This document shows, one piece after another, positions 1 through 64,000 of a stretch of 64,000 nucleotides of DNA. The translations under genes were made by a program, and so were the position numbers. Source of the DNA: an uncultured Eubacteriales bacterium (GTDB taxonomy: Bacteria > Bacillota > Clostridia > Oscillospirales > Acutalibacteraceae); assembly GCA_934446475.1 (NCBI GenBank), contig CAKSEH010000009.1, forward strand, positions 10,353 through 74,352, in the 5' to 3' direction. A model generated the notes under the pieces. It had not been told where the DNA came from. It did not search any database and worked only from the letters and a program-made list of their open reading frames with translations. Numbering within the stretch: position 1 is the first letter of the stretch; each line of letters begins with the position of its first letter.

Positions 1-2733
1 CTGAACCGTAAGTATTTTCTTTTCTGCATCGGTCCATCCGATGTTTTCGAAAGCCTTTATATTAGCAAGAGCAGGTCTGCCCGCAATACCCTGAATGGAC
101 TCCATTGCATAAGCATAATTTTCCTGGGTTTCTGCGCTTGCCCACCACTTTACAAATTCAAATGCTTCATCTGCAACGCCTCTGTCTTTTGCGGCTTTCA
201 GGATTATAGTACCTGTGCAGTCTGCGCTGACCGTACGGTCTATCGTACCGTCTTCCTTAGGAGTTCCCGGAACAAGTGTCATACCCCAGCGGCCCTGAAT
301 TTCCGTACCCACTGCGGAAATCTGCTGATAATATCCAGAGCTTGCAATTATTATCGGCATCTCACCGGAACGGAAACGGCTTAATATATTAAAGTCGGTA
401 TCGAGAGCATAATCACGATAAAGCTCAACAAGTTGTGTAAATGCCTCTTTGCCTTCATTACACTCAAAGTTAACCTGAGTGAGATCGTTGTTATAATACT
501 TACCGCCCTTTTGAAGTAAAAACATATTAAATATCGGAGCGGCTGCAGTTACGCCGGCGGTGGCAGCATCAGCCTCTTTGATACCGACATTGAACTTGTT
601 CTTTTGAAGTTCTCTTAAAACTTTATAGAAATCGTCCCAAGTCTGCGGGAGTTCAAGCCCTAACTTTTTAAGTATGTCGCTGCGATAGAACATAACATTA
701 AAGTCCTGTGTTATCGGCATCGCATATATTCCGCCCTCGTATTCAAACGGCGTCCAGGCAGAATTTTTAAACTGAGACATATACTCATCGTCAAGCTTAT
801 CTATATAAGGCTTTAAGTCAAGGAGCTGACCTCTGAGTGCCAGATTTATCGGCACATCCTGAGCAACCGAAAGGGATATATCAGGTTGTCTGCCGGCAAG
901 TATCGCCTCGGGAAGAGATGTTGCCGAAACTACAAATTTGATATTTACATTAGGATGATTCGGAAGATACTCTTCATCTATGAGATTCTTGACAGCCTGC
1001 GCCTGATCACGGCCGAGAGCTGTCCAAACAGTTACTGTTTTCTTACCCTTTTCTTCTCCCTGAACATATTTATCGGAGAATGAATATACAAATCTCTGCA
1101 ACTCGAACTTAAGGCTCTTCCAGAAACCGGCACCGGCTTTCGGTTTTTCGGTATCCGAAGAAGAAATATAAATACGGTCAAGCTCAAGCTGGAGACTGTT
1201 TATATCATAAGTCTGAGCAATATAAGAGTCTATTTCGCTTTTGAATGTTGAGAGTTCATCGACTATCGTACGATAGTTTGTTATCATACCGTCGAGCTTA
1301 TCTGCAAATTCCCTGAAGAAATATGTTTTTGAGTTTGCATCCCCGAGAATAGCGGTTACCATTTTATCTATTTTTGATATCTCGTTCTTTGCGGCTTTTA
1401 AATCATCAAGCAAAGTCGGTATCTCTCGCTGAATATTATAGTCACGCTCGGTATCGGGATTAACACCGGTTACCATTATGATCGACTGGTAAATGTCGTT
1501 AAGCATATCGATAGAACTGCTTATTTCGCCGAGCACCTCGCCGAGTTCGCCCGTTGTAGCCTCAAGGGTTAAAATGTCGCCGGGTTTCAGATAAAACATA
1601 TACGGATTTTCATCGCCGCCGGCGGTGCTTATGTACCAACTGTCCTTATATTCAAAGGGTATGCTTGCTGCTTCCTTAAACGGTATTACACCGTTTATAT
1701 AAACCGTTCTGAAGGTTGATACGCCTACAGAGCCGTTCTGTTTAGCTCTGAAGCGAAGTATATACATACCTTCTTTTAGATTATCGGGAACCTGCCAGGT
1801 CGCCCACTGACCCGAGGTATTCCAATAGCTCTGACCGAACGAGTTTACCTTATTAACCTTTGATGACTGCGGAGACATTCCCGAATTTGTGCTGTCTATC
1901 GTGGAAGCAAGCCTATTATCGCTCTTTTCAAGAACATCTTCCGCTTCGATTATATAATTTGAATTAGTAATAACCTTTTTATCCGAGTTGCTTTTTTTGT
2001 ACTCTTCATAAGAAACCGGAGCTTCATACTTTTTAAAGGAGATATTCGAAATCGCAACAGCTTCAAGCTGCCTTACCACTCTTAAAGTATGAGTACCTGC
2101 GGTGAGGGATACCGCAAGCGGATCATTATATGTTCCGGCAACACTTTTTACCCAAACTTCATTCCAACGGAAGTTTTCAACCTGTGTAGGTCTTACTTCG
2201 TTGCCGTCTTCATCCTTTTCATACTTAGCACCGCTATCGGTTTTTTTATCAACCCAAATTCTTGAAAGCTGGACATTTTCAAGCTCTTTGTATTGATATT
2301 CACCGTCAAGCATAAAGCCCACCTGTATGGTTCTGCCGGTATCTTCAACAGGACAATAATTAACGGAAATATTGTAAAGTCCCGCTTTTGCGACAGTGAA
2401 AGTGTATTCAACATAGGTGTTATTCTTATCAAGTGTATAGGCCTGTTTGCCGTTTACCTCTGCTGACGCAGCGCCCGAATCCGATGCAGAGAAATTGCCT
2501 GTTCCGACAACGATCTCGGAATCGGAATATGCGTTATCCTTGTTGCTGCTTAAGAAGTTACCGTACCCCGATTCTTCCCCGTCGGCAGTCAGGACAACCT
2601 TATTGTCCGAAACGCCGTTTTCAGCGGCAGACACGCAAAAGGAGGCCTGTAAGGCACTCATAGAAAGCAACGCTGCAAGAAACAGTGAGGCTATCCTTTT
2701 ACCTGTTTGTTTTTTTACTGACTTTTTTTTCAT
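1..2733 (-). CDS. Large secreted solute-binding-type protein: signal peptide, about 600 aa of N-terminal beta-sandwich/CBM-like and coiled-coil-like sequence, then a C-terminal family-1 extracellular solute-binding domain. The 3' end runs off the window.
   Basis: Absent from the ORF track because there is no stop inside the window. My own reverse-complement translation from ATG 2733..2731 gives MKKKSVKKQTGKRIASLFLAALLSMSALQASFCVSAAENG... I checked positions 1-600 codon by codon and found the frame stop-free. The last residues in the window (...ENYAYAMESIQGIAGRPALANIKAFENIGWTDAEKKILTVQ) look like a sugar ABC-transporter binding protein. Confidence 0.7.
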   Translation of the reverse strand, partial: MKKKSVKKQTGKRIASLFLAALLSMSALQASFCVSAAENGVSDNKVVLTADGEESGYGNFLSSNKDNAYSDSEIVVGTGNFSASDSGAASAEVNGKQAYTLDKNNTYVEYTFTVAKAGLYNISVNYCPVEDTGRTIQVGFMLDGEYQYKELENVQLSRIWVDKKTDSGAKYEKDEDGNEVRPTQVENFRWNEVWVKSVAGTYNDPLAVSLTAGTHTLRVVRQLEAVAISNISFKKYEAPVSYEEYKKSNSDKKVITNSNYIIEAEDVLEKSDNRLASTIDSTNSGMSPQSSKVNKVNSFGQSYWNTSGQWATWQVPDNLKEGMYILRFRAKQNGSVGVSTFRTVYINGVIPFKEAASIPFEYKDSWYISTAGGDENPYMFYLKPGDILTLEATTGELGEVLGEISSSIDMLNDIYQSIIMVTGVNPDTERDYNIQREIPTLLDDLKAAKNEISKIDKMVTAILGDANSKTYFFREFADKLDGMITNYRTIVDELSTFKSEIDSYIAQTYDINSLQLELDRIYISSSDTEKPKAGAGFWKSLKFELQRFVYSFSDKYVQGEEKGKKTVTVWTALGRDQAQAVKNLIDEEYLPNHPNVNIKFVVSATSLPEAILAGRQPDISLSVAQDVPINLALRGQLLDLKPYIDKLDDEYMSQFKNSAWTPFEYEGGIYAMPITQDFNVMFYRSDILKKLGLELPQTWDDFYKVLRELQKNKFNVGIKEADAATAGVTAAAPIFNMFLLQKGGKYYNNDLTQVNFECNEGKEAFTQLVELYRDYALDTDFNILSRFRSGEMPIIIASSGYYQQISAVGTEIQGRWGMTLVPGTPKEDGTIDRTVSADCTGTIILKAAKDRGVADEAFEFVKWWASAETQENYAYAMESIQGIAGRPALANIKAFENIGWTDAEKKILTVQ

Positions 2734-2795
2734 TACTTTCTACCAGTCCCTCTTGAAAATAATTTTATATCATAATTTATAAGGTTATTACCCTT

Positions 2796-2896
2796 AGTAT
2801 CGGACCCGAAGATTTTCGGGTCCGATACTAATTGCAATAAGTTTTATAATCGGTTATTGCGGGAACTGCTTTTTAGAGCAAATTCCCGCAATAACC
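2796..2896 (-). terminator. Two perfect stem-loops downstream of the dockerin-protein gene (possible terminators or palindromic elements)
   Basis: 15-bp stem 2796-2810/2815-2829 (agtatcggacccgaa/ttcgggtccgatact) and 14-bp stem 2852-2865/2883-2896 (ggttattgcgggaa/ttcccgcaataacc). Neither has a clean U-tract. Confidence 0.4.
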
Positions 2897-2933
2897 TTAC
2901 CTAAAGTTCAAAAACTTAAACTTTAGAGTTTGA

Positions 2934-5900
2934 TTATTTAGAAAGCTTATAATTGGGGTCAATAATGAATTTTGCTATTTCTGCAAAATCAGTTGCACTT
3001 ACAACCTCGTCGCCGTCAAAGTCGACCGCTGCAAGGAATATGCCGTTTCCGGCTGCTCCGGCTGCTGCCTTCTTTGCTCTTACAAGGTCACGGAGATCAA
3101 CTGTTCCGTCGTTATTGGCATCTCCGTAAAGCTGACCGTCAAGCAACGTGCCGTCTAAGTTAACCTTAGGAGTATTAACTGTCAAGCCGCCTCTGTCTGC
3201 TCTTAAGAACTTAAGGTTATCGATAAGAGCGGTTGAAGTGTTGTCATAAGCGCCGCCGAACTGAGCACGGATATAAAGCGGTTTTGAGATATCGCTGACA
3301 GTGCAAGCATTGCTTACAAAGTTTTTCATATCTTCGCTCTGTGCATAAATTGCGCCGCCGGAAGTAATATCATCGCCCATAATGTTCATCGTAAACTGAA
3401 CAGGTGATGATATATCAGCAGAAAGGTAAATAACATCGCCGTTGTTTATACCGGGGAGATAGAAGTTAGCTGTTCTCGCACCGTTATAATTTCTGTTGTA
3501 TACAACAGCCATCCGGCCGGCTTCATTTACATAAACACCGTCGTCCGAAAGGTATATTGTAGTCTGATCCTTTGCCATCCAATACTTAAGTCCCTCAGAG
3601 AAATCAAGATTCTTAGGAGTTTCAAGAGTATCAAATGAGTTCGAAGAATAGTTGCCTCCGCCTGCATACATACCTTTTTCTGCGGTTCCCCAGTAATTAT
3701 AGAGATCTCCATCTGCAATTATGTAGTCCTCGGTGTCTTCACTGCCTATATAGTTGAAAACATCCATCTTACCGGTTGAATTCTTCTTTGAGGTAAGAAC
3801 GCAAACATCTTTGACTTTGCAGGTACCGTTTGCAACATCCCCGAAAACCTGAAGTCTTACAGAGTAAGAAGCATAGTCTGCGGAATGGATAAGACTGACC
3901 GCATTTATCGGCGAAAGCGTCAAGCTGTCAGCTGCGCTTAAATTGTTTGTTGCCTCTAGAACCCTATTGCCGTTTGCATCAAATGCATCTACAGCAAGTT
4001 TAAAATTCACACCGGATGCGATATAATTTGCTCTTACATATATCTTATCTCCTGCTGCCAAACCCTTTGCAGAGAATCGGGCGGAAACTATATTGTTGTC
4101 TCCTGCAATATCATTTTTAAATGATATCATCTTTGTTTCAGAATCAAGTGTTACAACATCCGATGCAAAATAAGAATTCTTGTTTGATGTGCCTGCGCCC
4201 CAATACTTAAGTCCCTCAGAGAAATCAAGATTTTTCGGAGCTTCAAGAGCATCAACCGTATTTGAATAATTGAACTTATAGCCGTTAAAACCGTCAGCCT
4301 CGGAACCGTAAACATCGCCTGTGGAAAGATTTACGGGTGTTCCGTCAAGCTCGGTAACCGTGCCGTCCGAAAGGATCTTTACAAGTTTTACATCATCAAT
4401 ATCAAATGTGATATTGTTCTGCTCGGGAGCGATTATTATTTGCCATCTGTATGTTCCCGAAGAAGCCTGACCGGGATTTGTTCCGGCATTTCTTTCGAGG
4501 ACGGTAGCGGTTGTTTTAGCTATTGCGGTTGCCCAACCGTTTGAATCGGTTGTATAAACCTTATCTTCGCTGCTCTGAGCATATACCTTATGACCGGTGG
4601 CTCTGTCAAGAAGTTTAGCCTGAATTCTTCTGTCACCTCTGAATTTATAGAGAACCGACACGGTATCGCCGACAGAAATATATTTTTCATCGACAAGGAA
4701 GTGAGCCGTAACAAGACCTTGATATGATGCAGGAGAATTAACGGTTACATATTTATTGCCGTTTGCTTCCGTTTTTACGGCAGCAATATCGGACGGGTAA
4801 ACGGTGGGTTTGTCTGTGCTTGCTCCAAAGGTTGTTCCCCAGAACTTAAAGCCCTGTGAGAAATCGGCATTTTCAAGACCGTCATAGCTTGTAGGTCCGT
4901 TATTGAAACCTGTACCATTGTTGGATGTGGTACCCATACCGTTTTCTTCGGTTCCGAACTGGTCAAGATAAAGGTCTTTATAAAGTGTACCGTCGGGATT
5001 GTAAAGATATTCGTGAACGCCGTCCTTTACATACTTTACAATGTGGATATTCTTTACCCACATATCAGCGTCTTCAAGCGATGTGCCCGTTGCAGCACCG
5101 TTTTGAATCTGAACCGAAAAGGCATCGTTATCGGATGTCATTTCAAGAGAACCGGTCGTAGCGGTTACAAATCCGTTTGTTGCTGCCTTACGATTAATAG
5201 AAGCAGCTGTGTTTGTGCCGTCAGCCTTATAAATGGTAAGCCTGAAATCAACAGAAGTCTTTGAGCCCGAAATCTTATGATCGAGGACAAGACGAATCTG
5301 ATCGCCGGTTTTAAAACCGTCATAAGCGGTCTTAATCGAACTGATACCGTCGAACTGAGCTACGCCCTCTTTATAGGTTATGCATTTAACACCGTCAATT
5401 TCTTCGAGTGCAAACATATCGGAAGCATATCCTGCTCTGTCGCCCTTAGATGACCAATACATAAAGCCGTTGCTTAAATCGGCATTATTATAGGTGGGTA
5501 AAAGCCCAAGCTCATTTTTCGGAGTCGAGATACCGTTTTCAACAGTTCCTTCGTAAGGCTGATAATTAAGATGTTCACCGTAATATTTATTTCCGGTTGA
5601 AACATCGGTTGTTATTGCGAAATTTCCCGAACCTTCAACTGTGTAAAGAGCGTTACCGTCAAGATCATAAAGATTGCCGTCAACAACCTTAGCGAGTCTT
5701 ATATTATCAAAAGCTGCTGTTGAAGCTTCTGCGGATGTTGCCTGAAGCTGGAGTTCAAATATATAATCCTTTGTTGTATCGGCACGCTCGCCTACAGTGC
5801 CTCTGAGATTAGAATAAGCGGTTTCCCAACCGTTTAGCTTAGTAAGTATATTTTTACCGCTGACGGATATTGCCCTTGTGCCTGTTTCATCAGCAGTATA

Positions 5901-6389
5901 ATGCTGATCAATCCTGAACTGATAATTGTTATCGGTGTCTTCCTTATGGTCATAAAGAACAACAAGGTTATCACCGATGCTTATTTTGGACTGCGGAACA
6001 ACTATCTTATATGTAGCAAGTCCGTTCCACTGGCTGTAATTGTCTCCGAAATTAAACGCAACATAGTGGTTGCCGTTTTGTTCGGCAACTACCGAAGCAT
6101 AATCCGAAGCGCTTGTGGCTACATATGCACCGTCTGCCTTTAAGGGGCTTATCGGACCCCAATAAAGAAGACCGTTTTCGAAATCACCGTTTTGAATGTC
6201 ATTAAGTGTGATTTCCGAATTGTGCCAAAAATAATTTCTTGATACTGTTACGCCGTTCTCTGCGGTTCCTGCATAATCAGGAATTTCAGAGCCCTCGGCG
6301 AACACGTTTAAAGCGCCGCCGAATGCGGAAAGAACAAGCATAGCACTCAGCAACAAAGCCAACGCTTTTCTAATGGTGGATTTTGCCAT
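2934..6389 (-). CDS. Secreted modular protein: signal peptide, five CBM-like beta-sandwich modules and a C-terminal type I dockerin
   Basis: 1151-aa ORF with N-terminal signal MAKSTIRKALALLLSAMLVLSAFGGALNVFA. Module-opening motifs recur five times (NGDFENGLLYWGP, NADLSNGFMYWSS, NADFSQGFKFWGT, NLDFSEGLKYWGA, NLDFSEGLKYWMA). The C-terminus has duplicated Ca-binding loops, DANNDGTVDLRD and DFDGDEVVSATD. Confidence 0.85.
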   Translation of the reverse strand: MAKSTIRKALALLLSAMLVLSAFGGALNVFAEGSEIPDYAGTAENGVTVSRNYFWHNSEITLNDIQNGDFENGLLYWGPISPLKADGAYVATSASDYASVVAEQNGNHYVAFNFGDNYSQWNGLATYKIVVPQSKISIGDNLVVLYDHKEDTDNNYQFRIDQHYTADETGTRAISVSGKNILTKLNGWETAYSNLRGTVGERADTTKDYIFELQLQATSAEASTAAFDNIRLAKVVDGNLYDLDGNALYTVEGSGNFAITTDVSTGNKYYGEHLNYQPYEGTVENGISTPKNELGLLPTYNNADLSNGFMYWSSKGDRAGYASDMFALEEIDGVKCITYKEGVAQFDGISSIKTAYDGFKTGDQIRLVLDHKISGSKTSVDFRLTIYKADGTNTAASINRKAATNGFVTATTGSLEMTSDNDAFSVQIQNGAATGTSLEDADMWVKNIHIVKYVKDGVHEYLYNPDGTLYKDLYLDQFGTEENGMGTTSNNGTGFNNGPTSYDGLENADFSQGFKFWGTTFGASTDKPTVYPSDIAAVKTEANGNKYVTVNSPASYQGLVTAHFLVDEKYISVGDTVSVLYKFRGDRRIQAKLLDRATGHKVYAQSSEDKVYTTDSNGWATAIAKTTATVLERNAGTNPGQASSGTYRWQIIIAPEQNNITFDIDDVKLVKILSDGTVTELDGTPVNLSTGDVYGSEADGFNGYKFNYSNTVDALEAPKNLDFSEGLKYWGAGTSNKNSYFASDVVTLDSETKMISFKNDIAGDNNIVSARFSAKGLAAGDKIYVRANYIASGVNFKLAVDAFDANGNRVLEATNNLSAADSLTLSPINAVSLIHSADYASYSVRLQVFGDVANGTCKVKDVCVLTSKKNSTGKMDVFNYIGSEDTEDYIIADGDLYNYWGTAEKGMYAGGGNYSSNSFDTLETPKNLDFSEGLKYWMAKDQTTIYLSDDGVYVNEAGRMAVVYNRNYNGARTANFYLPGINNGDVIYLSADISSPVQFTMNIMGDDITSGGAIYAQSEDMKNFVSNACTVSDISKPLYIRAQFGGAYDNTSTALIDNLKFLRADRGGLTVNTPKVNLDGTLLDGQLYGDANNDGTVDLRDLVRAKKAAAGAAGNGIFLAAVDFDGDEVVSATDFAEIAKFIIDPNYKLSK
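3579..3611. repeat. Internal DNA repeat, copy 1 (identical 33-mer, encodes NLDFSEGLKYW)
   Basis: ccaatacttaagtccctcagagaaatcaagatt is identical to 4200..4232. Confidence 0.9.
4200..4232. repeat. Internal DNA repeat, copy 2 (identical 33-mer)
   Basis: Identical to 3579..3611; reflects recent module duplication inside the gene. Confidence 0.9.
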
Positions 6390-6693
6390 TTTGTTTTCCT
6401 CCTGAATAAATTTTTTAAGCGGGGACTTTCAGAGCCGCCTTAAATTACGTGGCTGCTCTCTGTTTTGAAAGTGATTTACAGCGCAGAACAACAACGGCAG
6501 GAGTGACCCTAACTCACAAAACGCAGAATGAAGTGCGCTGCAAAAAAACGCATATTTTGCCACATACACGCTTACACTTTATCACTTTACTACTATATTA
6601 TACAAGCAACTATACAATAAGTCAACTGATTTTTTAACACATTTGACAATTATTTTGCTGTTTTTTATAAATTACTTGTCATTGTGGATATTT

Positions 6694-6734
6694 AAAGATG
6701 CGACCCCTTAAAATACCAAAGGGGTCGCATCTTT
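6694..6734 (-). terminator. Stem-loop just downstream of the BNR-protein gene
   Basis: aaagatgcgacccctt / aaggggtcgcatcttt, a 16-bp perfect stem with a 9-nt loop, 4 nt after the stop at 6739. Confidence 0.55.
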
Positions 6735-6738
6735 GAGT

Positions 6739-9060
6739 TTATAGCTTATTTATTATTTCTTTGCTTGAAGGTGTACCATTTAAAATATCGTTTTCAAAAA
6801 GAGAGGTTAAAAGAATTTCCTTTGCATTATAACGCTCACGGTCATATATGATATATATTTTACCGTCCTTATCAACAAAAGCATCGGGATAAGAAACGTC
6901 AGCTCTTGCATCGATAACGTAAGGCTTACCGAAAGTGGCAAGTTCATCATCGGATATGCGGGCGATAAGGCCTTTTCTGCCTTCAAGCGAGCTTACAAGA
7001 AGAACCTTCCCGGAGTTTAGTCTTGTGACAGAAAACCGTGAATCCGCACCGGAAAGCCAATCTGCCGAAATATCGTTCCAGGACGCTCCCCTGTCTTTTG
7101 AAACAGAATAAAAAATTCCGGTTTTTGTTCTTGCAAGGAAATGCCATTTACCGTCTTTTCCTTCGATAACGGCAGGTTCGTCAAACCAGACAAGAGATTT
7201 TTTCTGCGGGCCCTCTATTTTATTCCAACTTTTCCCGCAATCCGAAGAAATATACAAACTGTAGTTATACTTTTCGTCACGGGTAAGGCTGTATGTACGT
7301 GTAAATTCGGGCGGTATCCAATCCCAGGAAGTCAAGAGCCATTCTCCTGTTGAAAGGAACTGCGGCTTGCTTATCATTGTTCCGTCACACCAGCGGACGG
7401 CCTTTTCAAACTCTGGGCGCTCTGCATCGGCATTTTTGCACTTCATAGCCCAAACGCCGTTCACGCCGTCATAAAAAGTCCACATCTGATCTATTCTGTT
7501 TAAATGGCTGAGTATACGGCATTGTGTATATGTAATATAAAGCTCGCCCGACGGAGTTATAAAGATTTGCGGATCGTAAACACGGTCAAAATGCTCATCA
7601 TCACCCTCAACGGTCATATAAGCGTCGTTCCAGGTCTTCCCTTCATCATCGCTGAAGCTTGCAACAATAAAGTTGCCGTATCCCGGTTCTTTTTCACCCC
7701 CGGAAAACCAAACTGCCCAGATTCTTCCGTCCTGAGTTTTTGCGACCGAGGGTATGCCCTGCCACTTTCTGCCGCTCTTCAGATATTTATCGTCAGTCGG
7801 GCGAACCGTTACCTTTGCCTGCTTAAGACTCGGAACGGGCGGATAGTAACCCTCATTATCGCCGAGCCACGGATTTTCGGGTTTTTTATCGGGAAATCTC
7901 GGGTTTTCATCCGGAACTTTGCTCATAATCCGCTTTGTGAATGACTTTTCACCGAAAAAGCCGCCCTTTTCTATATCCTCTTCGGTAAACCTCGACCAAA
8001 GTATTTCTCTTGCACCGTAACGCTCACGGTCATAAGCTATATAAATGCATCCGTCTGTATCCTGCATACCGTCCGGATAAGAAACATTGCGTCTGTCATC
8101 TAAAACGAGAGGTTCGCTCCACGATTCCATTTCGTCCTTTGATATCTTAGCGTACATTTTTTCTCTGCCCGTACCCGAATAAACGAGCAGTATGTTTCCG
8201 GACATAAGTCTGCGGACAAAAAATCTCGAACCGCCGGCCTCAAGCCAAAGCGGATCCCTATCAACCCAGGTATCGCCCCTGTCATAAGAAACGGCGTGGA
8301 GAATTCCTTTGTTTACCCTTGTAAAATAATGCCACTGTCCGTCTTTGCCCTCAAGCAGCATAGGTTCATCAAATTCAACAAGCTGGGGCTTATAGGGACC
8401 GTCTTTGCGTTCCCAGGTCTTACCCTCATCCTTTGAAATATACAGGCGGTAATAATACTTTGCCTCCGAATTATCACGCCCGAGGAAAGATTTTGTTTTA
8501 ACAAACTGTTCGGGCAGCCAATCGTATGCGGTGAGCACCCATTCTCCTGTAGAAAGAACAGTGGGTTGGTTTCTCGGATAGCCGTCACACCAACGGACAG
8601 GTTCTTCGAAGGTTATCTCATCACCGTCCGGATCGGGACACTTTATAGCCCAGGTGCCGAAAATACCGTCATAAAACGCCCATATCTGATCGGTAGGAAG
8701 AAGGTGATTTATAAGGCGGGTCTGCATATAGGTTATATACATTGCGCCGTTCGGGGCATAGAAGAGGTTCAGATCTATGGCGTGGTCGTGATGAGCCTCA
8801 TCTGCTTCAAGGAAGAAGAAATCCTTCCAGGTTTCTCCGTCGTCGTCGCTGTAAGCAAGGACATTGTAGTTATCATATCCCGGCTCCTTATGGCCGCCGG
8901 AAAAGTAAGCCATAAACAGTCTTCCGCCCTTGGTTTTAACTATCGACGGACAACCCTGCCACATACGGTTTTCAAGTTTATACTTAGGCTCAGTCGGGTT
9001 GATTTTGAAGGTTGCGGGTTTAAGGCTGGGTATCGGCGGATAATTGTCTTTAATAAACAT
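6739..9060 (-). CDS. Tandem-duplicated BNR/Asp-box beta-propeller protein (sialidase-like glycoside hydrolase fold), no signal peptide
   Basis: 773 aa in two homologous halves: YPPIPSLKPATFKINPTEPKY...WQGCPSIVKT... versus YYPPVPSLKQAKVTVRPTDDKY...WQGIPSVAKT... Each half carries SxDxGxTW-type Asp boxes (SDDDGETW, SKDEGKTW, SYDRGDTW / SDDEGKTW, SSDCGKSW, SKDRGASW). Confidence 0.75.
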   Translation of the reverse strand: MFIKDNYPPIPSLKPATFKINPTEPKYKLENRMWQGCPSIVKTKGGRLFMAYFSGGHKEPGYDNYNVLAYSDDDGETWKDFFFLEADEAHHDHAIDLNLFYAPNGAMYITYMQTRLINHLLPTDQIWAFYDGIFGTWAIKCPDPDGDEITFEEPVRWCDGYPRNQPTVLSTGEWVLTAYDWLPEQFVKTKSFLGRDNSEAKYYYRLYISKDEGKTWERKDGPYKPQLVEFDEPMLLEGKDGQWHYFTRVNKGILHAVSYDRGDTWVDRDPLWLEAGGSRFFVRRLMSGNILLVYSGTGREKMYAKISKDEMESWSEPLVLDDRRNVSYPDGMQDTDGCIYIAYDRERYGAREILWSRFTEEDIEKGGFFGEKSFTKRIMSKVPDENPRFPDKKPENPWLGDNEGYYPPVPSLKQAKVTVRPTDDKYLKSGRKWQGIPSVAKTQDGRIWAVWFSGGEKEPGYGNFIVASFSDDEGKTWNDAYMTVEGDDEHFDRVYDPQIFITPSGELYITYTQCRILSHLNRIDQMWTFYDGVNGVWAMKCKNADAERPEFEKAVRWCDGTMISKPQFLSTGEWLLTSWDWIPPEFTRTYSLTRDEKYNYSLYISSDCGKSWNKIEGPQKKSLVWFDEPAVIEGKDGKWHFLARTKTGIFYSVSKDRGASWNDISADWLSGADSRFSVTRLNSGKVLLVSSLEGRKGLIARISDDELATFGKPYVIDARADVSYPDAFVDKDGKIYIIYDRERYNAKEILLTSLFENDILNGTPSSKEIINKL

Positions 9061-9100
9061 CGGATGTTCTCCTTCTTGTGTGGATTTTTATAAATTCGGT

Positions 9101-10012
9101 TCACAGCCAGTTATGCTTTTTTAAATACTCATCTATTATTTCGACTCCGAGTTTGGTGTGTGCCGGATCGTGATAATACTCACGGAGTAAAAATGCGTGA
9201 TTTGCCCCTTTAAGAAGATGAAGCTCGCAGTTTAGACCCATTTGTGTCATTCTGCGGTTAAAGAGAACCGAGTGCATAGGATCTACGCAGGTATCGCTGT
9301 CTCCGTGAACTAGAAGTGTATCGCAGTTATTATCTTTTATATGAAGAAGCGGGGAAAGCTGCATTTGTATTTCCTGCTTAGTCATACCCTTTAAGAGCGG
9401 CCTTTCAGAAGATTCGGGGCAGCCCTCACCCCAGCGGTCATTAAGAAGATTCAAAATGGGGTTCACAAGTATCGCAAGTTTTACGGGAAGTCTGTTTTCA
9501 AAGAAAGAATCGGTGGACATAACTCCCGCAAGATGTCCCCCTGCGGATTCGCCGAGCAAAATAACCCTATCAAGATCCGCTCCGTATTCAAGAGCGTGGT
9601 CGGCTATGTAATTCATACCGTCCTGACAGTCACAGCAAAGGTCGATCAGCTCTCTGCCGTTTCCTGCCTTCAAAATTCCGTAGGTCATTATTACGCCTAA
9701 AAATCCTTTGTCGGCATAATATCTGAGCAAATACCCGAGATAATCTCCGGACCATCTTGTCTGATCCTTCATTATATTTCTCGAGCCCCATCCGCCGCCG
9801 TGAATGATTGTGAAAACAGGATATTTCTTTGAGCGGTCGTAATCCTTGGGATAAAAATAGCAAAGCTCTAAATTTTCACCGTCGGGAACAGTCTTATAAG
9901 TTACTATCTCATCCGCTGTGTGTCGGGCAACATACTCCGAAAAGATACTGTCCGGAATATTTTCCTCTGGGATATGCGTATAGACCTTTGGCTCATCGTA
10001 ACACTTCATCAT
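9101..10012 (-). CDS. Alpha/beta-hydrolase esterase (HSL-like; putative carbohydrate or acetyl esterase)
   Basis: 303 aa with the oxyanion motif HGGGW, the nucleophile elbow GESAGG, and downstream HGDSD and H residues. Confidence 0.75.
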   Translation of the reverse strand: MMKCYDEPKVYTHIPEENIPDSIFSEYVARHTADEIVTYKTVPDGENLELCYFYPKDYDRSKKYPVFTIIHGGGWGSRNIMKDQTRWSGDYLGYLLRYYADKGFLGVIMTYGILKAGNGRELIDLCCDCQDGMNYIADHALEYGADLDRVILLGESAGGHLAGVMSTDSFFENRLPVKLAILVNPILNLLNDRWGEGCPESSERPLLKGMTKQEIQMQLSPLLHIKDNNCDTLLVHGDSDTCVDPMHSVLFNRRMTQMGLNCELHLLKGANHAFLLREYYHDPAHTKLGVEIIDEYLKKHNWL

Positions 10013-10023
10013 TGCCTGTCACC

Positions 10024-12507
10024 TCACACCTTTTTTATAACATACGGCTGCTTAGGCTCTGCCTTAAGTTTTAAAACACCGTTTTTAACGTCTACCGTCT
10101 TAATGCTTTCTTTATCCTTTGCGGGAAGTTCGGTAACGGTAACTTTTGTCCAATCGGATGGGAGATCTATTTCAAGTTCCTTACCGTTTCTTGAATAAGC
10201 GTAATACTTACCGCCGCATTCAACCGCAGTTGAATAGTCGGAAGCAATTATTTTTCCCTTGTAAGATATTTCATAAGTCTTTTCGGCGTTATCTACCTTT
10301 ATATATGAACCGCCGCCGTAATCAACAAATGATTTTTGCTCGCTGTAATCAATATCCTTTACTTTCTCATAAGAGAACTTAAGCATCGGGAATGTGAAAA
10401 GATAAAGCTTTTCGACTATTCCTTCATCGTTATCGTCGTACCTGCAGCCGGGGTCTGTTCCGCCTGACACCATACAACTCAGCATTACGTCGTCATTGTC
10501 GCAACTAGCACAGTAAGGCTGAGCGCCGTGCATTGCAAGAGTCGTCATAGGAACAAATTCGTCTCCTGCAAAAAGTTCTCCTTTTTTAATATTTCTGAAG
10601 CCCTGACAAAATCCTAAAAGATCGGCGTACTGAAGCGTAAGTGTTTCACTCGTAACATCAACGCCTCTTTTATTGAATTCCTTTATTATTTCACGCTTCG
10701 CAAGATAGTTTTGCTGAGCGTTTGTGGGATTGTTTTGGTAAAAATCATATCTGCGGTTTTCGCTCGACATAACATCAAGATGGTATGTTCCGACTTCCTT
10801 TATATTAAAGCGGTCAAGGGTTTTTTCTATTCTCTCAACAGCCTTGCCTGACTTTAAATACTTTTCGGGAGCCAATATATATGACATGCCGCCTGCCCAG
10901 AGCCAACCTTTATAAAATTCTCCGTGCTCATCAAATGCCATCATATCATCTGTAAGCTCGTAGTTATCGGAAAGATAGGCGTCATCAAAATTATCGTGGA
11001 AAGAAAGGGAACAATTTCTGCCCTTAAGTTCCTTTTGAAGCGACAAAAACTCCTCCTCTGTTCCTACTCTCGGATTAAACGGAGCAAGATAAGGATACGG
11101 ATATTCAAAGTCATGACCGCCCGACTGCCATCCGACTATATAAAGCACCTGCTTCATATCATCCGTAAGGTCGGCTATTTTTTTAACATATGCCTGAGCA
11201 TCCTTTAATGTGTGCACATACTTCGATTTATATGTGATGGGATTTTCAGGGTTGTACTGAGCGTTATCATCGGTATCAAGCTTATAAACAAAGGTATCCT
11301 TATATGTCTGCTTCGGATTTTTGGGAAGTTTTTTCTGAATTATCCTTGCCGGAGTTTTCCAATCGGCGTTTGAAACCGCATAAAGGTCTATCTCGACGGG
11401 TTCAACGGGTATCGACTTCATACCCTTTTCATCCGCCGGATAGTTTGCCATAAAGCCAGCGGTAAGAACGGCATATTTTTTACCGTTTGCGGCTGTTATT
11501 ACCGACTGAGTAAGCATACTGTCGGCGTCCGCCGCATCAAGGCAGAATGTAAGCCCGCTGTCTCCTGCGGAAATAATATTGCAGGTATCGTAAACAAAGG
11601 TTACAGACTGCGGCATAGCGTCCTTAAGAGCAAATTTTCTTCCGCCGCCGAAAAAGTTTGTGAGAACCGCATCATCACTGCACGAAAAAGCAAGCGGAAC
11701 AGAAAGCTTTATAAACTCATAGCCTTCCTCTGCCTTAACGGATTTTAAAGAAACCGACAGTTTTTCCGCCCTGTCCTCAAGCGATAATCTTGCAGATACA
11801 TATTCGTTTTTAAACGAATACTCCGCTGCACTGTCGCTCAAAGCCGCAAGCCTCGAGTCAAATTCCGTCATAGAAATAAGACGCTGTGTATTGTTCTTAA
11901 TATCACGAATTGTTACAAGGGGTGCTATATCAGGCCATTTTTCTTCCCCGTATCCCATAATCTGAGGATAATCTGCGCCTATTTTGAAATAACCGAGATC
12001 GGTTTGATTTTGCGGTATTATACCTACCGCCGGAGATATTTCATTAAATTCTGTATGCAAAGCTCTTCTTTGTTCCAATAAGCGCTTTCTTCCCCAGCCC
12101 CAGGCAATATCGATTTCGCCTATCTTCTGAGCAAAGGTTTCGGTTTCGTTTGCACCGATTATAGGAATGATTTCTCCCGACTTGGTAACGACCGAAAGCC
12201 TTACCTCAAATGTTGCGCCCCAGGTTGGCGCAACTGTCCACGCACCGGTCGTTGACCACACCTCTCCGCTCTTCCAGACTGCCATATCCGGAAAAGGTTT
12301 CCACATAAAACGAAATTCACAATTTTGATTTTGTTCTCTTCTGTGTCTGCCGCAAAAAATAACATCTGCCGCTATAAACGCATCCTTATTAAGAGAACAG
12401 TCGCCCACGTTTTCAAACTTTGCCGTAACATAAAGTCGGTCTCCGGGGTCCAGATAATTTGCGGAAATATCCGCAGAAATAAGCTTTGCCTTAAACATTT
12501 TTATCAC
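10024..12507 (-). CDS. Large cytoplasmic putative glycoside hydrolase, possibly GH101/GH129-like (family assignment tentative)
   Basis: 827-aa ORF with no signal peptide. The central segment QVLYIVGWQSGGHDFEYPYP...FHDNFDDAY...GTYHLDVMS reminds me of the endo-alpha-N-acetylgalactosaminidase-type TIM barrel. This is from memory only. Confidence 0.4.
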   Translation of the reverse strand: MIKMFKAKLISADISANYLDPGDRLYVTAKFENVGDCSLNKDAFIAADVIFCGRHRREQNQNCEFRFMWKPFPDMAVWKSGEVWSTTGAWTVAPTWGATFEVRLSVVTKSGEIIPIIGANETETFAQKIGEIDIAWGWGRKRLLEQRRALHTEFNEISPAVGIIPQNQTDLGYFKIGADYPQIMGYGEEKWPDIAPLVTIRDIKNNTQRLISMTEFDSRLAALSDSAAEYSFKNEYVSARLSLEDRAEKLSVSLKSVKAEEGYEFIKLSVPLAFSCSDDAVLTNFFGGGRKFALKDAMPQSVTFVYDTCNIISAGDSGLTFCLDAADADSMLTQSVITAANGKKYAVLTAGFMANYPADEKGMKSIPVEPVEIDLYAVSNADWKTPARIIQKKLPKNPKQTYKDTFVYKLDTDDNAQYNPENPITYKSKYVHTLKDAQAYVKKIADLTDDMKQVLYIVGWQSGGHDFEYPYPYLAPFNPRVGTEEEFLSLQKELKGRNCSLSFHDNFDDAYLSDNYELTDDMMAFDEHGEFYKGWLWAGGMSYILAPEKYLKSGKAVERIEKTLDRFNIKEVGTYHLDVMSSENRRYDFYQNNPTNAQQNYLAKREIIKEFNKRGVDVTSETLTLQYADLLGFCQGFRNIKKGELFAGDEFVPMTTLAMHGAQPYCASCDNDDVMLSCMVSGGTDPGCRYDDNDEGIVEKLYLFTFPMLKFSYEKVKDIDYSEQKSFVDYGGGSYIKVDNAEKTYEISYKGKIIASDYSTAVECGGKYYAYSRNGKELEIDLPSDWTKVTVTELPAKDKESIKTVDVKNGVLKLKAEPKQPYVIKKV

Positions 12508-12557
12508 CTATTGCTTTATTTTTTGTGGATTTGATTTTTTGTCGGTTGTCTTTGCCG

Positions 12558-14900
12558 TTAATAGTAAAATTCAATGTTGCGTTCCTTAACCCCGTCCTTA
12601 TGGAGGATTTTGCCGGATTTAACGGTTTGACCGTTTTCGGTATAATATCTTTCTCCCTGAGACGGTTTTAAGGAAATATTATAAACGCAACCTCTGAAAT
12701 TACGCTTAACATAAACTTCTTTCCACTCGGACGGCATACAGGGGTCTATCAGAAGACCGTCATACTCCGCTCTTACTCCGAGCATATACTGTGTAGCCGC
12801 TATATACATCCAGGCGGCAGTTCCGGAAAGCCAGCTTACGTTTGCAAGACCGAAGTGAAGCGATTCGGGTCCCATAATGTTCGAAGAATAAACATACGGT
12901 TCCGCCTTATATCTCCACTCGCCTACCCTTTCAAGCGCCTCCATAGGAAGCAGCTGTTTATAATATTTGTAGGCACGGTCAGCGTTGCCGAGCATACATT
13001 CCGCAATTATTGCCCAGGTGTTTGCGTGGCAGAATATAGCGCCGTTTTCGCCGCAGCCCTTGCTGTAATTTGTAAGGGGGTCTTCTTTTGAGGGATATCC
13101 GTCAATAGAAGGGTCTATTTTCTTTATACCCATAGGAGTATTAAGAATTTTATAAACACTGTCCATCGCTGTTTTGCCCTTGTCGCCTTCGGCTGTGCCG
13201 GAGATAACAGACCAGGTCTGTGAATTAAGCCATATCTTAGCCTGTTCTTCCTTTACGGAACCTAAGAATCTGCCGTTATCCATTATTGCACGGCAGAACC
13301 ATTTACCGTCCCACGCTTTTTCGTTTATAGTCTTTTTCTGCTCGTTATAGGCTTTCTCATATTCCGAACCGTCTTCACCTATAATTTTCGAAAGCTTCTG
13401 CATATCCTTAAGGCAAACGCAGAACTGCATTGCCGTCCATATACTCTCGCCTTTACCCTGACGGCACACTCTGAAGAGCTGATCGTTCCAGTCGGATCTT
13501 AGCATAAGCGGAAATCCGTGAGCACCTATCTTGCTGAGCGTGAATTCTATTGACTTCTTAATATGTTCAAGAACAGTGCCCTCGCCGCCGTCAAAATAAG
13601 AGACCTTATTATAGAGAAAATCGGTACTTCCCTCTTCCTCTATCAGTTTATAAACCGTATGCACTATCCAAAGGTGGTCATCGGAATGAACGGTTGTAAC
13701 CGGATCCCACCCTTCTGTGGGGAAGAAATAATGATTAACGTGACCGTCATTATACTGCTGAGTTAAAAGTAGTTCGATCTTTTCTCTTGAACGCTTGGTA
13801 TCAAACGGTATCATAGAGAGAATATCCTGAGCCGTATCCCTGAAACCCACTCCTCTGAATGTTCCCGTGGCATAATACGAAATGTTTCTTGAAAACCTGA
13901 AGTTGCGTTCCGCCTGATAGGGATTCCAAATATTTATCATTCTCTCGGCATTTTTATCGGGGAGGGTGCAACTGTATTTTGAAAGATATTCGTCCCATTT
14001 CTTATTAAGTCCGTCAAACGATTTTTTGACAAAATCCTTTTCCCTGCAATGAGCGACCGATTTTTCGATTTCTTCGTCAGTCATAGCCGCTCCGAGGAAA
14101 AAGCATACACGCTTTTCTTCGTTCGCCTTAAGCTCAACGTCAAGTTCAAACGCAAAGCAAGGATCGCCGCCGGCAAGAGTTGAGTTCGAGCAGCCTCTTT
14201 CAAGGCCTATGGGGTTTTCCTCACTTCTGTATGTGCCGACAAATTCATCCCTATCGCCGTCGAAAGCGGATATTTTTGCGTCGGACGCAAAATATATAAG
14301 CGGAGTTTCATTCGGACGTGGTTGATTTTCGACGCCGTACTTATAAACAAGCGTGTCGCCGATTGCATAAACACTGAGCTGATGTTTATTGTAACACTGC
14401 CACTGAAGTTCACGCATAAACTCCATCATACCGAGTTCAACATACGGGAACAGCTTTATTTTCCGATCGGTATCCGCTTTAAGGTTCAGTTCCCACACAA
14501 GGCAGTCCTCAAGGTATCCTATGTGAAATCTGAGGTCCGCTTTAAGACCGTTATGTTCGCTCCTGAAAACCGTGTATCCCATACCGTGGGTCGCCGACCA
14601 TTTTTCGGGTTTTGTCGCAACCGGTTCGGCAGTCGGGCAAAATACATCGTTATTATCCTTTATGTATACATAAAATCCGCTTCGGTCTGTAGGAAGATTA
14701 AAAAAGCGGTAATGATTTATTCTCCATATCTGAGGAGAGCGGTAAAACGCAACGCCGCCCCCTGCCTGAGATATCATCGTATGGAATGTGCCGTTGCTCA
14801 GATAGTTCATCCACGGCGTGGCTGTATTATACTTATTTATCGTAATTTCCTTTTTATCATCAGAAAAAACATAACACTGTTTATTTGACTCGTTTTTCAT
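12558..14900 (-). CDS. GH94-family glycan phosphorylase (cellobiose/chitobiose phosphorylase-like)
   Basis: 780 aa. The N-terminus TPWMNYLSNGTFHTMISQAGGGVAFYRSPQIWRINHYRFFNLPTDRSGFYVYIKD parallels the cellobiose phosphorylase N-terminus. A catalytic-region motif, LRSDWNDQL, is present. Confidence 0.8.
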   Translation of the reverse strand: MKNESNKQCYVFSDDKKEITINKYNTATPWMNYLSNGTFHTMISQAGGGVAFYRSPQIWRINHYRFFNLPTDRSGFYVYIKDNNDVFCPTAEPVATKPEKWSATHGMGYTVFRSEHNGLKADLRFHIGYLEDCLVWELNLKADTDRKIKLFPYVELGMMEFMRELQWQCYNKHQLSVYAIGDTLVYKYGVENQPRPNETPLIYFASDAKISAFDGDRDEFVGTYRSEENPIGLERGCSNSTLAGGDPCFAFELDVELKANEEKRVCFFLGAAMTDEEIEKSVAHCREKDFVKKSFDGLNKKWDEYLSKYSCTLPDKNAERMINIWNPYQAERNFRFSRNISYYATGTFRGVGFRDTAQDILSMIPFDTKRSREKIELLLTQQYNDGHVNHYFFPTEGWDPVTTVHSDDHLWIVHTVYKLIEEEGSTDFLYNKVSYFDGGEGTVLEHIKKSIEFTLSKIGAHGFPLMLRSDWNDQLFRVCRQGKGESIWTAMQFCVCLKDMQKLSKIIGEDGSEYEKAYNEQKKTINEKAWDGKWFCRAIMDNGRFLGSVKEEQAKIWLNSQTWSVISGTAEGDKGKTAMDSVYKILNTPMGIKKIDPSIDGYPSKEDPLTNYSKGCGENGAIFCHANTWAIIAECMLGNADRAYKYYKQLLPMEALERVGEWRYKAEPYVYSSNIMGPESLHFGLANVSWLSGTAAWMYIAATQYMLGVRAEYDGLLIDPCMPSEWKEVYVKRNFRGCVYNISLKPSQGERYYTENGQTVKSGKILHKDGVKERNIEFYY

Positions 14901-14905
14901 TTTCC

Positions 14906-17281
14906 TTACTCCTTAACCTTAGAATCGGGGCCTATTGCAGACTCTGCATATCCGCCTATTCGGATACTGTCCTCTGTAAATATATTTTTTTCCATATAAT
15001 TTACGCCCTTTGTCAGCATTTCAACAGCGGTTGTATATCCGCCTATACGGTTCGATACAATGCTGTTATATGAGCCGCTTATTGCAACCCCGCAATGCGG
15101 TGTAAGGTCAACAAATTCAGGGAGGTTCTTGGTGCAGGTGATGCTGTGCATACCGTCAAACAAATTCTGCCTTACGGAATTTCCGAACATTCCGAGAGTT
15201 CGTTTTATCCTGTCATCCTTGCAGTCTATGTAATTTTTGTTTACATCAAGCCACATTCCCTTTCCGCTGCCCTTTATCTGGCAGTGAAGAATATAGTTGA
15301 AGGCAACAACGCAGGTGCGCATTTTTTCATTATTGTAAAGGTGGCTGTAAAGTCTTATACCCGCCGAAAGCTCGATAATATGACCGGACATAACATTTTC
15401 TATGCCGCATAACCATATGAACTGCGTATGACCGTTTGAAGAGGCGGTGTTATTATCGACCCACATATTATGATAAGTTGCACAGACAACGGTAAACACA
15501 GTGTCATAGTCGGGCTTTACCGTCCACGGAGTGTCAAGAATAAGCCTTTTGCCGTCAACTCCGATAACTTTGCGGTACTGACCGAAACCCGTACCGTCAA
15601 TTATGCAGACAAATCTGGAGTTTTCTCTGTTTGCTTCGGCAGACAGAACAAAATCTTCGGAAACATCATCTTCTGTTTTTCCTATGACTATGTGATCATC
15701 GCCGATCTCATCGGCGGTTCCTGTCCAATCGCAGCTTCCGTTTTCACACATATAAAGCTCGAGCGCATTACAGTTTCTCGCAACATCGTAAACTCTGTTC
15801 TGATAAACCCAATTGCTTTCAAAGCCCTGCTGCGACATAAGCGCTCTCCTGCCGCTTATAAAATCATTTTCGATAAATACCGAATCGTGAACGCCGGAAA
15901 AATAGGTCTGATCCATCTGCCTCGGCGAGCACTCAAATGTATTTTTTATAATTCTTAAACGATAGTTTGCCGCCGGCATTACCCATATAGGAACAAGTGC
16001 GGTAAATTTACATTTATAAACCGTAAGCTCGGTATTGCTGCAGGTCGTAAGGAAAGCTGCGCTTATCGAACCGAATTCGGCATTCGGGTCATAGGTATTG
16101 TTTGCACCGCCGTCAACTTCAACATAATTTGCAAAAGCTCCGAAAACCTCGGCATTATCTTCCTGTGCAGAAACAAGTATTCCGATATCGGCTCCGCCCA
16201 TTTCAAGGCGAAGACCTTCAACCCCTGCATCACCGCATATCCTTATAAGAGCTCCGTTTTTACGGGTTGCCCATATCTTTTGCCAATCCTTAGCCCAGCC
16301 CGAAACACCGGATTTTTTATAGGCAAAACCCATTTTAAGCCAGTCGGTTTCGATTCGTTTTCCGTAAACCGTGCGGACGGTCGTAGCACCCTTGCCTGCG
16401 CCCTGCAAAATAACACCGTCCCTCAGCGTGAGGGTATCGCTGATGCCGTAAACGCCGGCAGTCAAAATCAAAACTCCTCCGCCGTTTGCATAAAGACCGT
16501 CAAGCGCAGTCTGAATTTCATCCGTCATATCTTTAAATGCACCCTCAGCCGGAGCCGGAATAACCGCCGTGCGGCAAGGAGGAAGCATTATTTCATCCGC
16601 TGTTTCCCTGTTCCATTTGGTCCTGTAATATTCCGTAAGAGTATACTCGGAATCAACCGTTACCGTTACGGGTTTGCTCCAACCGTACAAACCGCCGTAT
16701 CCCGAATGGAGATATACCTCATATTCACCGTTTTCCAGTGATTCTGGTATTCTTATATGCATTGAATTCCTGTGAGAATCGTGCGGGTAATAATACATAA
16801 AAGGAGATAAAAATTCGGTGTCCTTAAATTCGCCGGTTGCCTTGTTTTTAAAGACAGCCTTCCTGTGCTGAACGGACCAAAATCCTATCCCGTAAAATGA
16901 TGCGACCGCACCGGGATATACCTTTTTGAAGGTTTGCATCCATATATCCGGGGCATTTGCAACAAAGGGTTTTGAAATTCCGTTTTCATTTTCAACCCAC
17001 ATAACGGCGGTTCCCTCACGGGTGCCCTGATCCCCGCCGACAAAAATCACCTGAGAGTCGACAAAGGTTGTGATTTTATATACCGTTGCGTCCTCAGGCG
17101 GAAACTCGGGCAGTTCTGCTCCCGGCAGACCGTAATCTTCGGTCTTTACCGTTTCCCCTGTTTGGGGACGCCACCAATAAACTTTGTTTTCACGCCCGAA
17201 ATTTTCTCCGAAAAGCTGTATAGCCTCTCCGTTTTCAAAGTTTACAATTCTTGAGATTTGCGGTTTTGGATTTTTTGACAT
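14906..17281 (-). CDS. Right-handed parallel beta-helix protein (pectate-lyase-fold putative glycosidase or lyase), no signal peptide
   Basis: 791 aa. The motif GGVLILTAGVYGISDTLTLRDGVILQGAGKGATTV is typical of the Pectate_lyase_3-type N-cap. The stop lies 6 nt upstream of the GH94 gene start. Confidence 0.6.
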   Translation of the reverse strand: MSKNPKPQISRIVNFENGEAIQLFGENFGRENKVYWWRPQTGETVKTEDYGLPGAELPEFPPEDATVYKITTFVDSQVIFVGGDQGTREGTAVMWVENENGISKPFVANAPDIWMQTFKKVYPGAVASFYGIGFWSVQHRKAVFKNKATGEFKDTEFLSPFMYYYPHDSHRNSMHIRIPESLENGEYEVYLHSGYGGLYGWSKPVTVTVDSEYTLTEYYRTKWNRETADEIMLPPCRTAVIPAPAEGAFKDMTDEIQTALDGLYANGGGVLILTAGVYGISDTLTLRDGVILQGAGKGATTVRTVYGKRIETDWLKMGFAYKKSGVSGWAKDWQKIWATRKNGALIRICGDAGVEGLRLEMGGADIGILVSAQEDNAEVFGAFANYVEVDGGANNTYDPNAEFGSISAAFLTTCSNTELTVYKCKFTALVPIWVMPAANYRLRIIKNTFECSPRQMDQTYFSGVHDSVFIENDFISGRRALMSQQGFESNWVYQNRVYDVARNCNALELYMCENGSCDWTGTADEIGDDHIVIGKTEDDVSEDFVLSAEANRENSRFVCIIDGTGFGQYRKVIGVDGKRLILDTPWTVKPDYDTVFTVVCATYHNMWVDNNTASSNGHTQFIWLCGIENVMSGHIIELSAGIRLYSHLYNNEKMRTCVVAFNYILHCQIKGSGKGMWLDVNKNYIDCKDDRIKRTLGMFGNSVRQNLFDGMHSITCTKNLPEFVDLTPHCGVAISGSYNSIVSNRIGGYTTAVEMLTKGVNYMEKNIFTEDSIRIGGYAESAIGPDSKVKE

Positions 17282-17539
17282 TACATTACAACTCCCTTAA
17301 AGCCTTAAGGTCAGGCTCAAAACGCCCGTTTCCTGTGTTGTTTCCCTATTAAACAACACAAAATTCCCCAAAAGGGCGCTTTCGTGCACATTATACACTA
17401 CCTCACAGTTTAAGTCAATCAAATTTACTCTAAAATAAACAAAAATTTTTAAGCGCCGAATAAGAGAAATATTTTTTGTTTAAATTTATGTAAAATCAGA
17501 CATTTTTTATGTAAAAACGGACATAAAAAGCCCATATAT

Positions 17540-17569
17540 TTGACTTTGCCGTTTCTCCTAAGCTATAAT
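17540..17569 (+). promoter_or_regulatory. Sigma-70-type promoter for the fucosidase gene
   Basis: TTGACT (17540-17545), 18-nt spacer, TATAAT (17564-17569), about 45 nt before the ATG. Confidence 0.5.
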
Positions 17570-17613
17570 GAGCGTGAAATCTGCAGAAATCATTATTAAC
17601 GGAGGACACGATT

Positions 17614-18627
17614 ATGACAAATGTTGAATGGTATAAATCGTCCGGATACGGAATGATGCTTCACTGGGGACTTTATTCCCTGCTCGGAGGAGAATACAAA
17701 GGTAAGCGTGTGCACAGCTATGCAGAGTGGGCGCAATCTTACTTCCAAATTTCCGTAAAAGATTACGAAAAGCTCGCCGCCGCCTTTAATCCGATATATT
17801 TTGACGCCGAAGAATATGTAAGCTTCGCAAAAAATCTCGGAATGAAATACATAGTTTTAACAACTAAGCATCACGACGGCTTCGCTATGTTCAAATCGCA
17901 GTGTGACAAATTCAATGTATATGATGCTACACCGTTTAAAAGAGACATTCTCGGGGAATTTGCGGTCGCCTGCAAAAAATACGGCTTAAAGCTCGGAATA
18001 TACTATTCTCAGGACCTTGACTGGCATCATCCGCACGGCGGCGGTTATAAATCAAATCATATCTTTAACTGCGGCTCAACCTGGGATAACAGTTGGGATT
18101 TTAAGGGCGAAAAGGACTTTAACATATGCTTTGATGAAAAGATACTGCCGCAAATAAAAGAAATTATGTCAAATTACGGCGATATATGCCTTGCCTGGTT
18201 TGATGTTCCGATGACGATCAACGCAGAACAGAGCACAATAATATATAACACCGTTAAAGAGCTCCAGCCCGACTGCCTCATAAACTCAAGGCTAGGAAAC
18301 GGAAAATACGATTATGTATCCCTCGGCGACAATGAAATTCCCGAAACAGCCGAAAAAGTATCGGATACAGATATAGATTTCAATTCAATAGAGGGGTTCA
18401 AGCCGTCGCCGCTCGGTCTTTACGAAACTGCCGCAACGCTTAACGATACCTGGGGATTTTCTTATTATGACCATAATTGGAAATCTCCCGAAACAATAGC
18501 CGAAAACAGAAAACATCTTAACTCTCTCGGAATAAATTACCTTTTAAATGTAGGCCCCGACCCGCTCGGAAGAATACCTACCTCAGCCGCAGATATACTG
18601 ATAAAGGCTTCCGAAATATACAAATAA
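17614..18627 (+). CDS. GH29 alpha-L-fucosidase (catalytic domain only)
   Basis: 337 aa with YGMMLHWGLYS...YAEW...FNP..FDA..YVSFAKNLGMKYIVLTTKHHDGFAMF, the classic GH29 N-terminal pattern. Confidence 0.8.
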   Translation: MTNVEWYKSSGYGMMLHWGLYSLLGGEYKGKRVHSYAEWAQSYFQISVKDYEKLAAAFNPIYFDAEEYVSFAKNLGMKYIVLTTKHHDGFAMFKSQCDKFNVYDATPFKRDILGEFAVACKKYGLKLGIYYSQDLDWHHPHGGGYKSNHIFNCGSTWDNSWDFKGEKDFNICFDEKILPQIKEIMSNYGDICLAWFDVPMTINAEQSTIIYNTVKELQPDCLINSRLGNGKYDYVSLGDNEIPETAEKVSDTDIDFNSIEGFKPSPLGLYETAATLNDTWGFSYYDHNWKSPETIAENRKHLNSLGINYLLNVGPDPLGRIPTSAADILIKASEIYK

Positions 18628-18633
18628 ATCTTA

Positions 18634-18675
18634 CCCCGCCGTTTTCCTCATTTTGGGAAGCGGCGGGGATTTTTC
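18634..18675 (+). terminator. Rho-independent terminator after the fucosidase gene
   Basis: ccccgccg ... cggcgggg stem followed by atttttc. Confidence 0.75.
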
Positions 18676-18676
18676 A

Positions 18677-18705
18677 TTGACTTTATCTGTGCTTTACCTT
18701 ATAAT
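18677..18705 (+). promoter_or_regulatory. Promoter of the pyrH operon
   Basis: TTGACT, 17-nt spacer, TATAAT (18700-18705). Confidence 0.55.
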
Positions 18706-18743
18706 ATATATTTAGTATAAGCCTAATTTAAGGAGTGTTTAAA

Positions 18744-19448
18744 ATGAAGCCCGTTTATAAAAGAATTCTGCTGAAATTAAGCGGAGAGGTGCTCGCAGGA
18801 GAAAAAGGTACAGGTATCGATTTCGATAAAGTCACCGATGTATGCAAGCGTATTAAAGAATGCGTCGATATGGGGGTGCAGATGGCGATCGTCGTCGGAG
18901 GAGGAAACTTCTGGAGAGGCAGATCCTCGGGTAAAATGGATCGTACGAGAGCCGATCATATGGGTATGCTCGCAACCACTATAAATTCGCTTGCTTTGTG
19001 CGACGCTTTAGAGCAGCTCGGAGTTACGGCAAGGGTACAGACAGCCATTGAAATGCGCCAAATAGCAGAACCTTATATCAGGAACAAGGCAATAAGACAC
19101 CTTGAAAAGGGCAGAGTTGTTATATTCGGCTGCGGAACCGGAAACCCGTTCTTCTCAACCGACACCGCCGCAGCGCTCAGGGCTGCGGAAATAGGTGCAG
19201 ATGTTATATTCAAAGCCACTAATGTTGACGGCATATATGACAGCGACCCCAAAACAAATCCGAACGCCAAAAAGTTCGACGAACTTACGCATTACGAAGT
19301 CCTTAAAATGAAACTTAATGTTATGGACAGTACGGCGGCTTCACTCTGTATGGATAACGAAATCAAAATACTCGTATTCAATTTAAACGATCCCGATAAT
19401 ATAACAAGAGCCGTTACCGGAAAACACAACGGCACACTTGTGAAATAA
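18744..19448 (+). CDS. pyrH: UMP kinase
   Basis: The motifs ILLKLSGE and [10 protein letters not shown] are present. I place the start at ATG 18744, 8 nt after AGGAG, rather than at the track's GTG 18735. Confidence 0.93.
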
Positions 19449-19468
19449 TCTGAAAGAAGGCTTAAATT

Positions 19469-20023
19469 ATGAATGAACTTTTAAAGGCAACAGAGGAAAG
19501 AATGAACAAATCAATATCCGCTCTTGAGAGAGAATATAAGAGCATAAGAGCAGGAAGAGCAAATATTTCTGTTCTTGATAAAATTTCGGTTGACTATTAC
19601 GGCGTTCCCACTCCCATTCAGCAAATGGCGGCGGTATCTGTTCCGGAGGCAAGAACAATAATAATTCAGCCTTGGGACGCAAGTACCCTTAAGGATATCG
19701 AAAGGGCAATTCTCACTTCCGATATCGGAATAAATCCTCAGAATGACGGTAAGGTTATCCGTCTTAACTTCCCGCCTCTCACAGAGGAGCGCAGAAAGGA
19801 AATCGTTAAGGAAGTTCGCAAAAAAGCCGAGGAAGCAAAGGTCGCCGTCCGCAATCAGCGCAGAGAGGCCCTTGATAAATTAAAGGCTCTCAAAAAAGGC
19901 GGTTCGATAACCGAGGACGACGAGGCAAACGGCGAAAAGAAAATACAGAATCTTACCGATAAATTCTGTAAAGAGACCGATTCCTTAGGCGAAGCCAAAG
20001 AAAAGGAAATAATGGAAATATAA
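19469..20023 (+). CDS. frr: Ribosome recycling factor
   Basis: 184 aa with typical RRF sequence (ISVDYYGVPTPIQQMA...LNFPPLTEERRKE); conserved position after pyrH. Confidence 0.93.
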   Translation: MNELLKATEERMNKSISALEREYKSIRAGRANISVLDKISVDYYGVPTPIQQMAAVSVPEARTIIIQPWDASTLKDIERAILTSDIGINPQNDGKVIRLNFPPLTEERRKEIVKEVRKKAEEAKVAVRNQRREALDKLKALKKGGSITEDDEANGEKKIQNLTDKFCKETDSLGEAKEKEIMEI

Positions 20024-20040
20024 CTGTTAGGAAGATTTAT

Positions 20041-20760
20041 TTGCCTTTGTTTAAAAAAAGACCGAGAGATGAACACCGAATCCTGCCGAACCATATCGCA
20101 ATTATTATGGACGGTAACGGAAGATGGGCAAAAAAGCGCTCTCTGCCCCGCTCGGCAGGTCATTCGGCAGGTGCCAAAACTTTTAAGACCATTGCAAGAT
20201 ACTGTAATAAAATAGGCATCAAATACCTTACCGTTTATGCTTTTTCAACCGAAAATTGGAAGAGACCGAAAGCGGAGGTTGACGCACTTATGGATCTCCT
20301 CCGTTCGTATCTTAAGGATACCGCTTCGTTTAAGGAAGAAAATATAAAGCTGAGGTTCATAGGCGAACGTGCGCCGCTTGCGCAGGACCTTAAAGACCTT
20401 ATGGAAAAAGCCGAGGATGACTCTGCCGATGCCACGGGTCTTACGCTGAATCTTGCCGTAAATTACGGAGGAAGAGACGAGATAGTGCACGCTGTGAGGG
20501 CTCTTATAAAGGACGGGGCAGCGCCCGAGGAAATAACGGAACAGTCGATTTCAAAAAGGCTGTATACGGCAGATCAGCCTGATCCCGACTTTATAATAAG
20601 ACCGAGCGGCGAATACAGGCTCTCAAACTTTCTTATCTGGCAGTCTGCATATGCCGAATACTGGTTTTCCGATGTCTTATGGCCTGATTTTAAACCCAAG
20701 CACCTTGAACAGGCTATTGACGATTACAGTAAAAGAAACCGCCGTTTCGGCGGAGTATAG
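20041..20760 (+). CDS. uppS: Isoprenyl transferase (undecaprenyl diphosphate synthase)
   Basis: HIAIIMDGNGRWAKKR and the C-terminal RLSNFLIWQSAYAEYWF motif; TTG start. Confidence 0.9.
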   Translation: MPLFKKRPRDEHRILPNHIAIIMDGNGRWAKKRSLPRSAGHSAGAKTFKTIARYCNKIGIKYLTVYAFSTENWKRPKAEVDALMDLLRSYLKDTASFKEENIKLRFIGERAPLAQDLKDLMEKAEDDSADATGLTLNLAVNYGGRDEIVHAVRALIKDGAAPEEITEQSISKRLYTADQPDPDFIIRPSGEYRLSNFLIWQSAYAEYWFSDVLWPDFKPKHLEQAIDDYSKRNRRFGGV

Positions 20761-20766
20761 CAAGAC

Positions 20767-20802
20767 AGACAAATCGGAGCATATAACGGATTTGTCTATT
20801 TT
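20767..20802 (+). terminator. Intra-operon hairpin with T-run between uppS and cdsA (possible partial terminator)
   Basis: agacaaatc / gatttgtct stem followed by atttta. Confidence 0.35.
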
Positions 20803-20867
20803 AACAATGCAACGCAGAAAAGCCTGCAAATACACAGAAAGACTTATCTGCCAAGGAGCGTTCATTT

Positions 20868-21746
20868 ATGAAAACAAGAATTATTTCGGGTGCAGTGCTG
20901 ATTGCCGTTATTGCGGCAGTGCTGACACTTTCAAAAACAGTCAGTCCGTACTTTATAACGGTTTTTATAGCCGCAGCCGCTGCACTCGCAGCTTTTGAGC
21001 TTATAAGAAATGCCGCAAAGGTATCATCGTCCGTTGCGGTTGCAGGCTCTATGATTTATGTTTTCATTATGATATTTTTGCTTGATAAAAACATATCGTC
21101 AAAAATAATCGGATATTGTTTATTGTCAGATGTAACACTCTCGGGTGCAAAGGGGTTTTTCCTTTCAAACTGGAATTCTTACCCGTTTATTTTAAGCGTC
21201 GTATACTTTGTTTTTGCCGTGTTTACGGTGCTTAAGCTTCATAAGCAGTTTCCGCTTGAAAGAATAGCCGTTTTCAGCTCAATGCCGATCTTCTTAAGTT
21301 ATACTTTCAGCACTCTGGGAAGTATTATAAATCATAAAAACGGAATATACTATTTACTGTTATTGCTTAATTTTTCGGCGGTCTGCGACACGGGCGCATA
21401 TTTTGTCGGAAGCACACTCGGAAAACATAAGCTTTGCCCCGAAATAAGTCCGAAAAAGACAGTGGAGGGTGCGCTCGGCGGCATTGTTTCAAGCGTTGTC
21501 GTCGCATTGATACTTGTATTTGCGTTTTCTCGCACAGAGCATATTGTTTCAACGCTGCTCCTCACAGTGCCTATGTGCATACTCGGTATGTTCGGAGATC
21601 TTTTCGCCTCTGCAATAAAGCGCAGTGCCGGAATAAAAGATTACGGAACGCTTATACCGGGTCACGGAGGTATACTCGACCGTTTCGACAGCATACTTAT
21701 GATAGCTCCTGTTTTGTATATACTTGAAAGCTTCGGGGTAATTTAA
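20868..21746 (+). CDS. cdsA: Phosphatidate cytidylyltransferase
   Basis: Multi-TM protein with the C-terminal signature SAIKRSAGIKDYGTLIPGHGGILDRFDS. Confidence 0.9.
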   Translation: MKTRIISGAVLIAVIAAVLTLSKTVSPYFITVFIAAAAALAAFELIRNAAKVSSSVAVAGSMIYVFIMIFLLDKNISSKIIGYCLLSDVTLSGAKGFFLSNWNSYPFILSVVYFVFAVFTVLKLHKQFPLERIAVFSSMPIFLSYTFSTLGSIINHKNGIYYLLLLLNFSAVCDTGAYFVGSTLGKHKLCPEISPKKTVEGALGGIVSSVVVALILVFAFSRTEHIVSTLLLTVPMCILGMFGDLFASAIKRSAGIKDYGTLIPGHGGILDRFDSILMIAPVLYILESFGVI

Positions 21747-22888
21747 TGAAAGAACTTATAATTTTAGGGTCAACCGGTTCGATAGGAACTCAGGCCTTAG
21801 ATGTCGTAAGGCAAAGAAAAGATATAAAAATAACCGCTCTTGCGGCTTATAAAAACGCAGAGATTATGGAAAAACAGGCAAGAGAATTTTCTCCTCTTGC
21901 CGTTGCTCTTTATGATGAAAATGCAGCCCGTGACCTTAAAATAAGACTTGCCGATACCGATATAAAGGTTTTATCGGGTGAAAGCGGAGTTTTACAGCTT
22001 GCCTCAGGCAGGGGCGACACGGTTTTGAGTGCAATAGTAGGAATTGCCGGACTTCGCCCGACTCTCGCAGCAATTTCGGCGCAAAAAACCATAGCCCTTG
22101 CAAATAAGGAAACCCTTGTAACTGCCGGAGATATAGTAAAACGGAAGTTAAAAGAGCACGGAGTGGCTCTTCTCCCGGTTGACAGCGAACATTCCGCAAT
22201 TTTCCAATCGCTTCAGGGAGCACCGAAAGGCTCTCTCAGACGGATACTGCTTACCGCTTCCGGAGGTCCGTTTTTCAAAAAGACTGCAAAAGAGCTTGAA
22301 AATGTCACGGCGGCGGATGCCTTAAAGCATCCGAATTGGTCTATGGGAGCAAAAATAACCGTTGACTCTGCCACTCTTATGAATAAAGGGCTTGAGGTCA
22401 TAGAAGCTGTTCATCTTTTTGATGTTAAGCCCGATAATATCGAAGTTCTTGTCCACAGACAGAGCATACTTCATTCTGCCGTTGAATTAAGCGACGGTGC
22501 GGTTATAGCGCAACTAGGAACGCCGGATATGCGTCTGCCGATACAGTATGCCCTTACCTATCCCGAAAGGGGCGAATGCTTTGAAAGACTTGACCTTTTC
22601 AAAACAGGCTCTCTCACATTCGAAAAGCCCGATACAGATACCTTCAAATGTCTTCCCGTCTGCATAAATGCAATAAAGCTCGGCGGGCTTTGTCCCGCAT
22701 TTATAAACGGATCCAACGAAGAAGCTGTCAGGCTCTTTCTTGATAATAAAATCAAATTTATTAAGATAGGTGAACTTATGGAAGAAGCTCTCTGCCGTGC
22801 GCCCAAAGTAAAAACCTTTGATGTTGACGATATATTTGAAGCCGACAAAGAGGCAAGGGCGTTTGTCAGAAGTATTTCTCAGGTGTGA
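21746..22888 (+). CDS. dxr: 1-deoxy-D-xylulose 5-phosphate reductoisomerase
   Basis: N-terminal ILGSTGSIGTQALDV, plus LANKETLV and DSEHSAIFQ motifs. Confidence 0.93.
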   Translation: MKELIILGSTGSIGTQALDVVRQRKDIKITALAAYKNAEIMEKQAREFSPLAVALYDENAARDLKIRLADTDIKVLSGESGVLQLASGRGDTVLSAIVGIAGLRPTLAAISAQKTIALANKETLVTAGDIVKRKLKEHGVALLPVDSEHSAIFQSLQGAPKGSLRRILLTASGGPFFKKTAKELENVTAADALKHPNWSMGAKITVDSATLMNKGLEVIEAVHLFDVKPDNIEVLVHRQSILHSAVELSDGAVIAQLGTPDMRLPIQYALTYPERGECFERLDLFKTGSLTFEKPDTDTFKCLPVCINAIKLGGLCPAFINGSNEEAVRLFLDNKIKFIKIGELMEEALCRAPKVKTFDVDDIFEADKEARAFVRSISQV

Positions 22889-23934
22889 TGATTATGAATG
22901 TATGGAACAATATCTGGCCGTATCTGATAGCGGTGCTTTTATTTTTAGTGCTGATAATAATTCACGAATTCGGTCATTTTATCGCCGCAAAGCTGCTTCG
23001 GGTAAGAGTGAACGAATTTGCGGTGGGGTTCGGTCCGAAACTCTTTTCAAAAAAATTCGGAGAGACCAAATACAGTTTGAACCTTATCCCGTTAGGCGGA
23101 TACTGCGCTATGGAGGGTGAGGACGAAACAAGCGGAGATGACAGGGCATTCTGCAACAAAAAGCCGTGGCGCCGATTTATAATCGTTGCTATGGGAGCAA
23201 TTTTCAATCTTTTGCTCGGTCTTATTTTAGTGGCGATTGCAATAGCTCCGCAAAAATATTTTTTAACAACAAAAGTATCACAGTTTGCCGATAACGCAGT
23301 TTCGATAAATTACGGTCTTAAAGAAAACGACAGGATAGTTGCGGTTGACGGAAGAAAAATCTATTCCGATTATGATTTAAGCTATGCTTTTACAAATGTT
23401 AAGGACGGTAAAATAGATATAACCGTTGAACGGGACGGCGAGAAAAAAGAGCTTAAAAATGTTAAATTTGATACTGCCGAGGCGGACGGTATCTCATATC
23501 TTAAAGTTGATTTTTATGTTTATGCCGAAAGCAAAACATTTCTTCATTACATTAAAAACATATTTTTAACGGCGTTTTCCTACTGCGCCGTCATTTGGCG
23601 TTCGCTTATCGACCTTATAAGCGGAAAGTACGGTATAAGTGCAGTTTCGGGACCTGTGGGACTGACGGCTGCAATAGGCAGCGTTGCAAAACAAAATCTT
23701 ATGTCTCTTATACCGATAATGGCTCTTATTTCGATAAACCTGGGGTTGTTTAACCTTTTCCCCCTCCCCGCTCTCGACGGCGGCAGACTTTTATTTATTC
23801 TGATCGAAATGATATTTAAAAAGCCGGTTCCTCAGAAATACGAATCCGCCGTTCACGCTGCCGGTTTTATAATTCTGCTCGGATTTATGCTGCTTGTAAC
23901 AGCAAAGGATATATGGACTCTTATATCAGGGTGA
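22888..23934 (+). CDS. rseP: RIP (site-2) zinc metalloprotease
   Basis: HEFGH near the N-terminus, a central PDZ-like segment and the C-terminal NLFPLPALDGG motif. The start is ambiguous (GTG 22885 or ATG 22888/22894). Confidence 0.88.
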   Translation: MIMNVWNNIWPYLIAVLLFLVLIIIHEFGHFIAAKLLRVRVNEFAVGFGPKLFSKKFGETKYSLNLIPLGGYCAMEGEDETSGDDRAFCNKKPWRRFIIVAMGAIFNLLLGLILVAIAIAPQKYFLTTKVSQFADNAVSINYGLKENDRIVAVDGRKIYSDYDLSYAFTNVKDGKIDITVERDGEKKELKNVKFDTAEADGISYLKVDFYVYAESKTFLHYIKNIFLTAFSYCAVIWRSLIDLISGKYGISAVSGPVGLTAAIGSVAKQNLMSLIPIMALISINLGLFNLFPLPALDGGRLLFILIEMIFKKPVPQKYESAVHAAGFIILLGFMLLVTAKDIWTLISG

Positions 23935-23940
23935 TGTTTA

Positions 23941-24996
23941 ATGTTTACTAATAAGGAAACAAAAAGAGTTACGGTTAAAAATGTTGCCGTAGGAGCCGGA
24001 GCTCCTATAAGCATTCAGTCTATGCTGAATGTACCTGCGCATAATACAGACGGCAATATAAAACAGGCGTTAAACCTTAAAAATGCGGGTTGTGAAATTC
24101 TGCGTATTGCAGTACCCGACAGAGAAGCCGTAAAAACAGTTGCTGCAATAAAGGAAAATGTGGATATTCCGCTTGTTGCCGACATACATTTTGACTGGCG
24201 CCTTGCAATAGAAAGTATAGAGGCAGGCGTTGATAAGGTCAGAATAAATCCCGGAAACATAGGAAGCGATGAACACATAAAAGCCGTTGCAAAAGCGGCG
24301 AACGAAAAAAACATTCCGATAAGAATAGGCGTAAATTCAGGTTCGCTTGAGAAACATATACTCGAAAAATACGGTTCTCCTACGCCTGAAGCAATGGTTG
24401 AAAGCGGTCTTTACCATATTTCGCTTTTAAACAGGTTTGATTTCGATAATATTGTGCTCTCCCTTAAATCGTCGGATGTTAGGTGTATGTATAATGCATA
24501 TGTTTTAGCAGCGCAAAGCTGTCCTTATCCGTTGCACCTCGGTGTAACAGAAGCCGGAACCAAGAATATCGGAACCGTTAAGTCGGCTGCCGGCATAGGC
24601 GGACTGCTTCTGAGGAATATAGGAGATACCATAAGAATTTCACTTACCGATGACCCTGTAAATGAGGTTATAGCTGCAAAAGAACTGCTCTCGGCATTAG
24701 GGCTCAGAGACGGCGGTGTGAAATTTGTATCCTGTCCAACCTGCGGCAGGACCTCAATAGACCTTATAAATATTGCCAAAAAGGCGGAAGAGCGCTTTAA
24801 AGGACTTAATAAGAACATTACAGTTGCAGTGATGGGATGTGTTGTAAACGGTCCCGGAGAGGCAAGAGAAGCGGATATAGGAATTGCAGGCGGAAACGGC
24901 TGCGGAATTGTTTTCAAAAACGGCAAAATACTGCATAAAAACATCCTCGAAGAAAAGCTTATCGATGTTTTGGCAGAGGAAATAGAAAAAATGTAA
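23941..24996 (+). CDS. ispG: 4-hydroxy-3-methylbut-2-en-1-yl diphosphate synthase
   Basis: 351 aa with RISLT, CPTCGR and GCVVNGPGE motifs; conserved neighbourhood. Confidence 0.92.
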   Translation: MFTNKETKRVTVKNVAVGAGAPISIQSMLNVPAHNTDGNIKQALNLKNAGCEILRIAVPDREAVKTVAAIKENVDIPLVADIHFDWRLAIESIEAGVDKVRINPGNIGSDEHIKAVAKAANEKNIPIRIGVNSGSLEKHILEKYGSPTPEAMVESGLYHISLLNRFDFDNIVLSLKSSDVRCMYNAYVLAAQSCPYPLHLGVTEAGTKNIGTVKSAAGIGGLLLRNIGDTIRISLTDDPVNEVIAAKELLSALGLRDGGVKFVSCPTCGRTSIDLINIAKKAEERFKGLNKNITVAVMGCVVNGPGEAREADIGIAGGNGCGIVFKNGKILHKNILEEKLIDVLAEEIEKM

Positions 24997-25014
24997 GTGG
25001 GTTGTAAATAAAGG

Positions 25015-28000
25015 ATGTATTCATTCAGCGATCTTTTCGGTACATATGTAAACAGTGAAATATGCAGCTTGTTCGAAGGCGTTTTGGTTTCTTCCTGCGA
25101 GCTTGACAGTGAGCTTCGCTCGCTTGATATAAAATTGATTTGCGCATCCTATATAGACAGGAGAACCGCAAATTCTTTCAAAGATCAGCTCAAATCTGCT
25201 CTTAATCTGAACAATATATTGCTCTCTCTCAAATTCAATAAAGCAGCTCTCTGCGAACAGGCTCTTATAGACGCTGCAGACGAGCTGAAAATCAAAAAAG
25301 CTGCCGTCAACGGTTATTTTAACGGCGCAGACTACTGCATTTCCGGTGAAAATATCTCCGTCGATTTAAAGCACGGGGGACTTGAAAGCATTGTTGCCTG
25401 CGGTTTTGATAACGAATTAAAGCTTTACATAAAAGAGCATTTTGACCGTGATATAACAGTAAGCTTTACAGGACAAACGGAAAATGCCGAAATAGAGTTG
25501 CCGCCTCTTCCCGAAGCGCCGCCGGAAATGCCAGACTCTCTGCCGTTTCCCGTCACAAGCTCTGAGAATAAACCGAGCAGCTCTGTAAAAGCACCTCTGC
25601 CAAAGAAACAGAATAAAACAGTAAATATAGATTTTTCAAAACCGCCGCAAGACGGTCTGCCCGTGTATCTTGAGAGTGCAGAACTTTTTTACGGCAGAAA
25701 AATCGATACGGATGTTATCAAACTTTCTAAAATCACTCCCCCGCAGGACGAAAACGAATCCGTTAAAATATCTGCGTGGGGCGAGGTATTCGGTTCAAGC
25801 ATTGAACAAAAAAACACCAAGCGTGGCGGCAAAATGGTTGTTGCCAAATTCTATTTCAGTGACGGTTCGAATTCCTTTGCGGCAACGCTTAAAAAATTTT
25901 TTGATTCAAAATACAGCAAGAATATGGATGAGGACGCACGAAAATTCAAAAACTCTCTGAAGCCGTTAAGCGACGGTGCTGTTCTTGTAATAAACGGTGA
26001 TTACGGATATGACAGTTGGACAAGAGAATTTGTGGTTTCCGTAACAGCCCTTGCAACCGTTAAAAAATACGAAGAAACCGACGATTATGACGGTCCTAAG
26101 AGAACCGAACTCCACTGCCACACCAATATGTCTGCGAAGGACGCCGTTTCAAGCGCCGGAGACATCATTTCCCTTGCCCATAAATGGGGGCACCGTTCGA
26201 TCGCAATTACCGACCACGGCGTTGTTCAGGCATACCCCGCAGTTGCGGCGGCAGTATCAAAGATAAGAAAATCCGATCCGGAATTCAAGGCTATATACGG
26301 CGTTGAGAGCTATTTTGTCGATGACCTGCGCCACGATATTTCCGGAATGAATTCAAAGCAAATAGCAAAAATAAGAAATCATCAGATAATTCTTGTTAAA
26401 AATCTTACAGGTCTTAAAAATCTTTATAAGCTTGTATCTTTTGCCCATATTGATGATTTTCACGGTAAGCCCATAACTCTCAGAAGCAAGCTTGACAAAC
26501 ACAGGGAAGGCCTTATAATAGGCTCCGCTTGTGAACAGGGAGAACTCTATAAAGCCGTTGTCGACGGTGCTTCCGATGAAGAGCTTATAAAAATAGCCGA
26601 ATACTATGATTATCTTGAAATACAGCCGCTCGGCAATAACCGGTTTATGGTAAGGGAGTCTTCTTTGCCGGATAAGACTGATAAAAAAACGGGTCAGGTA
26701 ATAAAAAACCGATTTAAAGCAGTAAAAAATCTAGATGTTATAAAAGATTTTAACCGTAAAATCGTTGAAATAGCCGATAAACTCAGTAAACCCGTTGTTG
26801 CAACCGGAGATGTGCACTTCCTCAGAAAAGAGGACGGTATTATAAGACAGATAGTTATGGCGGGTCAGGGTTTTGACGATATTGAAAATCAGGCTCCGCT
26901 CTATCTCAAAACAACAAAAGAAATGCTTTCCGATTTTGATTATTTCGGTGAAAGAGCCAAAGAATTTGTTATAGATAATCCGGCTAAAATCGCAGATATG
27001 GTAAGCCCTGATGTTATCCCCGTTCCGGAAGGGAACTATCCGCCCGTTATTGAGGGGTCGGACGATATGCTCAGGAACATATGCTGGGAAAACGCCCACA
27101 GGATATACGGAGATCCCTTGCCGGATATAGTTGAGAAGCGTCTTAATAAAGAGCTTAATTCGATAATAAACAACGGATTTTCAATAATGTATATCTCGGC
27201 TCAGAAACTTGTTGCTTACAGCGAGGAAAAAGGGTATCTCGTAGGTTCGAGAGGCTCGGTAGGCTCGTCATTTGTTGCCACAATGGCGGGAATTTCCGAG
27301 GTTAATCCCCTGCCTCCGCATTATGTTTGCCCCAATTGCAGACACAGTGAATTTTTCACTAAGGGCGAAGTGGGATCAGGTTTTGACTTAAAAGAAAAAA
27401 ATTGTCCGGTTTGCGGAACACCTTACGACAGAAACGGTCACGACATTCCGTTTGAAACATTCCTCGGCTTTAAGGGTGATAAAGTCCCTGATATTGACCT
27501 TAATTTCTCGGATGAAGTTCAGAATGATGTTCAGAAATTCACCGAAACGCTTTTCGGAAAAGAAAATGTTTACAAAGCAGGAACCATATCGACGATAGCC
27601 GAAAAGACGGCATTCGGCTTTGCAAAAGCGTATGCCGAAAAAATGAATGTAACACTCAGTCAGCCCGAGCTTAACCGGCTTGCAGGCAAGGTTGAATCCT
27701 CGAAGGTCAAAACGACCACCGGTCAGCATCCTGCCGGAATGATAATAGTTCCGAGGGGTATGACGATATATGACTTCTGTCCCGTTCAACATCCGGCAGA
27801 CGATGTTAATTCCGATATTATAACAACTCACTTTGATTTCCATTCTATCCACGATACTATTTTAAAACTCGACGAGCTCGGGCACGTTGTGCCTACGACA
27901 TATAAATATCTCGAAGAATACTCGGGTATTCCGGTAACAAAGGTTTCTATGAGTGACCCCGATGTTTACAGCCTTTTCACCTCCCCTGCGGCTCTCGGAG

Positions 28001-28938
28001 TAACCGCAGAGGATATCGACTCTAAAACCGGCACTCTTTCGCTTCCTGAGTTCGGAACAAGAAACACAAGAGATATGCTTATGGACTGCAAACCTCAGAA
28101 TTTTTCCGATTTATTGCAGATCTCGGGTCTTTCACACGGAACAGGAGTTTGGCACGGAAATGCTAAAGATCTTATCGACAACGGAATATGCACAATTTCA
28201 AGCGTTATAGGAACCCGTGACAACATAATGGTCTATCTTATCCATCAGGGAATGGAGGAAGGCAGAGCATTTAAGATAACCGAAACCGTGCGTAAGGGAT
28301 TATATGCAAAAGGCAAAATAACCGAAGAAGACTGGCTCGGTATGGCTGAAGATATGCGCAAAGTTGATGTCCCCGAATGGTATATAGACAGCTGCAAAAA
28401 AATCGAGTATATGTTCCCCAAAGCTCACGCTGCCGCCTATGTTATTGCTGCATTAAGACTTGCCTGGTATAAGGTTCATAAGCCGCTTGAGTTTTACTGC
28501 GCTTACTTTACCGCAAGACCCGAAGATGTTGATGTAAAAACAATTATGGGCGGTCTCTCTCAGGTAAGAAAGGTTATGTATGAAATAAAGGCTAAGGGCA
28601 AGGAAGCAGCCAAAAAGGAAATAGATATCTATAATAACCTTATGATATTCAATGAGATGATGTCAAGAGGGATAGAGGTTCTCCCTATAGACATTCGGCA
28701 TTCAAAAGCTATGCAGTATGTACCCGAAAACGGAAAAATGAGGCTGCCGTTCGGAGCGCTTTCGGGAGTGGGTGAAAAAGCGGCTTACTCTATTTACGAT
28801 GCTGCAGTCAGAGGCAACTTTATTTCAAGGGAAGACTTTGCTCTTGAAGCGGGCGTCTCAAAAACTATTATAAAAGACCTTGCGGATCTCGGCGCAATGG
28901 CAGACTTACCGGACACAAATCAAATATCACTGTTTTAA
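25015..28938 (+). CDS. polC: PolC-type DNA polymerase III alpha subunit, apparently without the internal 3'-5' exonuclease domain
   Basis: 1307 aa, collinear with Bacillus PolC as I remember it: PHP (ELHCHTNMSAKDA), the Zn module (PPHYVCPNCRHSEFF...CPVCGTPY), FETFLGFKGDKVPDIDLNFS, PKAHAAAYV and the C-terminal NQISLF. Only about 20 aa separate ...YFVDD from HQIILVKNLTGLKNLYKL, where Bacillus PolC carries a roughly 190-aa DnaQ-like insert. Confidence 0.9.
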   Translation: MYSFSDLFGTYVNSEICSLFEGVLVSSCELDSELRSLDIKLICASYIDRRTANSFKDQLKSALNLNNILLSLKFNKAALCEQALIDAADELKIKKAAVNGYFNGADYCISGENISVDLKHGGLESIVACGFDNELKLYIKEHFDRDITVSFTGQTENAEIELPPLPEAPPEMPDSLPFPVTSSENKPSSSVKAPLPKKQNKTVNIDFSKPPQDGLPVYLESAELFYGRKIDTDVIKLSKITPPQDENESVKISAWGEVFGSSIEQKNTKRGGKMVVAKFYFSDGSNSFAATLKKFFDSKYSKNMDEDARKFKNSLKPLSDGAVLVINGDYGYDSWTREFVVSVTALATVKKYEETDDYDGPKRTELHCHTNMSAKDAVSSAGDIISLAHKWGHRSIAITDHGVVQAYPAVAAAVSKIRKSDPEFKAIYGVESYFVDDLRHDISGMNSKQIAKIRNHQIILVKNLTGLKNLYKLVSFAHIDDFHGKPITLRSKLDKHREGLIIGSACEQGELYKAVVDGASDEELIKIAEYYDYLEIQPLGNNRFMVRESSLPDKTDKKTGQVIKNRFKAVKNLDVIKDFNRKIVEIADKLSKPVVATGDVHFLRKEDGIIRQIVMAGQGFDDIENQAPLYLKTTKEMLSDFDYFGERAKEFVIDNPAKIADMVSPDVIPVPEGNYPPVIEGSDDMLRNICWENAHRIYGDPLPDIVEKRLNKELNSIINNGFSIMYISAQKLVAYSEEKGYLVGSRGSVGSSFVATMAGISEVNPLPPHYVCPNCRHSEFFTKGEVGSGFDLKEKNCPVCGTPYDRNGHDIPFETFLGFKGDKVPDIDLNFSDEVQNDVQKFTETLFGKENVYKAGTISTIAEKTAFGFAKAYAEKMNVTLSQPELNRLAGKVESSKVKTTTGQHPAGMIIVPRGMTIYDFCPVQHPADDVNSDIITTHFDFHSIHDTILKLDELGHVVPTTYKYLEEYSGIPVTKVSMSDPDVYSLFTSPAALGVTAEDIDSKTGTLSLPEFGTRNTRDMLMDCKPQNFSDLLQISGLSHGTGVWHGNAKDLIDNGICTISSVIGTRDNIMVYLIHQGMEEGRAFKITETVRKGLYAKGKITEEDWLGMAEDMRKVDVPEWYIDSCKKIEYMFPKAHAAAYVIAALRLAWYKVHKPLEFYCAYFTARPEDVDVKTIMGGLSQVRKVMYEIKAKGKEAAKKEIDIYNNLMIFNEMMSRGIEVLPIDIRHSKAMQYVPENGKMRLPFGALSGVGEKAAYSIYDAAVRGNFISREDFALEAGVSKTIIKDLADLGAMADLPDTNQISLF

Positions 28939-29000
28939 GAACCGTTACTTAAACTTTAAAAAGATTCTCCCCTCACCGAGCAAGCGGGAATAAGGTCGGA

Positions 29001-29056
29001 CCCCTTTAAGCAGCGTACTTTTACTATCCCGCTTAAAGGGGAGAATTATTTTTTGA
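29001..29056 (+). terminator. Terminator after polC
   Basis: cccctttaagc ... gcttaaagggg (11-bp stem) followed by agaattatttttt. Confidence 0.6.
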
Positions 29057-29072
29057 TTTTTTGAAAAAATGC

Positions 29073-29101
29073 TTGCATTTTTTGTTTCGTTGTGATATAA
29101 T
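29073..29101 (+). promoter_or_regulatory. Promoter of the initiator tRNA gene
   Basis: TTGCAT, 17-nt spacer ending in tgtga, TATAAT (29096-29101), 32 nt before the tRNA 5' end. Confidence 0.65.
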
Positions 29102-29133
29102 AATTTTACGCCTTAAGGGCAAAAGCTTAATAT

Positions 29134-29209
<76 letters not shown>

Positions 29210-29215
29210 GTGAAT

Positions 29216-30483
29216 AGGTCCCAATTTTTGAACTCCCCTTAAACGGAGTCGAAAAGTTGGGACCTTCATATTTTATCAATGCTTATTAAACTCCGTTTCT
29301 ATTTGAAACGGAGTTTTTATGTTTAATTTTCTATGGGGACGTTCCTCGTTATAAAAGTGCAAGTATTCCTCCATTACTAATTTTAACTCCTCGGGGGAAG
29401 AATATAGATTGTGATATATAGCTTCTTTTTTCAACGAGTGGAAAAACGCCTCGCAAACAGAATTGTCGTATGGTTTGCCCGGAGTTGAAAAAGATTGTTT
29501 CACCTTTTTACTTTTTAGATATTGCCGGAAAGCAAACGAGGTATATTGCACCCCCTGATCACTGTGAAACATTAAGCTTTTGGGTTTCCCTCGTTTTTTA
29601 AAGGCTTCTTCAAAGGTTTTCATTGTAAGCGTGGTATCCATTACATCGGATATCCCGTAAGAAATCGCTATTCTTGAAAATAAATCAAGAATTATACAAA
29701 CATAAAAGTATTCGTTTCCAACTTTTACATATGTAATATCAGAAACCCAAACTTGATTTGGTCGGCTTTGTTCGAATTCGCGCATTAAATAATTTTTGAA
29801 ATAATAACGTGGAATTGGCTTTTTGTGTTCAGCCATATATTTTGGCTTTTCAACCTCTAAGCCCATTTCTTGCATTAATCGGCAAACCCGTTTTTCGCTT
29901 ACCTGATATCCCATTTCTTTTAATTTGTATTGTATTGGCTTTCGACCAAAACGCTTTTTACTATCAAAAAATACCTGTTTGATTATGGGTTTTAAGAATT
30001 CATCTTCTTTATCGTGTTGGGTCAGCATTTTTTCGCAGCGTTTTCTGTTGTAATATGTACCACGTGGAAGGTTTAACGCCTCGCATAATACGTGTATAGA
30101 ATACTGACCTTCCAGTTCTTTGATGGCCGACATCTTTTCATCAATGGATGCATTCACACCGCATGAAGCTTTACGCACCACTTCCAACATATATTCTGTT
30201 TTCTTTAAATGTGCTTGTGACTGACGAAAATTTTTATATTTTGAACTGCCATTGATAATAAGATCGTGTTCCTTGCTGTAAAGTTTCCTCCAATCAAACA
30301 ACGAGGTTTGAGAAATTCCAAATTCTTGTATTGTTTCTTCAATTATGTGATTTCTTTCATAAAACTTTACAACCGTCTCCTTGAATTTTTGCGTATAAAT
30401 TTTAGGTGACATAAAAACTCTCCTTTTGATATAGTCTAAATATAATTATATCAAAAAACAGGTGCAGCTGAAAAGTTGCACCT
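29216..30483 (-). mobile_element. IS3-family insertion sequence (boundaries approximate)
   Basis: A single transposase ORF flanked by imperfect terminal inverted repeats (aggtcccaatttt at 29216 versus the reverse complement of aaaagttgcacct at 30471-30483). It starts 7 bp after the tRNA 3' end. I could not recognise a clear target-site duplication. Confidence 0.55.
29276..30412 (-). CDS. IS3-family transposase (HTH + DDE/rve integrase core, fused single ORF)
   Basis: 378 aa with an N-terminal HTH (ETIQEFGISQTSLFDWRK), then PNQVWVSDITYV...FHSDQGVQYTS...PYDNSVCEAFF...YNEERPH, the typical rve domain pattern. Confidence 0.88.
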   Translation of the reverse strand: MSPKIYTQKFKETVVKFYERNHIIEETIQEFGISQTSLFDWRKLYSKEHDLIINGSSKYKNFRQSQAHLKKTEYMLEVVRKASCGVNASIDEKMSAIKELEGQYSIHVLCEALNLPRGTYYNRKRCEKMLTQHDKEDEFLKPIIKQVFFDSKKRFGRKPIQYKLKEMGYQVSEKRVCRLMQEMGLEVEKPKYMAEHKKPIPRYYFKNYLMREFEQSRPNQVWVSDITYVKVGNEYFYVCIILDLFSRIAISYGISDVMDTTLTMKTFEEAFKKRGKPKSLMFHSDQGVQYTSFAFRQYLKSKKVKQSFSTPGKPYDNSVCEAFFHSLKKEAIYHNLYSSPEELKLVMEEYLHFYNEERPHRKLNIKTPFQIETEFNKH

Positions 30484-30500
30484 GTTAGTAAAATGTTGTA

Positions 30501-30791
30501 TTACCACTCAATCCATTTCATATTTGATTCTGCTTCCCAAAAAGACTTTCCTTCAATTATGGAATCATTTAAAAGTTTTTCCATACATTCATTTTGTGTA
30601 TTACCTTCACATCTGTAAACAGTATCAACATAATGGTCGTTTTCATCCCACAAATGAATTTCGAAAGAATAAACTTTTTCATTAGGGTTATATATTAAAC
30701 CGTGGAAAAAGTATTTTTTTCCGTTATAAATAACGGCTTCTTCTTGAAATGTTATTTTATCAATGAATTCTGACACATTTCCGTCTATCAT
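30501..30791 (-). CDS. Hypothetical small acidic protein (immunity-protein-like; speculative)
   Basis: 96 aa; ATGA start/stop overlap with the upstream ORF; no motif I recognise. Confidence 0.5.
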   Translation of the reverse strand: MIDGNVSEFIDKITFQEEAVIYNGKKYFFHGLIYNPNEKVYSFEIHLWDENDHYVDTVYRCEGNTQNECMEKLLNDSIIEGKSFWEAESNMKWIEW

Positions 30792-31162
30792 ATTAAAATC
30801 CCCCTAAAAAACTTTTTGTACTTTTTGTATTCTTTCTCTGTTAAAGGTCTGGCTTTGCGGTTAGAAAAATCATCCGGCTTATATTCGTGGACGTGCAATA
30901 CGGGCTTTCGTGAAGGGTCAATGCTCATTTCGGGATGATAGGCGATTTCAAACCGAAGGAAATGGTTTTTATCATATTCTCGATACATTTTGAATTTTCC
31001 GTCCGGATGCAATTGAATATAAGCTGTGCTGGAATGTGCTTCTTCGGGAAGGGCTTTTCGTCCGGGTTTTCCTTGCAAAACCTTTACACCTTTAATTTTA
31101 TCTACGGTATCATAGGTATATGCCACATTATTACCACTTGCAAAAGTTCCTCTTCCGCCCAT
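30788..31162 (-). CDS. Hypothetical protein (possible toxin-like partner of the 96-aa ORF; speculative)
   Basis: I place the start at MGGRGTFASGNN (ATG 31162), 1 nt after the stop of the upstream gene. Contains the motif HVHEY. Function unknown. Confidence 0.5.
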   Translation of the reverse strand: MGGRGTFASGNNVAYTYDTVDKIKGVKVLQGKPGRKALPEEAHSSTAYIQLHPDGKFKMYREYDKNHFLRFEIAYHPEMSIDPSRKPVLHVHEYKPDDFSNRKARPLTEKEYKKYKKFFRGILI

Positions 31163-31163
31163 A

Positions 31164-31787
31164 TCAGCGCACCACCTTTCGTGACGCCATATAATCAATA
31201 GTAATTATATTTCCTTGCATTTGAGGAAAGGGTGTACCAAAACATATTACCTTCGATGGTTGAATTCTTTTAAGCATTTCATTATAGCCGCGCAAAAATT
31301 GAAATTTTGCTTTTTTACACCCTACCATCCCTATGGCTACAATACTGCCTTGCTCAACACCGTCAAAGCAAAATTCAAAACTGCGAGCATCGCTCCAACT
31401 AACTGTTGGTATAACAGTTATCCCTTTGCTTTGCCAATAAGCGCCTACCCAACGGTTTTTTGCAACGCTTTCAAGTTGACGCCAAAAATCCATATCCGCA
31501 TATGTAGAAAAGTCGGGTGAAAGCAAAAAAGCATACTGTGAATATCTTTTGAAGGTTCTTTCGGGATTATCATAAATCCCGTTAAAGCGATAATCATCAA
31601 CGAAAAAATGTACGCCTTTTTTCTTGTTTTCTTCTTTGTCGTTTGTCCGCGTGTCGGAACATGCTACTAACATAATATCGTTGGTAGAAAGTTCTTGTTT
31701 TCGGATAATGGGGATCCCCCACTTACCGCCAGAATTAAAATTGTTACGTATGAATAGAGGGTTGTCCCTCATAGCTTTACTGGTCAT
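31164..31787 (-). CDS. DUF4417-like protein (phage-associated family; assignment from memory)
   Basis: The segment GVHFFVDDYRFNGIYDNPE...LLSPDFSTYADM...NRWVGAYWQSKGITVIPTVSW matches my recollection of DUF4417. I place the start at MTSKAMRDN, 1 nt after the stop of the upstream ORF. Confidence 0.55.
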   Translation of the reverse strand: MTSKAMRDNPLFIRNNFNSGGKWGIPIIRKQELSTNDIMLVACSDTRTNDKEENKKKGVHFFVDDYRFNGIYDNPERTFKRYSQYAFLLSPDFSTYADMDFWRQLESVAKNRWVGAYWQSKGITVIPTVSWSDARSFEFCFDGVEQGSIVAIGMVGCKKAKFQFLRGYNEMLKRIQPSKVICFGTPFPQMQGNIITIDYMASRKVVR

Positions 31788-31788
31788 A

Positions 31789-31998
31789 TTATGACACCTC
31801 CGTAGAATTATTTGTTTTTTGCATAATATTTTCGCAGCAGAAAGTGGCACATTTTGTGCGATTTCTGTTGCATTTTTCTCCGGAATGTGCTAATATGTAT
31901 TTACCAAGATACGAATGGCAACATTCGGAGAGAGGCATTGTATTGATTGCGCCAACAATCTTTACAGTGCTTTTTCTTTTTGTTTTACTTACAAGCAA
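31789..31998 (-). CDS. Small Cys-rich hypothetical protein
   Basis: 69 aa with 7 Cys (CCHSY...EKCNRNRTKCATFCC), tightly packed in the same co-directional gene string. Confidence 0.35.
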   Translation of the reverse strand: MLVSKTKRKSTVKIVGAINTMPLSECCHSYLGKYILAHSGEKCNRNRTKCATFCCENIMQKTNNSTEVS

Positions 31999-32021
31999 TT
32001 CACATCACCACCTTTATTTTA

Positions 32022-32545
32022 TTAGTATTTCAATCGTTTTTCAGCAGCCGCTTTAGAAACGCCGAAATTTTTCATAAGTTCTTTTGCTGACATTCCATTA
32101 GATGCTTCATAAGGCATCATGACCTCCCCGGCAAGTGCCATAACAATCCATTCAAGCCTTCTATAACAAGGAGTTTCTTTTGTTAGCCTTCTTGAAAAAA
32201 TAGGTTTAAACCCTATTTTGTCAGCGAATGGATGCATTATTTCGTGCATTATATGCATACGGTGACCGCCGGTCTTTTTTTATATGCGCCCATATAAACA
32301 GATTCTTTAATCTGTATGAGGTAACCGTCTTCTGTTCTTTCACATTGAGCCGGAACATTGCCAGGCAATACATCATTGTATACTATTTCATACCTAACAT
32401 CCTCGAAACCTTCCAACTCGGGTAATCTGTCAAGTAATACAATAGGATCAATGGACTCATCATTGGTGAATCCACAAATAGAACGAAACAATTTTGCCCA
32501 AAGGCGCAATTCATTTCTGCTTGTGGCTCTGGTTTCGTAATCCAT
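32022..32545 (-). pseudogene. ImmA/IrrE-family metallopeptidase split by a frameshift at an A7 run
   Basis: The two track ORFs (32249..32548 and 32022..32258) are the N- and C-terminal parts. The downstream part carries HEIMH (HExxH). Adding one A to the A7 tract (T7 on + at 32275-32281) yields the continuous sequence ...GAYKKKTGGHRMHIMHEIMHP... Confidence 0.7.
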
Positions 32546-32907
32546 CAATTATCCTCCTTATCAAGAAGTTTAATGATGGCTGCAGCGGTATCCTCATCGA
32601 GTTTTTCAAAAGAACGCTGAAACTGAACCGCCAGTCTGCGCTGGGTGTTGGTGGTAGATACCAAATTGATTTTAACTTGCGTTTTTGACTGTTCGACCGC
32701 TTCGAACAACTCTGCTTGTTCTTCTGCATTCAGATTATAATGCGCAATGAGAATGGGAATCCATTCTTCAGGAACATTTCTTTTTCCGCTTTCTACCGTA
32801 GATACAAAAGGAAGTTTAACGTCAAGCAGCTTTGCAGTATCCCCCATAACCTCGTGGTTTTTTACGCGCTGAATTCTCATAAATTCGCCAAATTTTGTGT
32901 AACTCAT
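32545..32907 (-). CDS. XRE-family HTH transcriptional regulator (ImmR-like partner of ImmA)
   Basis: MSYTKFGEFMRIQRVKNHEVMGDTAKLLDVKLPFVSTVESGKRNVP. AAAGGAG lies 7 nt before ATG 32907. The stop overlaps the ImmA start (TGATG). Confidence 0.8.
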   Translation of the reverse strand: MSYTKFGEFMRIQRVKNHEVMGDTAKLLDVKLPFVSTVESGKRNVPEEWIPILIAHYNLNAEEQAELFEAVEQSKTQVKINLVSTTNTQRRLAVQFQRSFEKLDEDTAAAIIKLLDKEDN

Positions 32908-33141
32908 ATCGCCACTCCTTTCTATCACGAAAATAATTATATCATCAGTTATGCAAATTGTCAATAACTAATTTAATCATTTTCTGGTTAATGAAACAAG
33001 GCTTTTATTTTTGAGTTTCATCTTTTTCGGTGCTACGAGACATAAAAGCATTCCGCACGGGGTGCTTTTTCTTTATGCCGTTTTTCGACCGTTTTCGACT
33101 GAGGGATATGAGCCCACGGGTAAATAATTCGAATGGTGAAA

Positions 33142-33171
33142 CGGTAGTGAATGACAGTCCGGGGGACTGTC
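33142..33171. repeat. Third (inverted, partial) copy of the GC-rich repeat core seen at 39601 and 40111
   Basis: cggtagtgaatgacagtccgggggactgtc is the exact reverse complement of 39601..39630. Confidence 0.9.
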
Positions 33172-33221
33172 ATTTAAGCAGTGCTACCCCTACATAAGGA
33201 GAGCTTTATAAGTCCTCATTT

Positions 33222-33493
33222 AGGCAATACAATCAGGGTACAACGCTTCCCATAGCGGAAAATTTGTCCGTTTATATTGTCTCGTCATTTAAAATACGCC
33301 GGTATTCCCGCATTCCTCGACTTCATAAGCGGAAAAATTTTCTCGCTATGGGTCGAAGATTTTGTAAGAAAATGGCACCGTTAAGCGGCGAGGCGCCCGA
33401 CCGAAGAATACTGACGTATTGTGAGTGGAAAGCAACAATGCCGATAACGGCGCCATTTCTTCAAAAAAGCATTGTACCTTGACTGTATTGTCT
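33222..33493. repeat. Roughly 270-bp structured intergenic element bounded by 20-bp imperfect inverted repeats
   Basis: aggcaatacaatcagggtac (33222-33241) versus gtaccttgactgtattgtct (33474-33493), 17/20 complementary. Internal pairings include cccatagcg/cgctatggg and aatggcaccgtta/taacggcgccatt. Confidence 0.5.
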
Positions 33494-33550
33494 AAGCAAT
33501 ACAAAAAATAAAACAGGAGATATAAAACTTGCGTTTTACATCCCCTTAGT

Positions 33551-34009
33551 TCATTTTATTACAGTATGCTTTATTTTCGAAAGCAGCGGGTAAAGCTTAC
33601 ATTTCCAAACAAATCTTGCAGGATAAAAAAGTCTCATAAAAAAAACATATATCTTATATTTAAAGCTCGTTTCAGGATCGCAATATTTACCGTTTCTGTA
33701 AAAGGCTTTCATTACACCGACAATTTGCTTGTCCGTTATACCATATTCTTTTCGATATGTATTATCGCCTCTTATGATATATTTGCCGTCCCGTGTTATT
33801 TTAATAATTCTGTGCAGAACAAGCTTATCCCTTGCCGGCACATCATAAGCAACAACATCGTGCTTTTTAAGAGGCCTGTCAACCTTTTTTATTATAACTA
33901 CATCCCTGTGCTGCCTGAGCATCGGGCGCATACTGACGCCTTCTGTAAGCACCGGAGCTTCATCAGATATTTCAAGGCAATGCGCCACATCCATTTTACT
34001 TTCAGGCAT
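33551..34009 (-). CDS. S24/S26-family serine peptidase (signal-peptidase-like; candidate leader peptidase)
   Basis: 152 aa with the GVSMRPML nucleophile motif, LVLHRIIKI and RGDNT, plus a hydrophobic C-terminal tail. TAATG overlap with the PqqD-like gene. Confidence 0.65.
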   Translation of the reverse strand: MPESKMDVAHCLEISDEAPVLTEGVSMRPMLRQHRDVVIIKKVDRPLKKHDVVAYDVPARDKLVLHRIIKITRDGKYIIRGDNTYRKEYGITDKQIVGVMKAFYRNGKYCDPETSFKYKIYVFFMRLFYPARFVWKCKLYPLLSKIKHTVIK

Positions 34010-34275
34010 TACTCAACAATACCTTTGCTTAGAAGCCTTGCTGTGAATTCTTTTACAGTTTCCCTTATTTCATTTTCGGGTGTATCGGCATAATCTTTTT
34101 TCATAGCTTCAACTATTTCATCCTCGGTAACATCATTTTTCAGCATACCGAAAATATACGCTCCGACATCATTCATTTTAATAAAACCTCTGAAATTTTC
34201 AAGGCTATCCCCTACCGGAATCGCAACCTGTTTATCTGCAACCGTATTTATAACAAAATTATATTTAAGTTTCAT
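34009..34275 (-). CDS. PqqD-family peptide chaperone (RRE-type)
   Basis: 88 aa. The pattern ...VADKQVAIPVGD...IKMNDVGAYIFGMLKNDVTEDEIVEAMKKDY...EIRETVKEFTARLLSKGIV matches stand-alone PqqD-like proteins. Confidence 0.65.
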   Translation of the reverse strand: MKLKYNFVINTVADKQVAIPVGDSLENFRGFIKMNDVGAYIFGMLKNDVTEDEIVEAMKKDYADTPENEIRETVKEFTARLLSKGIVE

Positions 34276-34396
34276 CTTGTTTGACTCCTCATCATTTTAA
34301 AAATCAGAATGTTAACACAATATTCTACACTCATTATAATGGCTTTTGGTCACAAATTTTCTTTGAAAATTTGTCAATGTCCATTGCAATGAATAT

Positions 34397-34477
34397 GGTC
34401 AAAATTAAATTTGTGGAAATTTAATTTTGACCAGGCCGATAAAATCGGCCTGTCGAAACAATTTTTGGTGTTTCGAC
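34397..34477 (-). other. Three back-to-back perfect hairpins between the HprK-like and PqqD-like genes
   Basis: 14-bp stem ggtcaaaattaaat/atttaattttgacc (34397-34432), 7-bp stem aggccga/tcggcct (34433-34451) and 9-bp stem gtcgaaaca/tgtttcgac (34452-34477). No U-tracts. Confidence 0.6.
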
Positions 34478-34513
34478 ATTCTATAATCATTATAAAACAT
34501 TCGGGATACAAAA

Positions 34514-35239
34514 TCAATTAAAAATTGTATCATAGGCCACTCTTGCCGCCTCAGGTTCCATATTGCAATGGATTATCCAGAGGTTGCAGGAGGTGAGCAG
34601 GCGGTCTATCAAGGCTATTGTGTTTGCCGCAGCAAGCGGATCGCTCGGCATATAGACCTGATTGAGAATTCTGTCTACAGCGTCTTTTTGATCAATTTTT
34701 TCAACATAGTTTTTTTCACTGCGCTCTATAAAGCAGATATGCTTAAGCGGAGTTCTCATATTGCAACCGTAGCTTTCTTTGCCGTTCCACGGGGTGCCAT
34801 AAGCATAAGGCGTTTCGGGCTCGTCATCAAAAAATCTGATAATAGGTTTATCACCGTTAACGATAGTCATTTTATTGCCTAAAAGCTGTTGCCAAAGGCG
34901 CATATGGGTTGTTTTTCCGGTTCCGCTCTGTGCTGCAAAGGCAACTCCTTCACCCTGTACATCTATACATACGGAATGAAGGACAAAAGCATTAAAGGCA
35001 GGTATAATATTGCTTAATTTGCGAAAGTTTGCAGCAATTTTAAAAGTTGACGGGTATATCTTCTCTATCTGATCCCCATATGTTTGTTCCTCATATAAAA
35101 CTTCTTCATCTGTGACCTTTAAAGTAATATCCGCACTATCAAAATCACTAAGATAATCACGCATAACCCTATTAAAATTTTTCATATCTGTCTCAAAGGA
35201 AATATTAAACCCTGCTATTTTACATTTAACAATATTCAT
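34514..35239 (-). CDS. P-loop protein, HprK-related kinase-like (tentative)
   Basis: 241 aa with Walker A QSGTGKTT in the context GVAFAAQSGTGKTTHMRLW. Its size and its position next to the rSAM and PqqD-like genes resemble the HprK-like kinases of RiPP loci. Confidence 0.45.
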   Translation of the reverse strand: MNIVKCKIAGFNISFETDMKNFNRVMRDYLSDFDSADITLKVTDEEVLYEEQTYGDQIEKIYPSTFKIAANFRKLSNIIPAFNAFVLHSVCIDVQGEGVAFAAQSGTGKTTHMRLWQQLLGNKMTIVNGDKPIIRFFDDEPETPYAYGTPWNGKESYGCNMRTPLKHICFIERSEKNYVEKIDQKDAVDRILNQVYMPSDPLAAANTIALIDRLLTSCNLWIIHCNMEPEAARVAYDTIFN

Positions 35240-35253
35240 AAACTATCCTGCCG

Positions 35254-36633
35254 TTAAAAGTTGTTTTTTTCTTTTTCAAGTCTTAAAAATTCGTTGTAAA
35301 TGTTTCTTAATTTTGCATTCATTCGATTAATTATTGCCATTTTATCTGCCTCATCGCAATGATTCGGTACTCCCGTGCAACACTTAAGCGACATACACAT
35401 AGAACGCATTTCGCAATCTTCACATACAGAGGCAATATTTCTGCGTTCTTTATACTTTTGAATTTTTGCGTAATCAATTTCGTCACTATAAATACTGCCG
35501 TAAAAATCGCTGTCAACAAAATGCTCGCACTTGCCTAAATGACCGTCCGGCACTATCATAACAGAATTATCACTGCATGCCATACAAGTATTCGGAGAAG
35601 CAAAAGCTTTCGGGAGATTCTTAATAGGCACCGGCGGCATATTTTCATCAATAAAATTTTGAAGTTTAACGGAATTCTCAATAAGCCTATGGCGGTCTGC
35701 AACATCACGGTTCTTTATTTTTGAACAAGTATCCTCAAACAGGCGCACAACATAAATATGGCAGTTTGAATATTCCTTAAATCTATTTACCAATAACTTC
35801 GAGAGCTGAAAAAGGTCCTCGGCATTGTGCTCGTCCATATTAAGCCTTACACTTACCTGAATTCCTGCCGCAAGTGCATTTTCTATATTATTTAAAACCC
35901 TTTTAAAGGGACTTGGATCATTCTTATAAACATAATTTTTTGTTTTATTATATATTTCTTCTGTGCCGTCAAGAGTTATTTGCATCATATCAAGTTTCCA
36001 TAAATCAACGGCTTTTTTGATTACTTCATCGTCAAGTAAATATCCGTTTGTTACCATTTTCGAAGAAAAAATAATGTTTTTTGCAGCTAAATCACTTGAT
36101 ATTATATCAATAACTTTCATATTTACAAGCGGTTCTCCGCCAAACCACTGAATTCTTATCTTATTTGCGCCCTTTTTATCAATAAAATCAGCTACATCGT
36201 GCGCCGTATTCTCAGTCATATTAGAAATCTTTGCGCCCTGCTCGAAGCAATAAAAGCATCTGGCATTACAGCCGGTTGTTGTGAGAATAACAAAATGTGA
36301 AAGCGGCGGATTTGTATAGATATTCTGAATTGCAAGCCGAGCTTCTATCAGATCGGATGCAAACTTTTTATCATTAAAATCTTCAGGAACCAAAAAATAG
36401 CTTTCAATAAGATAACGAATGTCCTGATTGGATAAATCAGGGTGTTTAAGTTGCTTAATTTCATCCGATGTAAGAAATATCAACTCATAAGTAACTGTAT
36501 TTACGAGCAAAACTCCGCCCTCAACCGGGCATTGACTTAGATAAAATGATTTTCTGTAGCCTTTATTCTCATCGATTTTTTGTTTGTCTAAAATTTGTTT
36601 TACGATATTTGTTTGTTCGTAAATAAGTTTCAT
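35254..36633 (-). CDS. Radical SAM/SPASM-domain peptide-modifying enzyme with an N-terminal extension
   Basis: CNARCFYC (CxxxCxxC) at about aa 125-133. Cys-rich C-terminus: CMACSDNSVMIVPDGHLGKCEHF...CEDCEMRSMCMSLKCCTGVPNHC. I prefer the ATG at 36633 (MKLIYEQ) over the track's TTG at 36645. Confidence 0.85.
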   Translation of the reverse strand: MKLIYEQTNIVKQILDKQKIDENKGYRKSFYLSQCPVEGGVLLVNTVTYELIFLTSDEIKQLKHPDLSNQDIRYLIESYFLVPEDFNDKKFASDLIEARLAIQNIYTNPPLSHFVILTTTGCNARCFYCFEQGAKISNMTENTAHDVADFIDKKGANKIRIQWFGGEPLVNMKVIDIISSDLAAKNIIFSSKMVTNGYLLDDEVIKKAVDLWKLDMMQITLDGTEEIYNKTKNYVYKNDPSPFKRVLNNIENALAAGIQVSVRLNMDEHNAEDLFQLSKLLVNRFKEYSNCHIYVVRLFEDTCSKIKNRDVADRHRLIENSVKLQNFIDENMPPVPIKNLPKAFASPNTCMACSDNSVMIVPDGHLGKCEHFVDSDFYGSIYSDEIDYAKIQKYKERRNIASVCEDCEMRSMCMSLKCCTGVPNHCDEADKMAIINRMNAKLRNIYNEFLRLEKEKNNF

Positions 36634-36733
36634 AGTTTTCACCAAGCATTATATATTATAAGGTGTTATAAAAACATCTGCTATTTCAAAATTCGAATAT
36701 AAAATCAATATTAAAAAATGCAACAACTAAGGC

Positions 36734-36770
36734 AAAAGCCCCGCAAAAAACGGGGCTTTCATTTTTTAAA
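36734..36770 (-). terminator. GC hairpin with U-run between the precursor ORF and the rSAM gene (attenuator-type terminator)
   Basis: On the minus strand: aaagccccg ttttttg cggggcttt tgcc. It begins about 10 nt after the precursor stop. Confidence 0.6.
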
Positions 36771-36779
36771 ACCATTGAA

Positions 36780-36896
36780 TTAATAGCGACCAGCCATCTG
36801 ATCCAAATCACTCGGGCACTGAAAATCACAACACTCTTCACCCGAAACTGTAACAACATCGTTCTTTAACTCAACGATCTCTAAATATGCCTTCAT
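36780..36896 (-). CDS. Candidate RiPP precursor peptide (38 aa)
   Basis: Below the track cutoff; hand-translated as ATG AAG GCA TAT ... CGC TAT TAA = MKAYLEIVELKNDVVTVSGEECCDFQCPSDLDQMAGRY. AGGTG lies 6 nt upstream of the ATG. The ORF sits directly upstream of the rSAM/SPASM gene on the same strand. Confidence 0.6.
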   Translation of the reverse strand: MKAYLEIVELKNDVVTVSGEECCDFQCPSDLDQMAGRY

Positions 36897-36938
36897 CTTG
36901 CACACCTGCCTTATTATGTAATCAATTTAAATATAATA

Positions 36939-38792
36939 TTATTTTGCACTGTAAGCTCTGAATGAGATACCGAGTTTAATAAGTGCTGTAGAAATTGCAC
37001 CTATAGAAGAATCAGACATAGCAGCACCTAAATAAGACTCAACGCTATAGGTTACAGAATATACCTTTTCACCGTCATATGTTATCTCAACAACAAGATC
37101 CTGGTTGCCATCCTGAATGCCTATCTGGTCAAACTTAAAAGATATCCAAGAGCCTGAACGCGTTATAGCACCGCTGTCAACTGTGAATGTTACATCGTAA
37201 GGAGTTTCTGTTCCGTCACCTGCAACCTGAGTATAAGTAACCTTAAAGCTCAGCTTGCTGAGATCTAAAACGTTTCCGCTGTCTTTAACACGATATGTGA
37301 TATACGGCGCTTTACCAATCGAAACAGAAGTTCTGACCTGATGTCTGTTTGAGCTTGCAGAACCAAAATCTGAATTGAATGATTGGTTGGTATTTATTGT
37401 GTTATAAGAATCTACAGATGCAGTTGCTTCGCTTATATCAAAGCCTTCAATTATGGAAGGTGCTTTCGCAAGATCAGAATCGGCATAATTTGCAGCCATA
37501 CCCTTAACGGACTCATCACCAACAATTAAAGTGTCTGTAATCAAGGTGCGAAGTTTTGCATTAGATGCCTGTTCTTCAAATACATTTTTCAAATATGTTG
37601 CAGGAGAAATAGTGAATGTTTCCGAGACTGCAACAAGATTGCCGCTCTCATCATATGCTCTTAACATATAGTTAATATCAAGGCCAAGTTCGTAAAGCTG
37701 AATATCGGTATATGTATAAGACCTCATTGAGCCGGCAGCAGCAAGTTCTGATTTGTTCTTAACTATTTCCTGAGGATTCGGATCAATATTAAGTGTTGCA
37801 CTGTCATACTTCTGGGGAATGATAACAAGCTCCATATCGGCATACGAGTTCAATACTGTATTAGTAACACGGAAAGCCATCTGGAGAGAACTTGCACCAT
37901 AACCGAGAGAAGCGCTTCTGAAAGTTAACGAAGTATCAACTACGGGTTCAGTGCTCTGCTTTTTATATCCGCACACGGTGCAGGTATTATTTTCATCAAA
38001 AGTATGATCAGCTGTTGTGCCGTCTATAGTAACGCTGCACCTACTGCAAACTTCTGCATGCTGTGTATCGCTTATAGAGGTAACAACGCCATCGTGACCT
38101 AAAGCATCGATAGGAGTAGTCCACTCAGCGCCGCAATCGGGGCAAGTGTGTCTCTCTTCACCGGGCTCGGTGCAAGTGGGTTCAACTACTGTTGTGGTGG
38201 TCGCATTGCCGTGGCTGCAGTTCGTTCCTGCTACGACTTTTTGATTTGTTTCAGCAGCTTCAACCTGATTTATAAGGCCATTTTCATTATTGTTTGCACA
38301 GGGGAATGTGAGAAGGTTCTCATCACCTAAAGTGCCATCATCTCCGACAGTACCCTGATCGGCTGCCTGGATGTGGGTGAGGGTGATATAGTGCTGGGTT
38401 GAATCATCCTTAACAACCTTGATGCTGATAGTTGCAGCCGTTATAGCAGACAAATTCGTTACATCAACACGCTTAACAAGCATCGTAAGGGTTGTTCCGC
38501 TTACTTTTGACTCAACGCTGAGGTTTTCAGCATTATTGTCAACAGCGGTTACAGCATCTTCATCACTGCTGAGAGCATAGCCTGTTAGCTCTGCTTTAGC
38601 AACAGCCACAAGATATCCTGTTTCGGAATCAATGTGGAGGGTTGCGGTGTCATACGCACCGGATGCAACAACATCAGCATCAAACGCATATGTACCGTTT
38701 GGCTCGGCTGCCATTGAGGTTAAACACATTGCCGGGCAAATGACAATGGCTACCGCAAGGACAACTGCGAGAAGCTTGGGAAATTTTCTCAT
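36939..38792 (-). CDS. Secreted protein of unknown function with a Cys/His zinc-ribbon-like insert
   Basis: 617 aa with signal peptide MRKFPKLLAVVLAVAIVICPAMCLTSMAAEP. The central segment is CSHGNATTTTVVEPTCTEPGEERHTCPDCGAEWTTPIDALGHDG...HAEVCSRCS...HTFDENNTCTVCGYKK. Confidence 0.75.
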   Translation of the reverse strand: MRKFPKLLAVVLAVAIVICPAMCLTSMAAEPNGTYAFDADVVASGAYDTATLHIDSETGYLVAVAKAELTGYALSSDEDAVTAVDNNAENLSVESKVSGTTLTMLVKRVDVTNLSAITAATISIKVVKDDSTQHYITLTHIQAADQGTVGDDGTLGDENLLTFPCANNNENGLINQVEAAETNQKVVAGTNCSHGNATTTTVVEPTCTEPGEERHTCPDCGAEWTTPIDALGHDGVVTSISDTQHAEVCSRCSVTIDGTTADHTFDENNTCTVCGYKKQSTEPVVDTSLTFRSASLGYGASSLQMAFRVTNTVLNSYADMELVIIPQKYDSATLNIDPNPQEIVKNKSELAAAGSMRSYTYTDIQLYELGLDINYMLRAYDESGNLVAVSETFTISPATYLKNVFEEQASNAKLRTLITDTLIVGDESVKGMAANYADSDLAKAPSIIEGFDISEATASVDSYNTINTNQSFNSDFGSASSNRHQVRTSVSIGKAPYITYRVKDSGNVLDLSKLSFKVTYTQVAGDGTETPYDVTFTVDSGAITRSGSWISFKFDQIGIQDGNQDLVVEITYDGEKVYSVTYSVESYLGAAMSDSSIGAISTALIKLGISFRAYSAK

Positions 38793-38889
38793 TTTAAAAA
38801 CTCCTAACCGGCATTACGCCAAAATTTCGGCACCCCTCGGGCACCATGGACTTTTTAGGGTCACTACCGCATATTCTGCGGTTTGATTC

Positions 38890-38918
38890 ATTATAACATC
38901 AGGGGTCTTAAAAATCAA
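38890..38918 (-). promoter_or_regulatory. Promoter for the 617-aa secreted protein gene
   Basis: On the minus strand: TTGATT (38918-38913), 17-nt spacer, TATAAT (38895-38890). This leaves a leader of about 95 nt. Confidence 0.5.
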
Positions 38919-39536
38919 GTACAAATACGAAAAAACATCACAAAAACAATAAAAAATATTTTCGACAATTGCGAACAGTGGCAAATTTGCACAACGATTA
39001 TTTATTTTCATCGTCAAGCCGTACAAAACATCCTGCGATCGAAACAACGCATACACGGTTTATAATTAAGCGCTTAAACAAATGCTACAAAGAACATAAA
39101 AAACGCCTTACTGCACACTGTGACAAAAATACAGGCTGCAAATTAAAAAATCCGCCACACGGAAACGCTGAAAGGAAATCGCCGGAAGCGGAACTAAAGA
39201 TCCAAAATCAAAAAAAGGCTTTAACTGCCCTATCGCAGGGCCGAGGTTAGGCAGCTCGACCCTGCGACTATGTAATTTGAGAAAATTACCACTCTCATTA
39301 TACATTATAGCAGTTAAAAGTCAAGTTTATTCGTTTAAGTTACACAAAGTTTATGAAAAATGAACGAAAAGCCTTTTTGGCAAATGATGTTTTATTTCAA
39401 AATCACCATAACGACTTTTTAGCCTTTTTGAATTTTTATTATTTGAAATTCAAAGATAAAATGGAAACTTCGTTCTTTTTGATATTAGATTTAAAGTTTG
39501 ATCTTTGATATTTAAGCCGCAGCTTTGATTTAAGCT

Positions 39537-39667
39537 TTAAACAATCCCTCAGTCCCTGACGGGACATTTCTCGCTGCGGCTCGGTCACCTCACGGCTTAA
39601 GACAGTCCCCCGGACTGTCATTCACTACCGCTCGGTCGCCTTCGGCTACCCTTTACACAAAGGAGCC
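39537..39667. repeat. GC-rich structured intergenic repeat, copy A
   Basis: 39566-39667 matches 40076-40177 at 100/102 positions and contains the near-palindrome gacagtcccccggactgtc. Confidence 0.9.
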
Positions 39668-39777
39668 TATATACAATGAAGTTTTACTATTAAAATAAGG
39701 CTTTACTGCCTTTTTAGGCGCCCTTCTTTTTGTCGCAAGACAAAATAGAGGGGAGCTGTCCCGTCAGGGACTGAGGG
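39546..39777. repeat. Perfect 21-bp inverted repeat pair spanning about 230 bp
   Basis: ccctcagtccctgacgggaca (39546-39566) is the exact reverse complement of tgtcccgtcagggactgaggg (39757-39777). Confidence 0.9.
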
Positions 39778-39868
39778 GTATTCTTTCATTGTGGTTTTAT
39801 ATTTTTTAACCTTTTGAATTTAGTGTTTATTGAAAATTAAAGAGAGACGAGAAAAGTGCACCCTTTTC

Positions 39869-39985
39869 GATATTAAAATTTGATGTTTAATCTTTAACAT
39901 TTAAGCAGCTGCTTTAATTTTTTTAAAACAACCCCTCCGTCAAAGTTTCGCTTTGCCACCTCCCCTTACACAGGGCAGGCATCAT
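39869..39985. repeat. Degenerate middle unit of the tandem composite repeat
   Basis: The AT-rich lead-in gatattaaaatttgatgtttaatctttaacatttaagc parallels 39481-39517 and 39993-40026. The GC-rich tail aacccctccgtcaaag...ccccttacacagggcaggc parallels ...ccctttacacaaaggagcc. Confidence 0.6.
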
Positions 39986-40043
39986 ATTCAATAGGCTTAG
40001 AAAGTTTAATCTTTAACATTCTAAGCTTCTTCGATTTAAGTTT

Positions 40044-40177
40044 TTAAACAATCCCTCAGTCTCGCTACGCTCGCCATTTCTCACTGCGGCTCGGTCACCT
40101 CACGGCTTAAGACAGTCCCCCGGACTGTCATTCACTACCGCTCGGTCGCCTTCGGCTACCCTTTACACAAGGGAGCC
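40044..40177. repeat. GC-rich structured intergenic repeat, copy B
   Basis: See copy A; there are two mismatches over the 102-bp core. Confidence 0.9.
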
Positions 40178-40228
40178 AATATATTCAGTGCAGTTTTATT
40201 GCTATAATAAGGCCTTATCGTTTATTGC

Positions 40229-40264
40229 AAAATCGGCTTCCTTTGAACAAGAAAGCCGATTTTA
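40229..40264 (-). terminator. Terminator of the OppA-like gene
   Basis: On the minus strand: aaaatcggctttc ttgttcaaa ggaagccgatttt, followed by gcaat. Confidence 0.6.
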
Positions 40265-40300
40265 TAATATGCAATATTTTAAACATAAAAAGCAGTTTAT

Positions 40301-41788
40301 TTAATTATCTTTCATTATAAAAGAAAAATCAATATAACCGTTTTGAGTATCCACATACACTCCGGAAAGTTCGGAATCAGACGCTATGCAGGTGTTTTCA
40401 AAGGCAAGCGGCAAGAGAGAATAATTTTTAAGGAGAGAAAGCTGCGTTGATGCCGTATCTATGTCCGCAGAAGAAGAATTAACGCCGAAAAGTTTAAGGT
40501 ATTCGCAAACAGACACGCTGTTTGCCTTTATGGGGAATACTGCGAAGTTGAGTTTTTTGTCCGTAAGTTCTTTTCTGATATTATCGAGTGACGTTGCAGG
40601 TTCGATATTAACAAATGCGCTCAGATTTTGCTGCCAATGACCGACCATAGCGGTTACGAAAGGTTTAATATTTTCGTCATCATAATAATAAAGCGTTGAG
40701 GAGGGGAATTTTTTTTCTTCGTTTTTCCCGACTGCGCTGCGGACAAGATTTTTCGCTTCTTCTATATCATATCCTAAAATTCCGGCTGCATTTACTCCGT
40801 TCCCTGCTCCCAGTATTTTAGGGTACAGGGAATTTGCCGGAGTAAAACCGGGGCTTAACTTTGATTTAAGTTTATCGGGCGATGTTGCCATACAAATCGC
40901 CTTTTTAAGCTCGGGAGAAAGGTCACTTCCCATAGTTAGCACCCAGCAGGTATTATTGACAGACGATATTTTCATACCCTTTCTTTCGGCATTTTTAATT
41001 TCAGTTCCCGAAACAAACGACATATCAACGCTGTTTTTTTCAAGAAGTTCTGACGGTGTTTCTTCCTCGCTCACAGAAAGGAATACCGCAGCATTTTGAC
41101 TTTCGAAATCGCCCTTATAGTGGCTGTTTCTGTAAAGTCTTATTCCGAAATCCTCTTTATTCCATTTACCCATATAATACGAGCCGTTTGAGAGTGTGTA
41201 ATCCTTTTCCCTGCCGTACTTCCCGAGGCTGTTTTCAAAGAATTCCTCATTGCAGGGCATTGCGGGCGCCGTTGTAAGGGCTGCTTTAAAATCGGGATCA
41301 TCATAAGAGAGGGTTACGGTAACCGTTTTATCATCGGCCGAAAAAACACCGAGTGACGATATATCCGCCTTACCGCTGTTTATTTCTTTTGCATTTGCTA
41401 TGGCAAAAAGTCTGCTCGCAAAGGGAGATCCGGTTTCGGGGAGAATTGCCCTTTTAATGCCGAAAACAAAATCGTTTGCCGTGATATCGGTTCCGTCAGA
41501 CCACTTTAAACCGTCTCTAAGTTTAAAAGTATATGTCAGTCCGTTCTTGGAAAAAGTTTCACAGGCCCCGCATACGACGGCGCCGCTGTCGCTTCTCCTA
41601 AGCAGACCCTCGTACATATTTCTCACTATAAGAAGCTCACTGTCGCTCGACGCCGTTTGAGGGTCAACCGAAACAGGAGGTTCGTTTAAATTGAAATAAA
41701 TATATGCCGTAAGGAAATCACTGCCGCAGGCGGAAAACGAAAGCGTCAAAAGAACAACAGACAAAAACAACGCCGTTATCCTTTTCAA
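40301..41788 (-). CDS. ABC transporter substrate-binding lipoprotein, family 5 (peptide/oligopeptide OppA-like)
   Basis: Lipobox LTLSFSAC. I prefer the TTG start at 41788 (M)KRITALFLSVV, 5 nt after AAGGGGGAG, because the track's ATG at 41848 falls inside the predicted promoter. The body resembles SBP_bac_5. Confidence 0.75.
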   Translation of the reverse strand: MKRITALFLSVVLLTLSFSACGSDFLTAYIYFNLNEPPVSVDPQTASSDSELLIVRNMYEGLLRRSDSGAVVCGACETFSKNGLTYTFKLRDGLKWSDGTDITANDFVFGIKRAILPETGSPFASRLFAIANAKEINSGKADISSLGVFSADDKTVTVTLSYDDPDFKAALTTAPAMPCNEEFFENSLGKYGREKDYTLSNGSYYMGKWNKEDFGIRLYRNSHYKGDFESQNAAVFLSVSEEETPSELLEKNSVDMSFVSGTEIKNAERKGMKISSVNNTCWVLTMGSDLSPELKKAICMATSPDKLKSKLSPGFTPANSLYPKILGAGNGVNAAGILGYDIEEAKNLVRSAVGKNEEKKFPSSTLYYYDDENIKPFVTAMVGHWQQNLSAFVNIEPATSLDNIRKELTDKKLNFAVFPIKANSVSVCEYLKLFGVNSSSADIDTASTQLSLLKNYSLLPLAFENTCIASDSELSGVYVDTQNGYIDFSFIMKDN

Positions 41789-41819
41789 GCAAACTCCCCC
41801 TTTTATCTTTTTCTTCACT

Positions 41820-41848
41820 ATTATATTATCTTTTTCGCTTTTTTTCAA
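41820..41848 (-). promoter_or_regulatory. Promoter of the OppA-like gene
   Basis: On the minus strand: TTGAAA (41848-41843), 17-nt spacer, TATAAT (41825-41820). Confidence 0.55.
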
Positions 41849-41899
41849 CCTGAAATACGGTTACAGTATCGTTACATTTGCAAATGTAAAGAAAAAAAC

Positions 41900-41928
41900 T
41901 TGACAAGCGGGTGTAACTATGATAAAAT
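41900..41928 (+). promoter_or_regulatory. Promoter of the ylxM-ffh operon
   Basis: TTGACA, 17-nt spacer, TAAAAT (41923-41928). Confidence 0.6.
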
Positions 41929-41957
41929 ACCATAGCGTTATTCGGAGGTGCGTCTTA

Positions 41958-42251
41958 ATGGAGAAGGACCTTTTTGTGGGAAACTTGCTCGAAGTTTACG
42001 GTCAGTTTCTGAATCCGAAACAAAGGCGGCTTGCCGAGTGCTACTATAATGAGGACCTTTCGCTTACCGAAATAGCAGAAAACGAAGGCGTTACACGTCA
42101 GGGAGTCTGCGACATTTTAAACAGGGTGAAAAACAGACTTTACGGTTTTGAAAAATCCTGCGGATATTGCGAAAAGTTTCTTAAACTCAAAGAATTCGCT
42201 GCAGAAAGCAATCTGCCGAAGGAAATTACGAAAATCATCGAAGAGCTTTAA
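41958..42251 (+). CDS. ylxM: UPF0122/YlxM-family putative DNA-binding protein
   Basis: MEKDLFVGNLLEVYGQFLNPKQRRLAECYYNEDLSLTEIAENEGVTRQGV; conserved position upstream of ffh. The track's start at 41919 lies inside the promoter. Confidence 0.85.
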   Translation: MEKDLFVGNLLEVYGQFLNPKQRRLAECYYNEDLSLTEIAENEGVTRQGVCDILNRVKNRLYGFEKSCGYCEKFLKLKEFAAESNLPKEITKIIEEL

Positions 42252-42269
42252 GGGGAGGTTGCGCCGCAT

Positions 42270-43610
42270 ATGGCTTTTGAAAATTTTTCCGATAAACTCT
42301 CGGCTGTTTTTAAAAAGCTGAGAAGTAAAGGTAAGCTGAGCGAAAGCGATGTAAAGGAAGCTATGCGTGAAGTGCGGCTTGCCTTGCTCGAAGCCGATGT
42401 TAACTATAAGGTTGCCAAGGACTTTACCAACACGGTTGCCGAAAAGTGCATCGGTGCGAATGTTATGGAAAGCCTTACCGCTCCGCAGATGGTAGTTAAA
42501 ATAGTAAGAGACGAGCTTACGGAACTTATGGGCGGAGAGCAGGCAAGGCTTAAAATCTCTTCTAAAATTCCCACGGTAATTATGATGTGCGGTCTTCAGG
42601 GCTCCGGTAAAACGACCCATTCCGCAAAGCTTGCAAAATACCTTAAATCAAAAGGTCACAGGCCGATGCTCGTTGCCTGCGATATTTACCGCCCTGCCGC
42701 TATAGACCAGCTTAAAGTTGTGGGGCAGGCAGTTGGGGCGCCCGTATTTGAAAAAGGAACCCAAAAACCGGAAAAAACTGCGGAAGAAGCGGTTAAATAC
42801 GCACGGGATTACGGTTATGATTTTGTTATTCTCGACACTGCCGGCAGACTGCATATCGACAGTGAGCTTATGGATGAGCTTGTAAGGATAACGAAAGCGG
42901 TTGAAGTCAATGATATCCTGCTTGTTATTGACGCTATGATAGGTCAGGACGCAGTTAATATTGCAAAAGCATTTAACGATATACTGGAAATCGACGGTGT
43001 GATAATAACAAAGCTTGACGGTGACACTCGTGGCGGCGCCGCACTTTCGGTAAAAGCCGTAACCGGAAAACCGATTATGTTTGCCGGCGTGGGAGAAAAG
43101 CTTGATCAGCTTGACGAATTTCATCCCGACCGTATGGCTTCAAGAATACTCGGTATGGGAGATGTGCTTTCGCTTATCGAAAAGGTAGAAGGCGAAATTG
43201 ACGAAAAGAAAGCTGAAGAAGCCGCAAGGAAGCTTCAGCAAAACAAATTTGATATGAACGATCTGCTTGAACAGTTCAGGCAGATAAAAAAAATGGGCAG
43301 TCTTAAAAACATTCTTTCTATGCTACCGGGTATGGATAAACAGCTGAGAGATATTGATATAGACGACAGACAGATGCTTCGTGTGGAAGCGGTTATCCAG
43401 TCCATGACAGCAAAGGAGCGCTCAAAGCCAGACATTATAAATGCGTCAAGAAAGCGCAGAATAGCCGCCGGAGCGGGAGTTTCGGTCGAAGAAGTCAATA
43501 AGCTTTTGAGGCAGTTTGAGCAGATGAAAAAAATGTTCAGGCAAATGAATCAAAAAGGCGGAAAGCGGAAAATGCTTTCGGGTCTCGGCAAAGGAAAATT
43601 CGGTTTTTAA
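42270..43610 (+). CDS. ffh: Signal recognition particle protein
   Basis: GLQGSGKTT, DTAGR and TKLDGDTRGGAALS motifs, plus a Met-rich M domain. Confidence 0.95.
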   Translation: MAFENFSDKLSAVFKKLRSKGKLSESDVKEAMREVRLALLEADVNYKVAKDFTNTVAEKCIGANVMESLTAPQMVVKIVRDELTELMGGEQARLKISSKIPTVIMMCGLQGSGKTTHSAKLAKYLKSKGHRPMLVACDIYRPAAIDQLKVVGQAVGAPVFEKGTQKPEKTAEEAVKYARDYGYDFVILDTAGRLHIDSELMDELVRITKAVEVNDILLVIDAMIGQDAVNIAKAFNDILEIDGVIITKLDGDTRGGAALSVKAVTGKPIMFAGVGEKLDQLDEFHPDRMASRILGMGDVLSLIEKVEGEIDEKKAEEAARKLQQNKFDMNDLLEQFRQIKKMGSLKNILSMLPGMDKQLRDIDIDDRQMLRVEAVIQSMTAKERSKPDIINASRKRRIAAGAGVSVEEVNKLLRQFEQMKKMFRQMNQKGGKRKMLSGLGKGKFGF

Positions 43611-43660
43611 GGATATTATATTCTTTTAAATAAAAGTTATTTCATTTGGAGGTGTTTTAA

Positions 43661-43903
43661 ATGGCAGTTAAAATAAGACTTCGCAGACTCGGCGCTAAGA
43701 AGGCCCCCTTCTACCGTGTCGTTGTAGCCGATTCAAGGTATCCCCGTGACGGTCGTTTCATCGAGGAAATAGGTACCTATGATCCCACTAAGGATCCGGC
43801 AGAAGTAAAGATAGACGCTGACAAGGCAAAGCAGTGGATATCGAACGGCGCTCAGCCTACCGATACCGTTAAGGCTCTGCTTAAGAAAAACGGCGTTATC
43901 TAA
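43661..43903 (+). CDS. rpsP: 30S ribosomal protein S16
   Basis: [42 protein letters not shown]. Confidence 0.95.
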
Positions 43904-43919
43904 TCAATAGGAGCAAAAT

Positions 43920-44153
43920 ATGGAAGAACTTCTTATTGCAATAGCTTCGGGGCTTGTTGAAAATCCCGATGCTGTTTCGGCAACGGCTGACGAACCCGAT
44001 GAGGAAGGCGTTATCGTTTATCACCTGTATGTTGCAGAAAACGATATGGGCAGAGTTATCGGAAAACAGGGCAGAATAGCAAAGGCTATCAGAACCGTTA
44101 TGCGTGCAGCCGCAAATCGTAACGAACAGAAAATTTCTGTTGAGATCGGTTAA
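43920..44153 (+). CDS. KH-domain RNA-binding protein (UPF0109/YlqC)
   Basis: 77 aa with VAENDMGRVIGKQGRIAKAIRTV (GxxG KH motif); conserved position after rpsP. Confidence 0.88.
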   Translation: MEELLIAIASGLVENPDAVSATADEPDEEGVIVYHLYVAENDMGRVIGKQGRIAKAIRTVMRAAANRNEQKISVEIG

Positions 44154-44156
44154 CAA

Positions 44157-44433
44157 ATACCCTCGCTTTGCGGGGGTATCAGTTTATCGGCAGAGCTATA
44201 ACAATATTGCTTTGCGGCGTTCACGCCGCATTTTGTTTTTTCGCTGACATGTGCGGCGAAAAAACACCTCTTAAGCGAAAAACCGAAGAATAATCGGTTT
44301 TTCAAGGGTGCAGGGGTGGTGTCGGCGGGGATAAAGTGCAGTCCGAAAATCAACGATTTTCGAGCGAACGGAATCCCCGTCCGAGAACGTGTCGGCTTTC
44401 AGGCACGTTCATACCCTCGCTTTGCGGGGGTAT
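44157..44433 (+). repeat. 254-bp structured insertion bounded by 23-bp perfect direct repeats, inside the rpsP-rimM operon
   Basis: ataccctcgctttgcgggggtat occurs at 44157-44179 and again at 44411-44433. The 231-bp interior holds at least 4 hairpins (gcggcgttcacgccgc; aaaaaccga..tcggttttt; cgaaaatc..gattttcg; gaacgtg..cacgttc). Confidence 0.85.
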
Positions 44434-44478
44434 TATGTTGTTTTAAGGAAGGCTTGTTACTATAACTGAGGTTTATAT

Positions 44479-44988
44479 ATGAAAAAGGAATTTTTAAAGG
44501 CCGGAAAAATCGTGGGTACACACGGTGTCAGGGGTGAACTCAGAATAGACCCTTGGACCGATGACAGTTCATTTCTTTCGAATTTTTCAACGCTTTATTT
44601 AAACGAGGGTGAAAATACTCTAAGTATAATAAAAATGCGTCCGCACGGAAGAATAGTTGTTGCGGCAGTCGAAGGGATATCTACTGTTGAAGAAGCAGAA
44701 AAGCTGCGCAATAAAACAGTTTTTATAAAACGAAGTGATCTTACTCTTCCGGAAGGCAGATATTTTGTGGACGAACTTATAGGTTGCACGGCATTTGATG
44801 CCGACACAGGTGATAAGCTCGGAATAATTACCGATGTCTCCAAAACCGGAGCAAACGATGTCTGGCATATAAAAAAAGCAGACTCGGAATACCTTATTCC
44901 TGCTATTGCCGATGTTATTATTTCGGTTGATATTGAAAATGAAAGGGCGGTTATAAGACCGCTTAAGGGTATTTTTGATGAGGATTGA
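44479..44988 (+). CDS. rimM: Ribosome maturation factor RimM
   Basis: GKIVGTHGVRGELRI with a PRC barrel C-terminus; operon context. Confidence 0.92.
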   Translation: MKKEFLKAGKIVGTHGVRGELRIDPWTDDSSFLSNFSTLYLNEGENTLSIIKMRPHGRIVVAAVEGISTVEEAEKLRNKTVFIKRSDLTLPEGRYFVDELIGCTAFDADTGDKLGIITDVSKTGANDVWHIKKADSEYLIPAIADVIISVDIENERAVIRPLKGIFDED

Positions 44989-45724
44989 CATTATGACTCT
45001 CTTCCCCGATATGTGTAATTCGGTCCTATCGGAAAGCATAATAGGCAGAGCTCAAAAATCAGGCTCGGTTGAAATAAAGTGCACCGATATACGGGAGTTT
45101 GCGGGAAATAAACATAATAAGGTCGATGATTCGCCTTACGGAGGCGGTATGGGTATGATAATGGCTCCGTCACCTATTTACGATTGTTATAAAAGTCTCT
45201 TTACAGAAGAGGAGCCTAAGCCCCACCTTATATATATGTCACCCAAAGGCAAGGCTCTGACGCAAGAGCGTGTTGCAGAACTCGCTCGGCTCGACAGAAT
45301 AGTTATACTATGCGGTCATTACGAAGGCGTTGATCAGAGAGTGATAGACGAAATTGCGGACGAGGAAATATCAATAGGCGATTATGTTTTAACCGGAGGC
45401 GAATTGCCGGCTATGGTCCTTGCGGATGCAGTATGCCGTATGCTGCCCGGGGTTTTATCGGACGATATCTGCTTTGAAGAGGAAAGCCATTTTTCAGGTC
45501 TTCTTGAATATCCGCAGTATACAAGGCCGGCAGTATGGAACGGAGTCTGTGTGCCCGAAACTCTGCTCTCCGGCAATCATAAAGAAATTGAAAAATGGCG
45601 AAGAAAAGAGTCGCTTCTTATAACAAAAGAACGTAGACCGGATATGTATGAAAAAATCGAACTCAGCAAAGAAGACAGAAAACTTCTCGGTCTTGAAACC
45701 CCAAAAACAAAAAAACAAAGATGA
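44978..45724 (+). CDS. trmD: tRNA (guanine37-N1)-methyltransferase
   Basis: MRIDIMTLFPDM...DDSPYGGGMGM...GHYEGVDQR...LTGGELPAM. I prefer ATG 44978 to the track's TTG 44975. Confidence 0.94.
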   Translation: MRIDIMTLFPDMCNSVLSESIIGRAQKSGSVEIKCTDIREFAGNKHNKVDDSPYGGGMGMIMAPSPIYDCYKSLFTEEEPKPHLIYMSPKGKALTQERVAELARLDRIVILCGHYEGVDQRVIDEIADEEISIGDYVLTGGELPAMVLADAVCRMLPGVLSDDICFEEESHFSGLLEYPQYTRPAVWNGVCVPETLLSGNHKEIEKWRRKESLLITKERRPDMYEKIELSKEDRKLLGLETPKTKKQR

Positions 45725-45803
45725 TTGTTTGAGAATTATAACCAAATATTACAGTCAAATTATACTGAAAGTTGGGAAAATATTAGAACTTATTCACAAA
45801 ATG

Positions 45804-45831
45804 TTGACGATTACATTAAATGTGGTATAAT
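45804..45831 (+). promoter_or_regulatory. Promoter of ptsH
   Basis: TTGACG, 16-nt spacer, TGgTATAAT extended -10 (45826-45831). Confidence 0.5.
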
Positions 45832-45888
45832 TACTTTTGTCAGATAAGTATGCAATCCGAACATTATCCGAGTAAGGAGTTTGTCAAT

Positions 45889-46152
45889 ATGTGCGTTAAA
45901 GACGTAGTAATTAAAAATCAAGTGGGTTTACATGCCCGTCCGGCCACCTTCTTTATTCAGAAGGCTAACGAATTTAAATCATCAATATGGGTAGAAAAGG
46001 ATGATCGCAAGGTAAATGCGAAGTCCCTTTTAGGCGTTCTTTCCCTCGGTATTGTAGGCGGAGCAACAATCAAGATTATTGTTGACGGCAGCGATGAAAA
46101 GGAAGCTCTTGATGCTCTCGTTGCCCTTGTTGACTCGGGATTCGCCGACTGA
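45889..46152 (+). CDS. ptsH: Phosphocarrier protein HPr
   Basis: 87 aa from MCVKDVVIKNQVGLHARPA (His15 motif) with NAKSLLGVLSLG (Ser46 motif). AAGGAG lies 9 nt upstream of ATG 45889. Confidence 0.9.
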   Translation: MCVKDVVIKNQVGLHARPATFFIQKANEFKSSIWVEKDDRKVNAKSLLGVLSLGIVGGATIKIIVDGSDEKEALDALVALVDSGFAD

Positions 46153-46186
46153 TTACAACATTTTTCAAAATTATTCATTTTAACAC

Positions 46187-46215
46187 TTGCAAAAGTCTGC
46201 CATATGTGATATAAT
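46187..46215 (+). promoter_or_regulatory. Promoter of tRNA-Pro
   Basis: TTGCAA, 17-nt spacer ending in tgtga, TATAAT (46210-46215). The layout is the same as for the tRNA-fMet promoter. Confidence 0.65.
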
Positions 46216-46256
46216 GTCTTTCGTTGTCACGGCAGGCTTTGCTTGTGTGATAATTT

Positions 46257-46332
46257 CCGGGTGTGGCGCAGCTGGTAGCGCGCTTGACTGGGGGTCAAGA
46301 GGCCGCAAGTTCAAGTCTTGTCACTCGGACCA
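46257..46332 (+). tRNA. tRNA-Pro (GGG)
   Basis: CCGGGTG TG GCGC AGCTGGTA GCGC G CTTGA CTGGGGG TCAAG AGGCC GCAAG TTCAAGT CTTGT CACTCGG A CCA. The cloverleaf folds with one G:U pair in the acceptor stem, and G37 is present. Confidence 0.88.
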
Positions 46333-46335
46333 TAT

Positions 46336-46383
46336 CGAGTGTTCTTAACCAACCTGAAAGTTGGATGAGGACACTCGTTTTTT
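46336..46383 (+). terminator. Terminator after tRNA-Pro
   Basis: cgagtgt ... acactcg stem (with inner ccaac/gttgg pairing) followed by tttttt. Confidence 0.75.
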
Positions 46384-46409
46384 GCCTTTTTGTGTCTTTT
46401 TGTATTTAT

Positions 46410-46437
46410 GAGCAGGAGTCATTCCCTGCTCTTTTTT
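46410..46437 (+). terminator. Second tandem terminator
   Basis: gagcagg agtcattc cctgctc followed by tttttt. Confidence 0.65.
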
Positions 46438-46813
46438 ATATGAATTGTGCATTCGGAGTATATTATTCGGCAAGGACCTTGCGGTTTCTCCTCGGTAATT
46501 GTGCCTGAAAGGGTCGGCTCGCACAAATAAACAGTATATACCGTATGGCGCTGCGACATTTTTAAAAGCACATACTCAACCTTAAGTTGCATATCGGCAA
46601 ACGGATATGTTATACTCATTGTAGGAAAAAGGCTTTATAATATAATCGAAAGGTGCTTTGAGGTAAATATACAGAGTGAATGTTATGTTCGAAAAGATAT
46701 AAGGAAAAGCCGTCTGATTAACGGCAGATGAACTTTGCAAGGTCAAAAGTCTAAAATTTGAAAGCAAGGAATAAAAAATGTTATTCCGAAATGCTGAAAC
46801 GGAGCTGTTTAAT

Positions 46814-47371
46814 ATGACATTTTATCACGGAAGTCCTATTGCAGGGCTTAGCGAATTGCAACCGTTTTTATCTGAGCACGGCAGACCGTATATATATTTT
46901 GCAACAAATCCGTTGGTTGCACTTTTATATGCAGTAAAACCTGTACCCAAACCGTTTAGTTTTTATCCTTACGGTTTTGACAATAACAATAATTTGATTT
47001 ATTCGGAATATTACGAAAATGCATTTTATGATTTATATAAAGGCAAAGTCGGATACTTATATGAGTGCGATAATTTAAAAGAAATAACTGCCCCTACACA
47101 AATAAATTGTGCGTATATATCCGAAAAACCGATAAAAATTGATAGAATAACGGTGATTCCGGATCTTTTTGTGTTTTACAAGGAGCAAGAAAGCAAAGGA
47201 TTATTCAGCATCAGATCTAAAAAAGATATTTCCGAAAAAGAAATGAGTTTTGTTTTTGATGAATTAAGAAAAGATGTTGAAAACAAAAATTTAAAAAATT
47301 CACCGCAACACGAAATGAGCATTTTTATTAAAAAACACTTTCCGACAGTCTGGGAAACATCAAAAAATTAA
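46814..47371 (+). CDS. Hypothetical protein
   Basis: ORF starting MTFYHGSPIAGLSELQP... (the track starts at 46778). I recognise no motif. Confidence 0.55.
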   Translation: MTFYHGSPIAGLSELQPFLSEHGRPYIYFATNPLVALLYAVKPVPKPFSFYPYGFDNNNNLIYSEYYENAFYDLYKGKVGYLYECDNLKEITAPTQINCAYISEKPIKIDRITVIPDLFVFYKEQESKGLFSIRSKKDISEKEMSFVFDELRKDVENKNLKNSPQHEMSIFIKKHFPTVWETSKN

Positions 47372-47581
47372 ATTGCGGCAAACAGGTAATAGCGATATTA
47401 TGGAACAAGTTTTTACATATGTATAGAAAATAATTCGGAATATTACAGACTTAAAATAATCCGAATGAAAATCTTTCCAACCCACAGTTGGGAAAATCCA
47501 ATATCTGCGTTATTGATTAAAGGCATGGTGGTATTTACAATATAAGTGTAGCTACAAGAAATAATTCAGGAGAGCAAAAAT

Positions 47582-48181
47582 ATGGAAAACTTAAAACTTT
47601 ATGACACCATTTCGTTTTACAGGAAAAAGCAAGGCTTAACACAGGAGGAACTTGCAAAGAAATTAGGCGTGACAAATCAATCGGTATCCAAATGGGAGTC
47701 GGCGCAGTGCTGCCCGGATATAGGTTTATTGCCGATGCTTGCCGATATTTTTGAAATCAGCATAGATGAGCTGTTCGGACGAAAAAACGAAAAAGAGATA
47801 CACTATGATCTTTGCTCAGAGCTTCCCTGGAAAGACGATAACGTAATAAGAGTTTTCAGGACTTTGGGGAAGAAGATCCTTCAATCCGCCGACGAAAACG
47901 AGATTATAAACATTACTTTTCCGAAGGAGTGCTATAAATCCGACGGACGGTTTTTTAAGGTTGAAATTATGGGCAATATAAATTGTGATGCGAGCATTAA
48001 CGGAGATGTTGTGTGCCATAAAAACATCGGATGCAATCAAATCAACGGCGATGTCAAAGAGTGCCGCAACAATATGTTCTGTAATGGGGACTTAAACGGA
48101 AATGTAAATTGCGGCGGAAACGTGGATTGTAAAAGAATTAAGGGCAACGTGGAATGTCAGGGCAATATTATTTATAAATAA
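47582..48181 (+). CDS. XRE-family HTH regulator with a C-terminal Cys-ladder repeat domain
   Basis: The N-terminus, FYRKKQGLTQEELAKKLGVTNQSVSKWESAQCCPDIGLLPMLADIF, is a typical HTH_3 domain. The C-terminal 65 aa have Cys at residues 135, 145, 151, 161, 167, 177, 183 and 192 (C-x9-C-x5 periodicity) within NG[DN]V repeats. Confidence 0.8.
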   Translation: MENLKLYDTISFYRKKQGLTQEELAKKLGVTNQSVSKWESAQCCPDIGLLPMLADIFEISIDELFGRKNEKEIHYDLCSELPWKDDNVIRVFRTLGKKILQSADENEIINITFPKECYKSDGRFFKVEIMGNINCDASINGDVVCHKNIGCNQINGDVKECRNNMFCNGDLNGNVNCGGNVDCKRIKGNVECQGNIIYK

Positions 48182-48262
48182 AATGAAAATTAACACCTAA
48201 CCAACCTCAAAAATTTCCGACTATATAGGCGTAATGATCATTATGAAATGCAAGGGTGCAAA

Positions 48263-49909
48263 ATGAAAACAAACGAAATACTAAAGCTGATCGGTGATAA
48301 AGAGTTTCTTGATAAAATTTATCAATTTTCTTACCAAAGATGTGACACTTCTTATGAGGCGGAGGATCTATGCTCGGATATCATTCTCACAGTAATATCC
48401 GCTGTACATAAACAAGAATGCATTGAGAAATTTTATGCTTTTGTGTGGACTGTTGCACGCAGAGTTTATGCTGATTACTGTGAAAAGAGAAATGCCGTGC
48501 GGCAAACAATAAGCATAGAAAACCTTGATTTTACACCGGCGGCAAAAGAAGATCAAATTGATAGTATTATTGAAGAAACGGTCGAGAAAGAACAGATAAA
48601 GAAAATTTTTGCAGAAATTTCTTTTCTGTCAAAAGCATATCGAGAAGTTATGGTGCTTTATTATCTTGATGAAATGAAAATCAAGGACATATCGGAAAAG
48701 CTCGGAATCAGCGAAACCACCGTAAAACAGCGTTTGTTTTTTGCACGAAATACCGTCAGGAAAGAGGTTAAAATTATGAGCGAAAAAACGTATGTATTAA
48801 AGCCTGTCAAACTGGCTGTTTCAGGGAGCGGAAATCCCTGCGGCAACGATCCTCGTTCCAAAATCGAAAGGATGTTTTCTCAAAATCTAATATATTTATG
48901 CAAAGACAAACCAAGGTCGGCAAAGGAGCTATCTGAAGAACTTTGCGTGCCTATGCCTTATATTGAGGAAGAATTGGAAATTCAATGTCACGGCGAAAAC
49001 GGAAAATATGGTATGCTCCGCAAACTTGAAAACGGCAAATATGCATTAAATATTCTTTTGGTTGATTATGATGAGTACGATCAAGCGAATAAAATTTACG
49101 AAAAGCATTTACCCGAATTTTGCGAAGTTATCAAAAGCACTTTGAAAAAGAATGAAGATAAAATACTTTCATTTCCTTATTTAAGCGAACAGAAAGATTT
49201 GCGTTTTATTATGTGGTCTTTGATCTCAAGAACAGTCTGGGATTTTGAAGAAAGAATCAATAGAGTTCTTGCAGAAAAATACTTCTCTGATATTATTCCG
49301 GTTAATAGGGCTTTTTCCTGTGCCGCAGTTGCATTTACAGATGAACAGTATCCTGAATTTGATTTTTATGGCAGCGACGGTATAGATGCAACTTCAATCG
49401 GCGGATATAAATCGGTGTTTGTATCCAACATTTACGGCAAGCGCATTGATAAACACTTCCATTGCGGACACAACTTATCCCACGATCCCAAGCTCTTAAT
49501 GGTACTCAGAACCATTGGAGGAATTGCTATTGACGAATTGTCCGAAAGTGAAAAAGAAATAGCAGCCAAAGCTCTTGAGTGTGGGTATCTCCGCAAGAAC
49601 GGAAATATTATTGAACCTAAAATCATTGTAATTGAAAAAAAGAACGATATGGACTTCTATAATCTCTCTCTTGATCTCAATAACGATATGGGAATGATTA
49701 TCGAACAAATTGCTGCTGAGCTTTCTGTGTTTATGCGAACACACATTCCCGTACATCTAATGAACGAGTATCAGATCTATACGAACCTTATTGCGGGCAT
49801 CAGAATATTGGCAAAAGCAATTGAGGAATGTATTAACGAAGGTCTGCTTGCAGAACCCGAAAACAAGATCGGAGCAGAAGGCGTGCTGATGATTATAGAA
49901 AAACAATAG
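48263..49909 (+). CDS. Sigma-70-family (ECF-like) protein with a roughly 370-aa C-terminal extension
   Basis: Region 2-like segment (YEAEDLCSDIILTV...FYAFVWTVARRVYADY) and region 4 HTH (YREVMVLYYLDEMKIKDISEKLGISETTVKQRLFFARNTVRKEV). I prefer the ATG at 48263. Confidence 0.7.
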   Translation: MKTNEILKLIGDKEFLDKIYQFSYQRCDTSYEAEDLCSDIILTVISAVHKQECIEKFYAFVWTVARRVYADYCEKRNAVRQTISIENLDFTPAAKEDQIDSIIEETVEKEQIKKIFAEISFLSKAYREVMVLYYLDEMKIKDISEKLGISETTVKQRLFFARNTVRKEVKIMSEKTYVLKPVKLAVSGSGNPCGNDPRSKIERMFSQNLIYLCKDKPRSAKELSEELCVPMPYIEEELEIQCHGENGKYGMLRKLENGKYALNILLVDYDEYDQANKIYEKHLPEFCEVIKSTLKKNEDKILSFPYLSEQKDLRFIMWSLISRTVWDFEERINRVLAEKYFSDIIPVNRAFSCAAVAFTDEQYPEFDFYGSDGIDATSIGGYKSVFVSNIYGKRIDKHFHCGHNLSHDPKLLMVLRTIGGIAIDELSESEKEIAAKALECGYLRKNGNIIEPKIIVIEKKNDMDFYNLSLDLNNDMGMIIEQIAAELSVFMRTHIPVHLMNEYQIYTNLIAGIRILAKAIEECINEGLLAEPENKIGAEGVLMIIEKQ

Positions 49910-50276
49910 CAGAAACCCACACTTTGACAATACAACAGCGAATGGTCGGGAAGAGATAATAACGGAAAACTGAAACAGCCTACAACTATGCGGAAAAAAT
50001 GCTTATAACGGTGATTACAACATACGAATAAAAAGGTATGAAGAGGAGCATAACGGAGTTTGATTTTGAAACTAAAAGCCCTCTGTATCTTGCCGAAAAG
50101 CCCGTAAAAAGAAACATTCCGTTATTTGAAAGCTTTAATAAAAGCGTTGCTCCGCCGAATATAAAAAGAGCGGCTCCCGAGGGGATAAGCGAAAACAAAT
50201 CATTTCTTATCTCATATTTTATTTTTTCATTTATTCACCCCATTTCATTACCGGAAAATTTATCGGTTTATATTGT

Positions 50277-51452
50277 TTATTCTTCCAATCTTCCGAAATA
50301 GTCATCTAAGCCTTGATAATCGGCATAACTGTCATAGACATAAGAAGTAGGATAATTAACGGCATAGTAATCGTAATCGTGAAGATATTCGTGAACTTTG
50401 AAAAGCCCTCCGAGATTATGGTCGAAAATTGATTTATTCCAAAGTTTAAGTGCGGTTTTGATGTTCTTTTTCGCCGTATCGTCTTTAATAACGGAAATTG
50501 CATACTCAAGCGCAGACACTACCTCTTTGTTTGCAGAGTAGCTGCGTTCATACCCCGCTATCGGGTCCGTAAATGACTCCCCGCTTTGGACATACTGCCA
50601 ATAAATACTGTCGCTTTCTTTCAGCAAGGAAACATTTTGAAGCAAAAGTCTTTCAATTTCATAATGTGCATTTCGGATTTTTTCCTTTAATTCCTTTGTC
50701 TTTAAATCGTCAAGACCGCTTAGAACCTCTTCCCTCTTTGCCTTAAAATATTCTTCATCGGGATTTTTGAGTTTGGAATTATGCAGGTAATATTTCCTGT
50801 TTGTGAAAGCCAAAATTTCGTTATACACTGTATTTGATATATAAAAATGCTTTTCTTTCCCGTCTTTTATTATAGCGACCTGCGATTTTACATACATACT
50901 GTCATTACACATTTTAATCTTAAACAAACTTTTTCCTTCGTTATTATAAAAGTCAAAGGTCCAATAAATGCTGTTCGTGTCAAATTCTTCAAACTGTTCG
51001 GGCTCTCCCCAATATGTTTCGGACAGGAGTTTAACAAATTTTGTTACGGTTTCTTCATCTTCAATAATATATTGTTTTTTGGATTTGCTTATATAGCTTG
51101 TACCGACTATTTTAGCGACATCATCCGGAAACAATTCGGCGACCTCGTCGGCAGAGGTTCCCGAGAGCAGTTCTTTTGCGTTTACATAGAATTTTTTTAT
51201 TTCCTTAAAGATAGGTTCTCTGACCTCTTTTATACTGCACGCAACCGAAGCCAGACAAATTAAAACGGTGAGCATCACACAGGCGACCCGTTTGCCCGTT
51301 GTATTTATCAATTTTAAAATTCCCTTTTGCTGCTTTATGACACGCCGCATATTAAATTCAAATTCTTGTGAGAAATTATGGGGCGTTGTTATTATACCGA
51401 CTAATTGAGCGTCTGTGAAAGCATTTTTCAGTATAACTCTTGCGTTATCCAT
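50277..51452 (-). CDS. Single-pass membrane protein, anti-sigma-factor-like
   Basis: 391 aa with a short cytoplasmic N-terminus, one TM segment (VACVMLTVLICLASVACS) and a large extracytoplasmic domain. The start overlaps the stop of the upstream sigma gene (ATGGATAA). Confidence 0.6.
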   Translation of the reverse strand: MDNARVILKNAFTDAQLVGIITTPHNFSQEFEFNMRRVIKQQKGILKLINTTGKRVACVMLTVLICLASVACSIKEVREPIFKEIKKFYVNAKELLSGTSADEVAELFPDDVAKIVGTSYISKSKKQYIIEDEETVTKFVKLLSETYWGEPEQFEEFDTNSIYWTFDFYNNEGKSLFKIKMCNDSMYVKSQVAIIKDGKEKHFYISNTVYNEILAFTNRKYYLHNSKLKNPDEEYFKAKREEVLSGLDDLKTKELKEKIRNAHYEIERLLLQNVSLLKESDSIYWQYVQSGESFTDPIAGYERSYSANKEVVSALEYAISVIKDDTAKKNIKTALKLWNKSIFDHNLGGLFKVHEYLHDYDYYAVNYPTSYVYDSYADYQGLDDYFGRLEE

Positions 51453-51999
51453 TAGTTACCTCCGACAATTTATCGATAAGTATTTTTTTACCTCTTACAA
51501 GCTGCATTTTTACCGTTGCCGCTTTTCTGTTGAGCAAAACAGCGGTTTTCTTTACAGAATAATCTTTTGCATAATGTAAATACAGAACTTCATTATACGG
51601 CGAGGATATGCTTGTAATCAACGATACGAGTTCCCTGTATTCGATCTCGCTTACTAAATTATTAAGAGAATTTTCGTCAATAACGTCTTCTCTTTCGCTT
51701 AGCGGAAGTTGTGTTATCTTTGGTGATTTTCTTATGTAATCGTAGGCTTGGTTTTTGGTTATGACAATTAAAAAGGATACCGTTTCTTTGCTTTTAATAT
51801 CCCCTACCGATTTGATATTTTTTGCTATTTTTATGAAAGCCTCCTGCAAAATGTCTTCGGCGTCTTTTTCGTTTTTAACAATATTAAGAGCCTGATAAAA
51901 CAGCAAGCTCTTATATCTGTAATAAATTGTTTCGAATTTATTTTTCTCGTCTGTATTTAAATTTACCGACGAAAGAATAATACAAAGCAACAATATCAC
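51445..51999 (-). CDS. ECF-type sigma-70 family RNA polymerase sigma factor
   Basis: Region 2 (DAEDILQEAFIKIAKNI...ITKNQAYDYIRK) and region 4 (YNEVLYLHYAKDYSVKKTAVLLNRKAATVKMQLVRGKKIL). The exact start is uncertain (GTG or TTG candidates). Confidence 0.78.
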   Translation of the reverse strand: MILLLCIILSSVNLNTDEKNKFETIYYRYKSLLFYQALNIVKNEKDAEDILQEAFIKIAKNIKSVGDIKSKETVSFLIVITKNQAYDYIRKSPKITQLPLSEREDVIDENSLNNLVSEIEYRELVSLITSISSPYNEVLYLHYAKDYSVKKTAVLLNRKAATVKMQLVRGKKILIDKLSEVTNG

Positions 52000-52064
52000 C
52001 TCTCACTTAATAAAACGAATATTAAAAGAGTTTTGATTACAAAATTTAAAACCTATCAAAAAAT

Positions 52065-52802
52065 TTAATTTTCTTTTCTGTACCTGTTTGGAGTCATACC
52101 GCATTTTTTCTTAAATATATTGCAAAAGTAATGTTCATCGGCAAAGTTTAAAATATTTGCGATTTCGCCGATTGTAACCGATGAATTTTTGATAAGTCTT
52201 TTTGCGGTATCTAACTTTCTGTCAAGAATATAAGAATAAACCGTCAAGCCGTATTGCCTTTTAAAAAGTCTGCCGAGTTGTGAAACGGAAAATCCGAACT
52301 TCTGCGCAACCTGTTGGGCATTTAATTTATCGTAAATATTACTGTCTATATAGCTCTTTACTTTTTCGGCTTGATTTAAAGGGGTTTTATCGGAATTTTC
52401 GGAAAGTCTTTGCACCATACGGTGGAACACAATTGCACCGAATTTATTTATACTGTCTACAGTCCGATTTTGTGTGCAATAATCGAAAAATTCATCAAAA
52501 AGATCTTCCATAAAGGTATTCGGAAAGTGAATTTTTCCGCTCGGTAAGTATACGTTTATAAGCTCTTTACAAAGTGTCCCGGAAAAGTTTATCCATTTCT
52601 TAAGCCAAGGATTGTTTTTCTCCGAATAATAACGGTGCTGTGAGCCGGCGGGCAAAATATATGCGTCTCCCTTTTTAATATGGTACGACTGACCATCGCA
52701 TATAATCGTTCCGGCACCCTCAACAACGTATTCAATAACATAAAGGTCCGAACACTTACGGTATATTGAATAAGCAGGATCCGGATATGTTATTCCCGAC
52801 AA
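52065..52802 (-). CDS. AraC-family transcriptional regulator (cupin + HTH); the 5' end may be disrupted
   Basis: GITYPDPAYSIYR...GDAYILPAGSQHRY cupin, with a C-terminal AraC HTH (...IANILNFADEHYFCNIFKKKCGMTPNRYR). The only in-frame start is TTG at 52802, while an ATG-initiated 18-codon ORF lies upstream in another frame. Confidence 0.8.
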   Translation of the reverse strand: MSGITYPDPAYSIYRKCSDLYVIEYVVEGAGTIICDGQSYHIKKGDAYILPAGSQHRYYSEKNNPWLKKWINFSGTLCKELINVYLPSGKIHFPNTFMEDLFDEFFDYCTQNRTVDSINKFGAIVFHRMVQRLSENSDKTPLNQAEKVKSYIDSNIYDKLNAQQVAQKFGFSVSQLGRLFKRQYGLTVYSYILDRKLDTAKRLIKNSSVTIGEIANILNFADEHYFCNIFKKKCGMTPNRYRKEN

Positions 52803-52967
52803 AATGAGTTTAAACGGTAAAAAAGCCGAGATCGTCCGACGGTGCAGTCACAAAAATTTTTTCCATATGCTTAAAATCTTCACTTTTTTGCTCAAAATAT
52901 CTATTTATTACCCCTGATTATAATGATATTATACAATAAACAACAAAAGTCTTCAAGGGAGGAAAAT

Positions 52968-54731
52968 ATGATTATGAGTATAAATACCGTTCCACGCCCC
53001 GAACACCCGCAGCCTATGATGAGAAGAGAAAATTGGTTAAGTCTCAACGGAGAATGGATGTTTGAATTTGACTTTGGGTCCTCAGGAACAGAGAGACAGC
53101 TTTTTAAGCCTGAAAAAGACGGTGAGTACACAAAAAAGATAACAGTACCGTTCTGTCCCGAAAGCGAACTTTCGGGAATAGGTTATAAGGATTTTATTGA
53201 CAGCGTTTGGTATAAACGCAAGATAAAACTAACAAAGGATCGGTTAAACGGCAGAGTTTTGCTCCACTTCGGAGCGGTAGATTATCGGTGTACCGTATAT
53301 GTAAACGGAAAAACAGCAGGCAGCCATTGCGGCGGTTACAGCTCGTTTTCGCTTGATATTACAGAACTTTTGTCCGAAGGCGAAAATGATATTACGGTAA
53401 GCGCAACGGATGATGTTCGAAGCAGAAAGCAACCGAGAGGAAAACAGGCGGGCAGTTATTATTCAAAAGGCTGCGACTATACCCGAACTACGGGAATATG
53501 GCAAAGCGTGTGGCTTGAATTTGTACCGTCCGGCTATATAAAAACCGCAAAATATTATCCCAACATAAAAGAAGGCTCATTTGATATTGAACTTACCGTT
53601 TCTTCTGCCGGAAGACTTAAAGTTGAGGCATATTACGAAAACAGTCAGGTAGGGACAAGCGAAAAAAATATATACGGCAATTTTGTACGCATACATTTGC
53701 CCCTTGCGCAAAAGCATTTGTGGGAAGTCGGCAAGGGGAGACTTTATGATTTGAAATTTATCTTCGAGACCGAAAAAGGGACCGATGTTTTATTCAGCTA
53801 TGCAGGATTGCGTGAAGTTACTATAGACGGTTTTAAAGTCTTGATAAACGGCAGGAGTGTTTTCCAGCGTACAGTTTTAGATCAGGGCTTTTATCCTGAC
53901 GGTATCTATACAGCGCCGTCCGATGAAGCACTGAAAAGAGACATTGAGCTTGCAATGAATCTCGGTTTTAACGGTGCAAGGCTTCATCAGAAAATATTTG
54001 AACCCAGATTCTTATATCACTGTGACCGTGCAGGATATCTTGTTTGGGAAGAACACGCAAATTGGGGCATGAACCTTAATAAAGAGGGAGCGCTTTTAAA
54101 CTTCCTGCCGGAATGGAGCGAAATAATAGAACGTGATTTTAATCATCCGGCTATAATCGGTTGGTGTCCTTTTAACGAAACTTGGGGAGAATTCGGTGCG
54201 ACCGCAAGACAGATAATAAAGGCTGTTTATGATGAGACAAAGCGCCTTGACCCGACAAGACCCGTTATAGATGCCTCGGGCGGTTATCACGTTAAGACGG
54301 ATATTTACGATCAACACGATTACGATCAGGACCCTGAAAGCCTTTATAAATCATATAAGGATTACAACGGCACAAAAGAGAGCTTTAAATGGGTATTCTC
54401 GGACATACAGGATTATATTCCGCATCTTCCTTTGTTTTTAAGTGAATTCGGCGGAATAAAATGGATACCCGAAGCAAACCGGGAAACCTCCTCGGAAAAC
54501 GCCTGGGGATACGGCGATGCTCCTATAGTTGAGGATGAATTTTTCACACGATATGAGGGATTCGTTTCATCGCTGCTTAAAATCAAAAATATTATGGGAT
54601 TTTGTTACACACAGCTTTATGATATAGAACAGGAAGTCAACGGACTTTATACATATGAGCGTGCACCTAAATTTCCGGATTACTCAAGGATAATTGCAGC
54701 AAACAATAAAAAAGCCGCTATAGAAGAATAA
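52968..54731 (+). CDS. Glycoside hydrolase family 2 protein
   Basis: RPEHPQPMMRRENWLSLNGEWMFEFD...VLLHFGAVDYRCTVYVNGK...GGYSSFSLDIT and NGARLHQK...WEEHANWG motifs. AGGGAGG precedes ATG 52968. Confidence 0.8.
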   Translation: MIMSINTVPRPEHPQPMMRRENWLSLNGEWMFEFDFGSSGTERQLFKPEKDGEYTKKITVPFCPESELSGIGYKDFIDSVWYKRKIKLTKDRLNGRVLLHFGAVDYRCTVYVNGKTAGSHCGGYSSFSLDITELLSEGENDITVSATDDVRSRKQPRGKQAGSYYSKGCDYTRTTGIWQSVWLEFVPSGYIKTAKYYPNIKEGSFDIELTVSSAGRLKVEAYYENSQVGTSEKNIYGNFVRIHLPLAQKHLWEVGKGRLYDLKFIFETEKGTDVLFSYAGLREVTIDGFKVLINGRSVFQRTVLDQGFYPDGIYTAPSDEALKRDIELAMNLGFNGARLHQKIFEPRFLYHCDRAGYLVWEEHANWGMNLNKEGALLNFLPEWSEIIERDFNHPAIIGWCPFNETWGEFGATARQIIKAVYDETKRLDPTRPVIDASGGYHVKTDIYDQHDYDQDPESLYKSYKDYNGTKESFKWVFSDIQDYIPHLPLFLSEFGGIKWIPEANRETSSENAWGYGDAPIVEDEFFTRYEGFVSSLLKIKNIMGFCYTQLYDIEQEVNGLYTYERAPKFPDYSRIIAANNKKAAIEE

Positions 54732-54745
54732 ATCATCCATTAAAA

Positions 54746-54784
54746 AATCGGAGCTGCCAGGCGTTTAGCCGAACAGCTCCGATT
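54746..54784. terminator. Hairpin between the convergent GH2 and putP genes
   Basis: aatcggagctg / cagctccgatt, an 11-bp stem with A-run upstream. Confidence 0.5.
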
Positions 54785-54802
54785 GATTTATCTTTATTTG
54801 CA

Positions 54803-56401
54803 TTATGCTTTTTCGGGTTTTTCATCAAATGGGTCTTTATAATTTTTTGCTTTCTCGAATTCCTCCGCAATTTCATTTGAGGGGGGAGCCGTCATAAGCG
54901 AAACCGCAACTATGAATATACAGGAAACAAGGAAAGCAGGAAGAAGCTCGTATATCCCGAAAATTCCGCCGAGCGGTTTGAGGAGGAGTTTCCATATAAA
55001 TACCATTGCTCCGCCGGATATCATACCGGCAACAGCGCCCGCTCGGTTTGTACGCTTCCAGAAAAGCGAGAACAAAATTATCGGACCGAATGTTGCGCCG
55101 AAACCTGACCAGGCAAATGAAACTATTTCAAATATAATGCTCTTTTCATTCCAGGCAATTATTATTCCTACAACAGCTATCACAACAAGACATATTCTTG
55201 AAAGCCACATAACCTGTTTGTCCGTTGCGTCCTTTTTAATAATTCCCTCATAAATGTTTTTGGAAACAGCAGAAGCTGCGATAAGAAGATACGAATCGGA
55301 CGAACTGATAGTGGCTGCAAGAATGCCTGCCATAATAACGCCCGCAAATACAGGATGAAATAAAAGCTGGGACAAATGCGCAAAAATATTTTCCGCACCG
55401 CTTTGCGTAATAAGTCCGCTGTCGGTTGCAAGGGACGGAACAGTTCTTCCTATAACGCCTATTGAAACTGCTGTGGCAAGAGATATAACGACCCATACCA
55501 TTGCTATTCTTCTTGAATTCTTAAGTTCCGAGCTTTTCCTGATAGCCATAAATCTCAAAAGCACCTGCGGCATACCGAAATAGCCGAGTCCCCAAGATGC
55601 GGTTGAAAGAATGGTAAGAAACCCATACTTGGCAGCGTCTCCGAAAAGCGGAGCATTTTCCGCCACCTTTTGCACGCCGTCTGCCCCTACTATGGGAGTA
55701 GCCTGCGAGGTAAGGGAAAAATATCCGGGGATAGCCTTTGCGTTATCTATAACAGCGCCTATTCCGCCTGCGTGGGCAGTGCCGAAAACGAAAACTCCGA
55801 CAAGCGCTATGATCATTACTATCGACTGCATAAAATCCGATGCGCTTTCGGCAAGAAATCCGCCGATAGCCGTATACACAAGCACAAAAACCGCTCCGAC
55901 TATCATCATCGTATGATACTTATATCCGAAAAGTCCCGAAAACAACTTGCCGCAGGTAACAAAACAGCTGGCAGCATAAACAGTGAAGAATATCAGGATA
56001 AAAAGGGCGGCAATGCCCAGTATCAGCTTTTTCTTTTCGTGGAAACGGTTGCTTAAAAAGTCGGGTATTGTTATGGAGTCCCCCGAAACGATAGAGTAAG
56101 AGCGAAGTCTTTTTGATACTATAAGCCAGTTTACATAAGTTCCGACGGCGAGACCTATTGCAGTCCACGCAGCGTCCGCTATGCCGCACCAATATGCGAC
56201 GCCGGGAAGTCCCATAAGCAGCCAACCGCTCATATCAGAAGCTTCGGCACTCATCGCAGCAACCCACGGACCGAGCGATCTTCCGCCTAAAAAGTAATTT
56301 TCCGAACTTGCCTGTGCTTTTCTGGCAAAAAGCACGCCGATAAGTATAACGGCAAGCATATAACCTGCCATAGCAAGCAGGATCTGAAGTTTATCTCCCA
56401 T
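54803..56401 (-). CDS. putP: Sodium:proline symporter (SSS family)
   Basis: YFLGGRSLGPWVAAMSAEASDMSGWLLMGLPGVAY; about 13 TM segments; 532 aa. Confidence 0.85.
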   Translation of the reverse strand: MGDKLQILLAMAGYMLAVILIGVLFARKAQASSENYFLGGRSLGPWVAAMSAEASDMSGWLLMGLPGVAYWCGIADAAWTAIGLAVGTYVNWLIVSKRLRSYSIVSGDSITIPDFLSNRFHEKKKLILGIAALFILIFFTVYAASCFVTCGKLFSGLFGYKYHTMMIVGAVFVLVYTAIGGFLAESASDFMQSIVMIIALVGVFVFGTAHAGGIGAVIDNAKAIPGYFSLTSQATPIVGADGVQKVAENAPLFGDAAKYGFLTILSTASWGLGYFGMPQVLLRFMAIRKSSELKNSRRIAMVWVVISLATAVSIGVIGRTVPSLATDSGLITQSGAENIFAHLSQLLFHPVFAGVIMAGILAATISSSDSYLLIAASAVSKNIYEGIIKKDATDKQVMWLSRICLVVIAVVGIIIAWNEKSIIFEIVSFAWSGFGATFGPIILFSLFWKRTNRAGAVAGMISGGAMVFIWKLLLKPLGGIFGIYELLPAFLVSCIFIVAVSLMTAPPSNEIAEEFEKAKNYKDPFDEKPEKA

Positions 56402-56424
56402 TTAAATATCCTTTCTGCGTGGAG

Positions 56425-57786
56425 TTACTTTGCATTTTTGCCGCAACATATTTTAACAATATGTATTATAACCCCTACTACAAGTCCCGCAGCAGCGGGG
56501 CATATCCAACTAAGCCCTATGTCCGAGAACGGCAAATAATCTCCGACCTTAATTATCGCACTGAAAAATCCGAGTTTCGGGATACCGTAAGGCAGGGATT
56601 TAATAAGATCTATAACAGCAGGTACAAGTGTAAATGCCGTAACGCTTACATAAACAGCCTTATCGTTTCCGAAAAGCTTTCCGAACATAACAAGTATTAT
56701 AAGAGTTATCGACAGCGGATAAAGGAACATAAGAACCGGAAGTGACCAAGCAATTATTGCGCTGAGCCCTATGGTTGATATAAGGAATGATATCGCACAG
56801 AATCCTATAGCCCATACTTTATAGCTCGGTCCCTTCGGGAATATCTGACAGAACATTTCACCACAGCTCGTTATTAAGCCGACTGCCGTTTTAAGGCAGG
56901 CAAGAGTTACTATAACGGCAAGTATTATACCGCCTGTGCTTTTAAAGTAATGCGTTGCAATAAGATGAAGCGCCTCGCCGCCGTCGGCAGAAAGCGGATA
57001 TGCTGTTCTGCTCTGAGCACCCACGAGGGCAAGCATAATATAAATAACAGCCATTATAATGCAGCCGAAAATACCGGAAACAACAGTGTTACCGGCGATA
57101 TGTCCCGGTTCTGTAACGCCGAGTCTGCGGATAGTATCAATAACAATTATTCCGAACGCAAGGCTCGCAAGAGCATCCATCGTATTATATCCGTCAATAA
57201 AACCGGTGAAAAATGAGCCTGTCTTATACGCCGCCTGAGGTTCAACCGATGAAGCCGAGCCTATAGGCGAGATAAGAGCAGTTACAATAAGCAGCGCAAG
57301 ACTTACAAGGAACAAAGGAGTCAGAATTTTGCCGACCCAAGTAAGTATTTTCCCCGGCCTTAACGAGAAGAACAGAACTGCCCCGAAAAACAGAAGAGAA
57401 AATATCCAAATAAGCCATTTTGATGTTGACTCGCTTATCATCGGAGCTATTCCGACAGAAAACGAAGTCGATGCGCAACGGGGAATAGCAAAAAACGGCC
57501 CTATAGTGAGATAAAGGGCACAAGTGAAAAACACGCCGTATCCCTTACCTACAAGGCGGCTGCTCATTTCAAGCAAACCGTCACTCTTGCTCATACCGAT
57601 AGACGCAACGCCCAAAAGCGGAATACCGACGGCTGTTACAAGAAATCCGATAGCTGCGGGCCAAACATTGCTGCCTGCGCTCTGACCCATAAATACCGGG
57701 AAAATCAGGTTTCCTGCTCCGAAAAACAGGCCGAAAAGCATACTGCCTACCGCAACTGTCTCGGAAAATTTTAATTTCTTTTTCAT
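56425..57786 (-). CDS. brnQ: Branched-chain amino acid transport system II carrier
   Basis: VAVGSMLFGLFFGAGNLIFPVFMGQSAG at the N-terminus; 12-TM type; 453 aa. Confidence 0.88.
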   Translation of the reverse strand: MKKKLKFSETVAVGSMLFGLFFGAGNLIFPVFMGQSAGSNVWPAAIGFLVTAVGIPLLGVASIGMSKSDGLLEMSSRLVGKGYGVFFTCALYLTIGPFFAIPRCASTSFSVGIAPMISESTSKWLIWIFSLLFFGAVLFFSLRPGKILTWVGKILTPLFLVSLALLIVTALISPIGSASSVEPQAAYKTGSFFTGFIDGYNTMDALASLAFGIIVIDTIRRLGVTEPGHIAGNTVVSGIFGCIIMAVIYIMLALVGAQSRTAYPLSADGGEALHLIATHYFKSTGGIILAVIVTLACLKTAVGLITSCGEMFCQIFPKGPSYKVWAIGFCAISFLISTIGLSAIIAWSLPVLMFLYPLSITLIILVMFGKLFGNDKAVYVSVTAFTLVPAVIDLIKSLPYGIPKLGFFSAIIKVGDYLPFSDIGLSWICPAAAGLVVGVIIHIVKICCGKNAK

Positions 57787-58054
57787 TTCAATACCCCTTT
57801 AAAAGTAATATTGCAAAATAATAATACTTATTATATCATAACTTTGAATAATATGCAAACTAAATATTAAGTACTCTTTAACAAGTTACCGAAAAATATC
57901 GGATTTTACAATTTATCTGTAGAATTTTTTACATTAAGATGTTATAATAACCTAAAACCGCCGCACCTTTTGCGGCAGGCGGCAACGCCGCCGTAAGGGC
58001 TTCGCCCTTTTGAGTTTACATTATAATTTAGGTTTGAGGGAGAGACGGGATTGT

Positions 58055-58876
58055 ATGATAACTTCATCCGGAAAAATCGATTTTAATGAGAAAAAAGGAT
58101 TTATATGCGATATGGACGGTGTTATTTACCACGGTAACCGCATATTGCCGGGTGTTGCCGAATTCATTCAGTGGCTGCACGATGAAAATAAAGAATATCT
58201 GTTTTTAACGAATAACAGCGGATACACCCCGAGGGAATTAAATCAAAAGCTTTGCCGTCTCGGTCTTGATGTACCCGAAGAGCATTTTTATACGAGTGCG
58301 CTTGCAACTGCCGCATTTTTAAAGGATCAGGCACCCGGCTGCTCCGTTTTTGCCATAGGTGAAGCGGGTCTGCTAAATGCCTTATATGATGCGGGGATCA
58401 CGATGAACGATGTAAATCCCGATTATGTTGTTGTCGGCGAGGGCAGATCATATTCTCTTGATACGCTTACGAAAGCAACAAACCTTGTTATGGCAGGAGC
58501 AAAACTTATAGGAGCAAACTCCGATGTTTCGGGTCCCATTGAAAACGGTATAGCCCCGGCTTGCCGTGCGCTTATCGCCCCCATTGAAATGGCAACGGGC
58601 ACACAGGCATATTTCTGCGGAAAACCAAACCCTCTTATGATGCGTACGGGGCTTCGTATGCTTCAGTGCCATTCGGCGGAGGCTGTGATGGTGGGAGACC
58701 GTATGGATACCGATATAATTTCAGGAATGGAGAGCGGTATGTCAACGGTTTTGGTGCTTTCCGGAGTTTCAACCCGTGAAACCCTCAAGACCTATGCATA
58801 TCAACCGAGCATAGTTTTAAACGGCGTCGGTGATATTGCCGCTATGGCGAGTAAAAGGAAAAATCAGGCAAAATAA
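58055..58876 (+). CDS. HAD-IIA family hydrolase (NagD-like sugar phosphatase)
   Basis: GFICDMDGVIYHGN (DxDG), LTNNS and GDRMDTDI motifs. I prefer the ATG at 58055, after GGGAGAG. Confidence 0.85.
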   Translation: MITSSGKIDFNEKKGFICDMDGVIYHGNRILPGVAEFIQWLHDENKEYLFLTNNSGYTPRELNQKLCRLGLDVPEEHFYTSALATAAFLKDQAPGCSVFAIGEAGLLNALYDAGITMNDVNPDYVVVGEGRSYSLDTLTKATNLVMAGAKLIGANSDVSGPIENGIAPACRALIAPIEMATGTQAYFCGKPNPLMMRTGLRMLQCHSAEAVMVGDRMDTDIISGMESGMSTVLVLSGVSTRETLKTYAYQPSIVLNGVGDIAAMASKRKNQAK

Positions 58877-58984
58877 GCTTAAAGACGATGAATTATATAA
58901 CAAATAAGAGACCGGTCATATGTGAACTGCCACAAGTTGTATAGACGGTACAAAAAGCGTCTACTCGATGTAGCAAATTAAATT

Positions 58985-59107
58985 TTAAGAAACAACTCGA
59001 TTTCTTTTTTCAAGCGGCGTCAGTTTTGTTTTAGTTTGAATACGATAATTGTTATAAAAGTTGATGTATTCGGAGAGATCTCCGAGCCCTGCGCAAATCT
59101 GCTTTGC
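58985..59107 (-). pseudogene. C-terminal remnant of a transposase (IS3/rve-type tail)
   Basis: Hand translation on the minus strand: AKQICAGLGDLSEYINFYNNYRIQTKTKLTPLEKRNRVVS*. This is the typical ...Y(I/V)xFYNNxR...L(S/T)Px(E/Q)xR end of DDE transposases. There is no upstream coding continuation. Confidence 0.5.
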
Positions 59108-59154
59108 TCATTTTTTTATTGATCAGCAGCTTCCATAATATATGAGCCTCTTAA

Positions 59155-61869
59155 TTAATTTGGTAATATGCTTTTTTTCTGTTTCTTTCCTTTTCTCACA
59201 ACGATTTTGTCACACAAAGAGAGAATACCGGGCAGGATAAACAGGATAAGAAACATAGCAGAACCACAGCCAACCGACAGCGTGCGGACAATCTGCTCAA
59301 TGGTGGGATTGCCAAACAGAGGGCCTATTACGGCGGTGATCAGCACCATAATTGTTCCGGAAGTAAGTATGGTGTGGATGCTGCCCTTATATGCGGCAAC
59401 TATTGCTTCTTTTACGGGAAGTGTTGCCCGCATCTCCCGGTAGTAGCTTGTAAACAGAATTCCATAGTCGATGGTTGCGCCCATCAGGATACATTCCACG
59501 ATCAACAGTGCCAGATAGTACATTGAGCCGCCAACAGCTCCCAGTACCGAGACGGTAATGAATACACCACACTGTACGATCAACACAAGGATTGCAGGTA
59601 TGGCGAGCGAACGGAAAGTCAAAGCAACCACTATGAAAATAGACGCCGCCGTAAGCAGCGTGATAATCAGTTGTTCCCGACCAAATCCGGACTCCATTTC
59701 ATCTACCATAATGCTGTTGCCGATAAGATGGTGTTCTCCGGACAGCTTTTCATCACATAACTTGATCATCTCCTTTACAAATGCTGAAGTTTTCTCCGAC
59801 TCAACCGGTAATTCCGTCGTAACGGTCATCCGGGAATGTATTTCACCTTTAAACTGTCGCACCCCGTCGTCAAGCTGCTCTCTCACCTTTGCTATACCGC
59901 CTTTCTGTTCGGCGGTAAGCAGAGAAGAAAACGATTGCTCTGAAGCCAGCTTTTCAATGTGTTTTATCAGTGCCTCCGGAGTCATAGTGCTCTGTGCGTT
60001 TTCCTGTTTAAGGCTTGCGCTGTACATATAGAGCAGCTCCGCCGTATCCTCGTTAAACTTATCGCTTATCTTCCCAACAAACTCAGCCATTTCCTTTACC
60101 GTAAATTCTTTAACGCTTACTACAGCGTCAGCAATCGCCTTCGTCTGGTACAGTGTTGCCTTTTCCGCATCGTCAAACACGACGGCATATTCGGGTTTGG
60201 GGAGAACATTGTTCGTTAAGAAAGAAACAAACTCATAAGGCGACATAGTTTTATCCGACGTATATTCCGTCCCATAGCGGAGCATAAAGAGTTGTATCAC
60301 CTGTTCCGCATTCATACCGAAAGTCTGTGCGAGTGCGGCAGGAGGCATAGGAGTGGTCAGCATATTTTTGTCGGTCAACGGTTTCAATGTTGCAAGCTGT
60401 TTAGCAGAAGCTTCATCTATATAGCCGGAGAGCATCGGATCAACTGCCACTGTATCCGAAAGAAAACCAATGAAATCAGACAATGTCATAGGATCTGTCT
60501 TGCCGTTTGTGCGGTAATGGTAATAAACAATGTTCAACAGTTTCTCGTCTATTTGTAAACTCTCTCCCATCTTTGAAAGCATATCCGACATTTCTTTTAC
60601 CGTACATTGCTTGCCTATGGTCGTAGGATAGGAAACGATATTCTTTACATTCTCCTTTTCCAAAGCCGCTACAACATCCGCAATTTTGCCCTCGTCTGCA
60701 TTGGCATAAAGCAGAACAATTGTGTTTTCCTTTGGAAAAACATCGGCAATCGTATCCTTCTCGGAAAGCGTATAGACGGTTTTCGTCCCGTACTGCAGAT
60801 ATCCCGTGGCGATAAACAGCACAATGAACAGTATCGCAATAACACTGCGGAAACGGTAGCTGAAACCGCCCAACACAGCCGAAAGACCTTTCTTATGTGC
60901 TTTTTTCACTCGTTCTTTCTTTTCGGTCTTTTCAATAAGTTTATGTGACAGTAAAATAAGCGCCGGAATAACGGTGAACACACACAGCATACTGAACGCA
61001 ACACCTTTCGCCAATACAATGCCGATGTCTGCACCAATCTTGAAGCTCATAAACACCAGAACCAACAGTCCGACGATTGTGGTTACGGCGCTGCCTGTAA
61101 TAGAGCCGAAAGCGGCACACAGGGCATTTGCCATAGCCTCCTTACGGTCGTCGGTTTTTTTCAGCTCCTGCCGATAGCGGTTCATCAGAATAATAGAATA
61201 GTCCATCGACAGCGCAAGCTGCAGCACCGCCGCAATACCGAAACTGACATCCGAAATTTCTCCGAGAAAAAAATTCGTTCCAAGATTCAGCACAACGGCA
61301 ATGCCGATTGTGACGAGGAACAGCACCGGTTCAAAATATGAGCCGCAGGAGATGAGCAGAACGACAAGAATGATTCCGAACGCCGCAAGATACACCGAAA
61401 GCGGAATATCCGGTGCCGAAGTATCGTCGTTTTTTACAGTGACTTCATAGCCGGAGAATTTTTCTGCAACCTGCTTTTCAATGACTGTTTCCTCCTCGGT
61501 GTCATATCCGTATTTGGTATTTAGAACGTAAAGGGTATATTCACCGCTGTTGTAGTCACCGCTGTCCCGGTCATAGGTCACACTGTCCACATTTTTAATA
61601 GCGGCAAGTGAATCCTTTACTTCCGCCTTTTTCTCGCTGCTGAGCCCTTTTAACATCACACGAATGGTATAGGACTCCCCTTCCGTCGGAAATTCCTTTT
61701 TCATAAGAGAAATGCCTTGCTTCATCGGGGAATCGTCCGGCAGATATTTGGTCATATCCGAGTTTACGCTGACCTTCGACATCAAAAAAGCGCAGACCGC
61801 AGTCAGTATAAGCATAGCGAAAAGAATGATGTTCCGTTTGTTTACAATAAAATTAGTAAGCCTTTTCAT
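59155..61869 (-). CDS. MMPL/RND-superfamily membrane transporter
   Basis: 904 aa. Two blocks of about 6 TM segments each follow a large extracytoplasmic loop. The N-terminus MKRLTNFIVNKRNIILFAMLILTAVCAF...DMTKYLPDDSP is typical of MMPL. Confidence 0.8.
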   Translation of the reverse strand: MKRLTNFIVNKRNIILFAMLILTAVCAFLMSKVSVNSDMTKYLPDDSPMKQGISLMKKEFPTEGESYTIRVMLKGLSSEKKAEVKDSLAAIKNVDSVTYDRDSGDYNSGEYTLYVLNTKYGYDTEEETVIEKQVAEKFSGYEVTVKNDDTSAPDIPLSVYLAAFGIILVVLLISCGSYFEPVLFLVTIGIAVVLNLGTNFFLGEISDVSFGIAAVLQLALSMDYSIILMNRYRQELKKTDDRKEAMANALCAAFGSITGSAVTTIVGLLVLVFMSFKIGADIGIVLAKGVAFSMLCVFTVIPALILLSHKLIEKTEKKERVKKAHKKGLSAVLGGFSYRFRSVIAILFIVLFIATGYLQYGTKTVYTLSEKDTIADVFPKENTIVLLYANADEGKIADVVAALEKENVKNIVSYPTTIGKQCTVKEMSDMLSKMGESLQIDEKLLNIVYYHYRTNGKTDPMTLSDFIGFLSDTVAVDPMLSGYIDEASAKQLATLKPLTDKNMLTTPMPPAALAQTFGMNAEQVIQLFMLRYGTEYTSDKTMSPYEFVSFLTNNVLPKPEYAVVFDDAEKATLYQTKAIADAVVSVKEFTVKEMAEFVGKISDKFNEDTAELLYMYSASLKQENAQSTMTPEALIKHIEKLASEQSFSSLLTAEQKGGIAKVREQLDDGVRQFKGEIHSRMTVTTELPVESEKTSAFVKEMIKLCDEKLSGEHHLIGNSIMVDEMESGFGREQLIITLLTAASIFIVVALTFRSLAIPAILVLIVQCGVFITVSVLGAVGGSMYYLALLIVECILMGATIDYGILFTSYYREMRATLPVKEAIVAAYKGSIHTILTSGTIMVLITAVIGPLFGNPTIEQIVRTLSVGCGSAMFLILFILPGILSLCDKIVVRKGKKQKKSILPN

Positions 61870-62040
61870 AGACGCACCTCCCGGGTTACTGTTGACAAGT
61901 CTTTGTGTTTACAGTATAATTACAAATAGACATAAAGTCAACAGACTGTTTATTATAAAAAAGTTCGATGCAAACACAACCGAGCGTTTATGATTCGAAG
62001 TAAACAAATACGAAACATTTGTTAGCCGAAAGGAGAGCCT

Positions 62041-62577
62041 ATGGAGAACCAAAGAGTGCGACTGAGTAAGATGCTGCTGAAAAACGCATTGATAAAGCTT
62101 CTGAAAGAAAAACCCCTTGAAAAAATCACTATATATGAGTTGTGTGCAGAAGCACAGCTTAACCGTGTAACCTTCTATAAATACTACGGCAGTCAGTATG
62201 ATCTTTTAACTAACATCGAGAATGACTGTTTCCACAAATTAGAAGAAATTCTTTCCGACAACGGCTCCGACGGAGAGGACTGTCTGTATCGTATGTTGAA
62301 GGCTCTGCTTGACGATGAGGAACATTTCAAGGTACTTATCAATTCCCTGCCGGATAAAGATTTTTCAACAAAGCTGTTCGATTTGCCCACTATTCGGAAA
62401 CAGCTTGATATGGCGATTCCCGAAACCTTTACAGAGGAAGAACGGAACGAACTCTGCCTTTTCTTCTATCAGGGCGGATATGCGGTGATTCGGGAATGGC
62501 TGAATCGGGAGAACCGCCAGTCGCCGAAAAAGATGGCGGTGTTTCTCAACGGCGTTATACGCAAGCTGACACAATGA
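62041..62577 (+). CDS. TetR/AcrR-family transcriptional regulator
   Basis: The N-terminal HTH is LKNALIKLLKEKPLEKITIYELCAEAQLNRVTFYKYY. It is divergent from the MMPL gene. Confidence 0.85.
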   Translation: MENQRVRLSKMLLKNALIKLLKEKPLEKITIYELCAEAQLNRVTFYKYYGSQYDLLTNIENDCFHKLEEILSDNGSDGEDCLYRMLKALLDDEEHFKVLINSLPDKDFSTKLFDLPTIRKQLDMAIPETFTEEERNELCLFFYQGGYAVIREWLNRENRQSPKKMAVFLNGVIRKLTQ

Positions 62578-62640
62578 GTTGTCGTAATTGTTATTTCTTT
62601 TTAGATCAAAACGGGAAAATCTTTAAAATACGCATATACT

Positions 62641-62685
62641 AAAACCGCCTGATTATTGTGACAATAATCAGGCGGTTTTCCTTTT
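62641..62685 (+). terminator. Terminator after the TetR gene
   Basis: aaaccgcctgattattg tgac caataatcaggcggttt followed by tcctttt. Confidence 0.75.
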
Positions 62686-62691
62686 GATAAT

Positions 62692-62910
62692 ATGGAAAAG
62701 GACGGCAGTAAAATATACTTGGTTGAAAACGCAGAAATCGGTCAGAACTTCGTAACACTCGATGACAAGCATAATTTTTATTGGAATAAAGACGGCAACC
62801 TTGTTATCGTCTTTGATAAATACGAGGTTTCCCCGGGAAGTATAGGTGCTCCGGAGTTTGTAATCAATAAAGGTGCCGTATCGGACATTCTGAAGCCTGG
62901 GTATCGATGA
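62692..62910 (+). pseudogene. Probable 3' remnant of a DUF3298/RsiV-like gene
   Basis: The 72-aa ORF ...FYWNKDGNLVIVFDKYEVSPGSIGAPEFVI... resembles only the C-terminal end of DUF3298 domains. It begins right after a terminator, with no upstream coding sequence. Confidence 0.4.
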
Positions 62911-63011
62911 TATTTCACCTCGAAACATAATTTTTTCAGGGGTAAGGTCTTCGGACCCTGCCCCTGAACTTTACATAATAAAACTAATGATGTTGTTTTC
63001 CGGATGTTGGT

Positions 63012-63527
63012 TCACTCACCGATAACATTAACCTGGCAAGCCTTCATTGCTGTCAATGCCGCCCTGTGCGTTTCAGGCGTAACTCCGGCACAGCAGCTTG
63101 CATCAACGCTTATATCAATCTCGGGGAAAACCGCTTTTAATATCAAAGCATTGGATATCACACAGATATCGGTACATACCCCGATAATCTCAATTTCCGA
63201 GCTTCTGCTATCCTTGAATTGCTCAGACCAATGAATGTAACCGAAAGTCGGCTTGTCAATATGTTCGCAGTCGGGGCAGTCGATTTCTTTTACAACTTGC
63301 CAACCGTCTGTTCCTTTGACACAATGCGGCACAGGCAGATGCCTTCCTTCGTTGGTTTCAAGGTAGTTTTCTCCGTGTGTGTCGCGAGTGAAAATCACCT
63401 CATCCCCGGCAGCTATGTATGTGTCAATTTTCTTTTTGACATTCTCAAGAACAGCAACCGCCTCTTTCGTGCCGAGTACTCCTGTGACAAAATCATTCTG
63501 CATATCGATGACAATCAGTGTTTTCAT
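63012..63527 (-). CDS. Isochorismatase-family cysteine hydrolase (nicotinamidase/pyrazinamidase-like)
   Basis: MKTLIVIDMQNDFVTG, DTH...H metal site and IIGVCTDICV catalytic Cys motif. Confidence 0.8.
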   Translation of the reverse strand: MKTLIVIDMQNDFVTGVLGTKEAVAVLENVKKKIDTYIAAGDEVIFTRDTHGENYLETNEGRHLPVPHCVKGTDGWQVVKEIDCPDCEHIDKPTFGYIHWSEQFKDSRSSEIEIIGVCTDICVISNALILKAVFPEIDISVDASCCAGVTPETHRAALTAMKACQVNVIGE

Positions 63528-63544
63528 AAATAACCTCCGCTACC

Positions 63545-64000
63545 TTATTTTATGTCTGTTGGGAACTTCACCGCTATAGTCGTCCCCTTTTCCGAACTTT
63601 CCTCAACCCGAATTTCACCGCCGTGCAGTGCGACAATCTCCCACACCAGCGACAGCCCCAATCCCACGCCGCCGTTTTCTCTGCTCCTGGATTTATCCAC
63701 CCGGAAAAAGGGCTGGAAAATACTCTCTCTGTATTTCTCCGGTATGCCGCAGCCCGTATCTGCGACCCGAATGGCTAACCGATTTTTTTCATCGGTGATC
63801 ATAACACGCACTGTCCCGTTCGGGCTGTTGTAGCGTATAGAATTTTCGGTCAGATTAAAGAGCATATGATAAATCAGCGTGTCACTGCCGATCATAACTC
63901 CGTTGCCTTCACTTTCAAGGATTATTCCGTTTCTATCCGCAAGCGGAGCAAGGTCTGCAAAGATCTCCTCAACCATAGGAGCCAATTCAATATGCTCGGT
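63545..64000 (-). CDS. Sensor histidine kinase, C-terminal HATPase domain (5' part beyond the window)
   Basis: N box LFNLTENSIRYN, G1 box DTGCGIP, F box FQPFFRVD and G2 box GGVGLGLSLV. The ORF stays open to the window edge. Confidence 0.85.
   Translation of the reverse strand, partial: TEHIELAPMVEEIFADLAPLADRNGIILESEGNGVMIGSDTLIYHMLFNLTENSIRYNSPNGTVRVMITDEKNRLAIRVADTGCGIPEKYRESIFQPFFRVDKSRSRENGGVGLGLSLVWEIVALHGGEIRVEESSEKGTTIAVKFPTDIK

Follow-up and report, generated by a model that had tools for sequence, protein, structure and literature searches.

Gene content and conservation of the locus

The window, which is the whole stretch of 64,000 nucleotides analysed from a contig of an uncultured Eubacteriales bacterium, carries the features listed in Table 1. 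All elements of the original prediction, which had described a candidate RiPP pathway, were found in place on the minus strand.

Table 1. Features of the cassette in the order of transcription (positions are those of the window)
Feature	Position	Strand	Remarks
big617, secreted 617-aa protein	36939..38792	-	directly 5' of the precursor gene
38-aa precursor ORF	36780-36896	-	MKAYLEIVELKNDVVTVSGEECCDFQCPSDLDQMAGRY; family conserved beside rSAM
GC-rich hairpin, 9-12 bp, with T-run	36733..36761	-	intrinsic-terminator-like; between precursor and rSAM genes
rSAM/SPASM peptide maturase, 459 aa	35254-36633	-	Pfam Radical_SAM and Fer4_12
P-loop protein, HprK/PEPCK fold, 241 aa	34514-35239	-	SGTGKTT motif
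Intergenic gap, 238 bp	34276-34513	-	four perfect inverted repeats and a promoter-like site
Stand-alone PqqD-type RRE, 88 aa	34009-34275	-	Pfam PF05402, E=1.1e-11
Soluble S26-like Ser/His peptidase (SipW/archaeal-type), 152 aa	33551-34009	-	GVSMRP motif
Terminator-like hairpin with T-run	33515..33546	-	3' of the last gene; closes the cassette

Conservation was counted in 80 related loci carrying homologous rSAM genes. The set of cassette genes is kept across several bacterial phyla from gut and rumen, and the gene order is reshuffled among the phyla while the gene content is retained. Among loci flanked by 2.5 kb or more, the 11 closest all carry the P-loop gene and the precursor, and the PqqD and peptidase genes were each found in 10 of them. 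The complete partner trio occurs in only 27 of the 80 loci (21 of the 40 with good flanks) and is absent from the more distant rSAM relatives. The locus of this gut bacterium is a real gene cassette, widely conserved and far beyond chance. We found no description of this enzyme combination in the databases and literature searched. Because no component reaches any NCBIfam cut-off and no paper was found in that literature, no named RiPP class fits the cassette, as had been proposed.

The predicted GC hairpin with a U-run after the precursor is present. From its position, it probably acts as an attenuator that sets the precursor to enzyme ratio. The gap upstream of the PqqD gene has exactly the predicted length, but it holds four perfect hairpins (10, 9, 17 and 10 bp) instead of the three described. 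Only the first two are conserved, at 85% identity and solely in the closest relative (L002), and an Rfam search of the gap gave no family at threshold. In relatives, this slot is occupied by unrelated selfish ORFs (23S_rRNA_IVP, DUF559 and IS200-like). The gap is likely to be a transcription boundary or an insertion-prone slot.

The original prediction did not include big617. This protein has a signal peptide and, at its N-terminus, a cohesin-like module. It also contains a disordered linker, a Cys-rich segment and, at the C-terminus, a conserved beta-sandwich/helical region of ~330 aa. The AF2 model (pLDDT 82.5) matched the cohesin module to 2vo8 (TMt 0.63), and the other structural matches were generic multi-Ig proteins. 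All 60 homologues are unnamed, some with Pfam Cohesin. It was found in 24/80 loci, among them all 11 of the closest with full flanks, and in 21 loci its gene immediately precedes that of the precursor. It probably serves the system as an accessory or partner.

The precursor family and the radical SAM enzyme

The 38-aa ORF, which had been proposed outside the gene track, proved to be real. It is preceded by a Shine-Dalgarno-like sequence (GGCAGGTG) 6 nt ahead of its ATG, and the gene calls of four independent metagenome contigs include it. Searching with jackhmmer recovered its family in 50 of the 80 related loci (51/81 sources when the window itself is counted), with E-values reaching 1e-22 and loci without big617 included. 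A relaxed HMM search raised the number to 56/80, with the short ORF adjoining the rSAM gene; the precursor-bearing loci belong to Clostridia, Bacteroidales, Atopobiaceae and Lentisphaeria. The expectation that a short ORF is kept beside homologous rSAM genes was therefore supported, and with it the RiPP-type character of the cassette.

The peptide is divided into a leader, MKAYLEIVELKNDVVTVS, and a predicted core, GEECCDFQCPSDLDQMAGRY. Family leaders are ~18-22 aa long and share the pattern …E-I/V-V-x-F/L-x3-D-V/I-I/V-T-T-S, with Ser at -1 in 59/60 precursors and Asp at -6 in 53/60. The T-T-S at the leader-core junction holds the only universally conserved hydroxyls; its Ser is invariant and its Thr nearly so. 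The 60 cores are hypervariable, both in length (median 18 aa) and in sequence, and are composed of 12% Cys, 24% Asp+Glu and 1% Lys+Arg. At least one Cys was found in 56 of them and none in the remaining four, while several cores have no Ser/Thr, and these residues are unconserved inside the core. Neither Cys nor Ser/Thr modification can accordingly be universal within the core. Some loci have several different copies of the precursor, and one (L038) has five. Of the 60 cores, 38 contain the motif C-x-x-[D/E], where 21.6 were expected; for C-P-x-[D/E] the count is 13 and the expectation 1.8. None of 2000 shuffles, which ignore the relatedness among the sequences, matched either observed count.

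The start of the rSAM enzyme was placed at the ATG at 36633 because this is where an identical database protein of 459 aa begins, as do the gene calls on four contigs, although the ORF could run to a TTG at 36645. The enzyme comprises an N-terminal domain of ~115 aa, the CNARCFYC (CxxxCxxC) motif at residues 122-129 and seven invariant C-terminal SPASM cysteines (C350, C369, C404, C407, C413, C419 and C426). Its nearest NCBIfam families are RiPP maturases (TIGR04463, CefB, Clo7bot, FlmE/OhkG and PapB), but the best matches all lie far under the cut-offs, and no curated NCBIfam family was reached. Among solved structures, it comes closest to the thermocellin synthase CteB (5wgg, best PDB match, E=2.8e-17), and the 2131 homologues found are named merely 'radical SAM protein'. 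The enzyme sides with RiPP maturases, as predicted, and away from anaerobic sulfatase maturases. The latter identity was rejected (TIGR03942, 45 bits vs a cut-off of 349, with CteB as best PDB match), and so was QhpD (60 bits vs 453). The N-terminal domain showed no significant similarity to the PqqD profile (hhalign probability 0.9%), and its reading as an RRE therefore draws solely on homologous maturases.

The cassette resembles the ranthipeptide/SCIFF systems (CteB, PapB) in the N-terminal extension of the rSAM/SPASM enzyme, in the precursor gene adjoining the maturase gene and in a Cys-containing core rich in Asp/Glu with enriched Cys-x2-Asp/Glu spacing. It differs in the low scores of the enzyme (83 bits vs the PapB cut-off of 340; 51 bits vs the SCIFF cut-off of 425), in another leader family with short cores often containing one or two Cys only, and in the presence of the P-loop HprK-like protein, the stand-alone PqqD and the S26-like peptidase.

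The P-loop protein, PqqD and the peptidase

The Walker-A protein had been read as HprK-related, and the profile, NCBIfam, Pfam-ScmC and the predicted fold agree on an HprK/PEPCK fold. The family profile matches PEPCK 1ii2 and HprK/P 1ko7 with aligned LH…GxSGxGKS…(A/N)DD motifs. The protein retains intact Walker A, LH and N-x-D motifs, and the invariant residues are H88, G106-x-G108-K109-x-T111-H112, N128-x-D130 and K154. Among 18 family members, 15 matched ScmC (best E=1.7e-8), and 10 and 8 members matched HprK_rel_B and HprK, respectively; Pfam PF27840 'ScmC' was a further, faint match. Its AF2 model (pLDDT 89.3) gave HprK/P (E=1.5e-6) and ATP-PEPCK as the best Foldseek matches. We regard it as a putative ATP-dependent phosphotransferase that is weakly ScmC-like. 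Such a protein could also be non-catalytic or act on a target other than the peptide.

SynChlorMet (SCM; ScmC, the PqqD-like ScmD, ScmE and ScmF; NCBIfam TIGR04248-04251) is the only named system that joins a ScmC-type P-loop protein, a PqqD homologue and rSAM/SPASM enzymes. The SCM cassette is defined bioinformatically only, and we know of no identified precursor for it. Although ScmC is the best named match of our P-loop family, all four SCM models score far under their cut-offs (16 vs 125, 19 vs 100 and 45 vs 400 bits). The present cassette has a single rSAM enzyme where SCM has two; it also has a clear precursor family and an S26-like peptidase, and it occurs in other taxa than SCM (gut Clostridia and Bacteroidales).

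The PqqD-like protein is genuine, as it scored 45 bits against a Pfam gathering score of 23; it matches the lasso B1, WgkC and ScmD models weakly and was found in 49/80 loci. The ATG of the peptidase gene overlaps the PqqD stop codon (TAATG), and the two genes adjoin each other in 24 loci. The protein is a putative leader peptidase whose gene is coupled in translation to that for PqqD. In the predicted "S24/S26 peptidase", the S26-like part, with GVSMRP and the overlap, held, but the LexA-type S24 identity was rejected, as the matches and Ser/His motifs are those of SipW/archaeal-type S26-like enzymes. In 28 homologues, conservation of 90% or more was seen for the G, SM, P, HR and GD residues of the motifs G-x-S-M-x-P, H-R and G-D. 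These motifs are shared with the SipW/archaeal/ER-type signal peptidase I (S26B) and the cytoplasmic S26 NiSOD maturation protease, as are small residues at -1 and -3 of the predicted cleavage site with S26 signal peptidases. Model matches are limited to the archaeal-type signal peptidase I TIGR02228 (best family, E=8e-9, under the cut-off) and, more weakly, SipW and the NiSOD protease. Unlike the SipW/archaeal-type enzymes, the peptidase reaches no curated cut-off and has no membrane anchor: no TM segment was predicted (maximum 19-residue hydropathy 0.64), which should place the active site in the cytoplasm. Its gene is also coupled to an RRE and not to secretory substrates.

The pairing of a stand-alone PqqD RRE with a leader peptidase gene, and an HprK-fold kinase-like protein within a RiPP cluster, are known from paeninodin-type lasso clusters with split B1/B2. 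According to PMC7533575, which cites Zhu et al. 2016, lasso-peptide precursors are phosphorylated by HPr-kinase homologues, and the HPr-kinase-like enzymes of paeninodin-type clusters act on the precursor peptide. In contrast to lasso clusters, our locus lacks both a transglutaminase-like B2 and an Asn-synthetase-like C cyclase, its protease is an S26-like Ser/His enzyme, its core-modifying enzyme is an rSAM protein, and the lasso PqqD models score ~20 bits vs cut-offs of 70-80.

Proposed pathway and alternative readings

Taken together, we consider with a probability of about 0.7 that the locus represents an uncharacterised rSAM/SPASM RiPP family, including the proposed crosslink, an ATP-dependent step and RRE-guided leader removal. 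The leader would be bound by the stand-alone PqqD and probably also by the N-terminal domain of the rSAM enzyme, which would form one or more intramolecular crosslinks from the core Cys. These would most likely be thioethers from Cys to the residue three positions downstream, with a ranthipeptide/QhpC-like Cys-Asp/Glu chemistry. The P-loop protein may carry out an ATP-dependent step, most simply phosphoryl transfer. We infer both the thioethers and the phosphorylation; neither the type of crosslink nor any phosphorylation is readable from the sequence. The PqqD-peptidase pair would cut the leader off after the invariant Ser (predicted Ser21/Gly22), following the logic of the lasso B1/B2 pair with another protease fold. 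This cut fits the signal-peptidase-type small -3/-1 rule, since T-x-S is followed by G. Owing to the hairpin 3' of the precursor gene, transcripts of the precursor would exceed those of the enzymes.

It is possible, although we doubt it, that the P-loop protein of this same RiPP cassette is something other than a peptide kinase, such as an ATP-driven rSAM scaffold or chaperone, an enzyme activating core Asp/Glu as acyl-phosphates, or one with a non-peptide substrate. The likeness to HprK is at the fold and motif level only (15.6 bits vs a cut-off of 240), and the whole protein superposes better on PEPCK (TMq 0.5-0.56), which phosphorylates an enolate/carboxylate-type substrate. The Asp/Glu-rich cores with their unconserved Ser/Thr, the rSAM gene as commonest neighbour (31 loci) and a nearest named family, ScmC, without tested function point the same way. 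On the other hand, the catalytic-type motifs shared with HprK/P (LH, Walker A Lys and N/A-D-D) are invariant, and at the leader-core junction a Ser is invariant and a Thr nearly so. Moreover, among RiPP-associated proteins of this fold, the only ones characterised by experiment are Ser kinases (PMC7533575).

An intracellular product of the cassette, either a peptide-derived cofactor or a metal-binding peptide made by PQQ-/mycofactocin-like logic, is unlikely. The architecture resembles PqqA/D/E and MftA/B/C/E (rSAM/SPASM, stand-alone PqqD, peptidase), the acidic Cys-rich core could bind metals, and this locus encodes no transporter. That an exporter and an immunity gene are both missing here counts against the main RiPP reading. 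The claim of no dedicated exporter is true here but does not extend to the family, since C39-ABC exporters are encoded in some of the relatives. The reacting residues of cofactor precursors are invariant, whereas the present cores vary widely, even between copies at one locus. The exporters, the LytTR regulators or ECF sigma factors that relatives also carry, and the secreted protein co-transcribed with the cassette argue against it as well, and no conserved partner dehydrogenase or oxidoreductase was seen nearby in the related loci. Exporters and regulators of these types are typical of secreted peptides.

SipW is the signal peptidase for TasA/TapA, and the best family matches of the S26-like peptidase, together with the classical signal peptide of big617 in the same gene string, would fit a dedicated signal peptidase of big617 unrelated to the small peptide. 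This seems very improbable, as the peptidase is free of N-terminal or other TM segments, lies under the curated signal-peptidase cut-offs (35.5 vs 51.85 bits), keeps its gene beside that of the PqqD RRE and occurs in loci without big617 (Bacteroidales, Atopobiaceae, Lentisphaeria and Lachnospiraceae). The reading of the 38-aa ORF as a chance ORF, with the rSAM enzyme acting on a protein such as big617 (anSME-/QhpD-like), for which the shortness of the ORF, the Cys-rich segment of big617 and the weak anSME and QhpD matches speak, appears largely refuted by the conservation of the ORF family beside rSAM genes, also where big617 is absent, by the low scores of those matches and by the location of the Cys-rich segment outside the conserved region of big617.

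The RiPP reading is preferred: the cassette very probably converts a small acidic Cys-containing peptide into a modified natural product, which is probably exported or surface-associated.

The cassette and its relatives

The original prediction had read, on the minus strand, a short Cys-containing peptide gene followed by genes encoding a radical SAM enzyme, a Walker-A protein, a PqqD-like protein and a peptidase, and this gene set was recovered in that order and at those positions (see table). The 38-aa ORF of the putative precursor is among the gene calls of four metagenome contigs. The start of the radical SAM gene is most likely the ATG at 36633 and not the upstream TTG, because that ATG is also the start of an identical database protein of 459 aa and of the gene as called on these four contigs. 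In the window, the gene of a secreted cohesin-bearing protein (big617) lies 42 nt from the precursor gene with no terminator in between, and the hairpin 3' of the precursor gene would leave the precursor transcript in excess. The gap in front of the PqqD gene has the predicted length, but it harbors four perfect inverted repeats (10, 9, 17 and 10 bp) and not the three hairpins that had been read there.

Features of the cassette and of its surroundings, with coordinates in the window
Feature	Coordinates	Strand	Remarks
big617 ORF, 617 aa	36939-38792	minus	first in transcription order
Precursor ORF, 38 aa, MKAYLEIVELKNDVVTVSGEECCDFQCPSDLDQMAGRY	36780-36896	minus	ribosome-binding site GGCAGGTG in front
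GC-rich hairpin and T-run	36761-36733	minus	between precursor and radical SAM genes
Radical SAM gene	35254-36633	minus	
Walker-A (P-loop) protein, 241 aa	34514-35239	minus	14 nt beyond the radical SAM gene
Intergenic gap, 238 bp	34276-34513	minus	
PqqD protein, 88 aa	34009-34275	minus	
Peptidase-like protein, 152 aa	33551-34009	minus	TAATG overlap with the PqqD gene
Terminator-like hairpin	33546-33515	minus	3' of the peptidase gene
Non-coding spacer, 1.5 kb	38793-40300		upstream of the big617 gene
Two 109-nt direct repeats	39565-39673 and 40075-40183		in the spacer; 97% identical
Inverted copy of the ~45-nt repeat core	33140-33185		a short way 3' of the peptidase gene
Mobile-element remnant	29276-32964		beside the cassette
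Xre-type HTH	32545-32964		part of the remnant
Seemingly split ImmA/IrrE HExxH protease, two neighbouring ORFs	32249-32548 and 32022-32258		part of the remnant
DUF4417/phrog_940 nuclease-like protein	31164-31850		part of the remnant
IS3-family transposase	29276-30412		part of the remnant

When one genome of every GTDB species was scanned, at least 539 relatives of the radical SAM protein came up, and the best 80 were taken as loci (numbered L001 onwards) and their ORFs searched with iterative HMMs. Among these best 80 of at least 539, in which many contigs are truncated, the precursor family, conserved in its leader and variable in its core, was found in 56 loci, PqqD in 49, the P-loop protein in 47 and the peptidase in 29, and the last three occurred together in 27. 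PqqD adjoins the peptidase gene in 24 of the same best 80, and the P-loop gene adjoins the radical SAM gene in 31. When the 11 closest loci flanked by at least 2.5 kb on either side were counted separately, the precursor, the P-loop protein and big617 were present in all 11, and PqqD and the peptidase in 10 each. The data show the components themselves with their folds and motifs, and show that these are inherited together with a peptide of the leader/core type.

Nearly all of the best 80 loci are of gut or rumen origin. They come from Clostridia (Acutalibacteraceae, Oscillospiraceae, Ruminococcus, Lachnospiraceae, Dorea acetigenes and Faecalibacterium), from Bacteroidales with Prevotella, and from Atopobiaceae, Solobacterium and Lentisphaeria. 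The gene content is kept between lineages and the order is changed, the Bacteroidales order being precursor, radical SAM, PqqD, P-loop, peptidase and PqqD. The Bacteroidales loci L020, L030, L019, L013, L023 and L045 have a distinct leader (…KKKFEKPQMEVVKLKP…) and two stand-alone PqqD genes, at times with two tandem P-loop or two radical SAM genes, which suggests that the recognition and P-loop components have been duplicated and subfunctionalised there.

The precursor family and its predicted maturation

The leader consensus is K-(Y/F)-x-K-(A/P)-E-M-E-(I/V)-(V/I)-x-(F/L)-x3-D-(V/I)-(I/V)-T-(T/A)-S. Counting back from the junction with the core, Ser stands at -1 in 59 of 60 sequences and Asp at -6 in 53 of 60, with Thr or Ala at -2 and Thr, Cys or Val at -3; Gly is the most frequent residue after the junction Ser. 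The core is hypervariable, 8-30 aa long (median 18), and composed of 12% Cys, 24% Asp plus Glu, 14% Gly and 1% Lys plus Arg; Cys is present in 56 of 60 cores. Locus L038 has a tandem array of five precursor genes that differ in their cores, one core being without Cys, and several loci have two copies.

The motif C-x-x-[D/E] is present in 38 of 60 cores where 21.6 would be expected, and C-P-x-[D/E] in 13 where the expectation is 1.8, and neither observed value was reached in any of 2000 within-core shuffles, an enrichment that is inflated by relatedness among the precursors and is only suggestive. Spacings other than C-x-x-[D/E] were not enriched (Cys-x3-[D/E], 22 against 20.4 expected). The window core carries C-P-S-D. 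We propose that the radical SAM enzyme crosslinks the core Cys, most likely as a thioether to the Asp or Glu three residues downstream, which would resemble the ranthipeptide and QhpC chemistries. The SCIFF motif is absent from the precursor, which matched none of the NCBIfam precursor models.

The radical SAM protein matches Pfam Radical_SAM (E=2e-16) and Fer4_12. In an alignment of 22 homologues (41-71% identity), the CxxxCxxC cysteines C122, C126 and C129 are invariant, as are seven C-terminal cysteines in the SPASM arrangement (C350, C369, C404, C407, C413, C419 and C426). Its top NCBIfam matches are all RiPP maturases (TIGR04463 at 126 bits, CefB, Clo7bot, FlmE/OhkG, geopeptide and PapB), every score being far under cut-offs of 340-600 bits; the best NCBIfam E-value across the family members was 1e-43. 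An anaerobic sulfatase maturase was rejected, as that model scored 45 bits and its cut-off is 349. The closest solved structure is the thermocellin synthase CteB (5wgg, E=2.8e-17), whose N-terminal region is an RRE. The first ~115 aa of the window enzyme align to the N-terminal regions of the maturase models for SCIFF, CefB and TIGR04463. When this N-terminus (112 alignment columns) was compared with the PqqD family, profile to profile, the probability was a non-significant 0.9%, and therefore we do not claim it as an RRE from sequence.

The leader would be bound by an RRE, and the stand-alone PqqD protein is one by its Pfam match (PF05402, 45.3 bits; gathering score 23.4). Its coupling to the peptidase gene mirrors that of lasso B1/B2. 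The call of an S24/S26 peptidase was narrowed by our results: the enzyme is a Ser/His S26B-like one and not a LexA-type Ser/Lys S24 peptidase, because the motifs G-x-S-M-x-P, H-R and G-D are kept in at least 90% of 28 homologues and the only family matches are TIGR02228 archaeal-type signal peptidase I (E=8e-9; 35.5 bits, cut-off 51.85), SipW and the NiSOD maturation protease, all under cut-off. The catalytic Ser (GxSMxP), the His (HR) and the GD motif are shared with SipW/archaeal-type signal peptidase I (S26B). A bona fide signal peptidase was rejected on this sub-threshold score and the missing anchor; the peptidase has no hydrophobic segment or membrane anchor (maximum 19-residue hydropathy 0.64), and therefore its active site should face the cytoplasm. 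We suggest that the PqqD-peptidase pair cuts the leader off after Ser(-1), where positions -3 and -1 are small, in keeping with the specificity of enzymes of signal-peptidase type. A Rosetta-stone test revealed no gene fusions joining the P-loop protein, PqqD and the peptidase, and the long ORFs were start-codon artefacts.

The P-loop family has the invariant motifs LH(S/A), F-x-A-x-SGTGK(S/T)TH, V-N-(G/D)-D-K-P and G-T-P-W-x-G-K. Its profile matches PEPCK (1ii2) and HprK/P (1ko7) in the PDB, with the LH, P-loop and (A/N)DD motifs aligned, and the window protein has the PEPCK-like P-loop fold with Walker A, the upstream LH and the downstream acidic DD-type motif. With the AlphaFold2 model (pLDDT 89.3, pTM 0.85), Foldseek ranked L. 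casei HprK/P first (E=1.5e-6); the top structures were 1kkl/1kkm/1jb1 of HprK/P (E about 1e-6, probability 1.0), PEPCK came next, and whole-chain superposition was best with ATP-dependent PEPCKs (TMq 0.50-0.56). Among 18 family members, NCBIfam matches were to ScmC in 15 (best E=1.7e-8), HprK-related kinase B in 10 and HprK in 8, and the database copy of the window protein carries the precomputed Pfam label PF27840 "ScmC (faint)". HprK/P proper was rejected, as the window protein scored 15.6 bits against TIGR00679 (cut-off 240) and 12.8 bits against Pfam Hpr_kinase_C (cut-off 33.3). The sole low-confidence segment of the model (residues 154-160, pLDDT below 50) falls on a conserved loop with the invariant K154 and N160 and may be a mobile catalytic loop or a substrate-binding lid.

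Phosphorylation of lasso precursors by HPr-kinase homologues is described in PMC7533575. The P-loop protein would perform an ATP-dependent step; phosphorylation of the T-T-S junction is one option and carboxylate activation another. The T-T-S junction holds the only universally conserved hydroxyls, because several cores are without Ser or Thr. ScmC-type HprK-like proteins recur with PqqD and rSAM/SPASM genes, and to our knowledge none has ever been characterised.

Genomic setting and fate of the product

The source contig is a 79.7-kb gut-metagenome contig, and the cassette is also present on one Hadza human-gut contig. The cassette is bordered by dnaE at one end and by ffh with an SBP_bac_5 gene at the opposite end. 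The GC content is 36% across about 30-38 kb of the window, which includes the cassette, and ~43% in the flanks. The cassette was probably acquired horizontally. A defence or phage origin was rejected, since PADLOC found only the generic likeness of the radical SAM core to viperins and PHROGs only generic radical SAM families.

A mobile-element remnant lies beside the cassette. The ~45-nt core of the direct repeats in the upstream spacer (CGGTAGTGAATGACAGTCCGGGGGACTGTC…TTAAGC) has a 7-bp hairpin inside, and an inverted copy lies beyond the peptidase gene, so that the cassette is flanked by inverted copies. Neither the 109-nt repeats nor the ~45-nt motif has an Rfam match, and Rfam scans of the cassette, the hairpin-rich gap and the 1.5-kb spacer gave nothing above threshold. 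Relatives vary in the slot that separates the P-loop gene from the PqqD gene (L001 9285-9638, L003 9609-10070, L010 4993-5361, L015 9270-9758), and in them it holds unrelated small ORFs of selfish type (a 23S rRNA intervening-sequence protein, a DUF559 endonuclease-like protein and an AAA fragment); another slot ORF clusters with an IS200-like transposase. In the window the slot is free of ORFs, rich in hairpins and has a promoter-like site. Just the first two hairpins are kept, at 85% identity and in the closest relative (L002) only. A multicopy MITE was rejected for this gap, which matches this relative only and has no second copy in the window.

In big617, a signal peptide and a module resembling cohesin (2vo8, TMt 0.63) are followed by a disordered linker, a Cys-rich stretch and a conserved, well-predicted C-terminal region of beta-sandwiches and helices. 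Its gene is directly upstream of the precursor in 21 of the best 80 of at least 539 loci, and always so in the Clostridia subset; in L048, L052, L058 and L077, an SLH-domain surface protein adjoins the P-loop/radical SAM genes in place of big617. It is a probable partner of the cassette. None of 60 homologues is named, and the fold search returned generic Ig-like and cohesin matches only, with no functional clue. That big617 is the reason for the peptidase was rejected, since the peptidase is also present in many loci without big617.

The window cassette is without a transporter, in line with the dedicated exporter that had been reported as missing. C39-peptidase ABC exporters occur in the relatives L064, L065 and L079, which also add a 161-aa protein and an ECF sigma factor; LytTR regulators are present in L040, L041 and L061, and other ABC exporters in further relatives. 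Because of these exporters and regulators, a secreted signal or antimicrobial peptide is favoured over a cofactor as the product.

A further reading, which we consider unlikely as a whole, is that the ScmC-like P-loop enzyme makes a RiPP modification new to science, either phosphorylation of T-T-S that gates cleavage by the RRE-guided, soluble protease of signal-peptidase type, or acyl-phosphate activation of Asp/Glu in the core for crosslinking, and that the small, crosslinked acidic peptide is the dedicated ligand of the co-transcribed cohesin-bearing surface protein, as a peptide/surface-protein pair in many gut and rumen anaerobes.

Place among known RiPP systems

The cassette has the generic features of rSAM/SPASM RiPP systems, namely a short precursor gene by the maturase gene, CxxxCxxC with the seven SPASM cysteines and a PqqD-type RRE. 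The original prediction could not assign it to a named RiPP class, and in a comparison with three known systems the model cut-offs were not reached or components were missing. Ranthipeptide/SCIFF membership was rejected, as the maturase scored 83.5 bits against NF047865 (PapB, cut-off 340), for which the best E-value among 22 family members was 3.6e-26, and 51 bits against TIGR03974 (cut-off 425). SynChlorMet membership was rejected on four models far under cut-off: the P-loop protein scored 16.4 bits against ScmC (TIGR04249, cut-off 125) and PqqD 19 bits against ScmD (TIGR04248, cut-off 100), and whereas SynChlorMet has two rSAM/SPASM proteins, ScmE and ScmF (cut-off 400), the window has one, at 45-46 bits against ScmE. 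Lasso peptides were dismissed, since neither a B2 transglutaminase-like protease nor a C asparagine-synthetase-like cyclase was found among the ORFs and Pfam matches in or beside the cassette.

In the cultured Dorea acetigenes, whose strain Sanger_03 has a complete cassette (L069, with WP_262575462.1 as its precursor), the public names are generic: the precursor and P-loop homologues are each a "hypothetical protein", and the other entries read "radical SAM protein", "PqqD family protein" and "S24/S26 family peptidase". The UniRef name of its P-loop homologue is ScmC. A full-text search that covered few subscription journals found no description of this enzyme combination, and an earlier one is possible. 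The accessory set, an ScmC/HprK-like P-loop protein with an RRE-coupled soluble S26-like peptidase, is unusual. Taken together, the cassette is a real, conserved RiPP family, and apparently an uncharacterised one. Read from sequence, the overall explanation has in our estimate a probability of about 0.7; its RiPP part is firmer than this, and each single chemical step less firm.

If this is true, gut and rumen bacteria, the cultured human-gut species Dorea acetigenes among them, would commonly carry a new RiPP family, and the precursor signature (…D-V-I-T-T-S, then an acidic Cys core) would be usable for genome mining. ScmC-type HprK-like proteins would obtain a first testable function, and an RRE-coupled enzyme of signal-peptidase type would widen the range of known RiPP leader peptidases. 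As the cassette is linked to a cohesin-bearing protein that is secreted, the system may act on the cell surface in fibre-degrading or gut Clostridia.

Follow-up and report, generated by a model that had tools for sequence, protein, structure and literature searches.

A conserved 38-codon gene beside a radical SAM/SPASM maturase probably encodes the precursor of a new family of modified peptides in gut Clostridia

An open reading frame of 38 codons, below the 60-residue cutoff used for listing frames in this DNA, lies beside a gene for a radical SAM/SPASM enzyme in a 64,000-nucleotide stretch of DNA (the window) from an uncultured bacterium of the Clostridia. It raises the question of whether so short a frame is a gene and, if so, whether it encodes the substrate of its neighbour. 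The frame occupies 36780..36896 on the minus strand (117 nt in total, with 38 sense codons that begin with an ATG at 36896-36894 and are closed by a TAA at 36782-36780), and its translation, read directly, is MKAYLEIVELKNDVVTVSGEECCDFQCPSDLDQMAGRY. A Shine-Dalgarno-like AGGTG (36903..36907, minus strand) is located 6 nt (tgcaag) before the ATG, and a GGTG or GGAG of the same kind is found 5-10 nt 5' of the precursor start in 11 of 11 related loci inspected. The radical SAM gene starts with an ATG at 36633, 146 nt beyond the stop codon. An earlier note on this DNA had described the ATG, the AGGTG at 6 nt and the enzyme gene 146 nt downstream on the same strand; all were re-read on the minus strand, and the translation agrees. 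The listing of open reading frames also offers a GTG-started version of 41 residues (36905), but the ATG is favored because of the position of the Shine-Dalgarno-like sequence and the M-K-A-Y... N-termini of about 100 relatives.

The frame is a real, conserved gene under selection at the protein level. Compared with the orthologue at locus L001, dN/dS is approximately 0.12, equal to that of the neighboring radical SAM gene, and the frame is far better conserved than its flanks. A collection of 5.8 billion proteins was searched with a 9-sequence alignment headed by the 41-residue GTG-start version, which gave 106 protein-level relatives (E<=0.01); their length variation sits in the linker between leader and core, with the reading frame kept. 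The lack of conservation among relatives that the earlier note had named as evidence against a gene was thus not what was found. The exact peptide is recorded as P0004 in NCBI, ENA and Logan and is called as a gene on 9 contigs, and gene callers have identified the frame independently in several metagenome assemblies. No family was matched when the window peptide and 10 diverse relatives were compared with Pfam and NCBIfam, and a full-text literature search with leader strings returned nothing relevant. In Pfam and NCBIfam scans of the precursor relatives, weak resemblances of the leader to those of the StsA, SSH and tryglysin RiPPs were the only ones seen. At a permissive threshold, no Rfam family exceeded its gathering score; an overlap of the rimP leader with the hairpin described below is at chance level (29 vs 47 bits).

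The peptide is divided into a leader region, codons 1-18 (MKAYLEIVELKNDVVTVS; 36843..36896, minus strand), which is free of Cys and contains an alternating hydrophobic/acidic LEIVEL stretch, and a linker plus core, codons 19-38 (GEE-CCDFQCPSDLDQMAGRY; 36783..36842, minus strand). As had been proposed, the N-terminal part (21 residues) is devoid of Cys and all three Cys are in the C-terminal half. The proposed leader/core layout also agrees with the family: a near-invariant Cys-free leader, MKAYLEIV..DVITTS, is present in 94 of the 106 relatives (pS 0.45 and pN 0.09 vs L001), the cores are hypervariable, and the composition switches sharply at the boundary, with 0.1% Cys in the leaders and 13.5% Cys and 26% Asp+Glu in the cores. 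The conserved leader ends in T-x-S (Ser18), which places the junction suggested earlier within one or two residues of the correct position, and the CC motif follows it after a mostly acidic linker of 1-9 residues. The core class of the window, CC[DE]-aromatic/Met-x-C-[PG]-x-D-x-D-Q-x-x-G-x-[YW], was found in 54 distinct sequences. All three Cys positions are invariant in this class (54/54), which answers the question raised earlier about conservation of the CCxxxC pattern, as is D/E+2 (54/54); D+8 (50/54), D+10 (47/54) and G+14 (53/54) are nearly so. A stricter spelling of the motif has G before the third Cys and G-N-[YW] at the end. Other core types occur behind the same leader, 11 of 105 cores have 0-1 Cys, and many loci carry 2-3 paralogous precursor copies with different cores.

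An iterated profile HMM of the leader was run on 18,001 stop-to-stop segments from 86 loci (E<0.01); all 45 matches are on the strand of the radical SAM gene. The precursor always adjoins, on the same strand, a radical SAM/SPASM enzyme of the type that matures Cys-rich peptides, and the cassette recurs in unrelated genomic contexts. [quoted passage not shown] With leader conservation, core pattern and enzyme linkage taken together, the comparative data strongly support the earlier proposal of a hidden precursor frame that serves the adjacent enzyme, and the frame very probably encodes the precursor of a RiPP matured by the neighboring enzymes. The precursor family is new and uncharacterised, from gut Clostridia, while the kind of system is already familiar.

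Three further genes of the cassette follow that of the radical SAM enzyme on the minus strand. The first (34514..35239) encodes an HprK/ScmC-like P-loop protein of 241 residues with the conserved motifs H-x-S...SGxGK[ST]T...DDKP...YGTPWxGK (conserved P-loop SGTGKTT). The best PDB match of its profile is HPr kinase 1KO7 (3.5e-4), followed by PEPCK (2.6e-3); Pfam Hpr_kinase_C is weakly matched in 5 of 9 members, all under the gathering score, and there are weak NCBIfam matches to ScmC and HprK and a faint match to PF27840 (ScmC). The second gene (34009..34275) encodes a stand-alone peptide chaperone of the PqqD family with 88 residues, which matches PF05402 above the cutoff (1.1e-11, 45.3 bits vs 23.4) and so qualifies as a RiPP recognition element (RRE); matches to lasso PqqD models are weak. 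The start of the third gene (33551..34009) overlaps the stop of the second (TAATG). Its product of 152 residues resembles signal peptidases of the S26 (SipW/Sec11) type, the sort of enzyme called for by the cleavage suggested in the earlier note. Its boxes G-x-S-M-x-P, L-H-R-[IV] and G-D do not vary among 12 homologues (18-56% identity; residues G24, S26, M27, P29, H66, R67, G81 and D82), the catalytic Ser and the His motif being kept. The protein matches TIGR02228 at 8e-9 (35.5 bits, below the cutoff of 51.85) and no Pfam family, and is best described as a divergent relative of type I signal peptidases. A terminator-like hairpin of 14 pairs (33515..33546, minus strand) lies just past this last gene. 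Among the 86 loci, many of which are truncated, 65 have PqqD, 41 the HprK-like protein and 28 the S26 protein. Loci L006-L009 consist of the upstream protein, the precursor and the radical SAM enzyme only, so the other three are not essential everywhere. The addition of a YcaO enzyme in three loci indicates that the chemistry varies within the family; no YcaO remnant was found in the gap between the HprK-like and PqqD genes or in the rest of the window.

Between the precursor and its enzymes lies a hairpin (36733..36761, minus strand), in which a GC-rich stem with a loop of 5-7 nt is followed by UUUUGCCUU. It reads AAAGCCCCG-uuuuuug-CGGGGCUUU, then UGCCUU, with 11-12 bp; a hairpin scan counted 12 pairs, 6 of them G-C. 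The predicted fold has -19.7 kcal/mol (z = -3.4), and none of 200 dinucleotide shuffles was as stable. A hairpin with a U-run after the stop codon had been reported before and is present, but the distance given, about 10 nt, was wrong: the stem begins approximately 19 nt past the stop codon and its GCCCCG core approximately 25 nt past. The stem is altered by compensatory substitutions at L001. In each of the 11 independent subclade loci the precursor is followed by a hairpin and U-tract, and the stems of these hairpins are unrelated in sequence. Under a strict rule applied to the whole family, a hairpin was scored in 9 of 42 cases vs 0.85% of random windows. A GC-rich stem-loop directly followed by a U-tract is the form of an intrinsic terminator; the U-tract of the window is short (UUUU-G-CC-UU), and short U-tracts are typical of leaky terminators. 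A role as attenuator or partial terminator is plausible, and termination here would be leaky.

It is possible, though on the unlikely side, that the hairpin is instead the full terminator of a two-gene transcript of the upstream secreted protein and the precursor, with the enzymes expressed from promoters of their own and neither read-through nor attenuation. The precursor ATG lies 35-61 nt past the upstream gene in most subclade loci, which suggests co-transcription, and a promoter-like TTGATT-17-TATAAT with a TG extension (38890..38918, minus strand), recognised by its match to the consensus, is a candidate promoter for a transcript covering both genes. At L092, a promoter-like TTGCAA-17-TATAAT with a TG extension lies between the hairpin and the radical SAM gene, and consensus promoters precede PqqD at L090, L096 and L092, so that the cassette appears transcriptionally modular and the hairpin may be the plain terminator of a separate transcription unit. 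The 146-nt spacer of the window is AT-rich, with a perfect TATAAT approximately 20 nt before the start of the radical SAM gene. However, a scan of the window minus strand from 36780 to 36633 found no sigma-70-like site, and the L092 site is weak evidence since promoter-like matches are no commoner than in shuffled sequence. At L010, L011/L097 and L095, moreover, the precursor stop is only 56-75 nt from the next gene, and most of this gap is taken up by the hairpin; with no room for a separate promoter, the downstream genes must be transcribed through the hairpin. Read-through is therefore favored, and the short U-tract of the window also speaks against complete termination.

The enzyme itself is a radical SAM/SPASM peptide maturase of 459 residues (35254..36633, minus strand), identified by Pfam, by its motifs and by a profile match to CteB. 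Pfam Radical_SAM (PF04055) is matched at 2e-16 (61 bits vs a cutoff of 29.5). The CX3CX2C motif is present as CNARCFYC (residues 122-129) and is invariant in four homologues, and the SPASM domain has its Cys set (C350/C353-x10-G364-x4-C369, C404-x2-C407-x5-C413...C418/C419, C426), of which C350, G364, C369, C404, C407, C413 and C419 are invariant. Comparison with PDB was based on the family profile, a single-sequence search being uninformative; the best match is 5WGG (CteB; 5e-16, the alignment spanning residues 111-413), and SkfB ranks fourth. The best NCBIfam matches are TIGR04463 (126.1 bits, vs an equivalog cutoff of 525), CefB (114), Clo7bot (103) and FlmE/OhkG (100), with PapB also found. 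All are maturases of Cys-rich peptides and all these matches are below cutoff, so the reaction could differ from those of the nearest relatives. The wider family of the enzyme has at least 457 relatives in metagenomes.

An improbable variant of the precursor reading, to which scores below every curated cutoff lend some weight, is that the enzyme does not form Cys thioethers but modifies the C-terminal G-N-Tyr/Trp or makes an aromatic C-C or C-O crosslink, the product perhaps being an intracellular, cofactor-like compound. MftC acts on the C-terminal Val-Tyr of the mycofactocin precursor MftA, and PqqE acts on PqqA. The window core class has a C-terminal aromatic residue in 50 of 54 sequences, with the Gly two residues earlier in 53 of 54. 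The window cassette, which has no transporter, shares the layout of the PQQ and mycofactocin systems, where a small peptide goes with a radical SAM/SPASM enzyme, a peptidase and a PqqD-like chaperone but no exporter. On the other side, cores behind the same leader that are served by close homologues of the enzyme end in ..AE, ..DDC or ..PEE, with no aromatic residue but with Cys and acidic residues kept, and the three Cys are the only core residues that are fully invariant. The nearest enzyme families mature Cys-rich peptides, the nearest solved structure is that of the thioether synthase CteB, and the PqqD protein scores 17.4 against the cutoff of 46 for the equivalog TIGR03859. PqqE and MftC models are absent from the best 25 enzyme matches listed, and neither PqqA nor MftA models match the window peptide at E<=0.01.

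That the frame is a regulatory leader peptide, a ribosome-stalling attenuator that senses the charging of Cys-tRNA and is no substrate of any enzyme, is very unlikely. Tandem Cys codons near the end of the frame and a hairpin approximately 19 nt further on, upstream of an operon, give it a superficial likeness to trp-type attenuators. However, the whole peptide is conserved as amino acids, its 18 N-terminal residues most of all, whereas the cores vary to the point of retaining 0-1 Cys. The downstream genes encode peptide-modifying enzymes and not Cys metabolism, and the paralogous copies with different cores also fit a regulatory peptide poorly. A classical attenuator was rejected, no alternative antiterminator pairing with the end of the frame being evident in the folds. 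The 38 codons, the AT-rich intergenic region and the lack of Pfam and NCBIfam matches could point to a frame that is open by chance, within a non-coding spacer or a structured RNA; this reading is effectively refuted by the dN/dS, by 106 relatives with in-frame length variation, by the lack of an Rfam family at threshold and by 45 of 45 leader matches on the strand of the enzyme.

For a precursor matured by its neighbors, the following route is proposed. The beta-strand-prone leader (LEIVEL..DVITTS) would dock on an RRE, either the N-terminal domain of the radical SAM enzyme, as in CteB, or the stand-alone PqqD protein, or both. The enzyme would then bond the thiol of each of the three invariant Cys to a carbon of an acceptor residue, the likeliest acceptors being the three conserved acidic positions D/E+2, D+8 and D+10 (D24, D30 and D32 in the window peptide), to give a tricyclic, ranthipeptide-like thioether peptide of approximately 17-20 residues. 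Cys-to-C-beta or C-gamma links of the ranthipeptide type are suggested indirectly by three invariant Cys, by as many conserved acidic positions and by the closest relatives of the enzyme, CteB and PapB; both thioether formation and the choice of acceptors are read from sequence. The HprK-like protein may add phosphate, a possibility suggested by the presence of its gene, or assist in an ATP-dependent way. PqqD, whose gene is translationally coupled to that of the S26 peptidase, would present the leader for cleavage after the small residues of T-x-S (-3/-1 rule), the putative cleavage site. The hairpin would end or stabilise most precursor transcripts while a fraction reads through into the enzyme genes, by which precursor mRNA would exceed enzyme mRNA.

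For the mature peptide, roles as a signal, as an antimicrobial or as a ligand for the secreted protein encoded next to it are conceivable. The window cassette has neither an exporter nor an immunity gene, which makes an antimicrobial role a poor fit. The secreted protein (617 residues; 36939..38792, minus strand) is a cohesin-like, multi-beta-sandwich protein whose stop lies 42 nt before the precursor ATG. Pfam Cohesin was found in its relatives, Foldseek matched it to cohesin modules, and the C-terminal domain of its AF2 model has a pLDDT >90. This conserved domain of 335 residues belongs to no known family, gave only generic beta-sandwiches and no specific match in Foldseek, and seems restricted to these cassettes. 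Every subclade locus has a homologue immediately 5' of the precursor gene, even L008, where HprK, PqqD and S26 are absent, which makes this protein the most constant partner of the precursor and radical SAM pair and probably part of the system. RiPP clusters do not usually have so constant a secreted cohesin-like partner, which hints at a role beyond killing competitors. It is a speculative and rather doubtful idea that the mature peptide, crosslinked and acidic (D-x-D-Q...G-N-Y), cooperates with this protein, as a ligand, cap or anchor of the cohesin-type scaffold and so a small dockerin-like partner, or with the protein as its extracellular carrier or receptor; if true, it would represent a new functional class of RiPP and not another bacteriocin.

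With this locus, the radical SAM RiPPs of gut and rumen Clostridia gain a well-defined precursor family that had not been described before; the subclade of the window comprises approximately 100 sequence clusters. Three invariant Cys and three acidic positions make the tricyclic thioether peptide a testable prediction. With one leader in front of many different cores, the peptide looks like a scaffold that has been diversified naturally and that might serve in engineering. For annotation, open reading frames of fewer than 60 codons beside radical SAM/SPASM genes merit calling.

Among known systems, TIGR04463, CefB, Clo7bot and FlmE/OhkG are likewise peptide maturases encoded beside short precursors, and the window enzyme scores 4- to 6-fold under their cutoffs. 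FlmE/OhkG was rejected as its identity, being a different family of the Bacteroidota. The Flm/Ohk clusters have precursors of the DD(I/V)LF type, and their radical SAM step is itself uncharacterised (PMC12703449). SynChlorMet (ScmC, ScmD, ScmE/ScmF) likewise combines an HprK-related P-loop protein with a PqqD homologue and a radical SAM/SPASM enzyme, but the window proteins score far below the models (ScmC 16.4 vs 125, ScmD 19.1 vs 100, ScmE 46.1 vs 400). SynChlorMet also has two radical SAM genes where the window has one, and the window host is a gut organism of the class of Clostridium in which the precursor family is clearly identifiable. A literature search on SynChlorMet, ScmC and HprK-like proteins returned nothing relevant.

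Lasso peptide systems have a PqqD-like B1, a protease B2 and, in the paeninodin type, HprK-like lasso kinases. The window resembles the split-B arrangement in the translational coupling between a stand-alone PqqD RRE and a leader peptidase, and the paeninodin type in having an HprK-related protein; it differs in that the peptidase is a Ser/His enzyme of the S26 type, not a transglutaminase-like Cys protease, and in that there is no lasso cyclase. The subtilosin cluster (sboA-albA-G) is also organised as a small precursor gene, a stem-loop, and then a radical SAM thioether synthase with processing genes. RiPP and lantibiotic clusters recurrently have a hairpin after the precursor gene and before the enzyme genes, by which precursor mRNA is made in excess. 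The window precursor is nevertheless unrelated in sequence to those of sactipeptides, save for a weak resemblance to the StsA leader (E 0.049).

The SCIFF/thermocellin (CteA/CteB) and freyrasin (PapA/PapB) systems likewise have a short Cys-rich precursor beside a radical SAM/SPASM maturase and likewise involve Clostridia. In CteB an N-terminal RRE binds the leader, which takes the form of a beta-strand; freyrasin contains six C-beta thioethers of the Cys-Asp kind, and QhpD makes both Cys-Asp and Cys-Glu links (PMC8326336). The acidic core of the window peptide, with Asp close to Cys, recalls the motifs in which freyrasin forms its Cys-Asp thioethers (PMC8326336). Neither its leader motif nor its core motif, however, is related to those of SCIFF, and it has three Cys in place of six; no NCBIfam family, TIGR03973 of SCIFF included, matches the peptide at E<=0.01, and the enzyme matches are sub-threshold (49.6 vs 425 bits for the SCIFF maturase, TIGR03974, and 82.9 vs 340 for PapB). 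The antiSMASH ranthipeptide rule, which uses TIGR03973, would miss the window cassette (PMC13289728). Compared with SCIFF and other ranthipeptide systems, four further proteins are encoded here: one that is HprK-like, a stand-alone PqqD, an S26 peptidase and the secreted cohesin-like protein.

The precursor ORF lies on the minus strand, from an ATG at 36896 to a TAA at 36782-36780, and its product is the 38-residue peptide MKAYLEIVELKNDVVTVSGEECCDFQCPSDLDQMAGRY; the minus-strand text of the window at the ORF is ataaggcAGGTGtgcaagATGAAGGCA. The Shine-Dalgarno-like AGGTG (36907-36903, minus strand) 6 nt ahead of the ATG and the 146 nt between the stop codon and the radical-SAM (rSAM) gene that follows on this strand, starting at 36633, are as described in the earlier note, which had flagged this short ORF as a precursor. 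A genome scan with the rSAM protein retrieved L001, an orthologous locus in a buffalo-cecum Clostridia MAG (rSAM identity 72%), with a 39-codon ORF at the equivalent place (MKAYLEIVELKNDIITTSGEEECCDYGCPTDGDQMEGIW). DNA conservation between the window and L001 is far higher in the ORF than in both flanks. Nei-Gojobori counts gave pS 0.66 and pN 0.17 for the ORF (dN/dS approximately 0.12), indistinguishable from the adjacent rSAM gene (pS 0.68, pN 0.18); the leader only gave pS 0.45 and pN 0.09. No RNA family was found above threshold in Rfam. A profile of 9 peptides from the subclade, the close relatives of the window locus, was searched against about 5.8 billion proteins and returned 106 relative clusters at E ≤ 0.01. 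The exact window peptide (cluster P0004) is recorded in NCBI, ENA and Logan and was gene-called on 9 human-gut metagenome contigs. Length variation among the relatives is confined to the linker between leader and core, and the frame is always kept. Judged from these comparisons of sequence, the ORF is a real protein-coding gene; the finding of the earlier note is confirmed and its interpretation largely supported.

A common leader, MKAYLEIV..[DE][IV][IV]T[TAV]S, opens 94 of 106 relatives and is followed, after the conserved Ser, by a mostly acidic linker of 1-9 residues and the core. The core C-C-[DE]-[WYFM]-G-C-[PG]-[TSND]-D-x-D-Q-[MIAL]-x-G-N-[YW] is common to 54 distinct sequences, including that of the window. 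Counted from the CC motif, this class has Cys at all three positions and D/E at +2 in 54/54, D at +8 in 50/54, D at +10 in 47/54, Q at +11 in 49/54, G at +14 in 53/54 and a terminal aromatic residue in 50/54; the proposed CCxxxC pattern is thus conserved throughout the window's own core class. Further core types stand behind the same leader, among them CPCDFGC[PG]TDxDQLxE, TCEC[YF]..GFVS.N.AEDDC and ..PTCPSELPEE. Cores overall contain 13.5% Cys, 26% Asp+Glu and 0.5% Lys+Arg, with exactly three Cys in 74 of 105; leaders contain 0.1% Cys and abundant Val, Ile, Leu, Glu and Lys. Such a layout, in which the leader stays constant while the cores diversify, marks out a RiPP precursor family.

When metagenomes were searched with an rSAM alignment, at least 457 relatives emerged, and 80 loci, mostly from rumen and gut, were retrieved. 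Against 18,001 stop-to-stop segments (18-130 aa, all six frames) taken from 86 loci, a leader HMM had 45 matches at E<0.01 in 38 loci, all on the rSAM strand; additional weak matches show the same layout. The window subclade has the short leader form M-K-x-x-L-[ED]-I-V. Distant clades (L013-L085, rumen/gut metagenomes) have a longer leader, ..KK[FY]E.P.[ML]EVV.[FL]...; a locus may hold as many as three precursor paralogues, and sometimes rSAM occurs as a tandem pair or PqqD is present twice. Locus L002 carries an ABC exporter and a nucleotidyltransferase-like gene. Another precursor of the window subclade, P0010 (MKIELEIVRFNSEDVITASSGGACECESCEVIFDGDVL; L097, 7001-7117), recurs very often in public data, with entries in 266 blocks of the collection; its C-terminal FDGDVL is loosely like the DD(I/V)LF tail of orphan Flm/Ohk precursors, and the Flm/Ohk rSAM family is among the best matches of the window enzyme. 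None of 11 peptides tested matched a Pfam or NCBIfam model, the sole signals being weak leader resemblances to sactipeptide and RaS-RiPP leaders (StsA, E 0.049), and a full-text search found the leader strings in none of the papers it covered.

Behind the precursor, the minus strand folds into a hairpin at 36761..36733 (AAAGCCCCG / CGGGGCUUU, then UGCCUU) of 12 pairs, 6 of them G-C, with a folding energy of -19.7 kcal/mol (z = -3.4; 0 of 200 shuffles as good). The stem lies about 19 nt beyond the stop codon, not about 10 nt as first described. Changes on both arms maintain the stem between L001 (GCUCCC/GGGAGC) and the window (GCCCCG/CGGGGC). Every independent subclade locus (window, L001, L006-L009, L010, L011/L097, L012, L064, L090, L092, L094, L095, L096) carries, 5-35 nt beyond the precursor stop, a strong stem-loop that is GC-rich and ends in a U-rich tail; the stem sequence is unrelated from one such locus to another. 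A strict terminator rule was satisfied family-wide behind 9 of 42 distinct precursors, versus 0.85% of random windows. These data support a conserved terminator-like hairpin. In L010, L011/L097 and L095 the next gene begins just 56-75 nt beyond the precursor stop, the hairpin taking most of this space, so the downstream genes must be transcribed through it, which favors a leaky terminator or a stabilizer. No sigma-70-like site was found on the window minus strand at 36780-36633. L092, however, has a good promoter-like site between hairpin and rSAM gene, which counts against leakiness, and consensus promoters precede PqqD in L090, L096 and L092, so the cassette is transcriptionally modular. Promoter-like matches as a whole are not enriched over shuffled sequence. 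The hairpin is probably leaky, in keeping with the partial terminator first proposed. A regulated attenuator is not supported, no antiterminator overlapping the ORF being apparent in the folds.

The gene ending 42 nt upstream of the precursor (36939-38792, minus strand) encodes a secreted protein of 617 aa. In addition to its signal peptide it has an N-terminal beta-sandwich resembling cohesin, repeats rich in Cys and, at the C-terminus, a conserved domain of about 335 aa that matches no known family. In each locus of the subclade a homologue immediately precedes the precursor, across at least 5 unrelated genomic contexts, and it is kept in L008 though HprK, PqqD and S26 are missing there. The family is small, and several of its clusters equal precursor clusters in the size of the longest contig. 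Pfam Cohesin passes its threshold in L090 and L011, and 11 of 38 homologues in the database carry it as a precomputed annotation. The AF2 model of the C-terminal domain is confident (pLDDT above 90); Foldseek matched cohesin modules and otherwise generic beta-sandwiches only. Such a constant partner is unusual for a RiPP family. In L095, a 1481-aa protein (117-4562, plus strand) with F5/8 type C domains and a weak Dockerin_1 match is encoded immediately upstream of the cohesin-like gene, which may be a coincidence in a cellulosome-type organism.

In the rSAM protein (459 aa), residues 122-129 form CX3CX2C, and the SPASM Cys set is complete. The top NCBIfam matches of this enzyme are all peptide maturases (TIGR04463 at 126 bits, CefB, Clo7bot, FlmE/OhkG, geopeptide maturase, PapB), every best match far below the curated cutoff. 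The best solved relative of the family profile is 5WGG (CteB, 5e-16), and SkfB was also matched. CteB is a ranthisynthase whose N-terminal RiPP recognition element (RRE) takes the leader as a beta-strand; freyrasin contains six Cys-to-Asp C-beta thioethers, and QhpD forms Cys-Asp and Cys-Glu links (PMC8326336). Conserved in the HprK-like protein (241 aa) are the P-loop SGTGK[ST]T and the motifs DDKP and YGTPWxGK; its profile matches HPr kinase 1KO7 (3.5e-4) and PEPCK, with weak ScmC and HprK matches. The 88-aa protein is a clear PqqD (PF05402, 1e-11). The stop codon of PqqD overlaps the start of the gene for the 152-aa protein (TAATG), a divergent S26 peptidase (TIGR02228, 8e-9, below cutoff). 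In 12 homologues of this peptidase (18-56% identity) G-x-S-M-x-P, L-H-R-[IV] and G-D are invariant, the Ser/His pattern that marks signal peptidases of the SipW/Sec11 type. Of the 86 loci many are truncated; PqqD was found in 65 of the 86, HprK-like in 41 and S26 in 28.

The 238-nt spacer between the HprK-like and PqqD genes (34276-34513, minus strand) holds three consecutive stem-loops (gtcgaaaca/tgtttcgac, aggccgat/atcggcct and a 17-bp ggtcaaaattaaattt... palindrome). This position is occupied by a 595-aa YcaO gene in L095 and by an inserted 117-aa ORF in L001; no YcaO remnant was detectable in the window. YcaO-domain genes (L090, 11502-13325, minus strand; L094, 4040-5827, plus strand; L095, 9338-11125, plus strand) are an optional member or neighbor of the cassette in three relatives and imply that some precursors of this family receive extra, azoline- or thioamide-type chemistry. 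A 14-bp terminator-like hairpin right after the S26 gene (33515-33546, minus strand) and a promoter-like TTGATT-17-TATAAT with TG extension upstream of the 617-aa gene (38890-38918, minus strand) bracket the six-gene module. Directly downstream of the cassette (29276-32964, minus strand) are an XRE-type HTH gene, small ORFs, a DUF4417 gene and an IS3-family transposase (rve domains). Genomic context differs among L086, L090/L096, L092, L095 and L097, so the cassette may be mobile as one unit.

The precursor-type ORF is genetically tied to the rSAM/SPASM maturase. The leader, LEIVEL..DVITTS, would bind an RRE, whether in the N-terminal domain of the rSAM enzyme or in PqqD, and the rSAM enzyme would make thioethers from the three invariant Cys, with D24, D30 and D32 of the window peptide, its three acidic positions that are conserved, as the likeliest acceptors. 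PqqD and S26 as a pair may cleave behind the small T-x-S residues (-3/-1 rule) and so remove the leader, analogous to the lasso split-B arrangement. The HprK-like protein might phosphorylate the peptide or help in some other way, and the hairpin would lift precursor mRNA relative to enzyme mRNA. The scheme is qualified by L006-L009, in which HprK, PqqD and S26 are all absent, by the added YcaO genes, and by the window cassette, which has no exporter.

A hidden precursor beside an rSAM/SPASM gene is no surprise to the specialist; the system is of value as a clean, testable new RiPP family. It would work like a sactipeptide/ranthipeptide cluster, and its accessory genes resemble those of the SCM cassette and of lasso split-B systems. 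Because antiSMASH recognizes ranthipeptides through the SCIFF precursor model (PMC13289728), its rule for them would leave the window cluster unlabeled. Membership failed for all curated families examined (SCIFF, TIGR04463, CefB, PapB, SCM, PqqD/PQQ), and the system is therefore filed as a new family of a known kind, the rSAM/SPASM-modified Cys-rich RiPPs.
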